Shown piece by piece: positions 1 to 64,000 of a DNA stretch of 64,000 nt. The notes below the pieces were generated by a model, which saw only the letters and a program-made list of their open reading frames with translations, was not told the DNA's origin and ran no database searches. The position numbers were made by a program, and so were the translations under genes. The first letter of the stretch is position 1; each line of letters starts with the position of its first letter. The stretch comes from an uncultured Thiomicrospira sp. Lineage in GTDB: Bacteria > Pseudomonadota > Gammaproteobacteria > CAKMZV01. The stretch spans positions 992,001-1,056,000 of the forward strand of contig OZ239628.1 in NCBI GenBank assembly GCA_965195345.1, given 5' to 3'.

Positions 1-437
1 TGTTCGGTTTTCAAAAAGTTCTAAAGCATTACTATTTACAAGGTTTGCATCAAGTTGTAGTGAATGCTGACATGTACATCAATGGTAAGGTATGGCGCAG
101 TCTAACTGATCATCAACGAGCTGCGATGGAAGTAGCTGCTGATGCTTCTCTTATGCGCTCTTTAGCGTATAGGATTTATGAGAATGGAAAAGCTTTGAAA
201 GATCTTACTGAAAATCATGGCGTTATTTTGCATGACACACCAGCAGATTATTTTCCTTTGTATATGAACGCTGCTAAAGCTTCTCTTCAGAAAAATGCTA
301 ACAAAAATCCTTTCTTCAAGAAAGTATGGGACTCGCAAAGAAGCTTTGCTGAGATTGCTGTACCTTTTTGGGCAGGGGCTCAAACATCAAATGCTAAACT
401 TGGTCAAGCGTTTGCTGATGAAATAAAAAATAGATAA
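1..437 (+). CDS. dctP: TRAP transporter substrate-binding protein (DctP family), 5'-truncated by window edge; HpsK-like role inferred from context
   Basis: Frame open from nt 3 (FGFQKVLKHYYLQGLHQ...); DctP-like C-terminus (WRSLTDHQRAAMEVAA; NPFFKKVWDSQRSF); followed by dctQ and dctM. Confidence 0.8.
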   Translation, partial: FGFQKVLKHYYLQGLHQVVVNADMYINGKVWRSLTDHQRAAMEVAADASLMRSLAYRIYENGKALKDLTENHGVILHDTPADYFPLYMNAAKASLQKNANKNPFFKKVWDSQRSFAEIAVPFWAGAQTSNAKLGQAFADEIKNR

Positions 438-447
438 GTCAATTCTG

Positions 448-486
448 AAACGGGGATCACCTTGATAGGTGGTTCCCGTTTTTTTT
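448..486 (+). terminator. Stem-loop with U-tract between dctP and dctQ (terminator or mRNA stabiliser)
   Basis: AACGGGGATCACCT-TGAT-AGGTGGTTCCCGTT followed by a T run; such structures are common after TRAP/ABC binding-protein genes. Confidence 0.7.
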
Positions 487-520
487 AACAACAAATTTTG
501 AAATATCATGTGGAATATTT

Positions 521-1141
521 ATGAACGGTAAAGACGGTAAAGTAGATATAGAAAAATTAGAAATTGCTGATGAATTGATTGCTGAGGCAAAGTCAGTTTA
601 TGTAATGCCGGATGATATGACTCCTTGGATGGCTAAGACGATTGTGGGGATAAATCGGTTTAGTTATGCAACTGGTAACGTCGTATGTTGGTTAACGCTT
701 CCTATTTGCTTGGCAATGACTTACGAGATAATTGCTAGATATTTCTTCCTTGCACCGACTGTTTGGGCTTACGATATTAGTCGCATGTTCTATGGTGCTT
801 TATTTATGCTCGGTGCTGGTTATGCGCTTATGCGAGGTGTGCACATTCGAGCGGACTTTATTTATCGAAATTGGAGACCAAGAGTACAAGCGACTGTTGA
901 CGCCATTTTGTATATATTCTTTTATTTCCCTGGAATGATAGTGTTTTTCTTTACTGGCTTTGACTTTGCTTATGACTCATGGGATCGTGGTGAATTAGGC
1001 ATGGATACTGCATGGATGCCTCATATGGGACCTATTAAATCGGCCATTCCTATAGGAACGGCTTTCTTGATAATTCAAGGGGTCTCTGAACTATTACAAT
1101 GTTTTTATGCTATTAAGCATAATCGTTGGGCTGGATCTTAA
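521..1141 (+). CDS. dctQ: TRAP transporter small permease
   Basis: About 4 TM segments; YEIIARYFF..PTVWAYD and GVHIRADF motifs of DctQ. Confidence 0.9.
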   Translation: MNGKDGKVDIEKLEIADELIAEAKSVYVMPDDMTPWMAKTIVGINRFSYATGNVVCWLTLPICLAMTYEIIARYFFLAPTVWAYDISRMFYGALFMLGAGYALMRGVHIRADFIYRNWRPRVQATVDAILYIFFYFPGMIVFFFTGFDFAYDSWDRGELGMDTAWMPHMGPIKSAIPIGTAFLIIQGVSELLQCFYAIKHNRWAGS

Positions 1142-1160
1142 TCATATTAAAGGATAATTT

Positions 1161-2477
1161 ATGTCTCCTGAAATACTTGGGTTGATTTTAATTGGGGTGA
1201 TGCTTTTTGCTATTTTTGTAGGTTTTCCTATTTCGTTTACTCTTATTTTTCTTGGGTTAGTGTTTGGTTACCTGGGGTTTGGTGATTTGGTTTTCTACCT
1301 GATGACCTTCCAATTTTCAGGAGTTATGCTTGAACAGACACTCTCAGCCGTTCCCTTATTTATTTTTATGGGAATATTGATGGAAAAAGCAGATTTGATG
1401 GAACGATTATTTATATCCGTACAAAAACTGCTTTCGAGAGTGAACGGCGCATTATTTATAGCGGTACTATTTGTGTCGACTATATTTGCTGCAGCTACTG
1501 GAATAGTTGGAGCTTCTGTTACCATTTTGGGGATCATGTCTGCAAAAACGATGAATCGGTCAAAATATGACGTTAGACTTGCTGCTGGAACAATTACTGC
1601 TGGTGGTACATTGGGGATTCTTATTCCGCCAAGCATTATGTTGGTTGTTATGGGTCCAATCATTGAAGTTCCTGTAACCGACTTATTTGCAGCAGCGATC
1701 ATTCCTGGGATGATGCTCGCTTTTCTCTATACGGGTTATACTCTGATTCGTTGTTATATTAATCCTTCTTTAGGGCCTAAATTAGGAGATTCCTTAAAAG
1801 ACGAGTCTTCTCTCGAGGTCTTTAAGGATTTTTTAATTGGTTTGGTTCCTCCAACAGCACTTGTTGGTTTTGCTTTAGGAAGTATTTTATTTGGACTGGC
1901 AACACCAACTGAAGGCGCAGCGATGGGTGCTTTTGGGGCTATTTTGCTTACAATGGCTTATGGGAAGATGTCTTGGATCAATCTAAAAGATTCTTTAGTT
2001 AAAACATTAGAAATATCCGCTCTTATTCTTATTCTGGTTGCTGCTTCAAACTTTTTCGGTTCTGTGTTTTCGCGCCTCGGGACGCCTACGATGCTAACCG
2101 AATTATTACTTAATATCGATTTGCCACCAATGGTAGTTTTGTTACTTATCATGGCAGTGATATTTTTGTTGGGTTGGCCGCTTGAGTGGGTTCCTATTGT
2201 ATTGATTATTGTTCCAATACTGTTGCCTCTTGTGGAGCAGCTTGGGTTCAATTTGACTTGGTTTGGTATTCTTGTTGCAGTAAATCTGCAGACAGCATGG
2301 CTGTCACCACCTGTGGCCTTGTCGGCTTATTTCTTAAAGGGAGTAGTTCCCGAATGGGATTTGAAAGATATTTATGCGGGGATGATTCAGTTTATGGGTT
2401 TGCAGCTGATAGGGTTAACTTTATTAATATTGTTCCCACAAATCGTACTTTGGTTGCCAGAGTATCTTAATAAATAA
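1161..2477 (+). CDS. dctM: TRAP transporter large permease
   Basis: Highly hydrophobic; AVPLFIFMG, GGTLGILIPPS, ATPTE, LSPP motifs. Confidence 0.95.
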   Translation: MSPEILGLILIGVMLFAIFVGFPISFTLIFLGLVFGYLGFGDLVFYLMTFQFSGVMLEQTLSAVPLFIFMGILMEKADLMERLFISVQKLLSRVNGALFIAVLFVSTIFAAATGIVGASVTILGIMSAKTMNRSKYDVRLAAGTITAGGTLGILIPPSIMLVVMGPIIEVPVTDLFAAAIIPGMMLAFLYTGYTLIRCYINPSLGPKLGDSLKDESSLEVFKDFLIGLVPPTALVGFALGSILFGLATPTEGAAMGAFGAILLTMAYGKMSWINLKDSLVKTLEISALILILVAASNFFGSVFSRLGTPTMLTELLLNIDLPPMVVLLLIMAVIFLLGWPLEWVPIVLIIVPILLPLVEQLGFNLTWFGILVAVNLQTAWLSPPVALSAYFLKGVVPEWDLKDIYAGMIQFMGLQLIGLTLLILFPQIVLWLPEYLNK

Positions 2478-2501
2478 AATTTTAAAACAATGGAGGGAAG
2501 A

Positions 2502-2789
2502 ATGTCATTTCCACAACTTTTAGTTCATGATATTGAAGACAACGTTGGTGTTGTCGTGGTTGAAGAATTATCAGCAGGCACACATATGTTTTGCGTAATT
2601 ACTGCAGATAATTCTGATTTTCAACTTATGTTGAATCACGATGTGCCAATCGGACATAAAGTGGCTTTAGCTGACTTGAAAGAAGGAGATACCGTGATTA
2701 AATACGGTGAAGATATTGGTAAAGTTGTTCAAGCAATAAAAAAAGGTGATCATGTGCACACGCATAATCTAAAAACAAAACGCTGGTAG
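2502..2789 (+). CDS. suyA: (R)-sulfolactate sulfo-lyase small subunit (UxaA SAF domain)
   Basis: [37 protein letters not shown]; GGAGG RBS before ATG 2502; adjacent to suyB and hpsN. Confidence 0.8.
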
Positions 2790-2800
2790 GAGAATATATT

Positions 2801-3967
2801 ATGAATCAAACATGTTGGGGATATCGTCGTGAAAATGGGCGAGTTGGAGTAAGAAATTACGTGGCAATTTTGCCAGTGGATGATATTTCTAATGCCGCTT
2901 GTGAGGCTGTTGCAAACAATATACAAGGCACCATTGCATTGCCTCATGCATATGGTCGATTACAATTTGGTGAAGATCTTGAATTGCATTTTCGGACAAT
3001 GATAGGAACAGGTTCTAACCCAAATTTGGCTGCCGTAGTTGTTATTGGCATTGAACCAGGTTGGACAAAAATCATTGTTGACGGAATTAAAAAAACAGGT
3101 AAACCAGTTGTTGGTTTTTCAATTGAACAAAATGGTGACATTGCAACTATTGCTTCAGCTTCACGTGTTGCAAAAGAATTTGTTCACATGACTTCAGGTC
3201 TTTTGAGAGAAAAGTGTGATTTAAGTGAGATCTGGGTTTCTACAAAATGTGGTGAGTCAGACACAACAACGGGTTTGACTTCTTGCCCTGCAGTAGGCAA
3301 TATGTACGATAAAATGGTCCCTAAAGGAATGTATGGTGTGTTTGGAGAAACATCTGAATTGACTGGTGCCGAGCACTTGTGCCGAGCACGTGCTGCAGAT
3401 GAAAAAGCTGCTCAAAAATTTATGAATACTTGGCAAGCGTATCAAGACGATGTAATTGAGCAATTCAAAACTTCTGATCTATCCGACTCACAGCCAACGA
3501 AAGGAAATATTGAAGGTGGCTTAACAACTATTGAAGAAAAAGCATTAGGGAATCTTGAGAAAATAGGTCGGAAAGTAAAATATATTGATGTATTGAAACC
3601 CGCTGAAGCACCTGAAAAAGGAGCCGGATTGTATTTTATGGATACTTCTTCTGCGGCTGCTGAATGTGTTACGTTGATGGCTGCTGCCGGTTATGTTATC
3701 CATACTTTCCCGACGGGGCAGGGCAATGTGATTGGTAACCCAATTGTTCCTGTTGTGAAAATTACTGGCAATCCACGCACAGTTCGCACTATGTCAGAGC
3801 ACGTTGATGTGGATGTTTCTGGGGTGTTACGTCGAGAAATGACGATAGAAGATGCTGGAGATTCATTGATTGATTGCTTGGTGCAGACAGCGAATGGTCG
3901 ATTCACCGCAGCCGAAGCATTAGGGCACAAAGAATTTGTAATGACTAAATTATATAGGAGTGCCTAA
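2801..3967 (+). CDS. suyB: (R)-sulfolactate sulfo-lyase large subunit (UxaA family)
   Basis: [52 protein letters not shown] motifs; sulfonate operon context. Confidence 0.85.
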
Positions 3968-5269
3968 ATGGCTGTACATTTTATAAAAAAATCTTTGAAA
4001 GTGCCAACATCTACGGATGTCGAAACTGAAGAAATTGTTAAAGCTATGCTAAAAAAAATTGAGCAAGAAGGGGATTCTGCTGCTCTTGAGTATAGTAAAA
4101 AACTGGATAATTGGGACGGAAATGTTCTTGTTAGTGAAGAAGAAATTGAGAAAATAAGCGCAACAGTCCCACAAACTGTAAAAGACGATATAGCTTTTGC
4201 ACACGAAAATGTTACTCGCTTTGCTGAAAAACAGCTTGAGAGTATGTTGGACTTTGACGTGCAATTGCAGGACGGGTTATATACTGGACAAACCATTAGA
4301 CCAGTACAGTCGGCTGGCTGCTACGTGCCTGGTGGGCGTTATGCACATATTGCATCTGCTATTATGACTATTGCTACCGCTAAAGTTGCTGGTGTTAAAA
4401 ACATTACTGCCTGTTCACCACCTAAACCCGGCCAAGGAGTTAATCCACACATTCTTTATGCAATGAATTATTGTGGTGCTAACAATATTCTTGCCATGGG
4501 CGGTGTTCAAGCTATAGCTGCTATGACTTATGGTCTTTTCGGTTTGAAACCCGCTGATATATTAGCAGGACCTGGAAATAGATTTGTTGCAGAGGCAAAG
4601 CGATTGTTATTTGGTAAAGTTGGAATTGATGTTTTTGCAGGACCAACAGAAATAGCTATCATTGCCGACGATACAGCGGATTCAGATATTGTTGCGATAG
4701 ATTTAGTTGGACAAGCAGAGCATGGATTAGATTCACCTGCTTGGTTGATTACTGATAGTAAAAAATTAGCGGATGAAGTTGTGCAAAAAGTGCCAGAGTA
4801 CATTGCAAAATTACCCGAAGACGCACGCTTAGCAGCTAACCATTCTTGGGAAAATTATGGCGAAGTTCAGCTGTGCGAAACCCGCGATGAAATGGTTACA
4901 GTTAGTGATGATTATGCAGCAGAACATTTGCAGGTGCATGCTCGTGATTTAGATTGGTGGTTGAAAAATTTAAATAACTACGGTTCACTATTTTTAGGTG
5001 AAGAAACAACTGTTGCATTTGGAGACAAATGCTCGGGTACTAATCACGTTTTACCAACGAAGGAAGTTGCTCGTTATACAGGCGGATTATCGGTTGCAAA
5101 ATTTGTTAAAGTGCTTACATGGCAACGTATGGATAAAGAAGCTTTACCTTCAATTGCTGCTTGTTGTGCACGGATTTCACGTCTTGAAGGGATGGAGGCA
5201 CACGCTCGTACAGCCGATGCTCGACTATCTAAATACTTTCCTGACAGAGTTTTTCAGTTACAAGTCTAA
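3968..5269 (+). CDS. hpsN: Sulfopropanediol (DHPS) 3-dehydrogenase, histidinol dehydrogenase family
   Basis: GCYVPGGRYAHIASA, GPGNRFVAEAKR, GQAEHG, GTNHVLPT, EGMEAHAR; lies among suyAB/hpsOP rather than his genes. Confidence 0.85.
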   Translation: MAVHFIKKSLKVPTSTDVETEEIVKAMLKKIEQEGDSAALEYSKKLDNWDGNVLVSEEEIEKISATVPQTVKDDIAFAHENVTRFAEKQLESMLDFDVQLQDGLYTGQTIRPVQSAGCYVPGGRYAHIASAIMTIATAKVAGVKNITACSPPKPGQGVNPHILYAMNYCGANNILAMGGVQAIAAMTYGLFGLKPADILAGPGNRFVAEAKRLLFGKVGIDVFAGPTEIAIIADDTADSDIVAIDLVGQAEHGLDSPAWLITDSKKLADEVVQKVPEYIAKLPEDARLAANHSWENYGEVQLCETRDEMVTVSDDYAAEHLQVHARDLDWWLKNLNNYGSLFLGEETTVAFGDKCSGTNHVLPTKEVARYTGGLSVAKFVKVLTWQRMDKEALPSIAACCARISRLEGMEAHARTADARLSKYFPDRVFQLQV

Positions 5270-6012
5270 TGAATTTATTTTCATTAGAGGGCAAAACAGC
5301 GTTAGTTACAGGAGCAGGTTCGGGTATTGGTCAACAGTTGAGCATTGCTTTAGCTGAAGCGGGCGCAAAACTGATTTTACAAGGACGTCAGGGAAATACT
5401 TTAAAAGACACTGAGAAAAAAATAAAAAAAAAGGTCAGACTGGTTTGTAACGACCTCTTGTTAATCGAAAAATGGGAAGAATTTGCTCAAGATAATGATT
5501 TGCATGAAGTCGATATCTTAATCAACGCAGCAGGTATAAATCTACGTCAACCATGGGATGAAGTTGACAATGCCAGCTGGAATGAGACACTTGATATTAA
5601 TCTAAAAGTTCCGTTTTTTCTAAGCAGAACATTATTTCCAACTATGAAAAAACGCAATTGGGGTAGAGTGATAAATATTGCATCACTCCAATCGCAACGT
5701 GCTTTTTCTAACAGTATGCCTTACGGGGCCTCAAAAGGCGGCATAGCTCAATTAACTCGTGCTATGGCTGAGGGTTGGTCCGAGAGTGGTGTTAATTGCA
5801 ATGCCATTGCTCCTGGTTTTTTTCCAACGAAAATGACTGCACCTGTATTGGGAGACATGAAAAAATCTTCTTCTTTAGCCGAACAAACTGCCATTAAACG
5901 CAACGGGGAACTTAGCGATTTAAATGGAACGTGTATATTTCTTGCATCACATGCTAGCGATTACGTCACAGGACAAGTCATATTTGTTGATGGAGGGTTT
6001 ACTGCTAAATGA
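5269..6012 (+). CDS. hpsO: SDR oxidoreductase, DHPS 2-dehydrogenase-like
   Basis: TGAGSGIG, NAAG, YGASK motifs; position between hpsN and a Zn-ADH. Confidence 0.75.
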   Translation: MNLFSLEGKTALVTGAGSGIGQQLSIALAEAGAKLILQGRQGNTLKDTEKKIKKKVRLVCNDLLLIEKWEEFAQDNDLHEVDILINAAGINLRQPWDEVDNASWNETLDINLKVPFFLSRTLFPTMKKRNWGRVINIASLQSQRAFSNSMPYGASKGGIAQLTRAMAEGWSESGVNCNAIAPGFFPTKMTAPVLGDMKKSSSLAEQTAIKRNGELSDLNGTCIFLASHASDYVTGQVIFVDGGFTAK

Positions 6013-6998
6013 AAGCTTTGGTTTTTGTAGATGATATGTTCTTTGAATTGCGGGAAGTGGAAAGGCCACAGTGTCAAACAAAAGAGGCACTCATTAAAGT
6101 TGAATATTCTGGTATCTGCGGTTCTGACATGCATGCGTGGCATGGACATGATGAGCGTCGACGCCCTCCATTAATACTTGGTCACGAAGTATCAGGAGTA
6201 GTCGTTGAAGGTGCTTTGGAAGGAAGGCGTGTTGCTTTAAACCCTATGATTACTTGTGGAGTTTGTCGCTATTGCAGGGAAAGTAGAGAGAATTTATGTG
6301 CTGATAGGAGTATGATAGGCATGTATAGACCAGGTGGTTTTTCTGAGTACTTAACCATCCCTGAGCAGTGCGTTTTACCTTTTCACGATAGTCTTAAAAC
6401 AGAAAATGCAGCATTAGCAGAGCCTACCGCTGTTTGTTTGCATGCGGTAAAAATGATCGAGCAGCTCAGTTATAGAAAGTTAGAAGAGCAGAATGTGTTA
6501 ATAATCGGAGGAGGGGCTATAGGTATTCTTTGCGCCCTAATACTTAAACATTTCAGTGCTAGTTCTGTGACTATTAGTGAAATCAATCCAGAACGCCTAA
6601 AAAATTGCATCAATATTGGTGGTGTAATGATTAATAATCCATTAGAAGAAGAAATAAACTCAACGAGTTATGATTGTGTTATTGATGCGGTTGGAACGCA
6701 AAAAACGCGTACAGTTGCTATTAATTCAGTTGTGAATGGAGGATGTATAATTCATTTGGGACTGCAGGAGGCTGGTGGAGAAATGGACGCACGCAGTATG
6801 ACACTTAGAGAAATTGCATTTGCTGGAGCATTTACATATACAAAGCAAGAAGTAAAAGATGCATTAGAGTTGCTTGCTTTTGCAGATCTTGGTGATTTTA
6901 ACTGGGTCGAAAAAGCGCCGCTTGCTCAAGGACAGGAAGCTTTTGAAAGCATTCACAGAGCAGAAACACCCTCAGCAAAAATATTGCTTACTCCTTAA
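6009..6998 (+). CDS. hpsP: Zn-dependent alcohol dehydrogenase, DHPS 2-dehydrogenase-like
   Basis: GICGSDMH, GHE, CGVCRYC...C, GGGAIG; ATGA overlap with hpsO. Confidence 0.75.
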   Translation: MKALVFVDDMFFELREVERPQCQTKEALIKVEYSGICGSDMHAWHGHDERRRPPLILGHEVSGVVVEGALEGRRVALNPMITCGVCRYCRESRENLCADRSMIGMYRPGGFSEYLTIPEQCVLPFHDSLKTENAALAEPTAVCLHAVKMIEQLSYRKLEEQNVLIIGGGAIGILCALILKHFSASSVTISEINPERLKNCINIGGVMINNPLEEEINSTSYDCVIDAVGTQKTRTVAINSVVNGGCIIHLGLQEAGGEMDARSMTLREIAFAGAFTYTKQEVKDALELLAFADLGDFNWVEKAPLAQGQEAFESIHRAETPSAKILLTP

Positions 6999-7028
6999 AT
7001 ATAAACAATAAAACCTTTTAGAATAAAC

Positions 7029-8621
7029 ATGCTTGATACCTATGACTATATTATTGTTGGGGCTGGATCGGCAGGTTGCGTTTTAGCCAATCGATTGTCT
7101 GCTGATGGATCGCATGTTTTACTTTTAGAAGCGGGCAGCAGTGACAAACATTTCTGGGTGCATGTTCCCATTGGTTATTTCAAAACAATGCACAATCCAA
7201 AATTTGATTGGTGTTATAAAACCAATCCAGATGATGGTATTGCCGGTCGAAGTTTGCAATGGCCACGTGGAAAGCTGCTTGGAGGATCAAGCTCGATAAA
7301 TGGGCTTCTTTATGTTCGAGGGCAAGCTGAAGACTACGATTATTGGTCTGAATTGGGAAATGAAGGATGGTCTTTTGATGAAGTTTTGCCTTACTTTATA
7401 AAATCAGAAAGTCAACAAAGAGGCGGAGATAAGTTCCATGGGAAAAATGGTCTGCTAAAAGTTTCTGATTTGCGTTTACGTCGTCCAATTGCCGATCGAT
7501 TTATTCAAGCATGCAATCAAGTAGGAATACCCTCTAACCCTGACTATAATGGGGAGTGTCAAGAGGGTGTTGGTTATTTTCAACAAACATCGCATAATGG
7601 GTTACGCTGGAGTACTGCGAAAGCTTTTTTAAAACCTGCTCTTGGAAGAAAAAATCTAACAGTTTTAACACACGCTCACTGCACCAAAATTATTTTTGAT
7701 AATAATAAAGCCGTTGCAGTTGAATTTAAAAAAGACGGTAAAGTGCAAGTAGTTTCCGCTTCAAAAGAGATTATTCTTAGTGCAGGTGCTATAAACTCTC
7801 CAACTTTATTACAATTATCAGGTATTGGCGATAAACAATTACTAGACAAGCATACTATCCCAATCATTTATCATTTGCCTGGAGTAGGGAAGAATTTGCA
7901 AGATCATTTACAAATTCGATTAGTTTTCAAAACAAAGCTAAATACACTAAATGATGAAGTAAACAATGCCTTTAAGCAATTTATGGTTGGAATGCAATAC
8001 TTTATGACCCGTACAGGGCCATTAACACTTGCAGCGAGTCAGGTTACTGTATTTACAAAGTCATCCAAAGAAGTTGATCGTCCAGATATACAATTTCATA
8101 TGCAACCTCTAAGCGCTGATAAACCGGGAGAAGGGGTGCATCCTTTTTCAGCATTTACTTCCTCAGTTTGTCAATTACGCCCTTGGAGTCGTGGAGATAT
8201 TGCCATAAAGTCAAAAGATCCATTCGTATATCCTGATATTAATCCTAATTACTTGAGTGATGAGCGTGATCAAAAAGTTAGTGTAAATGCAATTAAAGTA
8301 GCGAGGAAGATAGCGCAGGCGCCTGCATTAAAGGATGTGATCGTTGATGAATATGTTCCAGGGGCACATTATCAAAGCGATGTTGAGTTATTACAGGCGT
8401 CGAGAGAGCACAGTCAAACCATTTATCATCCAGTAGGTACTTGTAAAATGGGTCATGATAGTATGGCAGTGGTGGATGAAAATCTTTGTGTATATGGAGT
8501 AAAAGGGCTAAGAGTAGTAGACGCTTCCATTATGCCGAATATTGTTTCAGGAAACACGAATGCTCCAACAATTATGATAGCCGAGAAAGCAAGCGATCTT
8601 ATCATTTCTCATAACAAATAA
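7029..8621 (+). CDS. GMC family FAD oxidoreductase (choline dehydrogenase-like), substrate unknown
   Basis: GAGSAG, GKLLGGSSSING, NLQDH, YHPVGTCKMG, GLRVVDAS, GNTNAPTIMIAEK. Confidence 0.9.
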   Translation: MLDTYDYIIVGAGSAGCVLANRLSADGSHVLLLEAGSSDKHFWVHVPIGYFKTMHNPKFDWCYKTNPDDGIAGRSLQWPRGKLLGGSSSINGLLYVRGQAEDYDYWSELGNEGWSFDEVLPYFIKSESQQRGGDKFHGKNGLLKVSDLRLRRPIADRFIQACNQVGIPSNPDYNGECQEGVGYFQQTSHNGLRWSTAKAFLKPALGRKNLTVLTHAHCTKIIFDNNKAVAVEFKKDGKVQVVSASKEIILSAGAINSPTLLQLSGIGDKQLLDKHTIPIIYHLPGVGKNLQDHLQIRLVFKTKLNTLNDEVNNAFKQFMVGMQYFMTRTGPLTLAASQVTVFTKSSKEVDRPDIQFHMQPLSADKPGEGVHPFSAFTSSVCQLRPWSRGDIAIKSKDPFVYPDINPNYLSDERDQKVSVNAIKVARKIAQAPALKDVIVDEYVPGAHYQSDVELLQASREHSQTIYHPVGTCKMGHDSMAVVDENLCVYGVKGLRVVDASIMPNIVSGNTNAPTIMIAEKASDLIISHNK

Positions 8622-8752
8622 AAAATCAGAAAAACGTTTTTCTTCATGATTTATTTTCCTTGCATGACTTAGGGAAGATTTTATTTGACGAAAATGATTA
8701 AAAAATCAAGAAGTCACAGTTTATAGACGTCTTATGTCAAATATCTTAATAT

Positions 8753-8782
8753 AAAAAAAGGGGCTTTATCAGCCCCTTTTTT
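8753..8782. terminator. Bidirectional rho-independent terminator between convergent genes
   Basis: AAAAAAAGGGGCT-TTATC-AGCCCCTTTTTT. Confidence 0.9.
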
Positions 8783-8804
8783 GTTATAGGAATATTTGTA
8801 TACG

Positions 8805-11800
8805 TTATGCCCTTCTTCTGGAACGTAGAATCATAAACAATGCAAACAATGACAGTAACCATAATATTCCGTCTGTATTAGCATTAGTATTTAAGCTACA
8901 ACCGCCACTGCCACCATCGCTACTAGCAGGAGGAGGTGCTATAGCTGCAACAACCGTTCCTGTACTTACATGCAATAAAGGTATTCTAAGGTTGTTGCGC
9001 GTTATTGGCTCATCAATCGTTAGTGTAACCATTAGCGCTGCATCTGATAGTGGTGTCACTACAAGTATTGTGCCAGTCGTTTGAACAGATGTGCTAGCAA
9101 TTCCAGCTCCACTGATATCCCAAATGAACGTTGAAGAAGTCAATATCACACGTGATAATGTTGAAGCATTAATTGTAATCGCAACATTAGTGTTAACAGA
9201 CTGAGCCGTTCCATTTACATCACTAAACGCTAACGTATTCGTTACAGCTAATGCAGTTTGGGTTGTATAGGTACCCGAGCTCAGTCCTATGAATACTTCC
9301 TCTGTATCCAATATCCCGTCCCTATCCGTGTCCGCAGTTGTTGTACTGTGCACAGGTATGCTTGCTGCACTAAATGGATTCGTTGCCAAGCGAAGTTCTT
9401 GTATATCGTAAAATCCATCATTATCGCGGTCACTTACAGCAGTAATGGTTACGCTACTCGTCTGACTACTTAAATACATTTCAACTTCGTCAGGAATACC
9501 ATCAGCATCAGCATCTGATGAGATAACAGAAGTTATAGAAGTATTCAATAACAATTCAACAACATCGGGCCATGTATCACCATCACTATCCGATACTAAA
9601 CTCGCTGTTGTTAAACCAATCGTTTGCAATGCGAGGAATTGATGAGATGAAATAGTTGCAGTTCCTATTAATGTAATAGAACCCGATGATGTGGTTGGGT
9701 TTAAGTCTAAAACATTACCGATACCGTCTCCATCTAAATCATTAGGGATAGAGAAGCGAATGGTAACTAGTGCAGTAGATGTCAATTGGCTATCAGTAAC
9801 CGTATAAACAGCAGTACTATAAACGGCTCCGCTTCTTCTGAATAACGCATCACTCGCAGTAAATAAAACCATACTACTGCTGTTTGTGTAGATTCCTAAA
9901 TTGCTTGCACTTACTACTGATGCTACACTTAATGTATCACCATCAACATCCGTATCATTTGCTAGTACATCAATATTAAGAGTAGAGAATGCTACAGAAA
10001 CACTTTGATCAATGACATCATCATTAGCAACTGGCGCATCATTCACATTAAGTACTGGTACTGTTAATGTTGTCGTTGCTGTTAGGCTACCATCCGATGC
10101 TACGACATCAACCGTTAAAGGACTATTATTCACATCCGCTTGTACTAAAGTACGCGCAAGCGTTACTTGTCCATTCGTGCTGCTGATTGTGAAATCATTT
10201 GTTGTAGCAAGTGAATACGTTAATGTATCGCCATCAACATCAGTGAAGTAGCTCTGTACTCGTGCTGAACTACGCACTTCAGTACCCGCCATTTCATTTT
10301 GTGTACGACTTGAAGCAGTTACTGCTAATGGATTTGCAATTGGTGCATCATTCACATTAAGCACTGGTACTGTTAATGTTGTCGTTGCTGTTAGTCTACC
10401 ATCCGATGCTACGACATCAACCGTCAAGGGACTATTATTCACGTCTGCTTGTACTAAAGTACGCATAAGCGTTACTTGTCCATTTGTGCTATTGATTGTG
10501 AAAGCATTTGTGCTTGTATTGTCAAGTGAATACGTCAATGTATCGCCATCGGCATCTGTGAAATAGCTTGTTACTTGCGCTGAACCACGCACTTCCGTAC
10601 CCGCCACTTCATTTTGTGTGCGACTTGAGGCGGTTACTGCTATTGGATTTGCAACTGGTGCTATATCCACATCAAGCACTGGTACTGTTAATGTTGTCGT
10701 TGCTGTTAGGCTACCATCCGATGCTACTACATCAACCGTCAAAGGACTATTGCTCACATCCATTTGTACTAAAGTACGCATAAGTGTTACTTGTCCATTT
10801 GTGCTACTGATTGTGAAAGCATCTGTGCTTGCATTAGCAAGTGAATACGTCAATGTATCGCCATCGGCATCTGTGAAATAGCTTGTTACTTGCGCTGAAC
10901 CACGCACTTCCGTACCCGCAACTTCATTCTGTGTACGGCTTGAGGCGGTTACTGCTATTGGATTTGCAACTGGTGCATCATTCACATTAAGCACTGGTAC
11001 TGTTAATGTTGTCGTTGCTGTTAGGCTACCATCCGATGCTACGACATCAACCGTTAAAGGACTACTATTCACGTCTGCTTGTACTAAAGTACGCATAAGC
11101 GTTACTTGTCCATTTGTGCTACTGATTGTGAAAGCATTTGTGCTTGGATTAGCAAGTGAATACGTCAATGTATCGCCATCAACATCTGTGAAAAATCTTC
11201 TTGTTTGTGATGAAAAATGCACTAGAGTACCCGCCACTTCATTTTGTGTACGACTTGAAGCAGTTACTGCCGTTTGGCTCGCAACTGGTGCTTCATTCAC
11301 ATTAAGTACTGGTACTGTTAATGTTGTCGTTGCTGTGAGGCTACCATCCGATGCTACGACATCAACTGTTAAAGGACTAAAATTCACATCTGTTTGTTCT
11401 AAAGTACGCATAAGCGTTACTTGTCCATTCGTGCTGCTGATTGTGAAAGCATTTGCATTAGCAAGTGAATACGTTAATGTATCGCCATCAACATCAGTGA
11501 AGTAACTCTGCACTTGTGTTGAACTACGCACTAGAGTACCTGCTGAATCATTTTGTGTACGACTTGAAGCAGTTACTGCTACTGGATTTGCAATTGGTGC
11601 ATCATTCACATTAAGTACTGGTACTGTTAACGTTGTCGTTGCTGTTAGTCTGCCATCCGATGCTACGACATCAACCGTCAAAGGACTATTATTCACATCC
11701 GCTTGTACTAAAGTACGCATAAGCGTTACTTGTCCATTTGTGCTACTGATTGTGAAAGCATTTGTGCTTTCATTAGCAAGAGAGTACGTCAATGTATCGC

Positions 11801-14800
11801 CATCAGCATCTGTGAAATAGCTTATTACTTGCGCTGAACCACGCACTTCCGTACCTGGCACTTGATTTTGTGTACGACTTGAAGCGGTTACTGCCACTGG
11901 GTTCGCAACTGGTGCTTCATTCACATTAAGTACTGGTACTGTTAATGTTGTCGTTGCTGTTAGGGTACCATCCGATGCTACGACAGCAACCGTCAACGGA
12001 CTATTATTCACGTCTGCTTGTACTAAAGTACGCATAAGTGTTACTTGTCCATTTGTGCTATTTATTGTGAAGGCATTTGTGCTTGGATTGGCAAGTGTAT
12101 ACGTTAATGTATCGCCATCAGCATCTGTGAAATAGCTCGTTACTTGTGCTGAACCACGCACTTCAGTACCTGGCACTTGATCTTGTGTACGACTTGAAGC
12201 GGTTACTGCTATTGGATTTGCAACTGGCGCATCATTCACGTTAAGTACTCGTACTGCTAATGTTGTTGTTGCTGTTAGGCTACCATCCGATGCTACGACA
12301 TCAACCGTCAAAATACTACTATTCACATCCGCTTGCACTAAAGTACGCATAAGCGTTACTTGTCCATTCGTGCTACTGATTGTGAAAGCATTTGTGCTTT
12401 CATTAGCAAGAGAGTACGTCAATGTATCGCCATCAGCATCTGTGAAATAGCTCTGCACTTGTGCTGAACCACGCACCACCGTACCCGCCACTTCATTTTG
12501 TGTACGATCTGCAGCGGTTACTGCCACTGGGTTTGCAACTGGTCCATCATTTACATTAAGTACTGGTACTGTTAATGTTGTCGTTGCTGTTAGGCTACCA
12601 TCCGATGCTGCGACATCAACCGTCAACGGACTACTACTCACATCCGCTTGTACTAAAGTACGCATAAGTGTTACTTGTCCATTTGTGCTACTGATTGTGA
12701 AAGCATTTGTGCTTTCATTAGCAAGTGAATACGTCAATGTATCGCCATCAGCATCTGTGAAATAGCTTTGCACTTGCGCTGAACCACGTACTTCAGTACC
12801 TGCCACTTCATTCTGTGTACGACTTGAAGCGGTTACTGCCACTGGGTTTGCAACTGGTGGATTATCAACGTTAAGCACTGGTACTGTTAATGTTGTTGTT
12901 GCTGTTAGGCTACCATCCGATGCTACGACATCAACTGTTAAAGGACTACTATTCACGTCTGCTTGTACTAAAGTACGCATAAGCGTTACTTGTCCATTCG
13001 TACTATTGATTGCAAAAGCATTTGTGCTTGGATTAGCAAGTGAATACGTCAATGTATCGCCATCAATATCTGTGAAGTAGCTTATTACTTGTGCTGAACC
13101 ACGCACTTCCGTACCCGCCACTTGATTTTCTGTACGACTTGAAGCAGTTACTGCAACTGGATTTGCAACTGGTGCATCATTTACATTAAGCACTGGTACT
13201 GTTAACGTTGTCGTTGCTGTTAGGCTACCATCCGATGCTACGACATCAACCGTCAAAGGACTACTATTCACGTCTGCTTGTACTAAAGTACGCATAAGCG
13301 TTACTTGTCCATTCGTGCTACTGATTGTGAAAGCATTTGTGCTTGGATTGGCAAGTGAATAGGTCAATGTATCGCCATCAGCATCTGTGAAGTAGCTCTG
13401 CACTTGCGCTGAACCACGCACTTCCGTACCTGTCACTTGATTTTGTGTACGACTTGAAGCGGTTACTGCTATAGGGCTTGCAACTGGTGCATTATCAACG
13501 TTAAGCACTGGTACTGTTAATGTTGTTGTTGCTGTTAGGCTACCATCCGATGCCACGACATCAACCGTTAAAGGACTACTATTCACGTCTGCTTGTACTA
13601 AAGTACGCATAAGCGTTACTTGTCCATTTGTGCTACTGATTGTGAAAGCATTTGTGCTTGGATTAGCAAGTGAATACGTCAATGTATCGCCATCGACATC
13701 TGTGAAGTAGCTTATTACTTGTGCTGAACCACGCACCTCAGTACCCGCCACTTGATTTTCTGTGCGACTTGAAGCAGTTACTGCTACTGGATTTGCAACT
13801 GGTGCATCATTTACATTAAGCACTGGTACTGTTAATGTTGTCGTTGCTGTTAGGCTACCATCCGATGCTACGACATCAACCGTCAACGGACTACTACTCA
13901 CATCCGCTTGTACTAAAGTACGCATAAGCGTTACTTGTCCATTTGTGCTACTGATTGCAAAAGCATTTGTGCTTGGATTAGCAAGTGAATACGTCAATGT
14001 ATCGCCATCTGCATCTGTGAAATAGCTTTGCACTCGCGTTGAATCACGCACTAAAGTACCTGTTGAATCATTTTGTGTACGGCTTGAAGCAGTTACTGCT
14101 ATTGGGTTTGCAACTGGAGCATCATTTACATTAAGCACTGGTACTGTTAATGTTGTCGTTGCTGTTAGGCTACCATCCGATGCTACGACATCAACCGTCA
14201 ACGGACTACTACTCACATCCGCTTGTACTAAAGTACGCATAAGCGTTACTTGTCCATTTGTACTATTGATTGCAAAAGCATTTGTACTTGCATTAGCAAG
14301 TGAATACGTTAATGTGTCGCCATCTGCATCTGTGAAATAGCTTTGCACTCGCGTTGAATCACGCACTAAAGTACCTGTTGAATCATTTTGTGTACGACTT
14401 GAAGCAGTTACTGCTATTGGGTTCGCAACTGGTGCTTCATTCACATTAAGCACTGGTACTGTTAATGTTGTCGTTGCTGTTAAGCTACCATCCGATGCTA
14501 CGACATCAACCGTTAAAGGACTATTGCTCACATCCGCTTGTACTAAAGTACGCATAAGCGTTACTTGTCCATTTGTGCTACTGATTGTGAAAGCATCTGT
14601 GCTTGCATTGGCAAGTGAATACGTTAATGTATCGCCATCAGCATCTGTGAAATAGCTTTGCACTCGCGTTGAATCACGCACTAAAGTACCTGTTGAATCA
14701 TTTTGTGTGCGGCTTGAAGCAGTTACTGCTATTGGGTTTGCAACTGGAGCATCATTTACATTAAGCACTGGTACTGTTAATGTTGTCGTTGCTGTGAGGC

Positions 14801-17351
14801 TACCATCCGATGCTACGACATCAACCGTCAACGGACTACTACTCACATCCGCTTGTACTAAAGTACGCATAAGCGTTACTTGTCCATTTGTGCTACTGAT
14901 TGTGAAAGCATCTGTGCTTGCATTGGCAAGTGAATACGTTAATGTATCGCCATCTGCATCTGTGAAATAGCTTTGCACTCGCGTTGAATCACGCACTAAA
15001 GTACCTGTTGAATCATTTTGTGTACGACTTGAAGCAGTTACTGCTATTGGGTTTGCAACTGGAGCATCATTTACATTAAGCACTGGTACTGTTAATGTTG
15101 TCGTTGCTGTTAAGCTACCATCCGATGCTACGACATCAACCGTCAACGGACTACTACTCACATCCGCTTGTACTAAAGTACGCATAAGCGTTACTTGTCC
15201 ATTTGTGCTACTGATTGCAAAAGCATTTGTGCTTGCATTGGCAAGTGAATACGTTAATGTATCGCCATCTGCATCTGTGAAATAGCTTTGCACTCGCGTT
15301 GAATCACGCACTAAAGTACCTCTTGAATCATTTTGTGTACGACTTGAAGCAGTTACTGCTATTGGGTTTGCAACTGGAGCATCATTTACATTAAGCACTG
15401 GTACTGTTAATGTTGTCGTTGCTGTTAAGCTACCATCCGATGCTACGACATCAACCGTCAACGGACTACTACTCACATCCGCTTGTACTAAAGTACGCAT
15501 AAGCGTTACTTGTCCATTTGTGCTACTGATTGCAAAAGCATTTGTGCTTGCATTGGCAAGTGAATACGTTAATGTATCGCCATCTGCATCTGTGAAATAG
15601 CTTTGCACTCGCGTTGAATCACGCACTAAAGTACCTGTTGAATCATTTTGTGTACGACTTGAAGCAGTTACTGCTATTGGGTTCGCAACTGGTGCTTCAT
15701 TCACATTAAGCACTGGTACTGTTAATGTTGTCGTTGCTGTTAAGCTACCATCCGATGCTACGACATCAACCGTTAAAGGACTATTGCTCACATCCGCTTG
15801 TACTAAAGTACGCATAAGCGTTACTTGTCCATTTGTGCTACTGATTGTGAAAGCATCTGTGCTTGCATTGGCAAGTGAATACGTTAATGTATCGCCATCT
15901 GCATCTGTGAAATAGCTTTGTACTCGCGTTGCATCACGTACTAAAGTACCTGTTGAATCATTTTGTGTGCGGCTTGAAGCAGTTACTGCTATTGGGTTTG
16001 CAACTGGAGCATCATTTACATTAAGCACTGGTACTGTTAATGTTGTCGTTGCTGTTAGGCTACCATCCGATGCTAAGACATCAACCGTCAACGGACTACT
16101 ACTCACATCCGCTTGTCCTAAAGTACGCGCAAGTGTTACTTGTCCATTTGTGCTGCTAATTGTGAAGGCACTCGTGCTGGTAGCAAGTGAATACGTTAAT
16201 GTATCGCCATCTGCATCTGTGAAATAGCTTTGCACTCGCGTTGAATCACGCACTAAAGTACCTGTTGAATCATTTTGTGTACGACTTGAAGCAGTTACCG
16301 CCGTTGGGCTCGCAACTGGTGCATCATTCACATTAAGTACTGGTACTGTTAATGTTACCACTGCTATTTCGGCATCATCATCCGTTGCTACGACATCAAC
16401 CGTCAAAGGACTATTGTTCACATCCGCTTGTACTAAAGTACGCGCAAGTGTTATTTGTCCATTTGTGCTGCTGATTGTGAAATCAGTTGTTATAGAAAGT
16501 GAATACGTTAATGTATCGCCATCAACATCTGTGAAATAGCTTTGCACTCGCGTTGAATCACGCACTAAAGTACCTGTTGAATCATTTTGTGTACGACTTG
16601 AAGCAGTTACCGCCGTTGGGCTCGCAACTGGTGCATCATTCACATTAAGCACTGGTACTGTTAATGTTGTCGTTGCTGTTAGGCTACCATCCGATGCTAC
16701 GACATCAACCGTTAAAGGACTATCATTCACATCCGCTTGTCCTAAAGTACGCGCAAGTGTTACTTGTCCATTTGTGCTGCTAATTGTGAAGGCACTCGTG
16801 CTGGTAGCAAGTGAATACGTTAATGTATCGCCATCAATATCTGTGAAATAGCTTTGCACTCGCGTTGAATCACGCACTACAGTACCTGTTGAATCATTTT
16901 GTGTACGACTTGAAGCAGTTACCGCCGTTGGGCTCGCAACTGGTGTATCATTCACATTAAGCACGATAACTACAAAACTCACAGTGCTGGCTCTAGTTTG
17001 ATCAGTCACTGGTGCCGCCTCGTCAGTAGCAACAACCTGACCTGTTAAAGGACTGTTATTCACATCCGTTTGGACTAGAGTACGCGTAAGGGTTATTCGT
17101 CCATTTGTGCTACTGATTGTGAAGGGACTCGTGCTAGTAGCAAGTGAATACGTTAATGGATCGCCATCGGCATCTGTGAAAGCTGCTCGTACAGTTGCAC
17201 TGCTGATTACTTCAGTGTCTGTGGTGTCATTTTGCGTAAGAGTGCTCGTATCAAACGATACTATGTTAGTTGATACTCCTCCTGCCATTGCCGTCAACGG
17301 AATTGTAAAGAAAGAAAGAAAGAACATCACCAAAAAAATCACTCTATTCAT
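8805..17351 (-). CDS. Giant surface adhesin: signal peptide, 23 cadherin-like repeats, one Ig-like domain, DxDxDG Ca-binding region, C-terminal sorting tail
   Basis: N-terminal signal peptide; repeats with FTDxDGDTLTYSL and V.NVNDAP; DLDGDG/DSDGDT/DADADG/DRDNDG/DTDRDG motifs; C-terminus GGSGGCSL...D.ILWLLSLFALFMILRSRRRA. Confidence 0.9.
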   Translation of the reverse strand: MNRVIFLVMFFLSFFTIPLTAMAGGVSTNIVSFDTSTLTQNDTTDTEVISSATVRAAFTDADGDPLTYSLATSTSPFTISSTNGRITLTRTLVQTDVNNSPLTGQVVATDEAAPVTDQTRASTVSFVVIVLNVNDTPVASPTAVTASSRTQNDSTGTVVRDSTRVQSYFTDIDGDTLTYSLATSTSAFTISSTNGQVTLARTLGQADVNDSPLTVDVVASDGSLTATTTLTVPVLNVNDAPVASPTAVTASSRTQNDSTGTLVRDSTRVQSYFTDVDGDTLTYSLSITTDFTISSTNGQITLARTLVQADVNNSPLTVDVVATDDDAEIAVVTLTVPVLNVNDAPVASPTAVTASSRTQNDSTGTLVRDSTRVQSYFTDADGDTLTYSLATSTSAFTISSTNGQVTLARTLGQADVSSSPLTVDVLASDGSLTATTTLTVPVLNVNDAPVANPIAVTASSRTQNDSTGTLVRDATRVQSYFTDADGDTLTYSLANASTDAFTISSTNGQVTLMRTLVQADVSNSPLTVDVVASDGSLTATTTLTVPVLNVNEAPVANPIAVTASSRTQNDSTGTLVRDSTRVQSYFTDADGDTLTYSLANASTNAFAISSTNGQVTLMRTLVQADVSSSPLTVDVVASDGSLTATTTLTVPVLNVNDAPVANPIAVTASSRTQNDSRGTLVRDSTRVQSYFTDADGDTLTYSLANASTNAFAISSTNGQVTLMRTLVQADVSSSPLTVDVVASDGSLTATTTLTVPVLNVNDAPVANPIAVTASSRTQNDSTGTLVRDSTRVQSYFTDADGDTLTYSLANASTDAFTISSTNGQVTLMRTLVQADVSSSPLTVDVVASDGSLTATTTLTVPVLNVNDAPVANPIAVTASSRTQNDSTGTLVRDSTRVQSYFTDADGDTLTYSLANASTDAFTISSTNGQVTLMRTLVQADVSNSPLTVDVVASDGSLTATTTLTVPVLNVNEAPVANPIAVTASSRTQNDSTGTLVRDSTRVQSYFTDADGDTLTYSLANASTNAFAINSTNGQVTLMRTLVQADVSSSPLTVDVVASDGSLTATTTLTVPVLNVNDAPVANPIAVTASSRTQNDSTGTLVRDSTRVQSYFTDADGDTLTYSLANPSTNAFAISSTNGQVTLMRTLVQADVSSSPLTVDVVASDGSLTATTTLTVPVLNVNDAPVANPVAVTASSRTENQVAGTEVRGSAQVISYFTDVDGDTLTYSLANPSTNAFTISSTNGQVTLMRTLVQADVNSSPLTVDVVASDGSLTATTTLTVPVLNVDNAPVASPIAVTASSRTQNQVTGTEVRGSAQVQSYFTDADGDTLTYSLANPSTNAFTISSTNGQVTLMRTLVQADVNSSPLTVDVVASDGSLTATTTLTVPVLNVNDAPVANPVAVTASSRTENQVAGTEVRGSAQVISYFTDIDGDTLTYSLANPSTNAFAINSTNGQVTLMRTLVQADVNSSPLTVDVVASDGSLTATTTLTVPVLNVDNPPVANPVAVTASSRTQNEVAGTEVRGSAQVQSYFTDADGDTLTYSLANESTNAFTISSTNGQVTLMRTLVQADVSSSPLTVDVAASDGSLTATTTLTVPVLNVNDGPVANPVAVTAADRTQNEVAGTVVRGSAQVQSYFTDADGDTLTYSLANESTNAFTISSTNGQVTLMRTLVQADVNSSILTVDVVASDGSLTATTTLAVRVLNVNDAPVANPIAVTASSRTQDQVPGTEVRGSAQVTSYFTDADGDTLTYTLANPSTNAFTINSTNGQVTLMRTLVQADVNNSPLTVAVVASDGTLTATTTLTVPVLNVNEAPVANPVAVTASSRTQNQVPGTEVRGSAQVISYFTDADGDTLTYSLANESTNAFTISSTNGQVTLMRTLVQADVNNSPLTVDVVASDGRLTATTTLTVPVLNVNDAPIANPVAVTASSRTQNDSAGTLVRSSTQVQSYFTDVDGDTLTYSLANANAFTISSTNGQVTLMRTLEQTDVNFSPLTVDVVASDGSLTATTTLTVPVLNVNEAPVASQTAVTASSRTQNEVAGTLVHFSSQTRRFFTDVDGDTLTYSLANPSTNAFTISSTNGQVTLMRTLVQADVNSSPLTVDVVASDGSLTATTTLTVPVLNVNDAPVANPIAVTASSRTQNEVAGTEVRGSAQVTSYFTDADGDTLTYSLANASTDAFTISSTNGQVTLMRTLVQMDVSNSPLTVDVVASDGSLTATTTLTVPVLDVDIAPVANPIAVTASSRTQNEVAGTEVRGSAQVTSYFTDADGDTLTYSLDNTSTNAFTINSTNGQVTLMRTLVQADVNNSPLTVDVVASDGRLTATTTLTVPVLNVNDAPIANPLAVTASSRTQNEMAGTEVRSSARVQSYFTDVDGDTLTYSLATTNDFTISSTNGQVTLARTLVQADVNNSPLTVDVVASDGSLTATTTLTVPVLNVNDAPVANDDVIDQSVSVAFSTLNIDVLANDTDVDGDTLSVASVVSASNLGIYTNSSSMVLFTASDALFRRSGAVYSTAVYTVTDSQLTSTALVTIRFSIPNDLDGDGIGNVLDLNPTTSSGSITLIGTATISSHQFLALQTIGLTTASLVSDSDGDTWPDVVELLLNTSITSVISSDADADGIPDEVEMYLSSQTSSVTITAVSDRDNDGFYDIQELRLATNPFSAASIPVHSTTTADTDRDGILDTEEVFIGLSSGTYTTQTALAVTNTLAFSDVNGTAQSVNTNVAITINASTLSRVILTSSTFIWDISGAGIASTSVQTTGTILVVTPLSDAALMVTLTIDEPITRNNLRIPLLHVSTGTVVAAIAPPPASSDGGSGGCSLNTNANTDGILWLLSLFALFMILRSRRRA
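10040..17250 (-). repeat. Tandem ~315-bp (105-aa) coding repeat array, about 23 units
   Basis: Near-identical units recurring at ~315-nt period (e.g. ctaccatccgatgctacgacatcaacc); 23 DxDGD(T/P)LTY motifs counted; boundaries approximate. Confidence 0.9.
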
Positions 17352-17728
17352 GCTACCAACCTCAATTTTAAAATGTTTTATATTCGTACTCGCATAAGAA
17401 ATTCTTAATGCTCATTTAACGAAAGTACCTATCGGAATGTAGATTCCAAAAATATTACGCTCGGGCTGTATAGTACCACACTTTTTCAGCTCATGTTTTA
17501 TTTCATCTTATTTTTCGGTGCATGAGGCGAGTGCGTACAGGCATTAGCAATCGCCTATTCGACGTAATCATTTCAAGTTTAATGTTTAAACTAAGAGCAT
17601 TCTCCCACTTTTTAGTGCAACGCTTGAATTTGCCCATTTACTTTTAGTGAGTGCTTTCAAAGTTGAAAAAGGACAGTGCTTTATTGTTGGACTATGCTCT
17701 TTTTTGAATTCAGTAAACGCGTACAGAC

Positions 17729-18934
17729 TCATTTGTTTTGAGGTCCAATGAGTACTGCCATGTACTTTTGAACTAAATCTTTTTGTTTTTCTATATGTTT
17801 TAATGCTTGTTCTTGCATTTTTTTACGCAATGCATCATTTTTTAACAAATGCAAGACTTTCTCTATTGCTTCGCAATAATCTGCACATTGAATGAGAGCA
17901 TTCTCTTCTACTAATGACCGAGCCTCGTCTATAAAATTGCTCATATGATTGCCACTGATGATAGCAGCTCCGCATGATGCGGGTTCTAATACATTATGCC
18001 CTCCCTTAGCAACAAATGAACCGCCCATGATAACAACCTCTGCATTTTGGAATAGAGGGGGTAAGAGACCTAATTTATTAATAATGTGCACGTTCGTATG
18101 TGAATCAACATGTACTCCCTGACTGATAGAGCAAGTCAGATTTAGCGCCTGCAAGTCTTTAATAATGGCTGCAGTACGTTCTGGATGACGTGGCGCAATA
18201 ATTAATTGCTCAGCGCGATTGCTACATAGCCATTTTTTGGCAAACTGGACTTCTTCATCCGCGTGGCTTGACGCAAGTAAAATAAAAGGACGATTTGAAG
18301 AGATTGAGTGCTTTTTCTGTTGAATATTTGAGTATTTTAAGTTGCCTAAAGCCTGACATTTATGTGCTTCTACTCCTAATTTTTGAAATTCAGTTAGATT
18401 GTTAAAATCTTTTGTCAACACTTTCTCTACCAATTTTAGACTTTGCCGATAATAGTCTTTTATCCAGTTAGGTGCTAACAATATCTTATTAGTAATTCGT
18501 GCATTGATGATCGTAATTGGAATTTTCTGATTCGCACATTGTTTAAAAAGCTGTGGCCAAATCTCTGTTTCAACGACCCATAAAAGGGAAGGGTTAGCTG
18601 CTTTGAGAAACCGCTTTATTGAACTAACCCAGTCAAAGGGCAAAGCACACACGGTAACATTGTTTGGTAAATTTTGAGCTACCTGATAACCAGAGGTCGT
18701 TCCTACAGTCAATATTACAGGCTTTTGTAAAAGTTTAATCAATCCTGTTACAGCATTGACCTCTCCAACAGAGGCGCAGTGAATCCAATATGTATTTTGA
18801 GGAAATAGGGGATAGCTGTAGCCCAGCCTTTGTAAAATGAACTTTAGCGATAGTCCACGCTTCCAATTTTCTTTAATGATTAAGATAACGAGAATAGGGC
18901 TGACAATGATTAGTAAAAGGCGATAAATTCCCAT
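17729..18934 (-). CDS. waaA: Kdo transferase
   Basis: WIHCASVGE, ETEIWP, GNLKY, APRHPER, GGHNVLEPA; likely start ATG 18934 (ORF-track start 19012 overlaps kdsB). Confidence 0.9.
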   Translation of the reverse strand: MGIYRLLLIIVSPILVILIIKENWKRGLSLKFILQRLGYSYPLFPQNTYWIHCASVGEVNAVTGLIKLLQKPVILTVGTTSGYQVAQNLPNNVTVCALPFDWVSSIKRFLKAANPSLLWVVETEIWPQLFKQCANQKIPITIINARITNKILLAPNWIKDYYRQSLKLVEKVLTKDFNNLTEFQKLGVEAHKCQALGNLKYSNIQQKKHSISSNRPFILLASSHADEEVQFAKKWLCSNRAEQLIIAPRHPERTAAIIKDLQALNLTCSISQGVHVDSHTNVHIINKLGLLPPLFQNAEVVIMGGSFVAKGGHNVLEPASCGAAIISGNHMSNFIDEARSLVEENALIQCADYCEAIEKVLHLLKNDALRKKMQEQALKHIEKQKDLVQKYMAVLIGPQNK

Positions 18935-18938
18935 TAAT

Positions 18939-19688
18939 TTATAATAAGGCTGGGCTTCTATTGAAGCAGTGATGAGCGATGTCCTCTGGGATGTTGATTT
19001 CTGGAGAATCATACAAACTTTCTATAACTTTTATTTTTCCACCGTACTCTAGTATTCGCAATTGTTCTGATTTTTCAGATAATTCAAGAGTTTTGGGTGC
19101 TCGATTAGCAAGACTTAATGCGAACCACTTACGAGAGGCATGAATACCAAGCTGTTTGAAATAAGTTGAGTTTGTTTTTTTATCACGATTGTATGGAATA
19201 ACGTTCCGCGAAAAATACATGGCATATCCATTTTTATCGCTAACCACTTTGTAGGTGTTTGAATTGTTAATTTCTTTTAAATCATTTATTCGATATGAGA
19301 GTGTGGCAGCTGCAAAATCCTCAGATGCATCGTTTTTGAAACAAGCAATAATTTGTTCGATACTTTGTGAATTAACAAAAGGTTGATTACCCGGTATGCT
19401 AACCAAAATACAATTATCTGGCAAAGCTGTTGCATTGGCAGCGTGAGCTACTTGATTAATTCCAGAAGTCAAGCTCATTGGAGTTAGGATGACTTTTCCG
19501 CCAAATCCTTCAATTCCTTCTGCTATCTGCGCATCATCGGTAGCCACATAAACTTCTTTGATGCCTTTTGCTTTTACACAACGAGAATAAAGTTGTTTAA
19601 TAATTTTTTTTTTATCTGTCAATGCTAAAGACTCGTTAGGAACGCACGATGATCTATAACGAGCAAGAATGATAGCAACAGCGGTCAT
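18939..19688 (-). CDS. kdsB: CMP-Kdo synthetase homologue with degenerate catalytic motifs
   Basis: KdsB fold motifs recognisable (ARY, VATDD, AMYFSR..IP, LE..EK.EQLRILE.G.KI), but the RLPGK, QGDEP and VDT motifs are altered. Confidence 0.7.
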   Translation of the reverse strand: MTAVAIILARYRSSCVPNESLALTDKKKIIKQLYSRCVKAKGIKEVYVATDDAQIAEGIEGFGGKVILTPMSLTSGINQVAHAANATALPDNCILVSIPGNQPFVNSQSIEQIIACFKNDASEDFAAATLSYRINDLKEINNSNTYKVVSDKNGYAMYFSRNVIPYNRDKKTNSTYFKQLGIHASRKWFALSLANRAPKTLELSEKSEQLRILEYGGKIKVIESLYDSPEINIPEDIAHHCFNRSPALL

Positions 19689-19717
19689 TACATGCGAAGG
19701 TATAGAGACGATAATAG

Positions 19718-19740
19718 CAGAGTGCTTGATTCACTCTGCC
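19718..19740 (-). terminator. Hairpin, possible terminator near the distal island boundary
   Basis: GCAGAGTG-CTTGATT-CACTCTGC, followed on the - strand by TATTAT. Confidence 0.4.
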
Positions 19741-19964
19741 AAGAATTTTCAAAACCACCTTTGCAGAGGCACGTTAATTCTTTCGAAAATTCAATCATAT
19801 TATTTCAATTGTAAGTTGTTCAATTTTTACAAATTCCTCGTGGCATGTAATATACCATGCTCATTAAATGTGTACTCGTCTTCAGTTAGCCACGTTTGCA
19901 ACAACTTGCGGAAGTTACCACTTGGCTTCTTTCTACTGTTAAACCACTCACTCACCGCTTCAGC

Positions 19965-22280
19965 CTATACAGCTTCCTTGTATAAATGTTCCTGAAACTC
20001 TATGAACGTACGCCGTATATCTTGAAAGTTGCCCAGCTGCTGCTCTGCTGCGTGCGTGCTTCCATACTTTGCTATAAGCACGGTGCTTAGTTTTGTGTCA
20101 TCTAATTCGTCAACGCCAACCTCAACATAATTACGCAGCACATAACTGACAAACGCACGTTGCTGATCATTCAGCAGCGTGTATATATTATCTTCGTTTG
20201 TTTTCACACGTGCAGCACGTTTGACTGTTTCTTTGGCGTATGCAACGTATTGCAGCACATCGAATAAATCGCTGTCTTCCGCGTTTATGAGTTCCTGCAA
20301 CTTGAGCAAATCATCTTTATGGCAACCTTCTTTTTCCAAGTTATTCATTAAGTCTCTGCGAGTGAGTGGATTTGCCCAAATTTCTCGTAGTTTTTCTTCA
20401 CTACCAAATAAGCTTGGCAACTGCAGCGTATCAAACAGTTTTTGTAAAAACTCTTCAGCGCTTATGGGTTTTCCATCAACATAAAAGTAAGTGGAAGTCA
20501 TACTTTGCAGTTCGCGCACTTTGCCGTCGGCAAGACGTATTTTTAGCTTCTCAGGTTTGTCGCCATCGCCTCCGCCTTTACCTCCGTCCCCGCCATCTTC
20601 ACCAGCACCAGTGCCGCCAGTACTACCACGACCAGTGTCTATCGGCTCTTGGGGTTCGCCATCCCACTCGTCGTCAAGGAACAAGTGATAAGCATTAACA
20701 AAATCTACGATTGTGAAATAATGTTTGCCTTCAAACAGCCGCGTACCGCGTCCAATAATCTGCTTAAACTCAATCATGCTGTTTACAGGACGCAGTAGGA
20801 CAATGTTGCGCACATTGCGTGCATCAACGCCTGTAGTGAGTTTTTGGCTGGTAGTCAGGATTGTTGGGATAGCTTTTTCGTTGTCTTGAAACTGCTTTAG
20901 ATAGGCTTCCCCAATCTTGCCGTCATCAGCCGTGACACGCACACAGTAGTCCACAGATGTGTTGCGTGCTTCCTGATTAATTAAATCTCGTATCATTGCA
21001 GCATGTGCTTGGTTAGCACAGAACACGATGGTTTTTTCGTTTTGATTTATTGCTGCAAGCATATCCTGCACTCGCTTGCGTTCTCGCGCTTTAATCTCAA
21101 TCTTCTTGTTGAAGTCTTTCTCTTCGTAGACATACCCTTCACGCACTTGACCTTCAATGACTTCGTCATCTGAGGTGTACACATATTCATCGATTGAGGT
21201 TTGAATACGCTTTACTTTGAATGGGGTTAAAAAACCGTCTTGAATGCCTTCTTTGAGGCTGTAGATATAAACAGGTTCGCCAAAATAGTCATACGTGTCC
21301 ACGTTGTCATCACGCTTTGGCGTAGCAGTTAAGCCGAGATGCACAGCACTGTCGAAGTGATTAAGTATATCTCTCCAACTGCTTTCGTCATTAGCGCCAC
21401 CTCTGTGGCACTCATCAATAATTACAAAGTCAAAAAAGTCTTTTTCGTATTCGCCAAAGTAAGGTTTGCCATCCGCGCCACTCATGAATGTTTGAAAGAT
21501 TGTGAAGAACACACTGCCGTTTTTTGGCACTTCGCCTTTTTTGCTTATCTCGCTGGGGTTTATTCGTATCAGTGCATCATCGCTAAATGCGCCAAAGTCC
21601 AAAAAGGCTTGATTGGCTAAGATATTTCTATCGGCGAGAAACAGTATTCTTGGCGTACGCTTGCCGTCACGCTGCTTGTTCCAGCGACTTTTAAACAGCT
21701 TCCATGCAATCTGAAACGCAATAAACGTTTTGCCTGTACCTGTTGCCAGTGTCAGTAGGGTACGTTTTTCGTCATTGGCAATGGCTGTCATTACGTTATT
21801 AACAGCCAGTTCCTGATAATAGCGTGCCTGCTTCGTTCCGTTTAAGTTTTCAAATGGAACAGCATTAAATTTCTCAAGCCATTCATTAGGCTCAGCAAAG
21901 GTTTTATTCCATAGTTCTTCAGGCGTTGGAAAAGCAGTTACTAATCCCTCTGTGCCTGTTTTGTGGCAGATTTGATAAATTTCATTGCCGTTGGCAGCGT
22001 AGCTGGTTTCGAGATGCAGTTTTTGTGCATACAGCTTTGCTTGTGCTACGCCTTCGCTAACTTCTAACTCGTTGTTCTTTGCTTCAACTACAGCCAGCTT
22101 GCGGTTTTTATAACTCAGTACATAGTCAGCACTCAGTATGCCTTGGCGAATACCGCCCGCTTTTATCTCGCCTGCATTGATCTTGTATTCACGCTGAACA
22201 CGTACGTCACCGCCAGTAATCCAGCCAGCGGCTTCAAGCTGTTTGTCGATAAATTCAGCACGTGTATCAGCTTCGTTCAT
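19965..22280 (-). CDS. hsdR: Type I restriction enzyme R subunit (EcoEI/EcoAI-like)
   Basis: NEADTR, ADYVL...VVEAK nuclease motif, LATGTGKT, DECHR, TATP, QIIGRGTR. Confidence 0.95.
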   Translation of the reverse strand: MNEADTRAEFIDKQLEAAGWITGGDVRVQREYKINAGEIKAGGIRQGILSADYVLSYKNRKLAVVEAKNNELEVSEGVAQAKLYAQKLHLETSYAANGNEIYQICHKTGTEGLVTAFPTPEELWNKTFAEPNEWLEKFNAVPFENLNGTKQARYYQELAVNNVMTAIANDEKRTLLTLATGTGKTFIAFQIAWKLFKSRWNKQRDGKRTPRILFLADRNILANQAFLDFGAFSDDALIRINPSEISKKGEVPKNGSVFFTIFQTFMSGADGKPYFGEYEKDFFDFVIIDECHRGGANDESSWRDILNHFDSAVHLGLTATPKRDDNVDTYDYFGEPVYIYSLKEGIQDGFLTPFKVKRIQTSIDEYVYTSDDEVIEGQVREGYVYEEKDFNKKIEIKARERKRVQDMLAAINQNEKTIVFCANQAHAAMIRDLINQEARNTSVDYCVRVTADDGKIGEAYLKQFQDNEKAIPTILTTSQKLTTGVDARNVRNIVLLRPVNSMIEFKQIIGRGTRLFEGKHYFTIVDFVNAYHLFLDDEWDGEPQEPIDTGRGSTGGTGAGEDGGDGGKGGGDGDKPEKLKIRLADGKVRELQSMTSTYFYVDGKPISAEEFLQKLFDTLQLPSLFGSEEKLREIWANPLTRRDLMNNLEKEGCHKDDLLKLQELINAEDSDLFDVLQYVAYAKETVKRAARVKTNEDNIYTLLNDQQRAFVSYVLRNYVEVGVDELDDTKLSTVLIAKYGSTHAAEQQLGNFQDIRRTFIEFQEHLYKEAV

Positions 22281-23440
22281 ACAGCCTCCCTTTGCAGTTC
22301 TTGTGCGAGGATGGCGGATTTCAACTTCTTTAATTCGTTTGTTTTTTTTACTTCTACTAGCAAGGTTTTTTCAACGTGTATTTTTGCACTCACCACCATA
22401 TTAAGCAGTCTCTCAAGCATTTCTCCATCTGGGCACGGAATGGGTATTTCATTGAGCTTTTTTTGGTTAAGTTTTGGTTGTGCCATACCTGAGATATACT
22501 GCGATAGATTTGTAGCATTCAGATATAGCTCAACCCATTTTTGTAATTTGGAATTTTCAAATTTCAGCACATGAGCATGATTGTTTACCCAACATTTTCC
22601 GCTTACAGAAAAAGCTATCGGATACGCCCTCATAAGCAGGTTTGCACCATCTTCAGAAATAAGCAGTAAATCATCGTCAAAGATGTACTCCTCAACATAA
22701 TCTACAATTCCGCTAGCGCCATAATACGGCACGTTACCAACTACTCGTTTAGATTTTGTAATTGGAATTCGCTTTGCATCTAGATTTTCAGAGAGATGCG
22801 ATAGATTTTTGATTTCCCACCGATACAAATCATTATTTAGAATTTCACGCATTATGCCCGACGACAAATTAGTATAGTTTGAGATTTTATCGTCTGTAAT
22901 TTTTATCGTTTCATCAATCTCAGCAAACGCAGCATCCAGTTTGGCTACGATGCGTTGTTGTTCTGCGAGAGGGGGGAGTGGAACGACAATCTCTTTGTAC
23001 TGGGCAAGCTGAAGGTTTCGTATGCCTGTTGAGTGACGCTGCATAGGTTCTGTCTTTCCACTAAGATAAAGGAAGTGTAGAAAACGATGAAGAAACTGTG
23101 CATCAAGCTCACTTTCGTCAAATACCCTTAGTCGCGCTGTGAAGTTGCTTAGTGAGTATGGAATATCTGCCGATGCATTATGAATACAAACTCTCCCAAC
23201 TGGCGTTTTATCACCACCACCAGACTTTTCTAAGATGATGTCATGCTTTTTAACTTCTCTCTTTTCTAGTTGCTTTGCTTCAACATCAAGTTCAACAACC
23301 TCTGAGTAGTCAAGTTGTCCAGAAGAAGTAAAGTTAGTATTACGTAATACTAACGCTTTAACGAATGGTTCCTTCTTTCCTTTCCATAGTCCGCTTTGAA
23401 TGCCACATAACTCCGATAGCTTTTTTATCTTCCACATCAC
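22277..23440 (-). CDS. hsdS: Type I RM specificity subunit
   Basis: Two TRDs separated by PLPPLAEQQRIVAKLD; C-terminal LKSAIL; overlaps hsdM and hsdR. Confidence 0.92.
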   Translation of the reverse strand: MMWKIKKLSELCGIQSGLWKGKKEPFVKALVLRNTNFTSSGQLDYSEVVELDVEAKQLEKREVKKHDIILEKSGGGDKTPVGRVCIHNASADIPYSLSNFTARLRVFDESELDAQFLHRFLHFLYLSGKTEPMQRHSTGIRNLQLAQYKEIVVPLPPLAEQQRIVAKLDAAFAEIDETIKITDDKISNYTNLSSGIMREILNNDLYRWEIKNLSHLSENLDAKRIPITKSKRVVGNVPYYGASGIVDYVEEYIFDDDLLLISEDGANLLMRAYPIAFSVSGKCWVNNHAHVLKFENSKLQKWVELYLNATNLSQYISGMAQPKLNQKKLNEIPIPCPDGEMLERLLNMVVSAKIHVEKTLLVEVKKTNELKKLKSAILAQELQREAV

Positions 23441-24888
23441 AGCAACTCCTTGATTGCCTGCAATGCTTGTGCTGCTTGCACATCTAACTGTTCAATCTCT
23501 GCGATGATTTCTTGCGGTGTACGATTATCTACTTCTTCAACGGTGTTTGGATTGTTAACAGTTAAATCCCATGTATCTTTGTTTACCGTTGCTCCATCGA
23601 CCAACCAGCTGTTGTCACTCAGCTGTTGCGTTTTAGCCATCTCAACAAATTCAGCTAAATCCTTTTCATTGAGCGGGTTTGTCTTACCCATATTTCTGCC
23701 AACATTGAGTTGGTAGTACCAAATGTTCTCAGTGGGTTTGCCCTTTTCGAAAAACAAGACAACCGTTTTAACGCCTGTGCCAATAAATGCTCCACTGGGT
23801 AAGTCCAGCACAGCAAACAGATTGCATTCTTCGAGCAACTGCCTACGCAGTGCAACGCTGGCATTGTCTGTATTGCTGAGAAAGGTGTTTTTAATCACAA
23901 TGCCACAGCGTCCGTTTACTTTGAGCATCTTTATAAAATGCTGCAGGAACAGATACGCTGTTTCGCTGGTGGCTACTGGGAAGTTTTGCTGTACTTCTGC
24001 ACGCTCTTTTCCGCCGAACGGGGGATTAGCGAGCACAACATCCACTCTATCTTTTTGCTGTATGTCAGCAATGTTTTCGCCAAGCGTATTTGTGTGCACA
24101 ATGTTGGGCGCTTCAATGCCATGCAGTATCATGTTCATTATGCCAATCACGTAGGCTAATGACTTTTTCTCTTTGCCATACAAGGTATGTGATTGCAGCT
24201 GCTCATACTTGCGAGCACTAAGTTCCTTGCTGCGCATGTGAGAGTACGCTTCACATAAAAATCCTGCACTACCCACAGCACCGTCATAAACAGTTTCACC
24301 GATAACTGGATTAATAACTTTGACAATGCTTTTGATGAGTGGACGAGGCGTGTAATATTCGCCGCCATTCCTGCCAGCATTCCCCATGTTCTTGATTTTG
24401 TCTTCGTACAAGCTGCTAAGCTCATGCTTGTCGTCATTGCTGAGAAAGCTGAGTTCGTCTATTTTGTTGATTACTTCACGCAGGGCATAGCCACTTTGCA
24501 ACTTGTTGCTTATCTCGCTGAAGATTTCGCCGATTTTGTATTCCAGCGTATTGGCACTGTCTGCGGATATTTTGAATTGCTTGAGATAGGGAAACAATTT
24601 GAAGTTAACAAACTCGCGTAAATCATCGCCTGTGAGTGCTGCGTTGTGATCCAGCTTGCCATCGCTGGATTTGGGTGTTGCCCAAGTTTTCCAGCTAAAT
24701 TCATCACTCAGTATCGAGTTGTAAACTTCACCATTGAGCGATGCGGAGTTGGCTTTTTCAGTCTCGTAGTCATCCAAGTACTTTAGAAACAGTATCCAGC
24801 TTGTCTGCTCGATGTAGTCAAGCTCACTGCTGCAACCAGCGTCTTTCCATAAAGTATCATCAATATTCTTAAACGCTGCTTCGTACAT
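23437..24888 (-). CDS. hsdM: Type I RM N6-adenine methyltransferase
   Basis: GEYYTPR, YDGAVGSAGFL, NPPF motifs. Confidence 0.95.
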   Translation of the reverse strand: MYEAAFKNIDDTLWKDAGCSSELDYIEQTSWILFLKYLDDYETEKANSASLNGEVYNSILSDEFSWKTWATPKSSDGKLDHNAALTGDDLREFVNFKLFPYLKQFKISADSANTLEYKIGEIFSEISNKLQSGYALREVINKIDELSFLSNDDKHELSSLYEDKIKNMGNAGRNGGEYYTPRPLIKSIVKVINPVIGETVYDGAVGSAGFLCEAYSHMRSKELSARKYEQLQSHTLYGKEKKSLAYVIGIMNMILHGIEAPNIVHTNTLGENIADIQQKDRVDVVLANPPFGGKERAEVQQNFPVATSETAYLFLQHFIKMLKVNGRCGIVIKNTFLSNTDNASVALRRQLLEECNLFAVLDLPSGAFIGTGVKTVVLFFEKGKPTENIWYYQLNVGRNMGKTNPLNEKDLAEFVEMAKTQQLSDNSWLVDGATVNKDTWDLTVNNPNTVEEVDNRTPQEIIAEIEQLDVQAAQALQAIKELL

Positions 24889-24906
24889 TGAGTGCTTATC
24901 CTTAAA

Positions 24907-25053
24907 TTACTTTGGTTTTCTGCCTTCGGCAATTGAGCCTTTTAGCATCCCAGCAGTAAAGCCGAACTCTTTACAAAGTCGTTTCACTTCTTTCAATGCA
25001 TTAGCACGTTTGTTTTTCTGTGCTTTAACCATCTGCTGCTGAATTGCTTTCAT
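24907..25053 (-). CDS. Small basic 48-aa protein resembling part of an H-NS-family oligomerisation region (not in ORF track)
   Basis: Hand translation MKAIQQQMVKAQKNKRANALKEVKRLCKEFGFTAGMLKGSIAEGRKPK; stop 18 nt upstream of hsdM start. Confidence 0.55.
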   Translation of the reverse strand: MKAIQQQMVKAQKNKRANALKEVKRLCKEFGFTAGMLKGSIAEGRKPK

Positions 25054-25083
25054 TTCAGCTTTCAACTTGTCATGTGATTTTAT

Positions 25084-25110
25084 CAGACACTTACTTTGAA
25101 TAAGTGTCTG
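25084..25110. promoter_or_regulatory. Perfect 10-7-10 inverted repeat upstream of the small ORF-hsdMSR operon
   Basis: CAGACACTTA-CTTTGAA-TAAGTGTCTG. Confidence 0.5.
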
Positions 25111-25508
25111 TGACAGCGTATAGGTTTGTTATTAGGTTGAAAAGCACGTTTTCTACGTCTAATGTTATGTGTTGTAATTAGGCAAAAGTATTTCAGCGTC
25201 TCACTATGCCAGTCCGTTTACTTGTCAATCACATAGCCATACGGCTACAAACCGTACAGTTTTGACGGTTTTAACTATACAGTAACTTACTGGTTTTTTG
25301 ATTCGGTAACGGTGGTTGTGGACGGATAGGTGTAAAGTCAGTTCGTTCTGTGTCTTTTTTTAAGTGCCAAGTTTGCTCGCAGAGTTACTATGATTTCCAG
25401 TAGTCACACGTTTGTGCAACATTCTGTGTAACTGCATGAGAAAACCTCAATTAAAGCAACGATTGATTTTTTTATGTAAAAGTAATGTGCAAGTTAAATA
25501 TAGTTTAA

Positions 25509-25521
25509 AATCAATGACTTA
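25509..25521 (+). promoter_or_regulatory. IHF consensus site beside att core A
   Basis: AATCAA-TGAC-TTA matches WATCAANNNNTTR; a one-mismatch counterpart (AATCAACACTTTC) sits at 30480-30492 beside the guaA core. Confidence 0.55.
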
Positions 25522-25533
25522 AAATATAAAAGC

Positions 25534-25700
25534 TATTCCCACTCAATGAGTAATACTCTCTGAAACCCTTTATTTAAAGGGGTTTTAAAAAAGTTTGTAT
25601 TAACTTTGTATAAGAGAGGTTTCATTTTCTACCCATTGTTGTATGACTATACCTATAACCTAGGTGTTTCATACAAAGTTTGTATCAGAAAATTATACAT
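25534..25700. repeat. att-like site copy A (core + palindrome + arm-type repeats)
   Basis: TATTCCCACTC identical to guaA 3' end (30505-30515); CCCTTTA-TT-TAAAGGG; AAGTTTGTAT 25591, AACTTTGTAT 25602, palindrome ATACAAAGTTTGTAT 25671-25685. Confidence 0.85.
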
Positions 25701-25834
25701 GTTTTGTTCACTGACTCACTGTGTCAGAAGATAAAATACTGCCCTGGTCTAACTGGTTTTTCTTGGTTGATTCAATGAAGATTAAAGTGAAAAAGGAGAC
25801 TCAATCCTACCTTATCAATTGCGAACCGATTGTT

Positions 25835-26035
25835 TCAGCAACAAGCATCTCCCTCTTGAATAGGCGGACAAACAACATCTCCAAAAGAACAAAAAATACA
25901 GCAATCACCCTTATTAGGTTTTAAAAGTGCTTTACAATTTGCACATTCATAAAAAAATTGACAACTATTAGTCGGCATTGTTTCAGTTTTTTTATATCCA
26001 CAATTAGGGCAAGTTATAGTTGAGTTTAATTCCAT
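25835..26035 (-). CDS. GDCCVxC-type Cys-rich metal-binding protein
   Basis: STITCPNCG, E.MP..SCQFFYEC..C..LLKP..GDCCIFCSFG.V.CPP.Q. Confidence 0.85.
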   Translation of the reverse strand: MELNSTITCPNCGYKKTETMPTNSCQFFYECANCKALLKPNKGDCCIFCSFGDVVCPPIQEGDACC

Positions 26036-26038
26036 TTA

Positions 26039-26419
26039 TCAACACCTTTTAGATATGGGTTTTATCACATCAATTATTGCCACAAAAGACATCAACAAAA
26101 GTGCCACATAAAAAATCGTCCTACTAAATGCAAATTCCCAAAAGACATAGAGAACTAAAAAAATCACAAACGGACTTGTAGTATTTAAAAAACCACGCAG
26201 ATGGTTTTTATGATTAAACCACGAATATAAATTTGAAACCAAGACTACTAAAGTAAAAAAAGGTAGCAGGTAGTTAATTGCAATACTCTCAAAAACAGAC
26301 AGAAATCCCAACCCCATAACAGAAGCAAGTGAAATGAATGCAGGAAAACATGCGGGACAACTTAAAGCAGCAATCCAAATACCAACAGTTCCTATTTTAT
26401 CTGTATGAAATCTTTTCAT
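26039..26419 (-). CDS. merC: MerC-family mercury/metal transporter
   Basis: DKIG..G..IAALSCPACFPA...L.S..GLGFL; 4 TM segments; C-terminal P..KRC. Confidence 0.8.
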   Translation of the reverse strand: MKRFHTDKIGTVGIWIAALSCPACFPAFISLASVMGLGFLSVFESIAINYLLPFFTLVVLVSNLYSWFNHKNHLRGFLNTTSPFVIFLVLYVFWEFAFSRTIFYVALLLMSFVAIIDVIKPISKRC

Positions 26420-26427
26420 TATTGCAC

Positions 26428-26590
26428 TCCCACTTAATGAGTTACCCTCTGAAACCCTTTATCTAAAGGGGTTTTAAAAAAGTTTGTATTAACTTTGTAT
26501 GAAACCATGTCCTTGAAACAGTTGTTATTACTGCATTTGTGCGATTTTAGTGTGTTTTCATACAAAGTTTGCATGACAGAATTATAACAT
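26428..26590. repeat. att-like site copy B (direct repeat of copy A, 891 bp apart)
   Basis: 26428-26500 nearly identical to 25537-25611; second conserved block ATACAAAGTTTGCAT at 26560-26574. Confidence 0.85.
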
Positions 26591-26708
26591 ACAATTATTT
26601 CCAAAAACCCCCTTATCAAAATCCAAACTCAATGAGATACTGAAAGAGTAGTTTCAAAAATCATTACATTTGTAGTGTCTTAAAAACTTAATTTTTATAA
26701 ATACTTTT

Positions 26709-27293
26709 ATGAACTTTTTAAAAGAGAATTTTCAGTCTTCTAATGAACTTGTTAAACAAGTCATGATGCAAGATATACAACGAAGAAGTTATCAAAGATT
26801 TCTAAAGACATTCAAAACTGACAATATGTTATTCCTCGTATTGCACTTGAATAATTACCTGTCTAAAGAACAAAATCCATTTGAGATACAGAAGTCGTTG
26901 AAGAGATTTTTCAGAAGAGTTGATAACAAAGTGTTCAGTAGTAAATCAAACAAACGACTTCAAAGATATGTTGTTATTGAGAACTTAAAGAAACAGAAAC
27001 ATCAGAAAAGACTTCACTCTTCTAGAGTATCTAACAGAACTCATGTTCAGATTGCGATTGATGTTCCTAGACATCTCACAAAGAGTAAGTTGAGAGATAT
27101 CATTCGTAGTTCTTTAGATAATCAGATATGCAATCTATCTCATGTTGATGTTGTTGATAGATACGATGAACTGATTGATTACAACACGAAAGATATGTAT
27201 TCAATCAAACCAACAGATACAGATATAACATTTGATGAAGTGAACTCATACAGAGTAAAGAAGAGAGTTCATGAACATCGTGAAGTGCATTAA
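26709..27293 (+). CDS. Putative HUH-endonuclease / rolling-circle replication initiator
   Basis: Ordered motifs LFLVLHL (I-like), YVVIE...RTHVQIAI (II, HUQ variant), IDYNTKD (III, YxxK); pattern recognition only. Confidence 0.55.
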   Translation: MNFLKENFQSSNELVKQVMMQDIQRRSYQRFLKTFKTDNMLFLVLHLNNYLSKEQNPFEIQKSLKRFFRRVDNKVFSSKSNKRLQRYVVIENLKKQKHQKRLHSSRVSNRTHVQIAIDVPRHLTKSKLRDIIRSSLDNQICNLSHVDVVDRYDELIDYNTKDMYSIKPTDTDITFDEVNSYRVKKRVHEHREVH

Positions 27294-27340
27294 CTTGCCG
27301 AGAATCAGTCTTTACTGACTCTCAAAATGTTTATTTCGTT

Positions 27341-27577
27341 ATGAAGTGCATTGAGTTGCATTGTGATTTTTATTGTCTGAATAATGAGAAAAGAGATATG
27401 ACAATTGCAAAGAGTAATAGATGCAGAGAACTGTTAAAAGAACTAGAACAGATTCAATACGACTATCTAGAAACCAACATGATTAGACTGACAGAAACAG
27501 AGAAACGATTCTACAAACATCGTAAGAAGATTATTCTCAAATATGTGTCAGATTATCTAGATACACAAAACGCATAA
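27341..27577 (+). CDS. Hypothetical small helical protein (start may be ATG 27398)
   Basis: ORF in co-oriented cluster; no recognised motif. Confidence 0.55.
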   Translation: MKCIELHCDFYCLNNEKRDMTIAKSNRCRELLKELEQIQYDYLETNMIRLTETEKRFYKHRKKIILKYVSDYLDTQNA

Positions 27578-27600
27578 ATAGTAGTTAGAGATTAAATTAA

Positions 27601-27993
27601 ATGAAGACTTCATCAAAAATCATTCTAGAGAACATTAGAATTGATAAACAATTAAGAATAAATGTTGCACTCGTTAACGATAAACAATTAAACACATTAT
27701 TTAATGATATAAATCATCACATTGATGAATTAAATAATACCAAGATGAATGAACACGAGAAAATATTCACTCTTGAAACATTGATAAAAGATTTAATTGA
27801 ATTTAATAACAAAACTTTCTTCAAACTTTATACAACTACTAATGAAAAAGTGCGAGAAACAGAACGAGTAAAGAGATTAAAGTCATTTTTAGACATCAGA
27901 AAAGATGTTGAAGATGAATTACCTGTTCCTGATGATGATGAAGATGATGTTCCTTCAATTCCACCTGCATTAAAGAGAAAATTAAACCTATGA
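27601..27993 (+). CDS. Hypothetical helical protein with acidic linker and short conserved-looking C-terminal tail
   Basis: 130-aa ORF ending DDDEDDVPSIPPALKRKLNL; ATGA overlap with next ORF. Confidence 0.65.
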   Translation: MKTSSKIILENIRIDKQLRINVALVNDKQLNTLFNDINHHIDELNNTKMNEHEKIFTLETLIKDLIEFNNKTFFKLYTTTNEKVRETERVKRLKSFLDIRKDVEDELPVPDDDEDDVPSIPPALKRKLNL

Positions 27994-28193
27994 AACCAAA
28001 AAGATATTCACAAAATCCTATTCAAGTCAGAATACACAATGTTCAAGAAGACACTTTGAATAAAATAATGAACGATACTGAATATTGCACTAGAAAGAAT
28101 ATTATTTCTAAAAGTGATGCAGTTCGTTCTGCATTATTTTCATTATGTAAAGACTACGAACAAGAGAAATATAATCAGTTAATACAGTCATAA
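27990..28193 (+). CDS. Ribbon-helix-helix (CopG/Arc-like) DNA-binding protein
   Basis: Beta strand IQVRI, helix QEDTLNKIM, then SKSDAVRSAL typical of RHH helix B. Confidence 0.6.
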   Translation: MKPKRYSQNPIQVRIHNVQEDTLNKIMNDTEYCTRKNIISKSDAVRSALFSLCKDYEQEKYNQLIQS

Positions 28194-28275
28194 CTCATTA
28201 CATTAAAACCACTTAATATAGTCGTGTGCGTTCGGGGAAAAGTCAGTCTTAAACAGTTAATACATTGAGAGTCAA

Positions 28276-28404
28276 ATGAACGAAAAAGTCATTCAGAAAC
28301 AACTAGAGTCGTTTGAGAAACAGTTTGATAAGACTGTTCAAGAGTTCAAAAGTCTTCTAAAAGTATTCAAACAAGAATTAAAGAACTCACAAAAGAACAG
28401 ATAG
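28276..28404 (+). CDS. 42-aa amphipathic/coiled-coil peptide (not in ORF track)
   Basis: Hand translation MNEKVIQKQLESFEKQFDKTVQEFKSLLKVFKQELKNSQKNR. Confidence 0.4.
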   Translation: MNEKVIQKQLESFEKQFDKTVQEFKSLLKVFKQELKNSQKNR

Positions 28405-28496
28405 AGTTGTAAATCAAACTAAAGTCTAATTTACACTTTTTCTAGAAAGTGAAATGTTGATTTTAATAGTGTTTCAGAGTGTCTATTTGCAGAAAA

Positions 28497-29084
28497 TTAG
28501 ATAGACATTGATTTACATTGTTGTGCGACTCTCGTATGACTGATTCCTACTCTATCTGCAATCTTTCTATAAGATTTACCTTTCTTTCTTAACTCCATGA
28601 TTTGATATTCAATATCTTCATCAACAACATCTTTTCTTCCAAATTTAACACCATCTTTCAATGCTCTTTTGATTCCGATTATCTGTCTTTCTCTTCTCAT
28701 GTTGTTTTCTAACTCTGCAAAGATTCCAACCATATAGAAGAAACTACTTCCCATAGTTGTAGATGTATCAATTCCTTGTTTGTAAGAATAGATATCAATG
28801 TCTAAATCTTTGAGTTGTGATAGAACAGACACAAGATGTTTCATGTTTCTTCCTAATCTATCTATTGACCAAACGACTAACTTATCAAATTTTTTTCTAG
28901 ATGCATCTTTCAACATTCTCTTTAATTCATCTCGTTCATTAACACCTTTAGTTCCACTTATCGTTTCATCATATTCTTCTACTACAATCCAATCATTTCG
29001 TTCACAGATTTCGTAGAGTTCTAGTCTTTGATTTTCAGTAGTCTGATGACTTGTTGAACATCTCATTAAAATTGCAACTCTCAT
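28497..29084 (-). CDS. Serine recombinase, resolvase/invertase family, with C-terminal HTH
   Basis: RCST..Q (catalytic Ser), ISG, VVWSIDRLGRN, FAELE, GVKFGR, SYRKIADRVGIS HTH. Confidence 0.92.
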   Translation of the reverse strand: MRVAILMRCSTSHQTTENQRLELYEICERNDWIVVEEYDETISGTKGVNERDELKRMLKDASRKKFDKLVVWSIDRLGRNMKHLVSVLSQLKDLDIDIYSYKQGIDTSTTMGSSFFYMVGIFAELENNMRRERQIIGIKRALKDGVKFGRKDVVDEDIEYQIMELRKKGKSYRKIADRVGISHTRVAQQCKSMSI

Positions 29085-30352
29085 ATATCTTCTCCTTTCT
29101 CTTCAACTGTTCCTTCTCTTGTGATTGAAAACGATTTCAATGCCTGTGTTCTCATAGACTCTTCTTTGTATTTCAGATAAGTGTCTTCAATGTGTTTGAT
29201 ACTTGTTCCTGCAAGTTTTGAAATATCAATGATATTCACACCACTCATAACACGCATTGTTATTCCAAAGTGTCTTAACGAATACCAAGTCAGATTTCTT
29301 TCCTCTTTCCACTCTTTAAGACTGATACCAATTCCAGTCATTAAATTTCTCCAATGTTTTGCATACTTCTGTGCAGAAATTGTTGCAGTTCCATTTACAG
29401 ATGCAAAAACTAAATCATCTTTACCTGTGAACTTCTGTCGTTTCTTCAATCTTTCAAAATACTCACCACCTCTACAGATGATTTTTCTATTTGATTTAAC
29501 TTTTGATGTTTCTGCACGAACATTGATATGTGCAAGAAGATGTTGTTTCTCATTTTCATCAAAGACTCGTTCAATCTTTTGCACATCTTTCCATTTCAAC
29601 TGTCTTAATTCCCCTACTCTCATGCATGAGTTAGATGAGATGAGAACATAATCTCTGATTATCATTCGTTCTAATTGTTCTGATTCATCAGTATTGTTCT
29701 TATCTGCAACATAACTTCTCATGAAACGAATCAGATTGTCGTATTCTTCAAGAGTGAATGTATCTCTTTTTCCAACATCATCTTTTCTGATACTGATTTT
29801 CTTAAAATCAAATTCATCAAAATGAGATATGTTCAAACGATAAAGAAACTTCATCATGTGATTGATTGTTGATTGTTCATTTCTGATTGTGATGTCAGTT
29901 GCATCTTTGAGTTTTTTTCTCAATCGTTGATATTCAAAGATTGAACTTCTATCAAGTTCTGCAACTTTCGTATTCTTACCAACGATTTTCATGAAGTGTT
30001 TTAACTGTGTGCGAATCGTAGTCCAACGACCTTGAACGATTGTATTTCCGATGTCTTTCTCTCTGTCTTCTAGATACAAATCAATTGCAGTTTCAACAGT
30101 CATTCCAAAGACTTTCTTTCCTTGTTTTACATTCGTAGATAACTCCATTCCTAACTCTCTTCCACGAATGAGTGCAGTTTCTAAATCTTTTGTTCTTAAT
30201 GACTTACGATAGTGTTTCTGTTCTTCCTTGATATACATTCTGAACTGAAAAACATCACCACTCTGTTTGACTCTAAACACTTGTGCGAGTCCATCTAGAA
30301 TGTCGTGTTGACTATGAAGATTATTACCTTTTGATACTCTTTTTTTTCTCAT
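29081..30352 (-). CDS. Tyrosine integrase with N-terminal arm-binding region
   Basis: MRVGELRQLKW (R), SKVK (K), YSLRH, AGTS, DTYL (Y); YRKSLRTKD arm-domain motif; adjacent to guaA 3' end; ATG 30352 (track start 30376). Confidence 0.92.
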   Translation of the reverse strand: MRKKRVSKGNNLHSQHDILDGLAQVFRVKQSGDVFQFRMYIKEEQKHYRKSLRTKDLETALIRGRELGMELSTNVKQGKKVFGMTVETAIDLYLEDREKDIGNTIVQGRWTTIRTQLKHFMKIVGKNTKVAELDRSSIFEYQRLRKKLKDATDITIRNEQSTINHMMKFLYRLNISHFDEFDFKKISIRKDDVGKRDTFTLEEYDNLIRFMRSYVADKNNTDESEQLERMIIRDYVLISSNSCMRVGELRQLKWKDVQKIERVFDENEKQHLLAHINVRAETSKVKSNRKIICRGGEYFERLKKRQKFTGKDDLVFASVNGTATISAQKYAKHWRNLMTGIGISLKEWKEERNLTWYSLRHFGITMRVMSGVNIIDISKLAGTSIKHIEDTYLKYKEESMRTQALKSFSITREGTVEEKGEDI

Positions 30353-30380
30353 TTTTACAATGTTTCGTAATAACAACAGA

Positions 30381-30515
30381 AAGTTTGCACTTATCTTTGT
30401 ATCTACAGAATCATTATACTATGAAAATACAGTCAAAATCAAAAGTTTGTATGAAGTTTGTATGAAAGAAATCCCTTAAAATCAACACTTTCAGATGATT
30501 TTGTTATTCCCACTC
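30381..30515. repeat. Integrase-proximal att site: arm-type repeats and core in the guaA stop region
   Basis: AAGTTTGTATG twice in tandem at 30443-30464; AAGTTTGCAC at 30381; core TATTCCCACTC at 30505-30515. Confidence 0.8.
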
Positions 30516-32084
30516 TATTGTTGCTGGAGGCTTGCCTGAAATGTCGTAAACTACTCGTGCCACTTCGGGGACTTCATTGATAATCCTATTTGATACGTAT
30601 CCAAGTAAGTCATATGGTAAGTGCGCCCAAACAGCGGTCATAAAGTCAACAGTCGTAACTGCTCTCAAGGCAACAACGTAGCCAAAACGTCGAGCATCTC
30701 CAACAACACCTACGGATTTAATCGGCATGAAAACGGTAAATGCTTGTGATGTTTTTTCGTAATAATTTTTTTTATGTAATTCTTCAATAAAAATTGCGTC
30801 GCATCGTCTAAGAATGTCAGTATACTCTGCTGTTACTTCACCAATAATGCGCACGGCTAATCCCGGACCAGGGAAAGGATGGCGGTGCAATAAGTCTTTA
30901 TCTAGCCCTAAATGTGCGCCTATCTTGCGGATTTCATCTTTAAATAATTGGCGCAAAGGTTCGAGTAATTTCAAATTTAATTTATCGGGTAATCCGCCTA
31001 CGTTATGATGCGATTTGATGGTTTTTGCATTAGCGTTTGTATTGCCAGCAGATTCAATAACATCAGGATAAATAGTACCCTGAGCAAGGTAACTTATTTG
31101 TTTTTTTTCTTTTGCGTAGTCTTCAAAAACTTCGATGAAACTGCGTCCGATGATTTTACGTTTTTTTTCAGGATCTTCGACTCCTTTAAGCGCGCTGATG
31201 AATTTTTCTTCAGCATTGATGAAGTCCACTTTGATTCCTAGGAGATTGGCAAATAGTGCTTTAACTTGTTCTTCTTCGAACAAGCGGAGCAAACCATTGT
31301 TCACAAAGACACATTGCAGTCGATCACCGATGGCTTTGTGTAAAAGTAGCGCTGCAACTGAAGAATCTACGCCTCCAGATAACGCTAAGAGTACGTGTTC
31401 ATCAGCTTTAATTGTTTGTTGTAGATTGTTGATGATGTCCGCAGTAATATCGCTCGTTTTCCAATGGTTATCACAGCGGCAGATTTGCAGGGCAAAGCGT
31501 TCAAGAATGTTTTGCCCTTGAATAGTATGTGTAACCTCAGGATGAAACTGGATGGCGTACAGGTTTTTCTCTATATTGGCCATTCCTGCAAGAGGGCAGG
31601 AATCGGTCGAAGCCATGCAAACAAATCCAGGTGGCAATTTGGTTACTTGATCTCCGTGGCTCATCCAAACATCTAATAAGCCATGCCCGTGCTCATTGTG
31701 TCTATCTTCTATGTCTTTCAATAATGGAGTGTGTCCGCGCGCTCGAACTTCAGCGTGTCCGTATTCATGTTTAGCTGAGGATTTTACAGCGCCCCCAAGT
31801 GTTTGAGCCATTAACTGCATGCCGTAACAAATACCAAGTATAGGAATATTCAGTAGGAATAATCCTTGAGGAGCAGATAGTGATTGATCTCCATAAACCG
31901 ATTCGGGTCCTCCAGATAAAATAATCCCAGCAGGGTTGAAATCTTTTATTGAATCAATGGTGCAGTTGTGCGAATACACTTCGCAATAAACACCAATTTC
32001 CCTTATTCGACGGGCGATTAGTTGTGTAAATTGCGATCCAAAATCAAGGATGAGTAAGTGATGAGCATTTTCATTTTTTTCCAC
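30504..32084 (-). CDS. guaA: GMP synthase (glutamine-hydrolysing)
   Basis: [41 protein letters not shown]. Confidence 0.98.
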
Positions 32085-32086
32085 AG

Positions 32087-33550
32087 TTAAACTCGATAAT
32101 TTGGTGCTTGCTTGGTTATGGTTACATCGTGCACATGGCTTTCATTGAAAGCTGCAGAGCTTATTTCGACTATTGTTGCGTTATTCTGGAAACTTCTAAT
32201 ATCAGCTGTCCCGCAATAACCCATGCTCGAGCGTAGACCACCGCATAATTGCGCAATGATGGGGGAAACAGGTCCTTTATAAGGCACTCTGCCTTCCACG
32301 CCCTCAGGAACTAATTTATCGAGTTCTGTTTCTGTTTGAAAATACCGATCACTTGAGTTATTTGGTCCACGCATGGAAGCAAGCGAACCCATGCCACGAT
32401 AAGACTTATATGCACGCCCTTGGAAATATTCAACTTCTCCTGGAGATTCATCTGTTCCAGCAAATATGCTACCTAACATGATGCAGTCGGCTCCCACGGC
32501 TACGGCTTTAGCAATATCACCTGAGTAGCGTACGCCACCATCAGCGATAACTTTAACCGACGTCTTTTTTAATGCTTCTACAGCGCTTTGGATGGCAGTA
32601 ATTTGTGGCACACCGACTCCTGAAATAATACGTGTTGTGCATATTGATCCAGGTCCTATCCCAACTTTAACGGCATCTACCCCAGCTTTATAGAGTGCAA
32701 CAGCAGCTTCAGCAGTAGCGACATTGCCACCGATAACTTGCATGTCAGGGTAATGTTGTTTAATCCATTTAATTTGATCGAGCACACCTTGTGAGTGACC
32801 GTGCGCAGTGTCGACCACGAGCACATCAGCTTGCGCTTCAACAAGCGCTGTAATACGTGCTTGATTATCATTGCCAACACCTACGGCAGCACCTACCAAT
32901 AAACGTTCGTCGGAGTCTTTGCTGGCGTTTGGATGGCTTGATGCCTTTTTAAAGTCACGAGCAGTAATCATGCCGCGTAATTCAAAGTCTTGATTGATCA
33001 CAAGAATGCGTTCAAGTCGATGTTTATGCATTAGTTCGATAACTTTTCTATTGTCGATATTGCGCTCATCAACGGTTATAAGTCGCTCTTTGGGAGTCAT
33101 TACACTGGTAATGGAAGCGTTGGTGTCGCGAACAAAGCGCATATCTCTACCCGTTACAATGCCTGCTAAATCTCTACCCTTAACAACAGGCATTGCTGAA
33201 ATGCCTTTTTCTTGACTGAGCGTAAGTGCATCAGCTATGCAAGCATCTATGTTGATGGTTACAGGATCTCGAATTACTCCGCTTTCAAATTTTTTGACGC
33301 GCAAAACTTCGTTAGCTTGATCTTCAATGCTTAAGTTTTTGTGGATGATGCCTATTCCTCCTTCTTGTGCAAGTGCAGTAGCTAATCCACTTTCAGTAAC
33401 AGTGTCCATAGCAGCAGAGAGCAGGGGGATATTGAGTCGTATTTTTTCTGTTAAATAAGATTTAAGATCAACATTTTTAGGGACAATGTTGGAATAAGCT
33501 GGAACAATGAGAATATCATCAAAGGTAAGAGATTTTTTAATGGATTTCAT
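32087..33550 (-). CDS. guaB: IMP dehydrogenase
   Basis: [16 protein letters not shown] pair, [23 protein letters not shown]. Confidence 0.98.
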
Positions 33551-33934
33551 GATTGAATAGAAAGCATAAGGAGCAAGGAATACACAATGCTGTATTTTAT
33601 CGCAATTAGCTGTTTTTTTTATTCAAAAAAACTTTTAAGTTTTAGCTTTTCACAGCATATTTTTTCTATAGCAAAGAATGAAAATTCTATGTAATGATTG
33701 ATTTTTTCTTTTGCCAATTTAAATAAATCCAATGAGAAAAAACTGATTTTATGATATCCATTTATCGCAGGATGGTCTTTCAGCAAAAATGGAGAGCACG
33801 GTGATGAGATGTTACGTTCAGCACAAGGAAACCCTGTCCGCTGCGTGTTCTGGTCTTGAAAAAGGGAGAAAGAATGATTTTATATAGTACAGTATACACA
33901 AAATATTAAATGGTTACTTTTGAGGAGGAATGAT

Positions 33935-35083
33935 ATGTTGCACTTTTCTGAAAACGAATTTGAACAAAGGTTAGCAAAATTACGAGAAAAAATGGTCGAA
34001 GAAAATTTAGATGCCATGTTGCTATTCGCGCAAGAGTCAATGTATTGGTTAACGGGCTATGATACTTTTGGATTTTGTTTTTTTCAAACAGTTTTGGTTA
34101 CGCACAATGAGCCTGTAGCGCTACTGACACGATCCGCTGATTTGCGACAAGCACAGTTAACATCAAATATTAAAAACATTGATATTTGGGTGGATGGACA
34201 GGATGTAGATCCAACCAAAAATGTAAGTGATATGCTTAAAAAAAACAATCTGGTGAATAAACGGGTTGGTGTTGAAACAAATACGCATGGTTTGACTTTT
34301 TATAATGGACAATTATTACATGCTCGCATTGGTTCAATGATTCAATGGGTTGAGGCGTCTTTTATTATTTCTAATTTGCGACTCATTAAATCGGACGCAG
34401 AGATTGAGTACGTTAAGAAAGCAGCATCTATTGGTGATGGAGCCTACGCTAAAGCATTATTAGCTATTGAAGAAGGAAAAGATGAGTCGAATGTAATAGC
34501 GGCATTACAAGGAGAAATATTTGCTCAAGGGGGTGACTTTCCTGCCAATGAAATAATCGCTGGCGTAGGCGCAAACGCAATTTTATGTCGTTATCAATCG
34601 GGGCGGAGTATTATTCAAAAAAATGATCAGTTTACCCTTGAGTGGGCTGGAGTGTATAAACATTACCACGCGGCTTTGATGCGAACGGTCGTAGTGGGGA
34701 AGCCAACAGAAAAACACTTGTACTTGCAAAAACATGGTGCAGAGGCGTTGCTTGCGTGTGAAGAAGTGTTAAAGCCTGATCGACCGATGGGTGATGTGTT
34801 TGCCAAACATGCCCAAGTGTTAGATGCAGCTGGATTATCAAAATGTCGGCTGAAAGCGTGCGGTTATTCTTTAGGTGCTCGTTTCTCTCCTTCTTGGATG
34901 GAACATCAAATGTTCTACGAAAATGCTGAAACGATTATGCAAAAGAATATGGTTTTTTTCCTGCACATGATTCTTGCTGATAGTGAAAGTGGAGCAGCTA
35001 ATTGCATAGGGAGGACTTCAATAATTACCGATGCGGGCTCTCAAACATTGTCAGAACTATCGCTTGAATTGACTGTCGTATAA
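33935..35083 (+). CDS. M24-fold hydrolase (creatinase/ectoine hydrolase-like)
   Basis: Creatinase N-domain (F...E...RL, YWLTGY), LRLIKS.AEI, YHAALMRT, CGYSLG; GAGGAGG RBS before ATG 33935. Confidence 0.8.
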   Translation: MLHFSENEFEQRLAKLREKMVEENLDAMLLFAQESMYWLTGYDTFGFCFFQTVLVTHNEPVALLTRSADLRQAQLTSNIKNIDIWVDGQDVDPTKNVSDMLKKNNLVNKRVGVETNTHGLTFYNGQLLHARIGSMIQWVEASFIISNLRLIKSDAEIEYVKKAASIGDGAYAKALLAIEEGKDESNVIAALQGEIFAQGGDFPANEIIAGVGANAILCRYQSGRSIIQKNDQFTLEWAGVYKHYHAALMRTVVVGKPTEKHLYLQKHGAEALLACEEVLKPDRPMGDVFAKHAQVLDAAGLSKCRLKACGYSLGARFSPSWMEHQMFYENAETIMQKNMVFFLHMILADSESGAANCIGRTSIITDAGSQTLSELSLELTVV

Positions 35084-35214
35084 CTTCAATTGCAGTGCTG
35101 GCCGGTTGTTGATTGTTTTGCCACGATAGGTGATGTACCTTGATGTGCACAATAATAGGACCAGTGTACGGTGTGCTATAATCGTTTTTTAATCATATTC
35201 AATATAAAAAAGGC

Positions 35215-35532
35215 ATGGAAAAATACATATTTATATATCATGGTAGTGGTTCTGCTCCAGAAAACGAAGAAGAAGGCAAAAAAGTCATGCAAGCTTGGAT
35301 GGAGTGGTTTGAGGTAATGGGTGAGGCAGTAGTCGATATGGGGGCACCTATTGGTATGTCTTCAACAGTTCACAGCGGTGGGAAGGTAAGTTCAGATGGA
35401 GGAAGTAACCCTGCTTCTGGCTATACTATAATTCAAGCAAATACTCTCAATGAGGCACTTGAGCATGCAAAAGGTTGTCCGCTTCTTGAGGATGAGGGGA
35501 GCATAGAAGTTGCTCAAATTCATTCAATGTAA
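35215..35532 (+). CDS. YciI/YCII-related protein
   Basis: MQAWMEWF, G.P, SGYTIIQA...EA...AKGCP, IEV pattern. Confidence 0.75.
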   Translation: MEKYIFIYHGSGSAPENEEEGKKVMQAWMEWFEVMGEAVVDMGAPIGMSSTVHSGGKVSSDGGSNPASGYTIIQANTLNEALEHAKGCPLLEDEGSIEVAQIHSM

Positions 35533-35585
35533 GTTGACGGAAATTTCTAAGGAAAATAAAAAATAGCTTTTAGATTAGTACACGT

Positions 35586-35613
35586 AAGCATGCTTATAAA
35601 AAGGCATGCTTTT
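35586..35613. terminator. Probable terminator between convergent genes
   Basis: AAGCATGCTT-ATAAA-AAGGCATGCTTTTT imperfect hairpin. Confidence 0.45.
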
Positions 35614-36770
35614 TATAAGAAGTATGATATCTGTAGTTCTAAGTAGCTACTGCGATTTAGACGACTGGCGAGTAGTTCTTCTGAATCCAAATTAAATATG
35701 AATGCTGATATGTTTGCTTTCCAGTCATTGCCAAAGCGTTTTGATCCTGTAAGCGTAAAAGTTTGACTGAGGTGGTTGTTGTCAATGCTTACGCCAAGAA
35801 TAAACTCAGTACCATCAACATCATTTAAGGCAAAACGAGTTGCTAAGAAAGTATCGTTTTGTAATAACTCAAAACTTGATTCTCCTCTTTCATCCCAATT
35901 TACTTCAGCAAGCAATCCAAGATCTGTGTCCGCATAAATACCTACTAAAGTATATTCAAATCCAAATACACTTGCAAAGAAATCAATGTCATCTTTGAAT
36001 GACTTGTGAATTGCTTCAAGTTTCCAAAGCCATCCATCGTTTGAAAATTGATACTCAAGACCAAACTGTTTTATTTGACGGTAAAAGGGACGTAACTCAT
36101 TGTCTGAAAAGATGTAAATTGGAATGCGATCAGTTCCTTGAAAATACGATAGAGCAAATTCATGCTCTTCAATGAAATTCGAATAGCGAAAGGCAAAATC
36201 AACATGATTCTCTTCATCTGGATCTTGAAAGACTGGTGCCGCGTCTGTAATAAAAGCAGGATTCTCTTCTCCAACCCTTGTTTGAACGCGAAAGAAAGGC
36301 AGGATATATAAATCAAATACACCTGCTTCTTCTTGGTCGAATGTGGCACGGACAAGAGGCTGTCCCAATCGATAGGCTTTGTCAAACCCGTAAGCAACAT
36401 CTTGTTGATTAATAACATTTACAATGTTTCGAGATTCAACGACACCCCAGAAAACCTTGCTTATCCCTGCTGCTACTTCCCATGTTTCGGCTTGATATAA
36501 CCAGTTGAATTCACGAATGTCAAAGTGTGTCCTTTGTTCATCAACGCTGTCATGTAGATAGAAAAGCTGTATGTTTAGTTGATTGTCCTGATCAGAACTA
36601 ACCCATGTTAGTTGTGGTTGGAATATTGCCGCGATGAATAATTGTTCACTGTTCTCAGGAGGAGCATCAGTATAGTTAATGAGGTTAAGGGCAAATTCGG
36701 ATTGTACCTGTGTATCGGCGTATGTCAATGTACATGCAAATAACCAGCAAATAAACCAACAAACACGCAT
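35613..36770 (-). CDS. Outer-membrane beta-barrel protein associated with MMPL/LolA-like genes
   Basis: Signal peptide; DIRE, KVFWGVVES...VINQ.D motif; aromatic C-terminal strand (LELQISYFL). Confidence 0.7.
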   Translation of the reverse strand: MRVCWFICWLFACTLTYADTQVQSEFALNLINYTDAPPENSEQLFIAAIFQPQLTWVSSDQDNQLNIQLFYLHDSVDEQRTHFDIREFNWLYQAETWEVAAGISKVFWGVVESRNIVNVINQQDVAYGFDKAYRLGQPLVRATFDQEEAGVFDLYILPFFRVQTRVGEENPAFITDAAPVFQDPDEENHVDFAFRYSNFIEEHEFALSYFQGTDRIPIYIFSDNELRPFYRQIKQFGLEYQFSNDGWLWKLEAIHKSFKDDIDFFASVFGFEYTLVGIYADTDLGLLAEVNWDERGESSFELLQNDTFLATRFALNDVDGTEFILGVSIDNNHLSQTFTLTGSKRFGNDWKANISAFIFNLDSEELLASRLNRSSYLELQISYFL

Positions 36771-36774
36771 AGGA

Positions 36775-37605
36775 CTATCGCAATGATTTTAACTTGCGTT
36801 TGTTAAAGTCTGAACTTTTAAGACCAGTATCGAATTTAAAGTCGTTAAAGTGAAGCTCTGTTCTACGTTTCTTTTGATGATTCTCCATATTCATCTGTGT
36901 TGCACGCCAAACACCAACATCAAATTTTTTGTAGTTTGAAAGCTTTAATGTTTTCAATAGACTGCCTTTTCTATCATAAAATTCGGATTTTAATGGTTGA
37001 AAATGTTCGTGTGAGAACCAAGTATAAAAGTATTTATATCCAGAATCTTTGTCCTGAGGGGTGAGTTTAACTTTAGAAGTAGGTTTTCCACCAAGCATTT
37101 CTTCGCCAATATATTCATAACCGTATTTTTTAATTTCAAACGAACTTAAATCTTCAAAAGCAAATTCGCTGCCCATAAAAGGGCCAGAACGGTTGCGCGA
37201 GGAAATGCGTTTTACTCTTTTAAGGGCCGGTAAATACAACCATTGATCGTCTGATTTGTCAACGTGTGAAAAAGTTAAAAAGGCAGTGCCTTTAACATCG
37301 CGGGGATCATCAAAAATGGAAAGCGACTTATCACCATCATCTTTTACTTCAAGTGCTCGAGCGCGTACTGAGCGTGTGTTTTTCTCTCCGTGGTTATTAA
37401 TAAGCACCATCTCCATTTTGTTTTCACTGCTTATCCATCCAGTATTAGATTCTTTTGATTTTGTGGCAATTTCAAGCCCTTTTTTCTCATTAGGTGTTTT
37501 TGCTTCCCAATCTGCATAAGAGTTTCCAGAAAGAAGTACTGTCAAGGATATTAGAGAAATGCCAAATGCATAAGCTAGGTTAAAGTTCGCTGTATTCGTT
37601 TTCAT
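36775..37605 (-). CDS. Outer-membrane lipoprotein-sorting (LolA-like) protein
   Basis: P.DVKGTAFL, DDQWLYLPALKRVKRIS, FMGSEFAFEDL, YDRKG.LLK; ATG 37605 overlaps MMPL stop. Confidence 0.85.
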   Translation of the reverse strand: MKTNTANFNLAYAFGISLISLTVLLSGNSYADWEAKTPNEKKGLEIATKSKESNTGWISSENKMEMVLINNHGEKNTRSVRARALEVKDDGDKSLSIFDDPRDVKGTAFLTFSHVDKSDDQWLYLPALKRVKRISSRNRSGPFMGSEFAFEDLSSFEIKKYGYEYIGEEMLGGKPTSKVKLTPQDKDSGYKYFYTWFSHEHFQPLKSEFYDRKGSLLKTLKLSNYKKFDVGVWRATQMNMENHQKKRRTELHFNDFKFDTGLKSSDFNKRKLKSLR

Positions 37606-39896
37606 GTGGTTTTCTTCCGTTCGTTTCGATTGATAAAAATTAAGAGAGGGGGTAGTAACAAGAAATCGATTAGCAATGCAGTGATGATGGTTATACAAGT
37701 AAGTACAGCCATTTCAGCGTTAGGTAAATAAGTCGATTGAGACATTATAATAAATCCACATACTAATGCCACTGTTGTTATCCATAACGCTCTTCCTACA
37801 CTACGGAATGCGTAGCGAATAGCATCTTCTGTGTTTGCGCCTCTATGTCTTTTCGCATGCAAATATTTACTTAAAAAGTGAACTGTATCGTCGACGATGA
37901 TGCCGAGAGCCAAGCTAACAACAATTGAATTTGCTATGCCTATTTGACCTTTTATTAAGTACCAGATACCAAATGCAATACCAGCAGGTAAAAGATTTGG
38001 AATAAAACTAATTAGTCCATAACGCCAAGATCTAAGTGCTACTAATAAAACAAGAGAGATAAGCATCAAAGCTGAGAAAGCACTGATTAAAGAACTATTG
38101 ATATTTATTTGACCTATATACGAAAACATCAAAGTGGTACCAACCGGTTTAGCTTCAAAAGTTGTGACATTGCTATTAAGCCAATCTTGAATACGTTTTT
38201 CAAAAGCGATATTTGCTTCGCTGTCAAGGCTGGTGATGGTTATCACGATGCGAGTAGCTGATTTGTCAACATTAATTTGATTATTTAAATCAAGTCCATA
38301 GGGTAAGGACAGTTCGTATAACAGTAAGTATTGTGCAGCAAGCTCCTGAATTTTAGGGATATTATAAAAATCAGAGTTATCTTGGTTCATGGTTTTATTC
38401 AAACGCTTGATGATGTCTGATAAACTATTCACATTACGCACTTCGGGCTGTGTTTTAAGCCATTGTGTTAGTGTGTCGGCCTCTTTGAGAAAGTTAGGGT
38501 TATTTATGCCATTGGCTACTTTTGTGTCCAAAGAAAGTTCAAAAACACCATTTCCTCCAATTTCTCGATCAGAAAACTCAGTAGCTTGGCGTATACTTGT
38601 TGAAGTGTCAAAATATTTTGTGAATTCATCATTTAATATATTCAAAGGCATAAGTGCAATGAATATCAAAGAAACAATTGAAGCACCGAATAGAAGTTTG
38701 CGTGAATTACGGATAACAAATTCAGCAAGTATTTCCATCATGTCTGATTTAGCGTTGACAGACCTTTGTTTCACTCTAACAGGCAATACTAACATCAGCA
38801 TTGGCAGCAGAATAGTCGAAAAAATAAACGCACCAATTACGCCAGCAGCAACAATGTTCCCTAAATCCCTAAATGGACCAACGTCACTGAAGTTAAGCGT
38901 CAAGAAACCAATGGCGGTGGTTAGACTGGTTATGAAAACAGGCATAAAATTGATTTTTAAACTTTCTAACATGGCGACAGTTTTATTGGCTGCACCATGG
39001 CGCATTTCGTAATAAAAACTGGATAATATATGCACACAGTCAGCAACTGCGAGCGTCAATATCATATATAGCCCGATCATTGCAGGACCCGATAAGTAGA
39101 TACCAAGCCAACCCGCTGTTCCATATCCAGTGATAACACTCAAAATAACAACAATGAAAGTGGCAAAAGAGCCACTTATTGTTCCCACCAACAGCCCCAT
39201 AATGAGAAGGACGCTAAGAACTAATAAGGGCATAAGTGTTTTCAGATCAGACACGGCGGATTCAGCAAATGCATTATTCAACATAATGATGCCACTTAAA
39301 TGCACTTCAGTATCTGAATGCTCAGCTTGATATTCAGCCATACGTTCTTTAACGGCGCCTGCAACTATTGGTACACCAATAGCGGAGTCTTCTGCAGGAA
39401 TGTTAATTGTAATATTTATCGCTGTAACGGTTCCATTAGGAGAGATGATACGTCCTACTAATGAAGGCTCATTTGCCGCTACTCTTTTTATCTTCTCTAT
39501 ATCTTCTTGATTGAGATCAAAAGCATTTTCGACTAAATTGCCAACAATCAAATCATCTTCCTCAACGTCGGTATGCTGATAATTGGTTAAAGAATCTACT
39601 CGGTTAGAATAGGGGATTTGCCATAAATCTTCGGTCAGTTCTTCGATTGAAGCGAGAAATTCTTTATTAAAAACGCCCGATTTTGGTTTGATAGAAATGA
39701 AAACGTTATCAACACGGTTATAGATGTCTTGTACTTTATCATATTCCAACATAGGTGGAAAATCAGGGGAAAAGAAAATTCTATAATCGTCGTTGAAATA
39801 CAAAAAACGTGCGCCAGAAGCAGCTCCAACAGCAAGTAGTATGGACGCAAGCATGGTTAACCATTTAAATCGTATTAAGGTAGGGAAAAATCTCAT
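37602..39896 (-). CDS. MMPL/RND family transporter
   Basis: Two MMPL halves; LAVADCVH, TSLTTAIGF, GIIVDDTVHF. Confidence 0.9.
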   Translation of the reverse strand: MRFFPTLIRFKWLTMLASILLAVGAASGARFLYFNDDYRIFFSPDFPPMLEYDKVQDIYNRVDNVFISIKPKSGVFNKEFLASIEELTEDLWQIPYSNRVDSLTNYQHTDVEEDDLIVGNLVENAFDLNQEDIEKIKRVAANEPSLVGRIISPNGTVTAINITINIPAEDSAIGVPIVAGAVKERMAEYQAEHSDTEVHLSGIIMLNNAFAESAVSDLKTLMPLLVLSVLLIMGLLVGTISGSFATFIVVILSVITGYGTAGWLGIYLSGPAMIGLYMILTLAVADCVHILSSFYYEMRHGAANKTVAMLESLKINFMPVFITSLTTAIGFLTLNFSDVGPFRDLGNIVAAGVIGAFIFSTILLPMLMLVLPVRVKQRSVNAKSDMMEILAEFVIRNSRKLLFGASIVSLIFIALMPLNILNDEFTKYFDTSTSIRQATEFSDREIGGNGVFELSLDTKVANGINNPNFLKEADTLTQWLKTQPEVRNVNSLSDIIKRLNKTMNQDNSDFYNIPKIQELAAQYLLLYELSLPYGLDLNNQINVDKSATRIVITITSLDSEANIAFEKRIQDWLNSNVTTFEAKPVGTTLMFSYIGQININSSLISAFSALMLISLVLLVALRSWRYGLISFIPNLLPAGIAFGIWYLIKGQIGIANSIVVSLALGIIVDDTVHFLSKYLHAKRHRGANTEDAIRYAFRSVGRALWITTVALVCGFIIMSQSTYLPNAEMAVLTCITIITALLIDFLLLPPLLIFINRNERKKTT

Positions 39897-40021
39897 TTTT
39901 ATTTTTTCGGGTGTTGCGTTTTTGAGTTGCTTCAAAAACAAGTGACTAAGATTAAAAAATCTTTTAAAACAATAATCGGATTATAGCATCAAAACCGCAG
40001 GCACTTGCAGTAGGGAGTATA

Positions 40022-40774
40022 TCACGAGGTGTATTGAAAATGGTTCCTCTGGCGATGTATTTCGTATAATCCTAATGCACATGCAACAGAAGCGTTTAGG
40101 CTTTGAATTTTCCCAAACATCCCAATAGAAAGAAGGGCATCACAACCTTTTAGTTGTCTGAGCCGCATTCCTTTTTCTTCGGAACCAAGTACTAAAGCTA
40201 TATGCGGTGATGAGAACTCATAGTCATATAAATTAGTCGGACTCTCTCCTGTTAGACCGTATATCCATATGCCTTTCTTCTTCAAATGTTCAATGTTCCT
40301 CGATAAAGCATTTACTCGAAATATGTTTAGCGTTTCACTGGCTCCAGTTGACGTTTTCCGAGCAAGAGAAGACAAAGGAGCGCTGTTTTTTTGACTTAAT
40401 ATTACACCTGTTACTCCTACAGCATCTGCATTTCTAAGAATAGCTCCAAGATTTCGGGGATCTTGGATTTGATCACAAATGAGCCATAGACTTTGCTTGG
40501 GCAAGTTTGTTAAAGCGGATTTTAAATCGGTTTCATTGCCTTCTTTTTGACACAGGATATGTGCTACAACACCTTGATGATTGACGTCAGGACAGATTTT
40601 GTCAAGGGCAGAGCGATCAGTAACAGTGCATTGAATGCCCATTGACTTTGCTAATGTCAAAATCTCTTGTAGACCAGAGGAGTCGTATAAAGATAAATGG
40701 ATGATGCGCTCAGGCACATTTTCGATTATGTGGAGTACAAGCCTTTTCCCTCCTACAAAAATCTTTTCGTTCAC
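40022..40774 (-). CDS. rlmB: 23S rRNA Gm2251 methyltransferase
   Basis: HQGVVA, DPRNLGAILR, GSEEKG, SLNASVA; downstream of rnr. Confidence 0.92.
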   Translation of the reverse strand: MNEKIFVGGKRLVLHIIENVPERIIHLSLYDSSGLQEILTLAKSMGIQCTVTDRSALDKICPDVNHQGVVAHILCQKEGNETDLKSALTNLPKQSLWLICDQIQDPRNLGAILRNADAVGVTGVILSQKNSAPLSSLARKTSTGASETLNIFRVNALSRNIEHLKKKGIWIYGLTGESPTNLYDYEFSSPHIALVLGSEEKGMRLRQLKGCDALLSIGMFGKIQSLNASVACALGLYEIHRQRNHFQYTS

Positions 40775-42915
40775 GTTTTTGTTGCTCTTTTTTGATCGGA
40801 TGTGTCAATAGGAAGAAGATCAATTTTACGTTCGCCGATATTTATTTGATTCAGCTTGATTTTAATACGATCACCAATGCTAAATGTGTTACCTAAATGC
40901 TCGCCTTTTAATTGATGATGAATTTCATCAAAATGATAATAATCCGATTTAAGATTAGAGACATGTACCAACCCATCTAAACCAAGCTCGTCAATCAAAA
41001 CAAAAAAGCCAAACGCTCTTACACCAGTAATGGAACCACTGAAAGATTCGCCCACATGCTGTTTGGCAAAATGACATTTTAAAACCAACGTTACATCACG
41101 TGTGGCGCTATCAGCGCGGCGTTCAGTCCGTGAGCAGTGTTGACCAATTTTCTCTAAAGCTTCTTCATTATTTGCAATACTTGTGACGGTTTTTGTTTGC
41201 AGTGTGCTTTTAATGGCACGATGTACAAGTAAGTCAGGGTAACGCCGTATGGGCGAGGTAAAGTGTGCGTATTCGTTGAAGTTCAAGCCAAAATGGCCTA
41301 AGTTTTGAGGGCTGTATATGGCTTGTTTGAAAGTTTGTAAGACAGCCATTTGCACCATTGCTGATTGAGGAAGTGATTTTGCTTCATTAATCAATTTGCA
41401 AAAGTGTTGTGGTTGAGGATTGTTGCCTCCACCTAAAGTAAGATTTAATGCGATCAACGTTTGCCTTAATAAAACAATTTTTTCCGAAGCAGGTGGTTCA
41501 TGTATGCGATACAACAAGGGCACATTATGTCGACGCAAATACTCAGCAGCACAACAATTTGCTAGTAGCATGCATTCTTCAATAATACGATGAGCATCGT
41601 TGCTTTCATAAGGATTTATTTTTTTTATAGCCCCTGTTTCTCCAAATTCCATTGTGACTTGAGAAGAGCTTATTTCAAGAGCACCACGCTTACGGCGTTG
41701 TTTGATAAGCTGTCTATACAGGGCATCTAATTGTTCAATATTTTTGCTAACTTCAGCGTTTTCAGACCACAGTTTGTGATTTTTATTTTCAATCATTTCC
41801 CAAACTGAGTTGTAAGTTAGGCGTGCTTTTGAAAGCATAATGCTGTTGTGCAGGGAAAAGTTAACAATTTCACCATCCTTGTTGATGTGCATGTCACAGG
41901 CAATGCACAACCGCTCAACGTTTGGTTTTAAAGAACACACGCCATTACTCAAAGATTCAGGGAGCATGGGAATGACTTTATTGGGAAAGTAAACAGAGTT
42001 TCCTCTTTTATGCGCTTCTTTGTCTAAAGCAGATCCTTGCTTGATGTAATGAGAAACGTCAGCAATTGCAACGATTAAACGCCAACCATCTTTCAATTTT
42101 TCGGCATAGACGGCATCGTCAAAATCTTTTGCGTCCTCACCATCGATGGTAATCAGCGCTAGATTGCGTAAGTCTAAGCGTTCTTTTAACTCCTTAGAAG
42201 GTATTTGTTCTTTTATAGCTTCGCTTTGTTTTAATGCCCCAGCACTCCATTCTGATGGAATAGCATATGAACGTAGTGCAATTTCTACTTCGTGAATTGG
42301 GTCGTCTGCTTTACCGATGATTTCAGTAATATTACCAATCGGAGGAGAGTGTTCGGTTGGTTGATGGGTGAGCTTTACCTGTACTAAAGAGCCAGTGTGT
42401 TTTCTGCTTGCATTGACAATAATGACGTCTTGAGAAAAGTGTACCGCTGATGGTTGCAAAAATGTTATGCCTTGTTCTTTGTAAACTGTTCCAACTATAT
42501 CAGTCGTGTTTCTTTTTAAAATTTCGGCAATGGCCACTTCATTTTTGTCACCTGATTTTTGGGAAACATAAGCAATTACTTCATCGCCATGTAGTACTTT
42601 GCGCATCTCACGAGAGGAGATAAATAATCGTTTCAATGATTTAATAGTATCTGTTTCAAGATAACCAGTGCCGTCTGAACGACCAACAACAACTCCCTTA
42701 ATCAAATCCATTGATTGAACCAGTCCGTATTTATTGCGACGGTTACACAGTAGTTGACCATCTCGAACCATCGCTTTAATACGATACTTCAAGGGCTTCT
42801 CTACATTTGGAGTGATATCTAATTGCCGAGCAATGTTGCGAAAAGAGAGTGGTGTCCCTGCATCCTTCATTATGGAAAGGATGTTTTCGCGAGTTGGGAC
42901 GTTTTTAATTTCCAA
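40771..42915 (-). CDS. rnr: Ribonuclease R
   Basis: TIDGEDAKDFDDA, IEECMLLAN, HFTSPIRRYPDL, S1 domain. Confidence 0.95.
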   Translation of the reverse strand: MEIKNVPTRENILSIMKDAGTPLSFRNIARQLDITPNVEKPLKYRIKAMVRDGQLLCNRRNKYGLVQSMDLIKGVVVGRSDGTGYLETDTIKSLKRLFISSREMRKVLHGDEVIAYVSQKSGDKNEVAIAEILKRNTTDIVGTVYKEQGITFLQPSAVHFSQDVIIVNASRKHTGSLVQVKLTHQPTEHSPPIGNITEIIGKADDPIHEVEIALRSYAIPSEWSAGALKQSEAIKEQIPSKELKERLDLRNLALITIDGEDAKDFDDAVYAEKLKDGWRLIVAIADVSHYIKQGSALDKEAHKRGNSVYFPNKVIPMLPESLSNGVCSLKPNVERLCIACDMHINKDGEIVNFSLHNSIMLSKARLTYNSVWEMIENKNHKLWSENAEVSKNIEQLDALYRQLIKQRRKRGALEISSSQVTMEFGETGAIKKINPYESNDAHRIIEECMLLANCCAAEYLRRHNVPLLYRIHEPPASEKIVLLRQTLIALNLTLGGGNNPQPQHFCKLINEAKSLPQSAMVQMAVLQTFKQAIYSPQNLGHFGLNFNEYAHFTSPIRRYPDLLVHRAIKSTLQTKTVTSIANNEEALEKIGQHCSRTERRADSATRDVTLVLKCHFAKQHVGESFSGSITGVRAFGFFVLIDELGLDGLVHVSNLKSDYYHFDEIHHQLKGEHLGNTFSIGDRIKIKLNQINIGERKIDLLPIDTSDQKRATKT

Positions 42916-42920
42916 AGTGT

Positions 42921-44246
<1,326 letters not shown>

Positions 44247-44253
44247 TTATATC

Positions 44254-44610
44254 TTAATTGTCTGACCAAACCGCTAACTCATTGCCTGAAGGCTCAGTGA
44301 AGTGAAATCTTCTACCACCGGGAAATGAAAAAATTTGTTCGGTAATAATACCCGCATTATCCTTAACCTTTTGTAAGGACTCTTCTAAATTTTTTGAATA
44401 TAACACCACTAATGCACTACCTTTAGAGCTATTAGAAGTAAGCTCAGCAGTATAAAATCCGCCGTCCAAACCTGACGTCGCTTTATCTAGAGCAGTATAA
44501 TTCTCACCGTAGTCAATAAATTTCCAGCCAAAAGCGTTGCTAAAAAACTCTTTAGTTTTGGCAATATCTCGGGCAGGAAATTCTACATAATTAATGTGCT
44601 CATTATTCAT
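44254..44610 (-). CDS. VOC/glyoxalase family protein
   Basis: INYVEF, FF..AFGW.F.DYG..Y, FPGGRRFHF.EPSGNELAVWS. Confidence 0.9.
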   Translation of the reverse strand: MNNEHINYVEFPARDIAKTKEFFSNAFGWKFIDYGENYTALDKATSGLDGGFYTAELTSNSSKGSALVVLYSKNLEESLQKVKDNAGIITEQIFSFPGGRRFHFTEPSGNELAVWSDN

Positions 44611-44671
44611 TATCTTTCCTGCGTTAAGTGATAATTCACAACTTTTTCTACTTCGTTTTTAGAGCCAAAAA

Positions 44672-45571
44672 TTACAGTCGGTTTAATTCAAAAGTGAACC
44701 CTGTAGCAGGGCGAGGGTGCCCAAAACGTTCACCAATACCGTCATAACGTCCTCCACGGGCGATCAGTTTACTTCCAGCGTATAAACGCCAACTTAATCC
44801 GTGATGTAACTTCCAGCCTTGAGTCTCAGCAAAATCAAAGTACAAACAGACATTTGTGAATTTGTCTTCAATTTGATCAGTGAGTAGTTTTATTTTTTTT
44901 AATGTGTCTTCCACATTGGGTTTAAAAGAGATTATTTTTTTAGAAATTTCTTCAAAATCATTACCACAATATTCTAAAATGAATTCTAACTGAGGTGCGT
45001 TAGTGTTCTTGGCGTACTCTTTTAAATCAGGCTTTGAACGACGTTTGAGAATGCTAATTATTTCTGGATTATTTGCACAAATTTCAGTGAGTATTTCTGT
45101 GTGTCCGATGTCAAGCGTTAGAGGCTCACAAGTGGCGAATTTCGCACAATCAAGCGCTAAAGTAATGCTTTCAATTTCAGCTTCCAAAGAAGCATCGCCA
45201 AACAATTCAGCACCAATTTGATACGGATTACGTTGGTTACTTAAAGTTGATGCTTGTGTGCGAAACACTTCTCCAGCGTAACAATAGCGAACAATATCGT
45301 CTTTTCTTAAATTCGCATCCATACGGACAACTTGTGCAGTCATGTCAGCACGAATGGCTAACTGCTCGTTTTTTGAACCAGCTACTACGCACAATTCATG
45401 CTCTGAATTAGCGCTGCTTAACGCAGAGGCATATTCAACCAATGGAGGATGAATGTATTCATATTTATTGGCGGTTAAATGATCAAGAAAACGACGACGT
45501 AATAGCTCAAACTCCCAAGCTTTTGGAGGTCTCAAATCATCCAGTTGTGGAGGAAGCTGCCATGATTTCAT
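44672..45571 (-). CDS. hisZ: ATP phosphoribosyltransferase regulatory subunit (short form)
   Basis: WQLP, IRADMT.QV.R.DA, RYCYAG, QIGAELFG, ARGGRYD, PATGF; canonical position between hflC and purA. Confidence 0.88.
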   Translation of the reverse strand: MKSWQLPPQLDDLRPPKAWEFELLRRRFLDHLTANKYEYIHPPLVEYASALSSANSEHELCVVAGSKNEQLAIRADMTAQVVRMDANLRKDDIVRYCYAGEVFRTQASTLSNQRNPYQIGAELFGDASLEAEIESITLALDCAKFATCEPLTLDIGHTEILTEICANNPEIISILKRRSKPDLKEYAKNTNAPQLEFILEYCGNDFEEISKKIISFKPNVEDTLKKIKLLTDQIEDKFTNVCLYFDFAETQGWKLHHGLSWRLYAGSKLIARGGRYDGIGERFGHPRPATGFTFELNRL

Positions 45572-45750
45572 CACACAAACTTTATTATTAGTGCGCCAAC
45601 CAGAACAAGCAACAAACCAACGCCTCGCAATTGAATTTCACTGAAATCTGCTAATTGAGTAAGTGTTTTTTTCCAAAATCTCGGGAATAAGCTAGGCATT
45701 AGCCCCTCAATAATCAAGACAGCTCCCAATACTTCTAAAATGTAAATCAT
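45571..45750 (-). CDS. DUF2065/YjeT small membrane protein (not in ORF track)
   Basis: Hand translation MIYILEVLGAVLIIEGLMPSLFPRFWKKTLTQLADFSEIQLRGVGLLLVLVGALIIKFV; canonical position after hflC. Confidence 0.85.
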   Translation of the reverse strand: MIYILEVLGAVLIIEGLMPSLFPRFWKKTLTQLADFSEIQLRGVGLLLVLVGALIIKFV

Positions 45751-45789
45751 TCAATTCACTGATCAAAACCGGTCCATTTATTATTTAAG

Positions 45790-46665
45790 TTATCTAAGGT
45801 CAGGCTTTTGGCCAAAGAAATCAAAAAAACGTGATTTTGTATCTAAAAGTAAGACGTCGTTTTTGTTACTAAAACTTTTCTCGTATGCCGTAAGTGATCG
45901 GTAAAAGCGATAAAAGTCTTTATTGGTATTGTATGCGGTCGAATATATATTGGCAGAAGCCGCATCACCAACACCACGAACACGCTCGGCATCACGGTAA
46001 GCTTCTGCGATGAGAATGGTTCTCATTCGATCGGACTCAGCGCGAATTTTTTCAGACTGTTCCTGACCTTCTGAACGCAATTCTTTAGCAATTCTATGAC
46101 GTTCTGATTCCATTCTTCGATAAACGGATTCATTGACTTCACTTGGTAAATCCACACGCTTCAAGCGCACATCAATAACATCAATTCCAAATTTTCCCAT
46201 TGCCAGTGTTCTTACAGAAGCAGTAATGATATCGGTGATTTGTGAACGCTCACCGCTTACTACTTCATGGACTATGCGCTTACCAAATTCAGCACGCAAA
46301 CCATTGTTTATTGATTCCGCTAAGCGAATGTTGGCAACATCAATACTCCCACCAACACTCGTATAGAATTTTTTCAAATCGAAAATTCGCCATTTAGCAA
46401 AAGAGTCAACTTTAACTTTCTTTTTTTCCTTTGTTAAATAAGTCTCTGGTGGAAAGTCAAGCGTTTGTACACGAGAATCAAATTTACGAACGTTATTAAT
46501 AAAAGGAACTTTAAAATGCAATCCAGCTTGAAAATCAGTACGGACGATTTCTCCAAAACGCAATAACAAAGCTTTTTCTCTTTCGTCAACAATGAAAAAG
46601 GCATTTACCACCAATATTGTGACGATGGCTATGACAATAGTAAGTCCCATGCGTAATATGCCCAT
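45790..46665 (-). CDS. hflC: FtsH protease modulator HflC
   Basis: SPFH domain; GLHFKVPF, DVRLKRVDLP, RMESER. Confidence 0.95.
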   Translation of the reverse strand: MGILRMGLTIVIAIVTILVVNAFFIVDEREKALLLRFGEIVRTDFQAGLHFKVPFINNVRKFDSRVQTLDFPPETYLTKEKKKVKVDSFAKWRIFDLKKFYTSVGGSIDVANIRLAESINNGLRAEFGKRIVHEVVSGERSQITDIITASVRTLAMGKFGIDVIDVRLKRVDLPSEVNESVYRRMESERHRIAKELRSEGQEQSEKIRAESDRMRTILIAEAYRDAERVRGVGDAASANIYSTAYNTNKDFYRFYRSLTAYEKSFSNKNDVLLLDTKSRFFDFFGQKPDLR

Positions 46666-47840
46666 TAGTTTCTACTCCGTAGGTTGCCGCGTAATTGATT
46701 AACGCGATCATTAGGATCTGTTAACCCTCCTTGCTGCTTATTTCCAAAATTCTGTGTGACGTTATTGTTTTCGGTACGTCCGTGGTTGACGATCTTGTCT
46801 AAAGGCAGATAAAGGATATTATTACCGCCTTCAACGTCTACTATTACCTTGGAGGTTCTCTCAAAAATAGACTCAATTGATTGCAGGTAAAGTCGCTCTT
46901 TAGTGACTTCAGGAGCTTTCTTGAATTCCTCAGAAATACTTAGGAAGCGATCCGTTTGACCTTTTGCCTCAGCAATTACACGGTCTTTATAGCCCAATGC
47001 TTCTTCAGTCAATCGGGCAGCTTCACCACGTGCTTGAGGAAGAATTTGATTAGTGTATGCTTCTGCTTCATTAATAAAACGTTCTTTATCCTCACGAGCC
47101 TTTACTACATCGTTAAATGCCGCTTGCACTTGTTGAGGTGCACTGGCGTTGCGCATGTTTACTGTGTAGACTTGCAAGCCTGTCTTATATTCATTTAATG
47201 TATTTTGAAGTAATACTTTTACATCCGCTACCACACGCTCTCTTCCTTCAGTTAGTACATCGTCCATAGGGGAACGCCCAACGACCTCACGAAGCGCGCT
47301 TTCAGTAACTTGACGCAACGTGTTTTCAGGGTCACGAACATTAAAAAGAAAGTCAGGAGCACTTAATATTTGATATTGAATACTTAGTTCGACATCAACA
47401 ATGTTTTCATCTTCGGTCAACATAAGCGCTTCACTTAAAACTTTGGTATTGTTTGAGCGGAAGCCTATTTCAGCACTGCGCACTGCTTGCACGTTGACAA
47501 CTTCTACCCTTTCAATAGGATATGGTAAGTGCCAGTTAAGACCTTCCGATGTTTCTTCAACAAATTTCCCAAAGCGGATGACTACACCTCGTTCAGCGTT
47601 TTCAATTTGATAAAGACCAGTGCTTGCCCAGATAATAAATAATACTAAAAATAGGCTACCAATGGCTTTTTTGGGTAATTTCAAAGGTGCGCCACCACCT
47701 CCATTTGATGAATTTTCGGAATCACCTGAGGATTTGTTTTGTCCAAACATTTCCTTTACTTTATTGATTAAGGCGTCGAACTCTTCCGATTGTTTGCCTC
47801 CCCACTGGTCGTTTGGCCGTCCGGGTTCATTCCAAGACAT
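46665..47840 (-). CDS. hflK: FtsH protease modulator HflK
   Basis: MSWNEPG, MLTEDENIV, ESALREVVG, YLPLDK; AGGAG RBS. Confidence 0.95.
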   Translation of the reverse strand: MSWNEPGRPNDQWGGKQSEEFDALINKVKEMFGQNKSSGDSENSSNGGGGAPLKLPKKAIGSLFLVLFIIWASTGLYQIENAERGVVIRFGKFVEETSEGLNWHLPYPIERVEVVNVQAVRSAEIGFRSNNTKVLSEALMLTEDENIVDVELSIQYQILSAPDFLFNVRDPENTLRQVTESALREVVGRSPMDDVLTEGRERVVADVKVLLQNTLNEYKTGLQVYTVNMRNASAPQQVQAAFNDVVKAREDKERFINEAEAYTNQILPQARGEAARLTEEALGYKDRVIAEAKGQTDRFLSISEEFKKAPEVTKERLYLQSIESIFERTSKVIVDVEGGNNILYLPLDKIVNHGRTENNNVTQNFGNKQQGGLTDPNDRVNQLRGNLRSRN

Positions 47841-48139
47841 CAATGCTCCTTATTTGAATTGTTTACTTTTGCTGTGAATTACAGACACGATGTTATTTTA
47901 TCATTAAATCAAGTAAACAGATGGATAGATAGTATGTGGAATTAAATAATAATTATGGTATGTTAAAGTTGTTCTTTTGGTTTTTTTTAAAAAGACTTTA
48001 TTTTAGGAAACTCTATTTTTCACGATCTTATTTTATGAAAGCACCAGTTTGTTATGATGGTTTAATTTTAAAAAAACGAACTAATCATAAATATTAAAAC
48101 CACAGTGTCAATATTTGGAAAACAAGCGTCAATATTGGG

Positions 48140-48156
48140 TGGTACAATTTGCGCGC
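48140..48156 (+). promoter_or_regulatory. Extended -10 promoter with GC-rich discriminator for the tRNA
   Basis: TG-G-TACAAT followed by TTGCGCGC just upstream of the tRNA. Confidence 0.55.
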
Positions 48157-48165
48157 TGTTTTATC

Positions 48166-48242
48166 GGCTATATAGCTCAGTTGGTTAGAGCGCATCACTC
48201 ATAATGATGAGGTCCCTGGTTCAAGCCCAGGTATAGCCACCA
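48166..48242 (+). tRNA. tRNA-Met (CAT), elongator type
   Basis: GGCTATA acceptor stem, TAGCTCAGTTGGTTAGAGC D arm, CATCA-CTCATAA-TGATG anticodon arm, GGTTCAAG T loop, encoded CCA. Confidence 0.95.
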
Positions 48243-48312
48243 AATTTCTCCTCTCGCACACTCGATTGGTATTAATCTTTTGTATCAAAATATTTCTTGT
48301 ATCTAAACTATT

Positions 48313-49704
48313 ATGAACAACGTCAATCCTTCAATATTTCGTGCCTATGACATACGTGGTGTAGTTGATCAAAGTTTGTCTGAGGAAACCGTTTATCTGA
48401 TAGGTAGGGGCTTAGCTGCTGAAATAATACAAGGTGGTGAAAATAAAGTAGCTATAGGTCGAGATGGCCGTTTATCAGGCCCAAGATTCGCACAGCAATT
48501 AATTGCTGGTTTTTTAGAGAGTGGCGTTGATGTATATGATCTTGGATGCGTTCCCACGCCCGTTGTTTATTTTGCTGCCAATAAATACGCCAACGGCAGT
48601 TGTGTTGTTATTACAGGGTCACATAATCCTCCAGAATACAATGGTTTGAAAATGATGGTGTGTGGGCATACCTTGTCTTCAGAGCGCATACAGAAGCTCC
48701 GTCAAAACGTTGAACAAGGCAAATTTAATGATGGTAGAGGTGAACACAAGATACAACCTGTATTTGAAGAGTATGTTTCTGCCGTTTGTGAAAGAGTCCA
48801 ATTAAGCAGACCATTGAAGGTGGTGATCGATGCTGGCAACGGTGTAGCAGGTGGTTTCGCCCCAGAGTTAATGCATCGATTAGGCTGCGAGGTCACAGCG
48901 TTGTATTGTGAAGTGGATGGAAACTTTCCTAATCATCATCCTGATCCAAGTAAGCCAGAGAATTTGAGTGACTTGATAGATGCGGTGCGTAATAAGAAAG
49001 CCGATATAGGGCTTGCTTTTGACGGTGATGGTGATCGTTTAGGCGTTGTTGATGCGCAAGGTAATATTATTTATCCAGATAGACAACTTATCATGTATGC
49101 TCAGGACATTTTAACCAAGCATCCTGCTGCTACAATCATTTACGATGTGAAGTGCAGTGTGCACGTTCCTAGAGAAATAGAGAAATCGGGAGGTGTTGCC
49201 ATCATGTCTCGTACAGGACACTCTTTTATTAAAGCAGCATTGAAAGAACAAAACGCTGCATTAGCAGGTGAAATGAGCGGACATATATTCTTTAACGATG
49301 ACTGGTATGGTTTCGATGATGCTCTGTACACTGCGGCAAGGTTATTACAAATCGTTTCACGATCTGAATTAAACACAGTGCAGTTGTTTTCAACCATCCC
49401 AGACAGTAAGAATACTCCTGAATTAAATATTCATTTTGCTGAAGGAGAGCATTATAAAGCGATGGAAAAAATAATTGCGTTAGCCAATTTTAATGATGGA
49501 AATGTCTCTACCCTTGACGGCTTAAGAGTGGATTTTGAAAAAAGTTGGGGACTTGTTCGTCCTTCAAACACGACGCCCGTGCTTGTTTTACGCTTTGAGG
49601 GAGAGGACGAACTGGAATTGCAAAGTGTTATAAACAGGTTTGCTGTGTTGATTCAAGACGCCTGTCCAGAGGCTGTTTTGCCTGAAGAAATGATGCTTGT
49701 CTAA
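48313..49704 (+). CDS. algC: Phosphomannomutase/phosphoglucomutase
   Basis: FRAYDIRG, TGSHNP, FDGDGDR, GEMSGH, VRPSNT. Confidence 0.92.
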   Translation: MNNVNPSIFRAYDIRGVVDQSLSEETVYLIGRGLAAEIIQGGENKVAIGRDGRLSGPRFAQQLIAGFLESGVDVYDLGCVPTPVVYFAANKYANGSCVVITGSHNPPEYNGLKMMVCGHTLSSERIQKLRQNVEQGKFNDGRGEHKIQPVFEEYVSAVCERVQLSRPLKVVIDAGNGVAGGFAPELMHRLGCEVTALYCEVDGNFPNHHPDPSKPENLSDLIDAVRNKKADIGLAFDGDGDRLGVVDAQGNIIYPDRQLIMYAQDILTKHPAATIIYDVKCSVHVPREIEKSGGVAIMSRTGHSFIKAALKEQNAALAGEMSGHIFFNDDWYGFDDALYTAARLLQIVSRSELNTVQLFSTIPDSKNTPELNIHFAEGEHYKAMEKIIALANFNDGNVSTLDGLRVDFEKSWGLVRPSNTTPVLVLRFEGEDELELQSVINRFAVLIQDACPEAVLPEEMMLV

Positions 49705-49819
49705 ACGGCATTTGTTTAAACAATGTTATTAGACATTAAGACTGTCAAATGATTACGAGCATATGCTTGGCATTTACCATTTTTTTTTAACGATAAGAAT
49801 GTGTGTTCAATTCAGTAAA

Positions 49820-50506
49820 CTAAAAATTATACTGAACACCAAATCGGGTATTAAAGTTGCCAACCAAGACTAAAGTGGTTTCGTCACTTCCAGATCCAAA
49901 GAGTGCTTCAGCGCCAACTTTTTCTGCCGCGAAAAAGTAAGGGCGATCAACCATAAAATTAAATGCAAAACTATCGGTTAAATACCAATTTAAACCTACT
50001 TGATATCCGAGTACAATGCCTGCCACATTTTGTGAGAAGCCAGAAACGCCTAAATTTGGATTCTCCACACTGACTGTCGAATAGCCGAGGTGCCCCCCAA
50101 ATAAAAATTCCAAAGATTCAACGCGCACAGCCTTGTCATAGTTTATGGTTAAAGCAAGGAAATTTTTGAATTGCGTTAACTCTGTTCCAGTAGAAGCATT
50201 GACATTTCTATCATCTAAAGGGGTTGGTGAAATAATGTTTTGCTCACCAACATAGCGCAATCGTCCGTATAGATAATAATCATTTTTTTTCCCACCACCA
50301 ACGCTTAAATCCATTCCGAAAGGTGTAGAGCCACTCCCAAAATTAAAAACGCGTAGATCAGAACCCGCGCTGGATCGTTGATTTTCGCCATGCAATTCTA
50401 AATAGTGATGCACTAAATTAAATCGAAGAAATCCTTCTGCAAAAGCTGACTGCGGTAGGAATAATTGAAAACCTGCAATTAGGAAAAATAAAAATGCTCT
50501 CTTCAT
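49820..50506 (-). CDS. Small outer-membrane beta-barrel protein
   Basis: Signal peptide (AFA), alternating beta strands, C-terminal GVQYNF. Confidence 0.7.
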   Translation of the reverse strand: MKRAFLFFLIAGFQLFLPQSAFAEGFLRFNLVHHYLELHGENQRSSAGSDLRVFNFGSGSTPFGMDLSVGGGKKNDYYLYGRLRYVGEQNIISPTPLDDRNVNASTGTELTQFKNFLALTINYDKAVRVESLEFLFGGHLGYSTVSVENPNLGVSGFSQNVAGIVLGYQVGLNWYLTDSFAFNFMVDRPYFFAAEKVGAEALFGSGSDETTLVLVGNFNTRFGVQYNF

Positions 50507-50785
50507 TTTTTCACCTCTGTGAAATTATTTTAGATTGATTGTCAAACTCCAGACTGGAGTGAACCTCTAGTCTTGCCGCATTGTATACAAATTGCAGGAC
50601 TTATTCAATTGCTTGTGTACTATTTTCGATAATTCTTAAAGTCCTTTCAAGAGATATTTCAGAACAAGCGCATATATTTGACGAATTATAGACTGATGCT
50701 ACAGATATTTTTAAATATATCGTGCTGGTATAATGACCCACAATCATTCTAATTCAAAAGCCATATCATTAATATTTAAAGTACT

Positions 50786-51670
50786 ATGCACTCTGCTTTC
50801 ACCGCTGTAATTCCTGTTGCAGGATTAGGAACTCGATTTCTACCAGCAACAAAAATGGTTCCTAAAGAACTTTTAGTCTTAATAGACAGACCACTGGTAC
50901 AGTATGGTGTTGAAGAGCTGGTTGCAGCAGGGATAGATACAGTTATATTTGTAGATAGTCCAGCTAAACAAGGGCGTATTGAACGCCATTTTTCTCCTAT
51001 GCCGTGGCTTAATGATTTATTAGAAAAAGCCGATAAGAAAAACATTAAAAAACGCTTAGCTAATGCAGTTCCTCAAAATGTAAAGTTTATTACGGTTCTG
51101 CAAGATGAACCGTTGGGCTTGGGGCATGCAATTCTTCAGAGCGCCTCTATCGTTCGTTCAGATTACATTGTTATACTTTTGCCAGATATTATCATGTCAG
51201 ATCAACGAGGAGAAGATTTACAGCTGATGATGTCAGAATGTCAGTCAACTGGAAAAGGGCAGATTATGCTTCAAAAAGTTGATATGGCGGAGGTTAACTG
51301 TTATGGAATAGCGGACATTAAAAATGAAGAAAGATCTTCTACAAACAGTTGTGAGATTAAGGAGTTGGTCGAGAAGCCAGCTCCAGAATCCGCGCCTTCC
51401 AATTGGGCAATATCAGGACGTTATGTGTTACCAACTAGTATATTCTCATATTTGGAGGATATAGAAAGAGGTGTGAATAATGAGTTTCAACTAACGGATG
51501 CTCTTAATAAATTGTGCAGTAAAGAGGGTCTTAACGGTTGGTTGGCTATAAATGATGTGCATGATTGTGGGAATCGATTAGGGTACTTAAAAGCCAATCA
51601 TTATTTTGCATCTCAGCATGAAGAATTGGGGTCTGAATACCTTGCATGGCTTAAAAAACAATTGAAATAG
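50786..51670 (+). CDS. galU: UTP--glucose-1-phosphate uridylyltransferase
   Basis: PVAGLGTRFLPATK..PKE, LGLGHA, VEKP, QLTDA. Confidence 0.95.
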   Translation: MHSAFTAVIPVAGLGTRFLPATKMVPKELLVLIDRPLVQYGVEELVAAGIDTVIFVDSPAKQGRIERHFSPMPWLNDLLEKADKKNIKKRLANAVPQNVKFITVLQDEPLGLGHAILQSASIVRSDYIVILLPDIIMSDQRGEDLQLMMSECQSTGKGQIMLQKVDMAEVNCYGIADIKNEERSSTNSCEIKELVEKPAPESAPSNWAISGRYVLPTSIFSYLEDIERGVNNEFQLTDALNKLCSKEGLNGWLAINDVHDCGNRLGYLKANHYFASQHEELGSEYLAWLKKQLK

Positions 51671-51724
51671 ATTGCATTTAGTTAAAGCACTAATCAAGTA
51701 ATATAAAAACGAGTAATATTGATT

Positions 51725-52891
51725 ATGAGAATAACTGTTGTTGGCACTGGATATGTTGGTTTATCATTGGCATTGATTCTTGCGCAAAATAATGACGTTA
51801 TTGGATTGGATATTGATTCGACGAAAGTAGCGTTGCTTAATGAAAATAAAAGCCCTATCATTGATCATGACATAGATGCATTTTTAAGTAGAACGGATAT
51901 TAAATTTCAAGCGACTACCGATAAAGAACGAGCCTACCTTCATGCAGATTTTGTCGTCATAGCAACGCCTACTGATTACGATCCTGTTGAAAATAAATTT
52001 AACACTCAATCTATAGAAAACGCTATAGAGACGCTTTTAAGTTTCAATAAAAATGCATTTGTAATTATAAAATCTACAATTCCAGTTGGATATACTGAAA
52101 AAATAAAAAAACACTTCAATTTTAATAATATAGCTTTTTCACCTGAATTTTTACGAGAAGGGCAAGCGCTATTTGACAATCTTTATCCTTCAAGAATTGT
52201 TATTGGAGATTGCTCAAAGCGCGCTCATGAATTTGCCAAACTTTTATCCGATGCTGCGCTATCGGATAATGTCCCAGTGCTATTCATGGATTCAACAGAG
52301 GCCGAAGCTATTAAATTATTTTCTAATACATATTTAGCCATGAGAGTTGCCTTTTTTAATGAACTGGATAGCTTTTGTGAAACATTTGATGTGAGTACTA
52401 AGCGGATAATTGATGGAGTTTGTCTTGACCCACGAATTGGGGAAGGTTATAACAATCCTTCCTTTGGCTATGGAGGCTATTGCTTACCGAAAGATACGAA
52501 ACAACTCGTTGCGAACTATGGCAATGTTCCTAATAATTTAATTAAAGCAATCGTCAATGCTAATGTGACAAGAAAGGATTTTATCGCAAGTCAAATTCTA
52601 AAGATGAATCCCAAAGTTGTGGGCATTTACAGGCTAACGATGAAGAAAGACTCTGATAATTTTCGGTTTTCAGCGATACAAGGTATTATGAAACGTATTA
52701 AAGCAAAAGGTGTTGAAGTTATAGTATATGAACCACATCTTGAGGTAGAACAATATTTCAACTCCAAAGTTATTCGTGAATTGAGTGATTTCAAAGAGCT
52801 CTCGGATTTGATTATCACTAATAGAATTACTGAGGCGTTAGAAGATGTTTCGGAGAAAGTATATACACGTGACGTTTTTGGAGAGAGTTGA
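51725..52891 (+). CDS. ugd: UDP-glucose 6-dehydrogenase
   Basis: [30 protein letters not shown]. Confidence 0.95.
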
Positions 52892-54081
52892 ATGATATTT
52901 TTAATGCAAGCAATGTGTTCAATTTCCAAACAACATGGTTTTATCAAAAAGTGATAAAAAAAGCAGTATTCGTAACCCCACATTATTTAGACCAAAAAAG
53001 AAGAACAGGATTTTATTGGGCAGCCAACGCACTTCATGAGATGGGCTGGCAAGTGCTATTCTTTACATCACCTATCAGCATGATCTCTCGATTAAATCGG
53101 GACCATCGTATTCAGTACGGAGCGTTAAGTGAAAAGCATAAATTAATAGAGAAACGGCCTAATTTTTTTTCTTACGTACACTACACCACCTGGCATAAGG
53201 TGAATTTTTCTAAGGCATTTCCAAAAAAATGGCTGGGAAATGTTGCACAAAAAGTGCTTTATCCTTTGATGAAAACGCCCACTTTAATGTTGGGTGAGAG
53301 TGCGAAATTCATCCGTGAAGCAGACGTCATTGTTTTTGAGAGTTCTCCATCATTAGAACTTATGACACAATTTCAAGCACACAATAGCCACGCTCGTTAT
53401 ATATACCGAGCTTCCGATGATTTAGATGTTCTTCGAGTACATCAAGACACAAAGGATTTTCAGGCTAAAAATATGTTGAATTTTGATCGTGTGAGCTGCG
53501 TAAGTATTAAATTGTATGAAAAATTAAAAACCATAGCACCAAAGGCAAATATACATTTAGATTATCATGGCATTGAAAAAAACATTTTTGATGAAAAGCA
53601 TCCGAATCCGTATAAACAAAATGGTAATAAAAATGCTGTTTTTGTTGGAGTAGGTGATGTTGATTATGATTTTTTTGAAAAAGCGGCTGATATTTGCCCA
53701 AATTGGAATTTCCATTTTATTGGTCCTTTAAAAACTATTTCGAAGGCTAATGTAATCATGTATGGAGAAATACCGTTTATTGAAACAATTCCTTACATAC
53801 AACATGCAGACGCTGGACTAAATTGTCGCGTTTGGTCTCCAGGTGGAGATGCTTTTACTGACACACTTAAGGTTATGCAGTTTACATATTGTGGCATAGC
53901 TATCGTAGCCCCTGAATTTTTAAGGACCGAACGCAAAAATACCTTTTATTATCTTCCGGGTGATCAAGATTCTATGAAAGTGGCGTTAGACCAAGCCTCA
54001 GAGTATAAACGCGAAGATGACGGCATGGACTATCAAATCAACAGTTGGCAAGATGTTGTTGAAAGTTGGATTGCTGTTTAA
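52888..54081 (+). CDS. GumK-like (GT70) glucuronosyltransferase; true start may be ~20 codons downstream
   Basis: H.....[38 protein letters not shown]; adjacent to ugd. Confidence 0.7.
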
Positions 54082-54128
54082 AAGCCTTTTAAAAAACCAA
54101 TGACTCATTAATGGTTTTATCAAGGACC

Positions 54129-54563
54129 CTAGATATTTGGTTCTAAAGGGTGAGGCTGTCCTACTCCTTTTTCAAGTAAGTTTTTCAAACTCACTGTAAG
54201 AAAGAAGCCCCATTTAGAATTGCAATGCATAAAGAACTCATTGGGCTCTGCCCAACCTAAATTGCTAAATTCTAGCGCAGAACCTCGGACATCTTTTTCT
54301 ATGTTGAATACAAATGATTTTGTATCAATCCATGGGCCATCACTGCAAGTCCAGCAAACTCGCTTGTTTGAGATTAACTCAGTGATTTTCATTTTGACCA
54401 AATGATCGCCGTTTTCACCAAAGAAAAAATGAATCTCTGAACCGAGTTCCCCTTTGGTTTCTGCTTTAGTCCACCAAGCACTCAATTGACTTTGTTTTGT
54501 TAGTGCGCTGAATACTTTTTCGGGCGACGCCTCTATGATTACGCGATGTAAAATATCTACCAT
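54129..54563 (-). CDS. SRPBCC/AHA1-like domain protein
   Basis: I.ASPEKVF.AL, WW, V.W.C..GPW, CNSKW.FFL..SLK..LEKG.G.P.P. Confidence 0.85.
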   Translation of the reverse strand: MVDILHRVIIEASPEKVFSALTKQSQLSAWWTKAETKGELGSEIHFFFGENGDHLVKMKITELISNKRVCWTCSDGPWIDTKSFVFNIEKDVRGSALEFSNLGWAEPNEFFMHCNSKWGFFLTVSLKNLLEKGVGQPHPLEPNI

Positions 54564-54901
54564 AACTTTTCATTTCCTTAATTGCTGCGAAAGATCTTCT
54601 TTCAGCTTATTTATATTTTAAACGTAGATGACATGTTTTTATCTGAAAAAGTACATTAAATCATCAGGGATTATCGTAACAGTTTAACGATAGAAAAACT
54701 TTTTAATATCATGAAACAGCTATGTACATGAGGCAAGCCAATAGGATCAGTATTGTTACAGCGGTTGATTCATACAATTATTGCAAGCTAGTAATTTTAA
54801 GTTTACAATGAAATAAGTTTCAGTTAAAGTTACGCTGTGGTACTAAGTGAATTGCTGGAGATTTCGATTATTTTTTAACAGTTTAACACTCTAAATCAAT
54901 C

Positions 54902-56167
54902 ATGACAAAAAAAGTAGTTATTGTTGGGGCAGGTTTCGCTGGATTAGAGGCTGCTAAAGCTGTTGCTCAATCAAAGAACATGGAAGTTGTTGTAATTGAT
55001 CGACGCAATTATCATCTTTTTCAACCTCTCTTGTATCAAGTCGCCATGGCTGGTCTTAATGCTGCTGATATTGCAGAACCAATCAGATCAATTTTTTCAA
55101 AACAAAAGAATGTTACTGTATATCAAGGCGCAGTTGAGCAAGTTTTAGCTTCTGAAAATAAAATAATCACAGATTTTGGTGATATAAATTATGATTATTT
55201 AGTGTTGGCGTGTGGAGCAATGCATCATTATTACGGCAATGATGAGTGGGAAAAATTTGCACCAGGGTTGAAAACGTTGTCACAAGCCACTGAAATCCGA
55301 TTACGAGTGCTTAGCGCTTTTGAAGAGGCTGAAAAGTCGAATGATCCTGAGACAAGAAGGAAGCATTTAACTTTTGTTATTGTTGGGGGAGGTCCTACTG
55401 GTGTTGAACTAGCTGGTGCTATTGGGGAAATGAGTCGATTTACATTGCGCAGTGATTTTCGCAATATTAATCCCAGCGATGCACGGATTATATTAGTGAA
55501 TGCGGGCGATCTTGTTTTAAATACTTTTGCACCTGACTTATCAAAGCATGCCATGCGATCATTGGAGTCTCTTGGAGTGGAGATTATTGTAAATAAGCAC
55601 GCTAGTAATTTAAGCAGCGAAGGGCTTGATATTGGTGATACTTTTTATCCTGCTTCTACTATTCTTTGGGCTGCAGGCGTTACGCCTTCACCAATTGGTA
55701 AGGATTCAAAATTGCCCATAGATAGAGGGGGACGTATACTTACCAATGCTGATTTGTCCGTTCAAGGACATTCGAATATTTTTGCTGCTGGTGATTTGGC
55801 AAACGTAGTAAAAAATGAACATCCTCTTCCTGGAGTAGCTTCTGTTGCTATGCAGGAAGGAAGATATGTTGGTAAAGTTATTCTTGCTGATGCACAGAAC
55901 AAAAAACGTCCAGTATTCAATTATTTTGATAAAGGTTCTATAGCTACTATTGGTCGTTCAAAAGCTATCATGCAAAGTGGTCCAATTAAATTATGGGGTT
56001 GGGGGGCATGGATAGTGTGGTTATTTGTTCACATTGTTTATTTAGTACGCTATAAAAATCGATTTTTCACCATTTTCCAATGGGGTGTCTCATATTTCTT
56101 TTATCGCCGTGGTGCTCGCCTTATCATTCGTAAAGAATGGCATCGACGTAAGCAAGATATTAAGTAG
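54902..56167 (+). CDS. ndh: Type II NADH:quinone oxidoreductase family protein
   Basis: GAGFAG, FQPLLYQVA, GGGPTGVELAG, WAAGV, DKGS.ATIGR. Confidence 0.88.
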   Translation: MTKKVVIVGAGFAGLEAAKAVAQSKNMEVVVIDRRNYHLFQPLLYQVAMAGLNAADIAEPIRSIFSKQKNVTVYQGAVEQVLASENKIITDFGDINYDYLVLACGAMHHYYGNDEWEKFAPGLKTLSQATEIRLRVLSAFEEAEKSNDPETRRKHLTFVIVGGGPTGVELAGAIGEMSRFTLRSDFRNINPSDARIILVNAGDLVLNTFAPDLSKHAMRSLESLGVEIIVNKHASNLSSEGLDIGDTFYPASTILWAAGVTPSPIGKDSKLPIDRGGRILTNADLSVQGHSNIFAAGDLANVVKNEHPLPGVASVAMQEGRYVGKVILADAQNKKRPVFNYFDKGSIATIGRSKAIMQSGPIKLWGWGAWIVWLFVHIVYLVRYKNRFFTIFQWGVSYFFYRRGARLIIRKEWHRRKQDIK

Positions 56168-56190
56168 CCCGATTTCTTTTGTGATTTAAT

Positions 56191-56220
56191 AAAAAAAAGC
56201 GTGCTTCGCACGCTCTTTAT
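56191..56220. terminator. Bidirectional terminator between ndh and soxA
   Basis: A8-GCGTG-CTTCG-CACGC-TCTTTAT. Confidence 0.8.
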
Positions 56221-56258
56221 TCAAATAAAATATAGCCTTTTGAAGTCTAAATAAAGCA

Positions 56259-57095
56259 TCAACCTCGTGTTTGAGGACCATTCCACCTCAACCCATTTGA
56301 CATGTAAGTGTGGAAAAATTCAAGGTTTCTATATTCCGTGCTTTGAGGCTTAAATGGTTTGGCTCGGATGTTTTTTTGACAACCAACATATCTGCGATGT
56401 AAAGTACCCAAATTTCCCCATTTTTTACGGTATACCGGAAAGTGTGAAGTTTGACCAATGACGCTTGATAGCACATTAGCTCGCGCTCTATAACCGGCAT
56501 AATAAACGTGGCAGTCGGCACATGCCATATTCAGTTGCCCACGTTTTCCATAAAAAAGATTCTTCCCTTTTAGATAAGCGTTTTTTGCACCTTCACTTGA
56601 TATGTCTATGTTGATTTGTTTTTCCCGCGCTTCGAATGACAGATAAGCTGCTAGATTAGCAATCGCTCCTTTTTGCCAGCCAAAAGGTATTTCACCGTTG
56701 GCTACTCGACACTCATTAAGTGCTAATTCAAGCGTTATAACCTCAGCCCTTTCATTACTATAGCTAGGAAAACTTGGACGAATATTATCAACGCTCATAC
56801 CTGGAAAGCAACTGGCGTATGTTTTTCCATTACTAAAAGTAGTATTCCACTCGTCTTCACCTTTGGTAATGAAGTCTTCGTAAGGTGGAAAGTCTGCTTC
56901 TGTATCTTCCCACTGCTCACGCAGATCAGGATCAAAAACATAGTTACCGTTGATGTAATCTGAAGTCTCTATAGAAGAGTATTTGTTTGAAAAATAGTCC
57001 CATAGTCTTTGCTTGTCTTCTCCTGGAGTGGCACTGTAAGCAGAAAGAACGAATAACGTACTTCCTAATCCTGCAAAAAAAGTTCTCAGTTTCAT
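56259..57095 (-). CDS. soxA: Sulfur oxidation cytochrome SoxA (mono-haem)
   Basis: RGQLNMACADCH, FPVYR.KW, RRYVGC...IRA, LEFFHTYMSNG. Confidence 0.93.
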   Translation of the reverse strand: MKLRTFFAGLGSTLFVLSAYSATPGEDKQRLWDYFSNKYSSIETSDYINGNYVFDPDLREQWEDTEADFPPYEDFITKGEDEWNTTFSNGKTYASCFPGMSVDNIRPSFPSYSNERAEVITLELALNECRVANGEIPFGWQKGAIANLAAYLSFEAREKQINIDISSEGAKNAYLKGKNLFYGKRGQLNMACADCHVYYAGYRARANVLSSVIGQTSHFPVYRKKWGNLGTLHRRYVGCQKNIRAKPFKPQSTEYRNLEFFHTYMSNGLRWNGPQTRG

Positions 57096-57119
57096 ACTAA
57101 TCCTTTAAAAATAGTGGAG

Positions 57120-57425
57120 TTATTTTACCTTTGCCTTACCTGATCCAGTTTTTCCGTTGTTATCCACATAACTTAGTTCGATAAAGTCACCTTTTTCTCC
57201 TCGTAGCTTCAAGCCTATGAAAGGGTTTTTAGAAACTGCTGTACTCATCTCACCCACTGAAGCAATCTTATCATTATGTTTAATAGTTACTTGTGTAATG
57301 TAGTTGGCTGGAATTAATTTGCCTGTTTTTTTGTTTTTACGCAATCCAGTTTCCATGGGGTGCTTAATCAAAGATCTAACATTAATCAAACCTTTTTTAA
57401 GGTTAGCTCGTATTTTCACGCTCAT
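57120..57425 (-). CDS. soxZ: Sulfur carrier SoxZ
   Basis: HPMETGLRK, IPA.YI, VSKNP, DN.G. Confidence 0.95.
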   Translation of the reverse strand: MSVKIRANLKKGLINVRSLIKHPMETGLRKNKKTGKLIPANYITQVTIKHNDKIASVGEMSTAVSKNPFIGLKLRGEKGDFIELSYVDNNGKTGSGKAKVK

Positions 57426-57457
57426 AATTTTTTCTCCTGAAATTAGCTAATAATCGT

Positions 57458-57925
57458 TTAACCGCCACATCCGCCAATAGTCACTTTGATTTCTTTTTCC
57501 ACAGACTCCAACTGCCCAGAGGTCGTTTCAAGTACTGCTAAAACTTTGGAGGTTTTTCCCATTTTTATTCGAGTTTTAAGAAATGGAACCGCATCTTCTT
57601 CAAATACATAACTGCTGGCAAGAGGGCGTGGATTATTTTCAACAAAAACAGCCACTTTGCGGATATCTTGTCTTTTTGACGCATCAACTTCAATAGAGAC
57701 TACTAGACCATTTTCCGCAACTGCTGGTGTTTTAAACTTAACATTTTTTGCGGGAACATGCACACTGCTGCCAAAATATGCTTCCATTGCTTTGGGTATT
57801 GATTCTTCACTGAAAGCTTTCTCGTTCCAAGCCGCATTTGCGACTGTTCCGTTTAATAGCGCTGTTCCAGTGGCTAAAATAGCTGATGTTGCTAGACTTC
57901 CTTTTAGAAAAATTCTGCGTTCCAT
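57458..57925 (-). CDS. soxY: Sulfur carrier SoxY
   Basis: Tat signal RRIFLK; AENG; C-terminal VKVTIGGCGG-type arm. Confidence 0.97.
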   Translation of the reverse strand: MERRIFLKGSLATSAILATGTALLNGTVANAAWNEKAFSEESIPKAMEAYFGSSVHVPAKNVKFKTPAVAENGLVVSIEVDASKRQDIRKVAVFVENNPRPLASSYVFEEDAVPFLKTRIKMGKTSKVLAVLETTSGQLESVEKEIKVTIGGCGG

Positions 57926-57942
57926 AAATTCTCCGTATATAG

Positions 57943-58314
57943 TTATAGAGTGTGTATATAAGCTGTAATAGCTCTTATCTCCTTTTCGGTTAGCATTAAA
58001 TGCTTACCAAAAGGAGGCATAATTGAGTTTGGATTGATTTTTGAGGCATCAAATATTTGATTGTAAAGCTTTTCCTCTTCAGGGAAACGAGCCATCATAC
58101 CAACCAAAGGCGGCCCAATAGTTCCAGCCAAAGTCGCTTTCTTAGGATCTGCGGTCGGCATGGCATGGCAAGCGATGCAGTTTCCTTTACCTCTGTTAAA
58201 AGCTAATTTTTCTCCTTCTTTAATGAGATCTTCACCTGAATATGCCACTGTTGTTACGCCAAAAAAAGCAGTAAACAGTGCAATATTTACTCCAAGTAAA
58301 ACCATTTTTTTCAT
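57943..58314 (-). CDS. soxX: Sulfur oxidation cytochrome SoxX
   Basis: KGNCIACH, G.IGPPL, MPPFG. Confidence 0.93.
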   Translation of the reverse strand: MKKMVLLGVNIALFTAFFGVTTVAYSGEDLIKEGEKLAFNRGKGNCIACHAMPTADPKKATLAGTIGPPLVGMMARFPEEEKLYNQIFDASKINPNSIMPPFGKHLMLTEKEIRAITAYIHTL

Positions 58315-58413
58315 GTGTTCTCCATAATTAGCCTATTTTGTGTAAAGCATACAATGAAAAGGTAAAAACCTCAAGTATTTTTTCATATAAATCGTAAAAA
58401 AATATACGCTCAA

Positions 58414-59781
58414 CTAGTTATATTCTAAAAATTGTTTTAAGCGTGCACTTTCACTATCCATTCGAGTTTTGAAAGTGTTGTTGTCGCTTGCATTTTTAGC
58501 CTCTTCAATAAAGGTAAGTGATTTACGTATATGTCCTGTTTGCTCAAATGCTCGTGCTTTGTAAAATAAAGAATGAACTCTATCATTGTTTCTATCGTAT
58601 GCCTTGGCAAGCAAGTTATAAGTAAAAGCAGGTTTTGCTGTTGTTTGAATATTCTCATGATATCTTTTAATTAAAGTTTCGGGAGATTTCACAAATCTCA
58701 TGCTAAGTGATTGAATGGCAAGGTGATAGGGGTTCGATAAGTATAATTGTTCAAATAAGTGTTTTTTCTCATCTTCATTCAGTAAGTCACTTTCTAAAGC
58801 CAGTAGATCATAAAACAAGTGTTTTCTTAATTTTGTGGCTAGCCATTCTTTCAATTTTGGATTTTTATTTTGATGCCAGACAAGCGCCTGATAGTATTCT
58901 CGTGAAGCAAGAGAATATGTTGAGTCAATTTCCCTGCCAGTTACAAATGCTGTCCTTGCTTGTACTAACTGAAAGGTTAACTGTTCTTTTAGTGGGAAAT
59001 CAGATTGATTCTCACTACGTTCTATAGCTTCTTTCAATCTATTTTGTGTAAGCGGATGAGTACGTAGATATACAGGAAGATTGCCAGTGTCGAAGCGAGA
59101 AAGTCGAGCAAAGAACGATGGCATTGCTTGGCTAGAGTACCCCGCTCTTTCTAAATAAACTTGACCTTTACGGTCAGCTTCAAGCTCGAATAATCTTGTG
59201 TTAGCCAGAAAGCTATCATATTGAAGTGCAATGGAGCCATAGATACCTGCTGCTGATAAATCAGCATTATCTGAATAGATCCCAGCGATCAGTAGTGCCA
59301 GCCCTGCAAGCAAAGAAGGGGTTTCGTTTTTTCTACTGTTCAGTAGCGGACGGGCAATATGGTTTTGTGTAACATGCGCGACTTCGTGAGCAATCACAGC
59401 AATTAGCTCTTCTTCACTTCGAGCATTAACTATCAACCCAGCATGAATACCAATTCGACCATCAGGACCAGCAAATGCATTTATCGAATTGTCAACGACC
59501 ATAAAAAAGTCGAAATCGCGACCAACGTGATCGCTAGCGTTGGTTATCTGCGTTCCAAGGTCATAAAGGTATTGAGTAAGAATGGGGTCATTTGAAACAT
59601 GAGTAAAAGCAAGGATTTGACTCATAAATCTTTGCCCTGCAACTTTTTCATCAAAACGGCTAAATTCAACTCTTTCAGGGTTGCCAAGTAACGGAAGATC
59701 AACAACATCTTTGGAATATGCAGATGTTGATATATGCGTGATGATGATTATGCACAGAGCATGAAAAAATCTAATTTTCAT
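58414..59781 (-). CDS. bepA: M48 metalloprotease, BepA-like
   Basis: INAFA.P.G, AHEVAH, E.EAD, YLRTHP...R; TPR-like C-terminus. Confidence 0.8.
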   Translation of the reverse strand: MKIRFFHALCIIIITHISTSAYSKDVVDLPLLGNPERVEFSRFDEKVAGQRFMSQILAFTHVSNDPILTQYLYDLGTQITNASDHVGRDFDFFMVVDNSINAFAGPDGRIGIHAGLIVNARSEEELIAVIAHEVAHVTQNHIARPLLNSRKNETPSLLAGLALLIAGIYSDNADLSAAGIYGSIALQYDSFLANTRLFELEADRKGQVYLERAGYSSQAMPSFFARLSRFDTGNLPVYLRTHPLTQNRLKEAIERSENQSDFPLKEQLTFQLVQARTAFVTGREIDSTYSLASREYYQALVWHQNKNPKLKEWLATKLRKHLFYDLLALESDLLNEDEKKHLFEQLYLSNPYHLAIQSLSMRFVKSPETLIKRYHENIQTTAKPAFTYNLLAKAYDRNNDRVHSLFYKARAFEQTGHIRKSLTFIEEAKNASDNNTFKTRMDSESARLKQFLEYN

Positions 59782-59806
59782 ACGTTCATATCATTTTGTC
59801 GAACTA

Positions 59807-60097
59807 TCACCCTTGCCAGTCTTTATAGCTACCCATATCAAAAATTTTCGTGTACCCGTGATGATGCAAAATATTAAGAGCGATATCAGAGCGTCGACCT
59901 GTTCTACAGAACAATACGATAGGACGTTCCTTGTCAGCGTCTAATAAATTGAAATCTAACCTTTCTATTTCCTGTAGAGGGAGGTTGACTGAACATGGAA
60001 TTCCAGAATCAGCATATTCTTCGGGAGTTCGAACGTCTATGAACTGAGCATTTTCATTCTCAATTAGTTGTTTGGCTTGACTGTATTCAATTTTCAT
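59807..60097 (-). CDS. Single-domain rhodanese-like protein
   Basis: IDVRTPEEY, FCRTGRRS active-site loop; ATG 60097. Confidence 0.88.
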   Translation of the reverse strand: MKIEYSQAKQLIENENAQFIDVRTPEEYADSGIPCSVNLPLQEIERLDFNLLDADKERPIVLFCRTGRRSDIALNILHHHGYTKIFDMGSYKDWQG

Positions 60098-60132
60098 TTT
60101 TTCACCTGATCTTGCTTGTCCATGTCTCAAAA

Positions 60133-60603
60133 TCAGAATATGGACAATAAGGATATTATTATAATTAAAAAACCTGTAATTAACCCTGCTACTACGTCAT
60201 CAATCATGATTCCCCAGCCAGAGGGTACTTTTTTCTCTAACACATGAATTGGCCATGGCTTCAAAATGTCAAAAATTCTAAAAATCAAAAAGGCCATAAT
60301 AATAAGCGCTAAGTTAGAGTTTTGCTGCAACGGTAGTAGCGCAATCCACATACCAGAGAACTCATCAAAAACAATTGACTTTGGATCTTTTTGTTGCCAG
60401 TCGCTAGCGGTTTTTCCACATAGCCAAACACCTATAAAAAAGATCACTATATTAAACGCCAGTGCTTCTTTTAAAGAAAAATGTCGCAGAAAAAAATACC
60501 AAATAAGCAATGCAACAATTGATCCAGCAGTACCTGGAGCTATTCTACTTAGACCGCTTCCAAAGCCACAAGCAAGAAAATGAGACCAATTTTTTATTGA
60601 CAC
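60133..60603 (-). CDS. pgpA: Phosphatidylglycerophosphatase A
   Basis: GFGSG...APGT.GS, DP..IVFDE, FRIFDI.KPWPI, MIDD. Confidence 0.95.
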   Translation of the reverse strand: MSIKNWSHFLACGFGSGLSRIAPGTAGSIVALLIWYFFLRHFSLKEALAFNIVIFFIGVWLCGKTASDWQQKDPKSIVFDEFSGMWIALLPLQQNSNLALIIMAFLIFRIFDILKPWPIHVLEKKVPSGWGIMIDDVVAGLITGFLIIIISLLSIF

Positions 60604-60620
60604 AACAGAAAGTTAATTTG

Positions 60621-61838
60621 TCAACTTCGGTGAAGTTTTCGTGTTCGATTTCTTAGGCGTAAAGCATTCAGTTTAATAAAACCCTCAGCATCCTTTTGAT
60701 TATAAGCGCCGTCATCTTCTTCAAAAGTAGCCGTTTTTTCATCAAATAAGGAACAGTTCGAGCGCCTTCCAATTACAGACACACTCCCTTTGTATAGAAA
60801 GAGGCGCACTTCTCCTTCTACGTTCTGTTGCGTTGAATCGATCAAAGCTTGAAGGGCTTCTCGTTCAGGGCTAAACCAATAGCCGTTGTAAATCAATTCT
60901 GCGTATTTCGGCATGATGCTGTCTTTTAAGTGTGCTTCTTCACGATCTAATGTGATCGATTCTATCGCTCTATGGGCTTTGAGCATAACTGTCCCCGCAG
61001 GGGTTTCGTAGCAACCACGCGACTTCATGCCGACGTATCTATTTTCTACGATATCAGCGCGACCGATGCTGTGAGCACCCGCCATATGATTAAGCTTTAG
61101 CATAAGGGCACTAGGAGAAAGTGGTTCGTGGTTTAATTTGATTGGGTTACCATGTTTATACTCTATTAATATTTCTTGCCCATCGTTTGGTGCTTGTTGA
61201 GGAGAACAAGTCCATTCCCACATGTTTTCTTCAGGTGCATTCCATGGGTCTTCAAGGCAACCACCTTCATAGGAGATGTGTAAGAGATTAGCATCCATAG
61301 AGTATGGGGACTTCTTCGCTGTGCTTTTTTCAATAGGTATGTTGTATTTATGAGCGTAACTTAGCAATTTTTCTCTTGAATTCAAGTCCCATTCACGCCA
61401 AGGAGCGATTATCTGAATTTCAGGGGATAGGGCATACGCACTTAGTTCAAAGCGGACTTGATCATTTCCTTTGCCTGTAGCACCATGTGCTATAGCGTCT
61501 GCTCCACATTCTTGAGCAATTTCAACCAATCGCTTTGCTATCAAAGGTCGAGCAATTGAAGTACCCAACAAATATTCCCCTTCATACACAGCATTTGATC
61601 GAAACATTGGAAAGACATAGTCTCTAGCAAATTCTTCTCGCAAATCCTCAATATAAATGGATTTAATCCCCATTAATTGAGCCTTTGCACGTGCGGGTTC
61701 TATTTCCTCTCCTTGTCCAATGTCGGCTGTAAAAGAAATTACCTCACAAGAATAATTTATTTGTAACCATTTTGCGATGACCGAAGTGTCGAGACCACCA
61801 GAATAGGCTAATACGATTTTTTTAAATGATTTAGACAT
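60621..61838 (-). CDS. argG: Argininosuccinate synthase
   Basis: [38 protein letters not shown]. Confidence 0.98.
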
Positions 61839-62058
61839 GCAGTTCCATATTTATCAGAAGATACTTTTACCGTCTGTGGTTTATTTCTATTTTATGTAAG
61901 CCTTACAAGCGGGCATTGTAAATTATTTTCACCAACAAGTAATATACAAATTTTTTGAATATTGTTGATTTAAAAGCCGCTTAAGTATCAATGATACGCT
62001 AATTTAGTATTGGTTGAAATTCAGGTTTGATGGGAAGTGAGACGCAAAAGAATTAAGT

Positions 62059-62421
62059 TCAATTGACAGGCATTTCTGGAGATGAAGGAGGTGTTTCTAT
62101 TTCTTGTTTGTTTTTTTGTTCATTCTGTGGATAGGAATCTTCAGTTAAATTCAATTTAAGCAATTCATTTCGAATATCATTCATCTCTTCGAGGGCTTGA
62201 GTAACATCCGTGCTTTTGCGCAATAAATCAAATGCTAAAAGTAGTCCAGCCATGATGGCTTGTTTTTCAAAAGGCGTTCCTTTATTAACCAAATTATCTA
62301 ATTGCTGTTGCAGTTTTTCTGCTGCCATTTCAAGTAAGACTTGATTTTCTTTGGGACAGCGGATTTTATAAGATTGGCCAAGGAATAAAAATTCTAAGTT
62401 TTCAATGGATGGTTGAGGCAT
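62059..62421 (-). CDS. zapA: Cell division protein ZapA-like
   Basis: LGQSY.I.CP, L..AA..L, AIMA.L..A.DLL pattern. Confidence 0.7.
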   Translation of the reverse strand: MPQPSIENLEFLFLGQSYKIRCPKENQVLLEMAAEKLQQQLDNLVNKGTPFEKQAIMAGLLLAFDLLRKSTDVTQALEEMNDIRNELLKLNLTEDSYPQNEQKNKQEIETPPSSPEMPVN

Positions 62422-62666
62422 GCGACTCTAATGTAGTTTTAATTTAGGAAAAAACTTCATTAATGAAGCTTGTATTAGTAGAATTATATATCAATTTGAA
62501 AGTTAAAGTGTTTTATTAAGAGACAAATGACAAATTACTTGTTCTTGAAAGTATAACTATTTGATTTTTCAGAAATAAAAATAGTAAAAAGTGAAACTTA
62601 TGAAGTGTGTTCATAAAGTTTTCATTAGAACAACTATCGTTTTTAAGGAAGACGATATTGATCGTT

Positions 62667-63266
62667 TTATTTTTGGAAATTATTGACGATTAGACAAAAA
62701 AGGCGTGCTGTTTGCATGCAATCGTATAGTGCTGAATGGGCAGCATTGCTGTCCCAACCTAAACCAGCGCGTTGACATGCTTGGTTTAGCACAGTTTGAC
62801 CGTAGGCAGTAGCAGCGAGTGTTACAGTATCAAAGGTGCTAAATGAGTGTAAAGCACTGTTTATGTTATGTCGTTCAAATGCTTTATTAAGAAATGTTAG
62901 ATCGAATGATGCATTGTGTCCCACTAAAATTGCGCGCGAACAGTTATGAAGTTTTATCTTTTCTTTAAGAATTTTATTTAAATCGAGCAAAGCTTCCTCT
63001 TCTGGTTCGGAAAAACGCAATGCGCTATAAGGATCGTATCCTAGAAAAGCTTCACTTTTAGGATCAACAACAAGTCCTGGCTCTGGAGTGATCGCGTAAT
63101 GCAGCGGTTCGTCGCTCGGAACAAGAAGTCCGGCGGCGTTAACCGTAATTACAATTGCACATACCTCTAATAATGCATTTTTTTCAAAGTCAAATCCGCC
63201 TGTCTCAACATCAATAACAACAGGTAAAAATTTACGGAATCGATTTTTTATTTTAGTAACTTGCAT
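62667..63266 (-). CDS. rnt: Ribonuclease T
   Basis: RFR.FLPVVIDVETGGF, GHNASFD, FDTVTL, AHSALYD. Confidence 0.95.
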   Translation of the reverse strand: MQVTKIKNRFRKFLPVVIDVETGGFDFEKNALLEVCAIVITVNAAGLLVPSDEPLHYAITPEPGLVVDPKSEAFLGYDPYSALRFSEPEEEALLDLNKILKEKIKLHNCSRAILVGHNASFDLTFLNKAFERHNINSALHSFSTFDTVTLAATAYGQTVLNQACQRAGLGWDSNAAHSALYDCMQTARLFCLIVNNFQK

Positions 63267-64000
63267 AGTACCTGTGCATTTCTTTGATGGTTATATATGC
63301 GTGTAAGAGGTAATTCACTATAATCTTGAGCAATAAATTGATGTTCTATAAACCAATCTAAGGCTTGTGTAGTGAGTACGAATATTTTAGACTTATCCAT
63401 GCTTAGAGCTTGATCTTGTGCATGAAGTAGAAGTGTATTTCCCAGTTTCAATCTTCTAGCATCATCAGATACGACTAAAGATGCCAACTCAACTGAATTT
63501 TCATCTAATTCATATAAAACATAGCACCCTATTAGCTTTCCATCGCGTAACATAACGGTATAGTTATCAATGTGGCGTGTTATATCATCCTCAGTTCTAT
63601 GAACAAGCATATCCTGGCTTTGTAGAGGTGTGGTGAGGTTTAGAATATGAGGGATATCACTGCTATCAGCGCTCCTCAATACATCGTAATTATCTTGATG
63701 GATGAGTAAGCCAACGCCATCTCGGGTATACAATTCAATTAATAGGCTTCCGTCGTATTTACAATCAAGGAAATGCACTCTTGAGAGGCCTTCGCTTGTT
63801 GCTCGAATGGCGAATTGAAGTAATGGGTGTTTCTCATCAGATATGTCTCTAGGAATATATTGACGTTTTGGTAATTTTGGCATTTCAGACTTGTCTGCTA
63901 ATACGATAACCTTACTCGCAGAAACAGCCGTAGCTATTTTAATGGCGAAGTAATAAGCGTTCAGTAGAAATCCTTTTCCACTCGGTGAGTGTGCAATAGG
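63248..64000 (-). CDS. argA: Amino-acid N-acetyltransferase (N-acetylglutamate synthase), 5'-truncated by window edge
   Basis: Frame open to window end (PIAHSPSG...); RVH, DGSLLIELYTRDGVG, GNAT domain with FVLTTQ..DWF, YN.QRN. Confidence 0.88.
   Translation of the reverse strand, partial: PIAHSPSGKGFLLNAYYFAIKIATAVSASKVIVLADKSEMPKLPKRQYIPRDISDEKHPLLQFAIRATSEGLSRVHFLDCKYDGSLLIELYTRDGVGLLIHQDNYDVLRSADSSDIPHILNLTTPLQSQDMLVHRTEDDITRHIDNYTVMLRDGKLIGCYVLYELDENSVELASLVVSDDARRLKLGNTLLLHAQDQALSMDKSKIFVLTTQALDWFIEHQFIAQDYSELPLTRIYNHQRNAQVLCKLLK

Follow-up and report, generated by a model that had tools for sequence, protein, structure and literature searches.

The locus raises the question of how merC and a GDCCVxC gene came to lie between two long direct repeats, and whether they form a unit that a neighbouring integrase could move. 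An earlier note on the window, i.e. the whole stretch of 64,000 nucleotides analysed here, had described an integron-like cassette bracketed by duplicated att sites. The explanation that best accounts for the evidence as a whole, with a probability of about 0.72, is that merC and GDCCVxC form a discrete integrase-less mercury-transport cassette bounded by attachment sites, that a minimal carrier island of 4.1 kb lies next to guaA (from 30504 to 26428), and that an integrase acts at the guaA cores.

Repeats, cores and arms around merC

Two direct repeats of ~165 bp, copies A and B, flank merC and the GDCCVxC gene and are the only copies of this repeat in the 1.92-Mb genome. The features of the region are listed below, with sites given without strand.

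19965–25065, minus strand: 52-aa ORF and type I restriction-modification genes hsdM, hsdS and hsdR (Pfam), downstream of core A
25534–25700: att copy A, arm and core of the merC cassette (repeats, alignment, fold); core 25537–25547, palindrome 25561–25587, direct arm sites 25591–25611, inverted arm sites 25671–25685
25537–26427, minus strand: whole mobile unit of 891 bp (core, arm, GDCCVxC, merC), defined by recurrence elsewhere
25835–26035, minus strand: GDCCVxC-domain protein, 66 aa, cassette gene 2 (NF041374)
26039–26419, minus strand: merC-family mercury transporter, cassette gene 1 (Pfam MerC, 50.1 bits)
26427–26590: att copy B, distal (P-arm) att site of the integrase island (repeats, alignment, fold, L162 comparison); core 26428–26438, palindrome 26450–26476, direct arm sites 26480–26500, inverted arm sites 26560–26574
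26622–26636: degenerate core TCCAAACTCAATGAG, inner edge of the island backbone
26709–28193, plus strand: four small carrier-island ORFs (194, 78, 130 and 67 aa) with homologues in the HIMB1674 island
28497–29084, minus strand: small serine recombinase of the resolvase/invertase type (Pfam Resolvase, E 2.2e-38), overlapping the integrase stop
29081–30376, minus strand: tyrosine integrase, 431 aa, full length (phrog_1, E 7.7e-32)
30377–30503: guaA-proximal (P′) arm, with two direct AAGTTTGTAT sites at 30443–30463 and two degenerate sites at 30381–30404
30508–30518: guaA-proximal core TCCCACTCTAT, whose reverse complement contains GAGTGGGA
30504–32084, minus strand: guaA, GMP synthase (Pfam GATase, GMP_synt_C); last codons IEWE-stop, the chromosomal attachment site

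The repeat search detected a 58-nt block (25554–25611 versus 26443–26500, 97% identity) and a 31-nt block (25667–25697 versus 26556–26586, 87% identity), both at a spacing of 889, and pairwise alignment of the copies placed a diverged spacer of ~55 nt between two conserved blocks. The core-to-core distance is 891 (25537 versus 26428) instead of 889 because a 2-nt indel adjoins the core. The cores read TCCCACTCAAT in copy A, TCCCACTTAAT in copy B and TCCCACTCTAT at the guaA stop (30508); the reverse complement GAGTGGGA is the 3′ end of guaA and encodes IEWE. Folding indicated that the palindrome is an 11-bp stem at 25561–25587 and 26450–26476. As a terminator the palindrome was rejected, with no terminator-like site in a consensus scan and fold z-scores of just −0.6 to −2.0.

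The arm motif AAGTTTGTAT was found 18 times in the window with at most one mismatch, compared with 10.9 expected, and 10 of these matches fall within three att regions (four in copy A, four in copy B and two between guaA and the integrase gene). Copies A and B are attR-type sites, each combining four AAGTTTGTAT-type arm repeats with a guaA core and a palindrome. Taken by itself, the 16-nt core would be poor evidence, since two or more matches occurred in 5 of 100 shuffles; what settles that the repeats are real is the 58-nt block together with the matches found elsewhere in other genomes.

The anatomy given in the earlier note, with two ~165-bp repeats 891 bp apart that each carry a core, palindrome, arm repeats and a diverged spacer, was reproduced, as was the co-oriented minus-strand order of att B, merC, GDCCVxC, att A and mini-ORF-hsdMSR. 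Core B adjoins merC through the string GTGGGAGTGCAATAATG, with the merC ATG 8 nt past the core, and the degenerate third core TCCAAACTCAATGAG is present at 26622–26636; it is kept in the homologous island of SAR86 HIMB1674 and also in loci L162 and L047. The word “duplicated”, however, does not fit the two att sites. Over the first 75 nt of copy B, the metagenome variant L162 differs from the window, its island being otherwise 98.4% identical; in the window and in L047 these 75 nt resemble copy A. Because L162 has a different sequence there, the near-identity of A and B over this part looks like a conversion patch. The two copies are separate distal att sites of two units and did not arise by local duplication.

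merC and GDCCVxC are the only genes between the cores at 25537 and 26428, and neither a recombinase nor an integrase remnant is present. The cassette has a distal arm (copy A) and a core of its own and lacks a guaA-proximal arm. Against NCBIfam, the merC product scored 130.7 bits with the merC model, below the cut-off of 140, and the 66-aa product scored 103.4 bits with NF041374 (GDCCVxC; cut-off 40). No Rfam family matched 24800–30600 at E values up to 1.

Left of core A, the 52-aa ORF and hsdMSR are possibly an older unit with no recognised distal att site; inspection by eye of its putative left end (19689–19964) gave no convincing core or arm. A homologue of the 52-aa ORF lies left of a core in locus L013, and related hsd genes adjoin guaA, inverted, in genome G004. 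The only tRNA gene of the window is located at 48166–48242.

guaA and the integrase-bearing island

Besides the tyrosine integrase, the serine recombinase and the four small ORFs, the 4.1-kb unit next to guaA comprises two arms, one guaA-proximal and one distal, the latter ending in core B. The best promoter-like match in the P′ arm (30442–30413) points at the integrase gene. The score of the integrase with Pfam Phage_integrase (26 bits) is slightly below the cut-off. Its catalytic residues R253, K292, R368, H369 and Y400 show almost no variation among 10 full-length relatives. The protein matched general phage integrase profiles only. No NCBIfam family, and hence no integron-integrase model, was hit at E values up to 0.01, in agreement with the separation from IntI made in the earlier note. 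By tblastn, it had no match in the plasmid collection, and the best and sole phage match was a Clostridium phage integrase with 25% identity. The integrase family comprises 623 relatives at E values of 1e-10 or better.

The serine recombinase adjoins the integrase in all five distinct carrier islands. No match to the four small ORFs was found in Pfam, PHROG or NCBIfam. The 194-aa ORF is a possible rolling-circle Rep, a lead based on an Atlas match (REP_ORF2-G2P) on 14% of one cluster and on HVQ and YNTK motifs; its single-sequence structure model (pLDDT 56.6) gave no Foldseek match at E 0.001 or better. Neither an alpA-type gene nor a transfer gene was recognised, and no conjugation module is near.

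AAGTTTGTAT-type sites are located on both sides of the island, at 30443–30463 and in arms A and B, and are candidate binding repeats of the kind that lambda-type integrases have on both sides of their core. The integrase of HIMB1674 is 29–32% identical to that of the window, and both of its arms carry GTGTCA-type repeats. The repeats of the guaA-proximal arm thus match those of the distal arms, and in HIMB1674 they change together with the integrase type.

The merC unit and guaA arrays in other genomes and metagenomes

The 891-bp unit recurs at 99.1–99.7% identity in 10 other loci among the matches listed, i.e. 11 in all, including the SAR86 isolate HIMB1674, whose GuaA is 57% identical to that of the window. 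Over these loci it has four kinds of right neighbour and at least seven kinds of left neighbour, with homology ending at the cores. For example, the 99% identity of L022 to the window spans 906 bp and is confined to 25534–26438, and in L024 the same arm continues at 99% over 214 bp and then gives way to unrelated DNA. Raw metagenome reads pile up on 25416–26618, and 18 of them diverge into at least three other sequences exactly at the outer core edge (25533–25535). These observations establish the unit as discrete and horizontally spread. In 8 of the 11 loci it lies behind one and the same copper/RND metal island, which has a different arm type (CGTGTAAC), and in none is it directly beside guaA. 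Differing neighbours on both sides were also found for a 1001-bp unit and for clusters 6, 13, 14 and 16. Among representative genomes, a wider search for merC contexts gave just three loci, two of them already known, and the repeat was absent from 40 related genomes. In two genomes of the same genus (GuaA 66–67% identical to the window’s), only one guaA core occurs, with no array within 20 kb.

Similar arrays are general behind guaA. The arm pattern was present in 25 stretches from genomes and in at least 120 from metagenomes, with no match in viral contigs. Two or more cores were present in 86 of 147 oriented loci and three or more in 39, and 150 complete units formed 118 sequence clusters with a median of 1.28 kb; these counts refer to the matches listed, as do 89 distinct TTTGTAT-type arms, and about a dozen arm types occur overall. 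By arithmetic, ~7 of the counted 11-nt cores (one mismatch allowed) would be expected by chance in ~0.9 Mb. guaA was reached in 33 of the 131 loci having a core, always with the array on its downstream side. The first unit beside guaA lacked an integrase in 19 of 25 cases, and an integrase remnant was found in one of 123 units of ≤3 kb.

The units are orderly. In those of ≤2.5 kb, 91 ORFs run in the guaA direction and 27 against it. At 200 of 213 distinct cores, IEWE is followed by a stop codon in the guaA frame, and an ATG-led ORF starts −3 to +13 nt from the core at 40 of the 213, compared with 94 of 1470 control positions. The palindrome (mostly AAACCC..GGGTTT) lies a median of 14 nt past the core, and a perfect stem of ≥6 bp is present in 43% of 156 arms versus 12.6% of shuffles. 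The cargo comprises 105 ORFs in 74 Pfam families, including hydrolases, transporters, metal handling and restriction systems, and gene-less units of 108–208 bp also occur.

On these comparisons, we regard the merC unit as a member of a widespread cassette family that stacks behind guaA of marine bacteria and crosses very different hosts. The window’s integrase has no close relative in HIMB1674 or in three further genomes that have TTTGTAT-type arms, so that many cassettes there are stranded or moved by something else. The literature on SAR86 and guaA cassette arrays, as far as its available text goes, gave no description of these arrays; supplements may hold relevant tables.

Mechanism, alternatives and precedents

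In the proposed mechanism, the integrase would dock on the arm repeats and exchange strands in the core; the four repeats of the cassette arm, which are of the same type as those next to the integrase gene, are candidate binding sites. A carrier might excise together with downstream cassettes, integrate at the guaA of another cell and later leave alone, or a cassette circle might be integrated in trans. Either route would result in integrase-less cassettes stacked behind guaA and transcribed in the guaA direction. Catalysis by the window’s integrase, the transfer route and expression of the cassette genes are conditional parts of this mechanism. In the earlier note, an integrase accumulated cassettes in tandem: the tandem arrays (86 of 147 loci) and matching arms agree with this, and capture by the window’s integrase is what we infer from them, because no recombination product was observed. 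The mining that it had suggested for a 0.89-kb circle and its junctions gave no support for excision: for 19000–31000, neither a circle nor a deletion junction at the cores appeared in contigs from three runs of this organism, nor any core junction in ~3% of one raw-read seawater metagenome at a depth of 3–8. Contigs cannot show rare forms, and the missing joints are no evidence against excision. Several observations weigh against this explanation: the cassette lacks the guaA-proximal arm normally needed in lambda-type integration; the merC unit is never directly beside guaA in 11 loci and in 8 of them lies behind the metal island with its other arm type; and four genomes, among them HIMB1674, have TTTGTAT-type arms but no close relative of the integrase. 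The ~7 cores expected by chance also count against it.

The strongest alternative, though an improbable one, is pure decay, in which the small units are eroded integrase islands once integrated at guaA that have no mobility of their own and travel passively with a neighbour. A three-step route of this kind is described in the available part of a review of integrative and mobilizable elements (PMC5704250). Erosion is visible in a HIMB1674 unit that keeps both arms and an 82-aa N-terminal integrase fragment, and in L073, which holds a 204-aa integrase fragment; the gene-less units, the degenerate core inside the window’s island and the position of the merC unit behind one metal island in 8 loci also fit. 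However, 122 of 123 units of ≤3 kb have no integrase trace, although decay could be complete, and the core-abutting ORFs, the guaA orientation and the stop kept at 200 of 213 junctions are tidier than random erosion. Units that recur in identical form beside changing neighbours, left and right, likewise count against pure decay; they include the merC unit, the 1001-bp unit and clusters 6, 13, 14 and 16.

Homologous recombination between conserved arms and cores could shuffle units without any integrase, and the 58–75 nt of near-identity common to arms and the apparent conversion patch in copy B (window and L047 versus L162) would suit it. We consider it quite unlikely, as junctions lie at the 11-nt core even where merC is next to unrelated arms of the CGTGTAAC or GTGTCA type, and the read breakpoints are at the outer core edge (25533–25535).

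Less likely still is excision between directly repeated sites by the serine recombinase acting at the core-adjacent palindrome. This enzyme follows the integrase in five of five distinct carriers and is 94% identical between the window and HIMB1674, while the integrases are ~30% identical, and stems near the core are enriched (43% of 156 arms versus 12.6% of shuffles). Context changes nevertheless map to the core and not to the palindrome; the palindrome was ruled out as the recombinase site, being absent from the island arm of L162, whose recombinase is 100% identical, and from the arm of L066. A one-off local duplication of the att region without mobility, suggested by the two genome copies and by the absence from the 40 relatives searched, can be dismissed, because the same unit and arm flank other cargo and have other neighbours in many unrelated loci. 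This also counters the refuting condition named in the earlier note, under which the repeat would never flank variable cargo in other genomes and excision products would be missing.

The cassette and carrier-island explanation has precedents, and the novelty first claimed for the system is lesser in light of GIsul2/CR2-sul2 (PMC9376610), cis-mobilizable elements and tycheposons. GIsul2 is the closest tested one. According to the available text of PMC9376610, its integrase experimentally excises and integrates the integrase-less CR2-sul2 unit, the att sites share 5′-GAGTGGGA-3′ at guaA (the same 8 nt as in the guaA-proximal core of the window), and two such units in tandem at the attR of a related island are mentioned in the discussion. 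Like GIsul2, the array here is inserted at the guaA 3′ end with the 8-nt core at each junction and has an integrase-less unit between att cores beside an integrase-bearing island. In contrast to GIsul2, most units here consist of one promoterless-looking gene and a 165-bp arm, and there are dozens of kinds and about a dozen arm types in streamlined marine hosts; the window’s integrase has no plasmid tblastn match and a best phage match of 25%, and no alpA-type or transfer gene was recognised.

Cis-mobilizable elements of the ICESt1/ICESt3 type, as presented in the available part of PMC5704250, are likewise att-flanked at the 3′ end of a housekeeping gene, have no recombination genes and stand in tandem with an integrase element; composite excision was proposed and observed for such tandems. 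The merC unit is also att-flanked without its own recombinase. These elements are defined there as decay products, whereas 122 of 123 small units here have no remnant and the architecture is uniform, and no conjugation module is near the window’s array. Tycheposons of Prochlorococcus (bioRxiv 10.1101/2020.12.28.424599, available text) resemble the array in their small integrase-plus-replication modules with plug-in cassette cargo in streamlined ocean bacteria, and in repeated single-site integration that pushes older elements outward and leaves scattered att remnants; they target tRNA genes, whereas the target here is guaA, and that text makes no mention of guaA or SAR86.

Integrons resemble the array in having ordered, co-oriented cassettes, most with a single gene and every one with a recombination site of its own, next to a fixed platform; they differ in that the integrase here matches no integron-integrase model, the sites are by inspection a gene 3′-end core with direct and inverted arm repeats and not a folded attC, and the platform is a housekeeping gene. 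Integron-type arrays without a nearby integrase are known as integrase-less attC clusters. In pdif modules of Acinetobacter plasmids, small gene modules lie between recombinase sites and the recombinase is encoded elsewhere; these modules use XerC/XerD sites without arms, whereas nothing in the window array points to Xer.

A broader reading, which is doubtful but conceivable, would make the guaA 3′ end a shared integron-like expression platform of marine Gammaproteobacteria, with purpose-built, promoterless, co-oriented cassettes. Each cassette would restore the guaA stop codon, and GGGAG in the core would serve as a ribosome-binding site. About a dozen arm-specific integrases on transient 4-kb shuttle islands would drop and pick up cassettes, and an array of exchangeable cassettes, read through from guaA, would persist even in cells that keep no integrase.

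Few routes of gene exchange have been recognised in SAR86 and its neighbours, which rank among the most abundant bacteria of the ocean and whose genomes are very small. If the preferred explanation is true, they would possess a site at which dozens of different one-gene units, 99% identical, pass between hosts with a GuaA identity of only 57%, and this exchange would explain part of their hypervariable gene content. The movement of integrase-less cargo could then be studied in a tractable system that needs one integrase, an 11-nt core and a 165-bp site, and the GIsul2/CR2-sul2 mechanism, so far known from antibiotic-resistance islands, would extend to a natural pool of cassettes that is much larger.

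Gene order and att repeats in the window

In the sense of guaA, the window carries guaB, guaA, an 11-nt core repeating the guaA 3' end, a 127-nt arm, a tyrosine integrase, a serine recombinase, four small ORFs, a degenerate core and arm B, followed by core B, merC, the GDCCVxC gene, arm A, core A, a 52-aa ORF, hsdM, hsdS, hsdR and kdsB. The DNA between successive cores is referred to as a unit, and the integrase-bearing stretch from guaA to arm B as the island or carrier.

Features at the guaA locus of the window
30504-32084, minus strand: guaA, ending at the core
127 nt beside the guaA end: guaA-proximal arm, in which AAGTTTGTAT occurs as two direct sites; the best promoter-like match also lies here and points toward the integrase gene
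directly beyond the 127-nt arm: tyrosine integrase, 431 aa
after the integrase: serine recombinase, 195 aa
strand opposite to the integrase and recombinase: four small ORFs
26622-26636: degenerate core, preceding arm B in the guaA sense
26428: core B, TCCCACTTAAT
25537: core A, TCCCACTCAAT

The plus-strand sequence at the guaA end is TCCCACTCTAT, the reverse complement of which codes for I-E-W-E and a stop. The earlier note had described two direct repeats bracketing merC and the GDCCVxC gene, and the sequence read directly agrees. The repeat search of the window returned a 58-nt block (25554-25611 and 26443-26500, 97% identity) and a 31-nt block (25667-25697 and 26556-26586, 87% identity), both at a spacing of 889 nt, while the cores are 891 nt apart. 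In the pairwise alignment of copies A and B, the core, palindrome and arm repeats are kept, followed by a diverged spacer of ~55 nt and a second kept block. The genome has only these two copies. Each distal arm contains the 10-nt motif twice in direct and twice in inverted orientation, and 10 of the 18 matches to this motif in the window fall within the three att regions. This placement indicates that A and B each serve one of two successive units as its distal att site, with the proximal att site of the first unit at the guaA junction.

The near-identity of arms A and B over their first 75 nt is particular to this lineage. The island of the metagenome variant L162 is 98.4% identical to that of the window but differs in the first ~75 nt of arm B (window 26427-26500; L162 oriented 898-970), which suggests, from sequence, gene conversion between the two arms, giving a conversion patch over this part of B. 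Locus L047 equals the window here and is arm A-like. The degenerate core, followed by TTTGTAG-like words and a weak hairpin-like segment, is common to the window (26622-26680) and the island of the SAR86 isolate HIMB1674 (L039 11373-11430). The island backbone may originally have had its arm here, now decayed, in which case arm B would be an added gene-less unit.

One of the four small ORFs, of 194 aa (26709-27293), contains the motifs HVQ and YNTK. For this ORF the Atlas offers a lead to a rolling-circle Rep family, from 14% of the members of one cluster; its structure model was of poor quality, and no match came from the fold search. A 2,848-aa ORF (8805-17351, minus strand) lies immediately past waaA and kdsB.

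Units end at the core and leave guaA intact

Loci were searched with an arm pattern of 24 specified bases. It was found in 25 stretches of species-representative genomes, mainly of SAR86 and other marine Gammaproteobacteria, and in at least 120 stretches of metagenomes; none was found in viral contigs. A total of 147 loci, including the window, were oriented. Left out before counting were L001-L003 (the window itself), L012 (inside L039), L016 (inside L005), L006 and L007 (distant integrases) and the guaA fetches L033-L038 and L040-L044. At least one core (up to 1 mismatch) was present in 131 loci, two or more in 86 and three or more in 39, against a hand-estimated chance expectation of ~7 cores in roughly 0.9 Mb. 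The 147 loci contain 150 complete core-to-core units, which fall into 118 clusters at 90% identity and 80% coverage; their median length is 1,278 bp (interquartile range 863-2,065 bp). guaA was reached in 33 loci, and the array lay on its downstream side in all of them.

Units end at the core, are found again in other contexts and leave guaA intact. Of 213 distinct junctions, 200 have a stop codon after IEWE (TAA 103, TAG 49, TGA 48), so that nearly every unit is able to restore an intact guaA end. At 40 of the 213 junctions, versus 94 of 1,470 random positions, an ATG-led frame open for at least 60 codons starts between -3 and +13 nt from the core; merC is such a frame (GTGGGAG, 7 nt, ATG). 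Among representatives of units no longer than 2.5 kb, most ORFs run with guaA (91 with, 27 against). Of 107 cargo ORFs of at least 80 aa, two were discarded because of a translation error; the other 105 matched 74 Pfam families with no dominant one, the largest group being beta-lactamase-fold hydrolases (4 members).

The integrase-family HMM matched 10 of the 150 units (8 full length, 2 fragments); among the 123 units up to 3 kb long it matched a single one. Full-length integrases are always at the guaA-proximal end of 4.0-7.2-kb units, followed by a serine recombinase in all five distinct carriers. Both a real guaA and a complete first unit are present in 25 loci. This first unit contains an integrase in 6 and lacks it in 19, and 17 of these 19 are 2.2 kb or less.

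Several side observations were made on the arrays. Units of 94-208 bp that carry no gene are made up of arm and core alone (L020 4192-4299, L160, L051, L101, L096, L109), and in some units the repeated guaA 3' end at the start is longer (~33 codons), extending beyond the 11-nt core (L009 oriented 1645-2724, L070 oriented 4739-10156). Many metagenome contigs terminate no more than ~100 nt from the arm, which is what assembly breaks at a repeat common to many contexts would produce. The arm or merC unit occurs on contigs binned to Poribacteria, Nitrospina, Rhizobiaceae, Rhodobiaceae and Flavobacteriales genomes (L015, L019, L021, L027, L167), reflecting either binning errors or a broader host range. 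The same-family assembly G004 has two loci (L043, G004:C25, 1-6100, and L042) in which hsdR, hsdS and hsdM directly follow guaA and are convergent with it; these genes are 74-82% identical to those of the window and reversed in orientation relative to it.

Spread and neighbours of the merC unit

The merC unit forms the largest cluster (11 loci), and the ten other copies are 99.1-99.7% identical to that of the window over the full 891 nt. One host is HIMB1674 (complete genome), whose GuaA is 57% identical to that of the window. Homology between the window and L022 (99% over 906 bp, 25534-26438) ends there. On its right the unit has one of four kinds of neighbour: in 8 loci an island that has arms of the CGTGTAAC type and encodes Cus/Czc-type RND pumps, CopC and CopD, in HIMB1674 an island with GTGTCA-type arms, and otherwise the island of the window or its variant in L162. 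The left neighbours are of at least seven kinds. The metal-resistance island in the 8 loci (L127 1-11160; L022, L055, L059, L077, L083, L121, L123) exceeds 11 kb and contains two RND pumps, CusB/CusF-like proteins, CopC and CopD, with the merC unit just downstream, which is a functional pairing of metal genes.

Reads of a raw seawater run accumulate on 25416-26618; 18 of them part from the reference at 25533-25535 and continue as at least three other sequences; another four part at 25687, the arm end. L024 shares the same arm (99% over 214 bp) and continues into unrelated DNA. A 1001-bp unit, which has three different sequences as its left flank, adjoins guaA in L023 and is one unit off in L026 and L030. 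Neighbours differ on at least one side in seven (0, 1, 3, 6, 13, 14, 16) of the 11 multi-copy clusters compared (0, 1, 3, 4, 6, 7, 9, 11, 13, 14, 16). By these comparisons, the merC unit is a discrete module that moves horizontally.

Integrases, arm types and putative routes of movement

The integrase retains the catalytic residues R253, K292, R368, H369 and Y400, and its N-terminal segment of ~60 residues is conserved. Relatives were found at 76% in a Porticoccaceae genome and at 68% in a SAR86 genome, and the SAR86 locus L005 has an island between guaA and an arm that agrees block by block with that of the window. The environmental protein set gave 623 relatives at E of 1e-10 or better, phages gave a match at 25% only, and the plasmid collection gave none. 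Behind the one core are about a dozen arm-repeat types, and arm type goes with the integrase. The HIMB1674 integrase is 29-32% identical and has GTGTCA repeats in both its arms, while the serine recombinase of its island matches that of the window at 94% identity and the small ORFs do so at 49-90%. A 1.1-kb unit of HIMB1674 (L039 9189-10305), with GTGTGTAG-type repeats at either end, encodes the integrase N-terminal segment as a separate 82-aa ORF homologous to the N-terminus only; a P-loop kinase-like 176-aa ORF is also present. No match to the integrase of the window at E of 1e-6 or better was found in a complete 4.0-Mb genome and two SAR86 genomes, all with TTTGTAT-type arms.

An arm-docked tyrosine integrase would perform strand exchange in GAGTGGGA. 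The carrier would excise using its proximal att site and whichever distal att site lies downstream, the composite of carrier and cassettes would integrate at a new guaA, and the carrier would later exit alone, leaving the cassettes stranded beside guaA. Alternatively, cassette circles may be integrated in trans. Neither contigs from three runs of the organism nor ~3% of one raw-read seawater run yielded a recombination product. Composite excision with later exit of the carrier is the simplest fit to cassettes without a guaA-proximal arm.

The core here is that defined for GIsul2. Experiments demonstrated excision and integration of the integrase-less CR2-sul2 unit by the GIsul2 integrase, and an island related to GIsul2 is reported to have such units in tandem (PMC9376610). 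guaA is a known target for the epsilon15 cluster of integrases (PMC8138268) and for PIME elements (bioRxiv 10.64898/2026.01.12.698999), tandem accretion with decayed cis-mobilizable elements has been reviewed (PMC5704250), and tycheposons follow a like island-building logic at tRNA genes (10.1101/2020.12.28.424599). An unassembled hypervariable region of SAR86 is mentioned in PMC3358033, and neither the literature searches nor the SAR86 papers examined gave a description of guaA cassette arrays.

The observation of the earlier note is confirmed, and its proposal, integrase-linked tandem capture of cassettes, is supported in substance, with recombination as the putative mechanism. The arrays are of real interest for gene exchange among streamlined ocean bacteria.

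Follow-up and report, generated by a model that had tools for sequence, protein, structure and literature searches.

Background

Genomic islands at the 3'-end of guaA, such as GIsul2, carry a tyrosine integrase that targets the last guaA codons, and the core is duplicated on integration. Rolling-circle replicons with an HUH Rep, namely, pMV158-like RCR plasmids and G2P filamentous ssDNA phages, have a defined single-stranded intermediate; among RCR replicons and ssDNA phages, none is known to us in which one strand excludes a dinucleotide, and the literature searched yielded no case. In retroviruses, GG is lost from one strand because the CC-specific deaminase APOBEC3G acts on the complementary single strand, and the outcome is a burst of G-to-A changes, stop codons included, that is lethal or sublethal. 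Among marine integrative elements, six subgroups of VEIMEs (48 elements) are reported to have both a tyrosine integrase and a serine recombinase in common (PMC9618062). SEs, according to the abstract, are confined to Gammaproteobacteria, have the core genes intA-tfp-intB-srap and a median size of 15.7 kb, and their intermediates are double-stranded nicked circles (PMC10214605).

The element described here was found in a window of 64,000 nt, the whole stretch of DNA that was analysed. It is one of many small guaA-targeting elements that form a large family, mostly from marine metagenomes, across which the strand carrying the integrase in sense is kept free or nearly free of CC, and the complement is consequently free of GG.

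Structure and Gene Content of the Element

The ~4.1-kb integrative element lies between core copies of the guaA 3'-end (Table 1), which set the bounds of the mobile unit at ~26442-30521. The sequence-only reading had delimited the element by the flanking GG nearest to the GG-free interval, at 26468-26471 on one side and 30526 on the other; these positions are correct, but the mobile unit, as set by the core copies, extends over the terminal hairpin as well and carries two GGGG in all on the + strand. The merC module (25554-25611) and the element (26443-26500) have a 58-nt repeat in common. The left-end repeats build an inverted repeat of 14-17 bp (26491-26507 / 26553-26569) and are probably integrase arm sites or an origin.

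Table 1. Positions of the element, its genes and its junctions in the window.
Feature	Position	Strand	Basis and remarks
att core copy 3, outer junction of the tandem array	25533-25550	-	core copies
merC module, integrase-less	25551-26424	-	in tandem with the element; own hairpin and arm-repeat copy; GG content normal
66-aa Cys-rich ORF	25835-26035	-	part of the merC module
merC	26039-26419	-	part of the merC module
att core copy 2, degenerate, far element junction	26425-26441	-	position from 889-nt repeat spacing
Terminal GC hairpin ('att palindrome') with GGGG 26468-26471	26452-26475		inside the mobile unit; adjoins core copy 2
GG-free interval (CC-free on -), one GGGG excepted	26472-30525	+	counts, genome run ranking, shuffles
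Left-end repeats, AAAGTTTGTAT type	26478-26586		recur at 30441-30481; repeats D1, D4, I16; z -2.5
194-aa candidate HUH (G2P/ORF2-like) rolling-circle Rep or nickase, no Gly/Trp	26709-27293	+	motifs, fold matches
78-aa ORF, no Gly/Trp	27341-27577	+	ORF list, locus comparison, composition
130-aa ORF, no Gly/Trp	27601-27993	+	ORF list, locus comparison, composition
67-aa ORF, no Gly/Trp	27990-28193	+	small ORF shared most widely among the relatives
Intergenic GGGG, sole GG in the GG-free interval	28234-28237	+	surrounding region not structured
42-aa ORF, no Gly/Trp	28276-28404	+	ORF list, composition
Serine recombinase (resolvase/invertase), 195 aa, 0 Pro	28497-29084	-	PF00239 E 2.2e-38; phrog_125 DNA invertase E 2.5e-49
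Tyrosine integrase, 431 aa, 0 Pro	29081-30376	-	PF00589 26.0 bits (cut-off 27.1); phrog_1 E 7.7e-32; invariant catalytic residues
att core copy 1, last codons and stop of guaA (..IEWE*), guaA/element junction	30504-30521	-	same core in L004 attL/attR and L020 joined form

The serine recombinase gene overlaps the end of the integrase gene, and its place next to int is conserved in most loci.

The 194-aa ORF contains the motifs LFxVLHLN, RTH[VI]Q or NHVH, and LIDYNTKD, and HUH and YxxK motifs were also found in the analogous ORFs of L013, L058, L071 and L079. Its structure model has a pLDDT of 64, and the HUH/HUQ and YxxK motifs sit on the predicted strand and helix. The Pfam search gave no match for this ORF, and 14% of the members of its nearest named cluster carry PF23343. 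The best fold matches, all weak, are the Rep proteins SIRV1 ORF119 (Z 7.8), RepB (Z 6.7) and AAV Rep (Z 6.0); Foldseek retrieved RAYT, RepB and IS608 TnpA at E ~1e-2, and the language-model matches, also weak, point in the same direction. The rolling-circle Rep that had been proposed from the sequence is plausible for this ORF, as one of the HUH type, given the motifs and the concurring weak matches.

Dinucleotide Composition

The + strand of 26472-30525 (4054 nt; A 1376, C 694, G 564, T 1420) contains three GG, counted with overlap and all within the intergenic GGGG, versus 78.5 expected from base composition; CC occurs 79 times on the same strand versus 118.8 expected. These counts bear out the sequence-only reading, in which GG was absent but for this GGGG and CC was common; its assumed ~15% G and ~90 expected GG compare with a real G content of 13.9% and the 78.5 GG given above. 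Of all stretches in the 1,920,693-nt genome that lack one of the 16 dinucleotides, the two longest are the GG-free runs of 2290 and 1764 nt in the element; the next GG-free run has 680 nt, and no other dinucleotide is absent over more than 546 nt. The deficit ends with the element, as had been noticed before: the GG content of guaA and of the merC module is normal.

The five ORFs on the + strand contain neither Gly nor Trp, and both ORFs on the - strand contain no Pro, as initially reported. Codon-order shuffles of the seven ORFs (n = 2000) gave a mean of 28.5 GG (sd 4.2, minimum 16), and synonymous resamplings of the same ORFs with host codon usage (n = 2000) a mean of 58.0 (sd 7.0, minimum 36); the real count of 3 is entirely intergenic, and the codon-preserving shuffles proposed as a check thus never came near it. 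At the codon junctions NNG-GNN and NNC-CNN of the element, no GG or CC was found, versus ~25 expected.

The stretch was found nearly word for word in 16 runs from 14 studies, and contigs from 4 metagenome runs differ from the element at 8 positions inside it, none of which creates GG. Artefact or chance as the cause is ruled out by these independent runs and contigs and by the shuffle minimum of 16.

Family of Relatives and the Object of the Rule

The hosts of the relatives include Porticoccaceae, SAR86 and Rhodobacteraceae. The integrase-sense strand of the relatives is CC-free or CC-poor over 4-7.5 kb, with such segments in L005, L026, L055, L057/58, L065, L071 and L079. Polarity was scored in 85 of 87 loci; on the integrase-sense strand the best CC-poor score is 208, the GG-poor score never exceeds 22, and no locus scored shows a reversal of polarity relative to the integrase. 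In a pool of ten elements (41,673 nt), there are 43 CC versus 1574 GG, every CC context being depleted equally and no other di- or trinucleotide being skewed. Among integrase homologues, 84 of 236 contain no Pro (42/120 and 42/116 in the two sets), and none is poor in Gly or Trp. Many relatives are partially depleted or normal: of the 84 rows of the integrase tree, 33 are classed as 'low' in CC and 19 as 'normal'. In this tree, the CC-free state needs 8 changes, of which at least 7 are forced by well-supported branches. The integrase has diverged to ~50% identity with its catalytic residues intact while the rule persisted. Replication modules vary among the relatives that keep the rule; those of the L065 type contain a primase/helicase but lack a Rep-like ORF.

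The rule acts on DNA and not on proteins or codons, since intergenic DNA, codon junctions and genes of both orientations obey it. Genes on the integrase strand lose Pro and genes on the opposite strand lose Gly and Trp; in nine further elements, sense genes contain ~0 Pro and antisense genes ~0 Gly/Trp, and the 1002-aa primase/helicase of a relative is Pro-free. A gene inverted between relatives exchanges the Gly/Trp-poor state for the Pro-poor one: the L026 ORF, antisense to int, contains 3 Gly, 1 Trp and 5 Pro, while in L037 and L040 its homologues, 74% identical and sense to int, contain 7-8 Gly, 5-6 Trp and 2 Pro. The bias is thus independent of gene orientation, as had been claimed, and the ban switches with the strand. 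A cause at the level of protein or translation (amino-acid or tRNA avoidance), like artefact or chance, has practically no probability. The missing Pro, Gly and Trp are all that speaks for the former, but the banned amino acids vary with the coding strand, and codon junctions and intergenic DNA follow the rule as well; amino-acid or tRNA avoidance is refuted by the shuffles, the sense and antisense gene sets and the inverted gene. Artefact and chance are opposed by the agreement of independent runs and contigs and by shuffles that never approach the count.

The rule is limited to the self-mobile backbone, and cargo and host flanks are exempt. The 2-kb insert of L004 holds 16 CC, and the merC module uses the same att machinery yet is unpurged. 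L020 represents the two ends of the integrated L004 element joined at the guaA-type core without this CC-bearing insert, and L052 spans L055 from its end to its start; in these two CC-free relatives the contigs form circular or tandem joins, which reveal topology and not strandedness.

Pressure on One Strand

The loss of CC is the result of long-term pressure on one DNA strand and not of one burst of editing: the ORFs have stayed intact and conserved, and the replacements of CC are diverse, which argues for selection. Pure mutation pressure, in which a CC-specific cytidine deaminase repeatedly edits the single-stranded strand without selection, is improbable. It would fit a loss specific to one strand and one dinucleotide, as in the APOBEC3G footprints on retroviral plus strands, the graded depletion among relatives, and the excess of GA, the most over-represented dinucleotide on the + strand of 26472-30525 (observed/expected 1.56). 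However, TC is enriched on this strand too (1.36), and in our reading both excesses stem from AGA, GAA and AAG codons in genes of both orientations. At former CC sites in CC-free relatives no excess of the C-to-T product was found, CA, GC and CG being about as frequent there as CT or TC; premature stops are absent, and the proteins are conserved with intact catalytic residues. Erosion that deletes all Pro, Gly and Trp codons should, moreover, soon purge cargo, but the L004 insert and the merC module are normal.

The explanation we prefer, with some reserve, is that one defined strand has to persist by itself in the face of an activity directed at CC and nothing else, which on the complement means GG. 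At some stage of the life cycle, one defined strand of the element would function alone, either as a circular or transferred single strand produced by a nickase of the HUH Rep type, or as the unbroken template of a rolling circle. There it would meet an activity that needs only two adjacent bases, CC in the integrase sense or GG on the complement; candidate agents are an ssDNA cytidine deaminase specific for CC, with uracil excision as the next step, and an ssDNA nuclease or modifier specific for a dinucleotide. As no complementary copy would exist, each site would be a potentially lethal hit, and selection would purge every one of them, even at the price of recoding proteins. A link to a single-stranded stage is suggested by the HUH and YxxK motifs of the 194-aa ORF and its analogues, by the Rep fold matches and by PF23343. 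The 16 CC of the L004 insert and the unpurged merC module indicate that a single site is not lethal; the weakness of the Rep assignment and the many relatives with partial or no depletion also count against this explanation. To our knowledge, neither a CC- or GG-specific ssDNA enzyme in these hosts nor a mechanism explaining one-strand dinucleotide loss has been described, and no such enzyme was found here. The PADLOC search for defence systems gave nothing solid, and the searches for DUF4007 and DndE gave no match, their controls being silent too.

The sequence-only reading had proposed a strand-specific pressure acting through a single-stranded phase, with a bias that might track a clade and a fixed strand relative to rep. 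This proposal is partly supported: the bias acts on a DNA strand whatever the gene orientation, stops at the ends of the element and tracks a clade, but the reference for the fixed strand is the integrase together with the guaA-type att core, and not rep. Of the causes suggested there, namely a deaminase, a G-targeting toxin, helper modification and priming, the deaminase is the one on which the C-to-T comparison above bears. In L005, the ORF with HxH/YxxK motifs lies on the integrase strand, and since the L065-type relatives keep the rule without a Rep-like ORF, a single strand made by an HUH enzyme cannot be the only route.

The same loss could reflect one-strand immunity of duplex DNA, in which an activity damages only the strand that carries a short site, although this is unlikely. 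The agents proposed are a CC-directed nickase, for which the chlorella-virus nickase Nt.CviPII (site CCD) is a model of frequent nicking; a type I-F CRISPR system, in which a CC PAM marks the strand degraded by Cas2/3; and an enzyme that needs two inversely oriented sites, after the pattern of type III restriction enzymes. With all CC on one strand, no double-strand break would arise and one intact template would always be left, which suits a rolling circle. The phage T7 escapes EcoP15I because all its sites share one orientation, which sets a precedent for evading a duplex-level enzyme through strand bias. Equal avoidance of every CC context and of nothing else fits a two-base determinant, the other strand retains 79 CC, the rule covers exactly the circularising unit, and a one-strand GG ban also deletes all palindromic sites with a GG/CC step. 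Dropping a few palindromes, however, would be far cheaper than banning a dinucleotide, and known type III sites have 5-6 bp, not 2. Either strand would serve equally well for such immunity, but the polarity is uniform in the scored loci and across at least 7 changes, a uniformity that it would predict only for an ancestral trait. Neither a nickase of this kind nor a type I-F system was found; the host CRISPR is of type II (Cas9) with 40 spacers, none of which matches the element, its family or the genome over more than 16 nt.

An exclusive cis-signal is likewise improbable. Here a run of G in the Rep sense, equivalent to C in the integrase sense, would be read on ssDNA by the machinery of the element or a helper; it would mark where nicking, termination or priming takes place or where an ssDNA-binding or packaging protein nucleates, and stray copies would have to be avoided. 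The + strand indeed carries exactly two GGGG, both non-coding, one intergenic and one in the terminal hairpin beside the att core. Only the closest relatives, L008 and L010, retain the intergenic run, as CCCC. Further points in favour are the preference of the gene 5 ssDNA-binding protein of Ff phage for G-rich sequences and the similarity of the Rep candidate to the G2P/ORF2 proteins of filamentous phages. Yet the residual CC in the other CC-free relatives are sporadic, do not form runs and are not at homologous positions, and there are none in L020 (0 in 3537 nt) or inside the L065 element; the replication modules differ among rule-keeping relatives, and a four-base signal needs no ban on every GG.

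Comparison with Known Systems

No description of a one-strand dinucleotide-exclusion signature was found in the literature searched, in agreement with the earlier remark that no described element class carries it. Unlike an APOBEC3G footprint, the state of the element is clean and inherited over ~50% protein divergence, with intact ORFs and no C-to-T product bias. With the orientation bias of EcoP15I sites in T7, and with restriction-site avoidance, it shares a strand-asymmetric distribution of sites that evades a DNA-targeting enzyme; in those cases one site of 5-6 bp is concerned, whereas the element excludes a mere dinucleotide, whatever its context, and loses whole amino acids. HUH Rep rolling-circle replicons are similar in the HUH/HUQ and YxxK motifs, the Rep fold matches and the small circle. 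Membership among them is unproven because all matches are weak, and the present element differs in being integrated by a tyrosine recombinase and in having no identified origin.

SEs are likewise integrative elements of marine Gammaproteobacteria, and one strand is favoured in their attL x attR recombination; no compositional signature is mentioned in the abstract, and the present element has one integrase and a serine recombinase (PMC10214605). VEIMEs are also small marine integrative elements with many genes lacking homologues and, in some, primase/helicase genes as in L065; they are defined by encapsidation as concatemers, and strand or dinucleotide bias is not mentioned in the part of the description considered here (PMC9618062). 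The integrase gave a single weak match in the viral contig collection, none in phage records, and none in plasmid and phage collections at E 1e-20. Compared with guaA genomic islands such as GIsul2, the present elements are much smaller and are distinguished by the strand rule.

Absence of GG from One Strand of the Element

The interval 26472-30525 (4054 nt, 31% G+C by composition count) contains three overlapping GG dinucleotides on the + strand, all within the GGGG at 28234-28237, while 78.5 are predicted from base composition; the + strand also contains 79 CC. The flanking GG positions given in the sequence-only reading, 26468-26471 and 30526, were found as described. In the complete genome of 1,920,693 nt, no other run lacking any dinucleotide is as long as the two GG-free runs here, of 2290 and 1764 nt; the next GG-free run measures 680 nt, and no other dinucleotide is absent over more than 546 nt.

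ORF composition bore out the earlier statement that the five + strand ORFs contain no Gly or Trp and the two - strand ORFs no Pro. The absence of GG exceeds what the missing Gly and Trp codons account for. Shuffling of codon order inside each of the seven ORFs, with every codon kept (2000 shuffles), gave 28.5±4.2 GG with a minimum of 16, and the observed number is three, none of them genic; the codon-preserving shuffle proposed with the original observation thus places GG far under expectation. Synonymous-codon resampling with host usage gave 58±7 GG against the same three. The enrichment of GA and TC on the window + strand was attributed, by reading rather than by count, to AGA, GAA and AAG codons in genes of both orientations.

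The GG-free sequence is not an assembly artefact. At least half of the sampled words of the stretch are present in 16 public runs from 14 studies, and contigs of four runs differ from the element at eight positions, none of which creates GG; the agreement of independent runs and contigs gives no support to the artefact that the earlier reading had allowed for. The stretch was also found in two RNA-library runs, which is no proof of transcription.

Gene Content of the Element and Its Surroundings

Coordinates of the features of the window, the host genome and related loci (a dash in the strand column denotes the minus strand; in related loci the integrase strand is taken as +)
Sequence	Feature	Position	Strand	Content or evidence
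Window	guaA-end core 1	30504-30521		at guaA
Window	Integrative element	~26442-30503		between cores 1 and 2
Window	Tyrosine integrase	29081-30376	-	Pfam PF00589, 26.0 bits (cut-off 27.1); PHROG phrog_1 'integrase', E 7.7e-32
Window	Serine recombinase	28497-29084	-	overlaps integrase gene; PF00239 Resolvase, E 2.2e-38, 132.1 bits (cut-off 23.3), residues 4-146
Window	Candidate HUH Rep, largest + ORF, 194 aa	26709-27293	+	motifs, weak fold and language-model matches
Window	Core 2	26425-26441		degenerate
Window	merC module, cores included	25533-26441		merC, 66-aa Cys-rich ORF, no integrase
Window	Core 3	25533-25550
Window	Type I restriction-modification, HsdM	23437-24888
Window	Type I restriction-modification, HsdR-like	19965-22280
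Window	2848-aa ORF	8805-17351	-	cadherin-like repeats
Host genome, G000 C1	Type II CRISPR-Cas locus	1568978-1575981		outside the window
L065	Primase/helicase, 1002 aa	1861-4869	+	Pro-free; BT4734-like N-terminal domain, helicase domain
L026	225-aa ORF	1154-1831	-	antisense to integrase
L037	Same ORF	106-783	+	sense to integrase
L040	Same ORF	3238-3903	+	sense to integrase
L004	2-kb insert	7986-9991		16 CC; small, hydrophobic-looking ORFs
L064	Two tandem C5 cytosine methyltransferase genes	10218-11794		few kb downstream of integrase
L073	Two tandem C5 cytosine methyltransferase genes	14163-15262		few kb downstream of integrase
L078	601-aa ParB_N + DruA-like protein	3159-4964	+	directly downstream of integrase
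L047	~520-570-aa ORF	18-1592		directly upstream of integrase, same strand
L064	~520-570-aa ORF	5288-6880		as in L047
L067	~520-570-aa ORF	5148-6800		as in L047
L024	~520-570-aa ORF	5261-6838		as in L047

The C-terminal domain of the integrase contains the catalytic set of tyrosine recombinases (Arg, Lys, the His-x-x-Arg region, His and Tyr), and residues R253, K292, R368, H369, R375, H395 and Y400 do not vary among the 20 sequences of alignment A1; PF00589 is annotated on many of its homologues in precomputed data. The serine recombinase consists of an N-terminal catalytic domain and a C-terminal HTH, the latter represented by weak matches at residues 155-191; it also matches phrog_125 (E 2.5e-49).

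The five small + strand ORFs belong to no Pfam, PHROG or PADLOC family. No blastn match to the element DNA, and no tblastn match to the integrase at E 1e-20, was found in phage or plasmid collections, and a scan of viral contigs confirmed one weak relative among 77 pattern matches. Rfam detected nothing in 25000-31000 at E 0.1, and a tRNA search of 20000-36000 detected no tRNA. The integrase was not found in the 60 relatives searched; the four nearest genomes have a guaA of only ~65% identity and yielded no flank that could be compared.

The unusually uniform composition of 9000-17000 in the window is due to the ORF of cadherin-like repeats. Beyond the array at guaA lie genes of a type I restriction-modification system (19965-24888), which may belong to a larger island at this site.

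The Strand Rule across the Integrase Family

Homologues of the integrase number in the hundreds, mostly in marine metagenomes. Pro is entirely missing from 42 of the 120 best homologues; among 116 further homologues collected around a distant member, 42 have no Pro and 29 have one or two, and none is poor in Gly or Trp. In total, 84 of 236 sampled integrase cluster representatives lack Pro. Eighty-four related loci were compared, four from named MAGs (Porticoccaceae, SAR86, Rhodobacteraceae and Rhodospirillaceae) and 80 metagenomic.

CC-poor segments on the integrase strand of these loci reach 4-7.5 kb, and no comparable GG-poor segment occurs on that strand. The counts of CC against GG are 2 and 193 in 6206 nt of L065, 11 and 344 in 5838 nt of L005, 3 and 185 in 4151 nt of L055, and 33 and 565 in 7485 nt of L079. 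Ten elements pooled (41,673 nt) contain 43 CC and 1574 GG; the trinucleotides CCA, CCC, CCG, CCT, ACC, GCC and TCC are each depleted ~20- to 80-fold in this pool, and all other di- and trinucleotides are within 1.8-fold of their complements. Genes on the integrase strand encode nearly no Pro, and genes on the opposite strand nearly no Gly and Trp. Every gene of the 6.2-kb element of L065 is on the integrase strand, including those of the primase/helicase and of a second tyrosine recombinase of 200 aa.

Which amino acids are banned depends on the strand, and the polarity is a property of the integrase/att backbone, since a 225-aa ORF present in both orientations switches its bias on inversion. 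In L026, where it is antisense to the integrase, the protein contains three Gly, one Trp and five Pro, and its coding strand has 4 GG and 20 CC; in L037 and L040, where it is sense, there are 7-8 Gly, 5-6 Trp and two Pro, with 5-9 CC and 30-39 GG. The proteins are 71-74% identical under opposite bans, with W replaced by Y, F or T and G by S, A or H in one version, and P by A, N or S in the other.

One dinucleotide has thus long been kept off one DNA strand, and the polarity of this constraint is fixed to the integrase/att backbone. The strand-specific pressure at the DNA level proposed from the window alone is supported by the strand-following bans in the family, together with the shuffles, and the overall observation now extends from one element to a widespread family. 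A check of the residual CC in the relatives found no shared motif or context. An alternative in which a run of G is reserved as an exclusive cis-acting signal agrees with the two non-coding GGGG of the window's element; it fails to generalise, the residual sites in relatives being sporadic or absent.

Ends, Tandem Array and Joined Forms

Copies of the guaA-end core at three sites make the locus a tandem array, in the order guaA with core 1, the element, core 2, the 874-nt merC module and core 3. The merC module has a terminal hairpin, arm-type repeats (the 58-nt repeat) and a guaA-type core of its own, and its GG content is normal. Its depth in metagenome contigs is several-fold that of the element, and in run X12 one loose end puts it right behind a guaA-like end; the module has the look of a mini-element that is mobilised in trans. 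In run X4, the depth is 13 for the element and 130-198 for the module and flanks, although all four runs are represented by contigs, whose depth is not copy number; this is no more than a hint that presence of the element varies. The contig break at 26471 was rejected as the end of the element, since word length and the 58-nt repeat, which ends at 26500, account for it.

In the contigs of the four runs, the window's own element never appeared in joined form. Joined forms were found in relatives: in contig L020, the two ends of the integrated SAR86 element L004 meet at the guaA-type core, its far end running into its integrase end with 20 nt shared at the join, and a junction from the end of L055 back to its start is spanned by contig L052. 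Family members therefore exist as circles or tandem copies. The features of an att duplication are accordingly present, with the target core at both junctions of the window's element and the joined form in relatives. In the joined relatives, the CC-free zone stops at the joined att ends, and in the window one GGGG is retained in the unit's terminal hairpin as well; the constraint is limited to the self-mobile unit.

Two metagenome contigs, L037 (6984 nt) and L085 (8936 nt), overlap exactly and in direct orientation at their termini, by 123 and 99 nt respectively; they are probably circular judging by these overlaps, and carry integrases of the 'low' CC class. In many loci, a guaA-sized ORF immediately precedes the integrase gene, both lying on one strand; its size and position suggest that the guaA 3' end is the usual target of the family.

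Dynamics of the CC-Free State

States were defined by the CC count in the integrase gene and placed on an unrooted tree of 84 rows obtained by a quick IQ-TREE search, with L082 left out. CC-free (<=4; 32 rows), low (5-26; 33 rows) and normal (19 rows) integrases are interleaved. The CC-free state needs eight changes, at least seven of them forced by well-supported branches; because the tree is unrooted, these count gains and losses together.

Signs of relaxation and mosaicism were found in several loci. L045 has no Pro yet 20 CC, L016-19 contain a CC-free recombinase gene within an otherwise normal element, and the otherwise CC-free SAR86 element L004 contains a 2-kb insert that is missing from its joined relative L020, an example of unpurged cargo that is tolerated. 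One CC site alone can thus be tolerated; the pressure is dose-like.

Where CC is present in partly depleted relatives, the CC-free loci show CA, CT, GC, CG or TC instead, with no preference for C-to-T products, a comparison that divergence of 16-30% may blur. A single hypermutation burst is ruled out because the ORFs are intact and conserved, which also argues against pure mutational erosion. A deaminase footprint of the APOBEC type was sought and not seen, the replacing dinucleotides being diverse and the ORFs intact. Dimers induced by UV were discarded, TT, TC and CT being abundant on the clean strand, as was a transcription-coupled or replication-fork cause, gene orientation being ignored and the neighbouring host genes normal.

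Defence and Modification Genes

The host genome contains a type II CRISPR-Cas locus with a Cas9 ORF (open frame of 1136 aa; domains HNH_4, RuvC_III and Cas9_a) and an array of 41 repeats of 37 nt with spacers of 29-30 nt. The 40 inter-repeat segments have no match beyond 16 nt to the element, the family loci or the genome. Avoidance of the Cas9 PAM was set aside as an explanation because the other strand keeps 79 potential sites. One C5-methyltransferase is encoded by the host, and PADLOC gave two marginal hits (E 2.6e-4 and 4.8e-3), which were not credited. Neither DUF4007 (SspB) nor DndE was detected in the host, in searches whose controls were likewise silent. No candidate agent for the CC rule was found among the host defence and modification genes examined (CRISPR, restriction-modification, methyltransferase and PADLOC).

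Tandem C5 cytosine methyltransferase genes are present in two related loci, L064, with normal CC, and L073, CC-free in the integrase gene only. Such methyltransferases were considered as a substitute for CC avoidance and rejected; their presence in both loci leaves no clean correlation with the CC rule. The ParB_N and DruA-like protein of L078, a relative with normal CC, is possibly defence cargo.

DarT1, a single-stranded DNA guanine ADP-ribosyltransferase, was considered as a G-targeting agent and not retained; no consensus motif is reported for it (PMC11543638).

Candidate HUH Rep

The 194-aa ORF has 10 relatives among 1.84 billion representatives. Their alignment (A2) contains LFxVLHLN, RTH[VI]Q (NHVH in one member, P0129) and LIDYNTKD, which, read by eye, correspond to motif I, the HUH/HUQ motif and the YxxK motif that mark HUH endonucleases. 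H-x-H and YxxK were also noted by eye in antisense ORFs of L013, L058, L071 and L079, so that HUH-type Rep candidates recur among family members.

In the AlphaFold model (pLDDT 64), the motifs are located on a β-strand and an α-helix, as the HUH fold expects. Comparison of the model with solved proteins gave Z 7.8 for SIRV1 ORF119, 6.7 for pMV158 RepB and 6.0 for AAV5 Rep, all below the tool's caution line of 8, and Foldseek gave RAYT, RepB and IS608 TnpA at E ~1e-2, with E-values of 8e-3 or worse; a shared ferredoxin-like arrangement may yield scores in this range. The ORF has no Pfam or PHROG match, and a profile search against PDB sequences gave nothing meaningful. The analogous ORF of L013 scored 17.1 bits against PF23343 (REP_ORF2-G2P), under the cut-off of 27.8. 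In a language-model atlas, the 194-aa ORF and the analogous 218-aa ORF of L058 adjoin a cluster with PF23343 (Replication-associated protein ORF2/G2P) on 14% of its members. Motifs and model taken together, the ORF is likely a rolling-circle Rep, and the left-end inverted repeat is a predicted candidate for its origin.

Possible Mechanism

In the leading explanation, one strand would have to survive without its complement, and this lone strand would meet an activity requiring only CC, or GG on the complement. Initiators of the G2P type nick the strand of their own sense, as in Ff phages. By analogy, the displaced strand of the window's element would be the GG-free + strand. This analogy is tentative, since polarity tracks the integrase and not the rep gene, and members of the L065 type carry a primase/helicase in place of Rep. 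The link to a rolling-circle Rep proposed earlier is plausible, although Rep does not determine the polarity.

The main rival holds that the DNA stays double-stranded and that an enzyme damages only the CC-bearing strand; confinement of CC to one strand would then prevent double-strand breaks and preserve a template.

The broader reading, to which we give slightly less than an even chance, is that mobile DNA in marine bacteria, from two classes or more, is exposed to an undescribed, widespread, strand-directed activity that recognises two bases (CC, or GG on the complement) and has been strong enough to drive the whole family to make working integrases, recombinases, Rep proteins and the 1002-aa primase/helicase with an alphabet of 19 or 18 amino acids; a bacterial or phage CC-specific single-stranded DNA deaminase, or a dinucleotide-specific single-stranded DNA nuclease or nickase, would be examples. 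If so, the CC-free strand is a genomic fossil left by such an activity, and can serve as a marker in the search for it.

Significance and Comparison with Known Systems

The near-total loss of a dinucleotide from one strand, kept over long evolutionary distance at the cost of whole amino acids, is not a known genomic signature. It implies one of two causes, neither yet described: a DNA-targeting activity that is strong and simple, or a code acting in cis. The family is abundant and easy to detect, as the share of Pro-free representatives and the 14 studies indicate, and the signature can therefore be used to seek its cause, for example by relating the CC-free, low and normal states to host or helper genes. 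The elements also provide natural, functional enzymes without Pro or without Gly and Trp, and paired versions of one protein, each subject to the opposite ban, such as that of L026 and L037/L040, useful for protein evolution and design and for the study of adaptation to amino-acid loss. A strand without GG or CC offers on that strand no NGG PAM for Cas9, no CC PAM for type I-F systems, and no palindromic restriction site with a GG/CC step, which bears on how elements escape defence systems.

No report of a strand-specific absence of CC or GG was found in the literature searched, whose coverage lay outside most subscription journals and supplements; within that coverage, the earlier statement that no described class has this signature holds.

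VEIMEs are small marine integrative elements in virus particles, some subgroups of which are reported to share a tyrosine integrase and a serine recombinase (PMC9618062). The window's element is similar in being a small integrative element with both recombinases, replication genes and no capsid genes, and is a candidate member of this group. The hallmark of VEIMEs is helper-packaged head-to-tail concatemers; here phage records gave no match and viral contigs one weak relative. [quoted passage not shown] The element resembles rolling-circle replicons and is a candidate member of that group, the matches being weak. The footprints of APOBEC3G, the orientation of EcoP15I sites in T7 and the avoidance of restriction sites are only partial analogues; unlike in these, a bare dinucleotide is excluded here from one strand of an inherited, functional genome.
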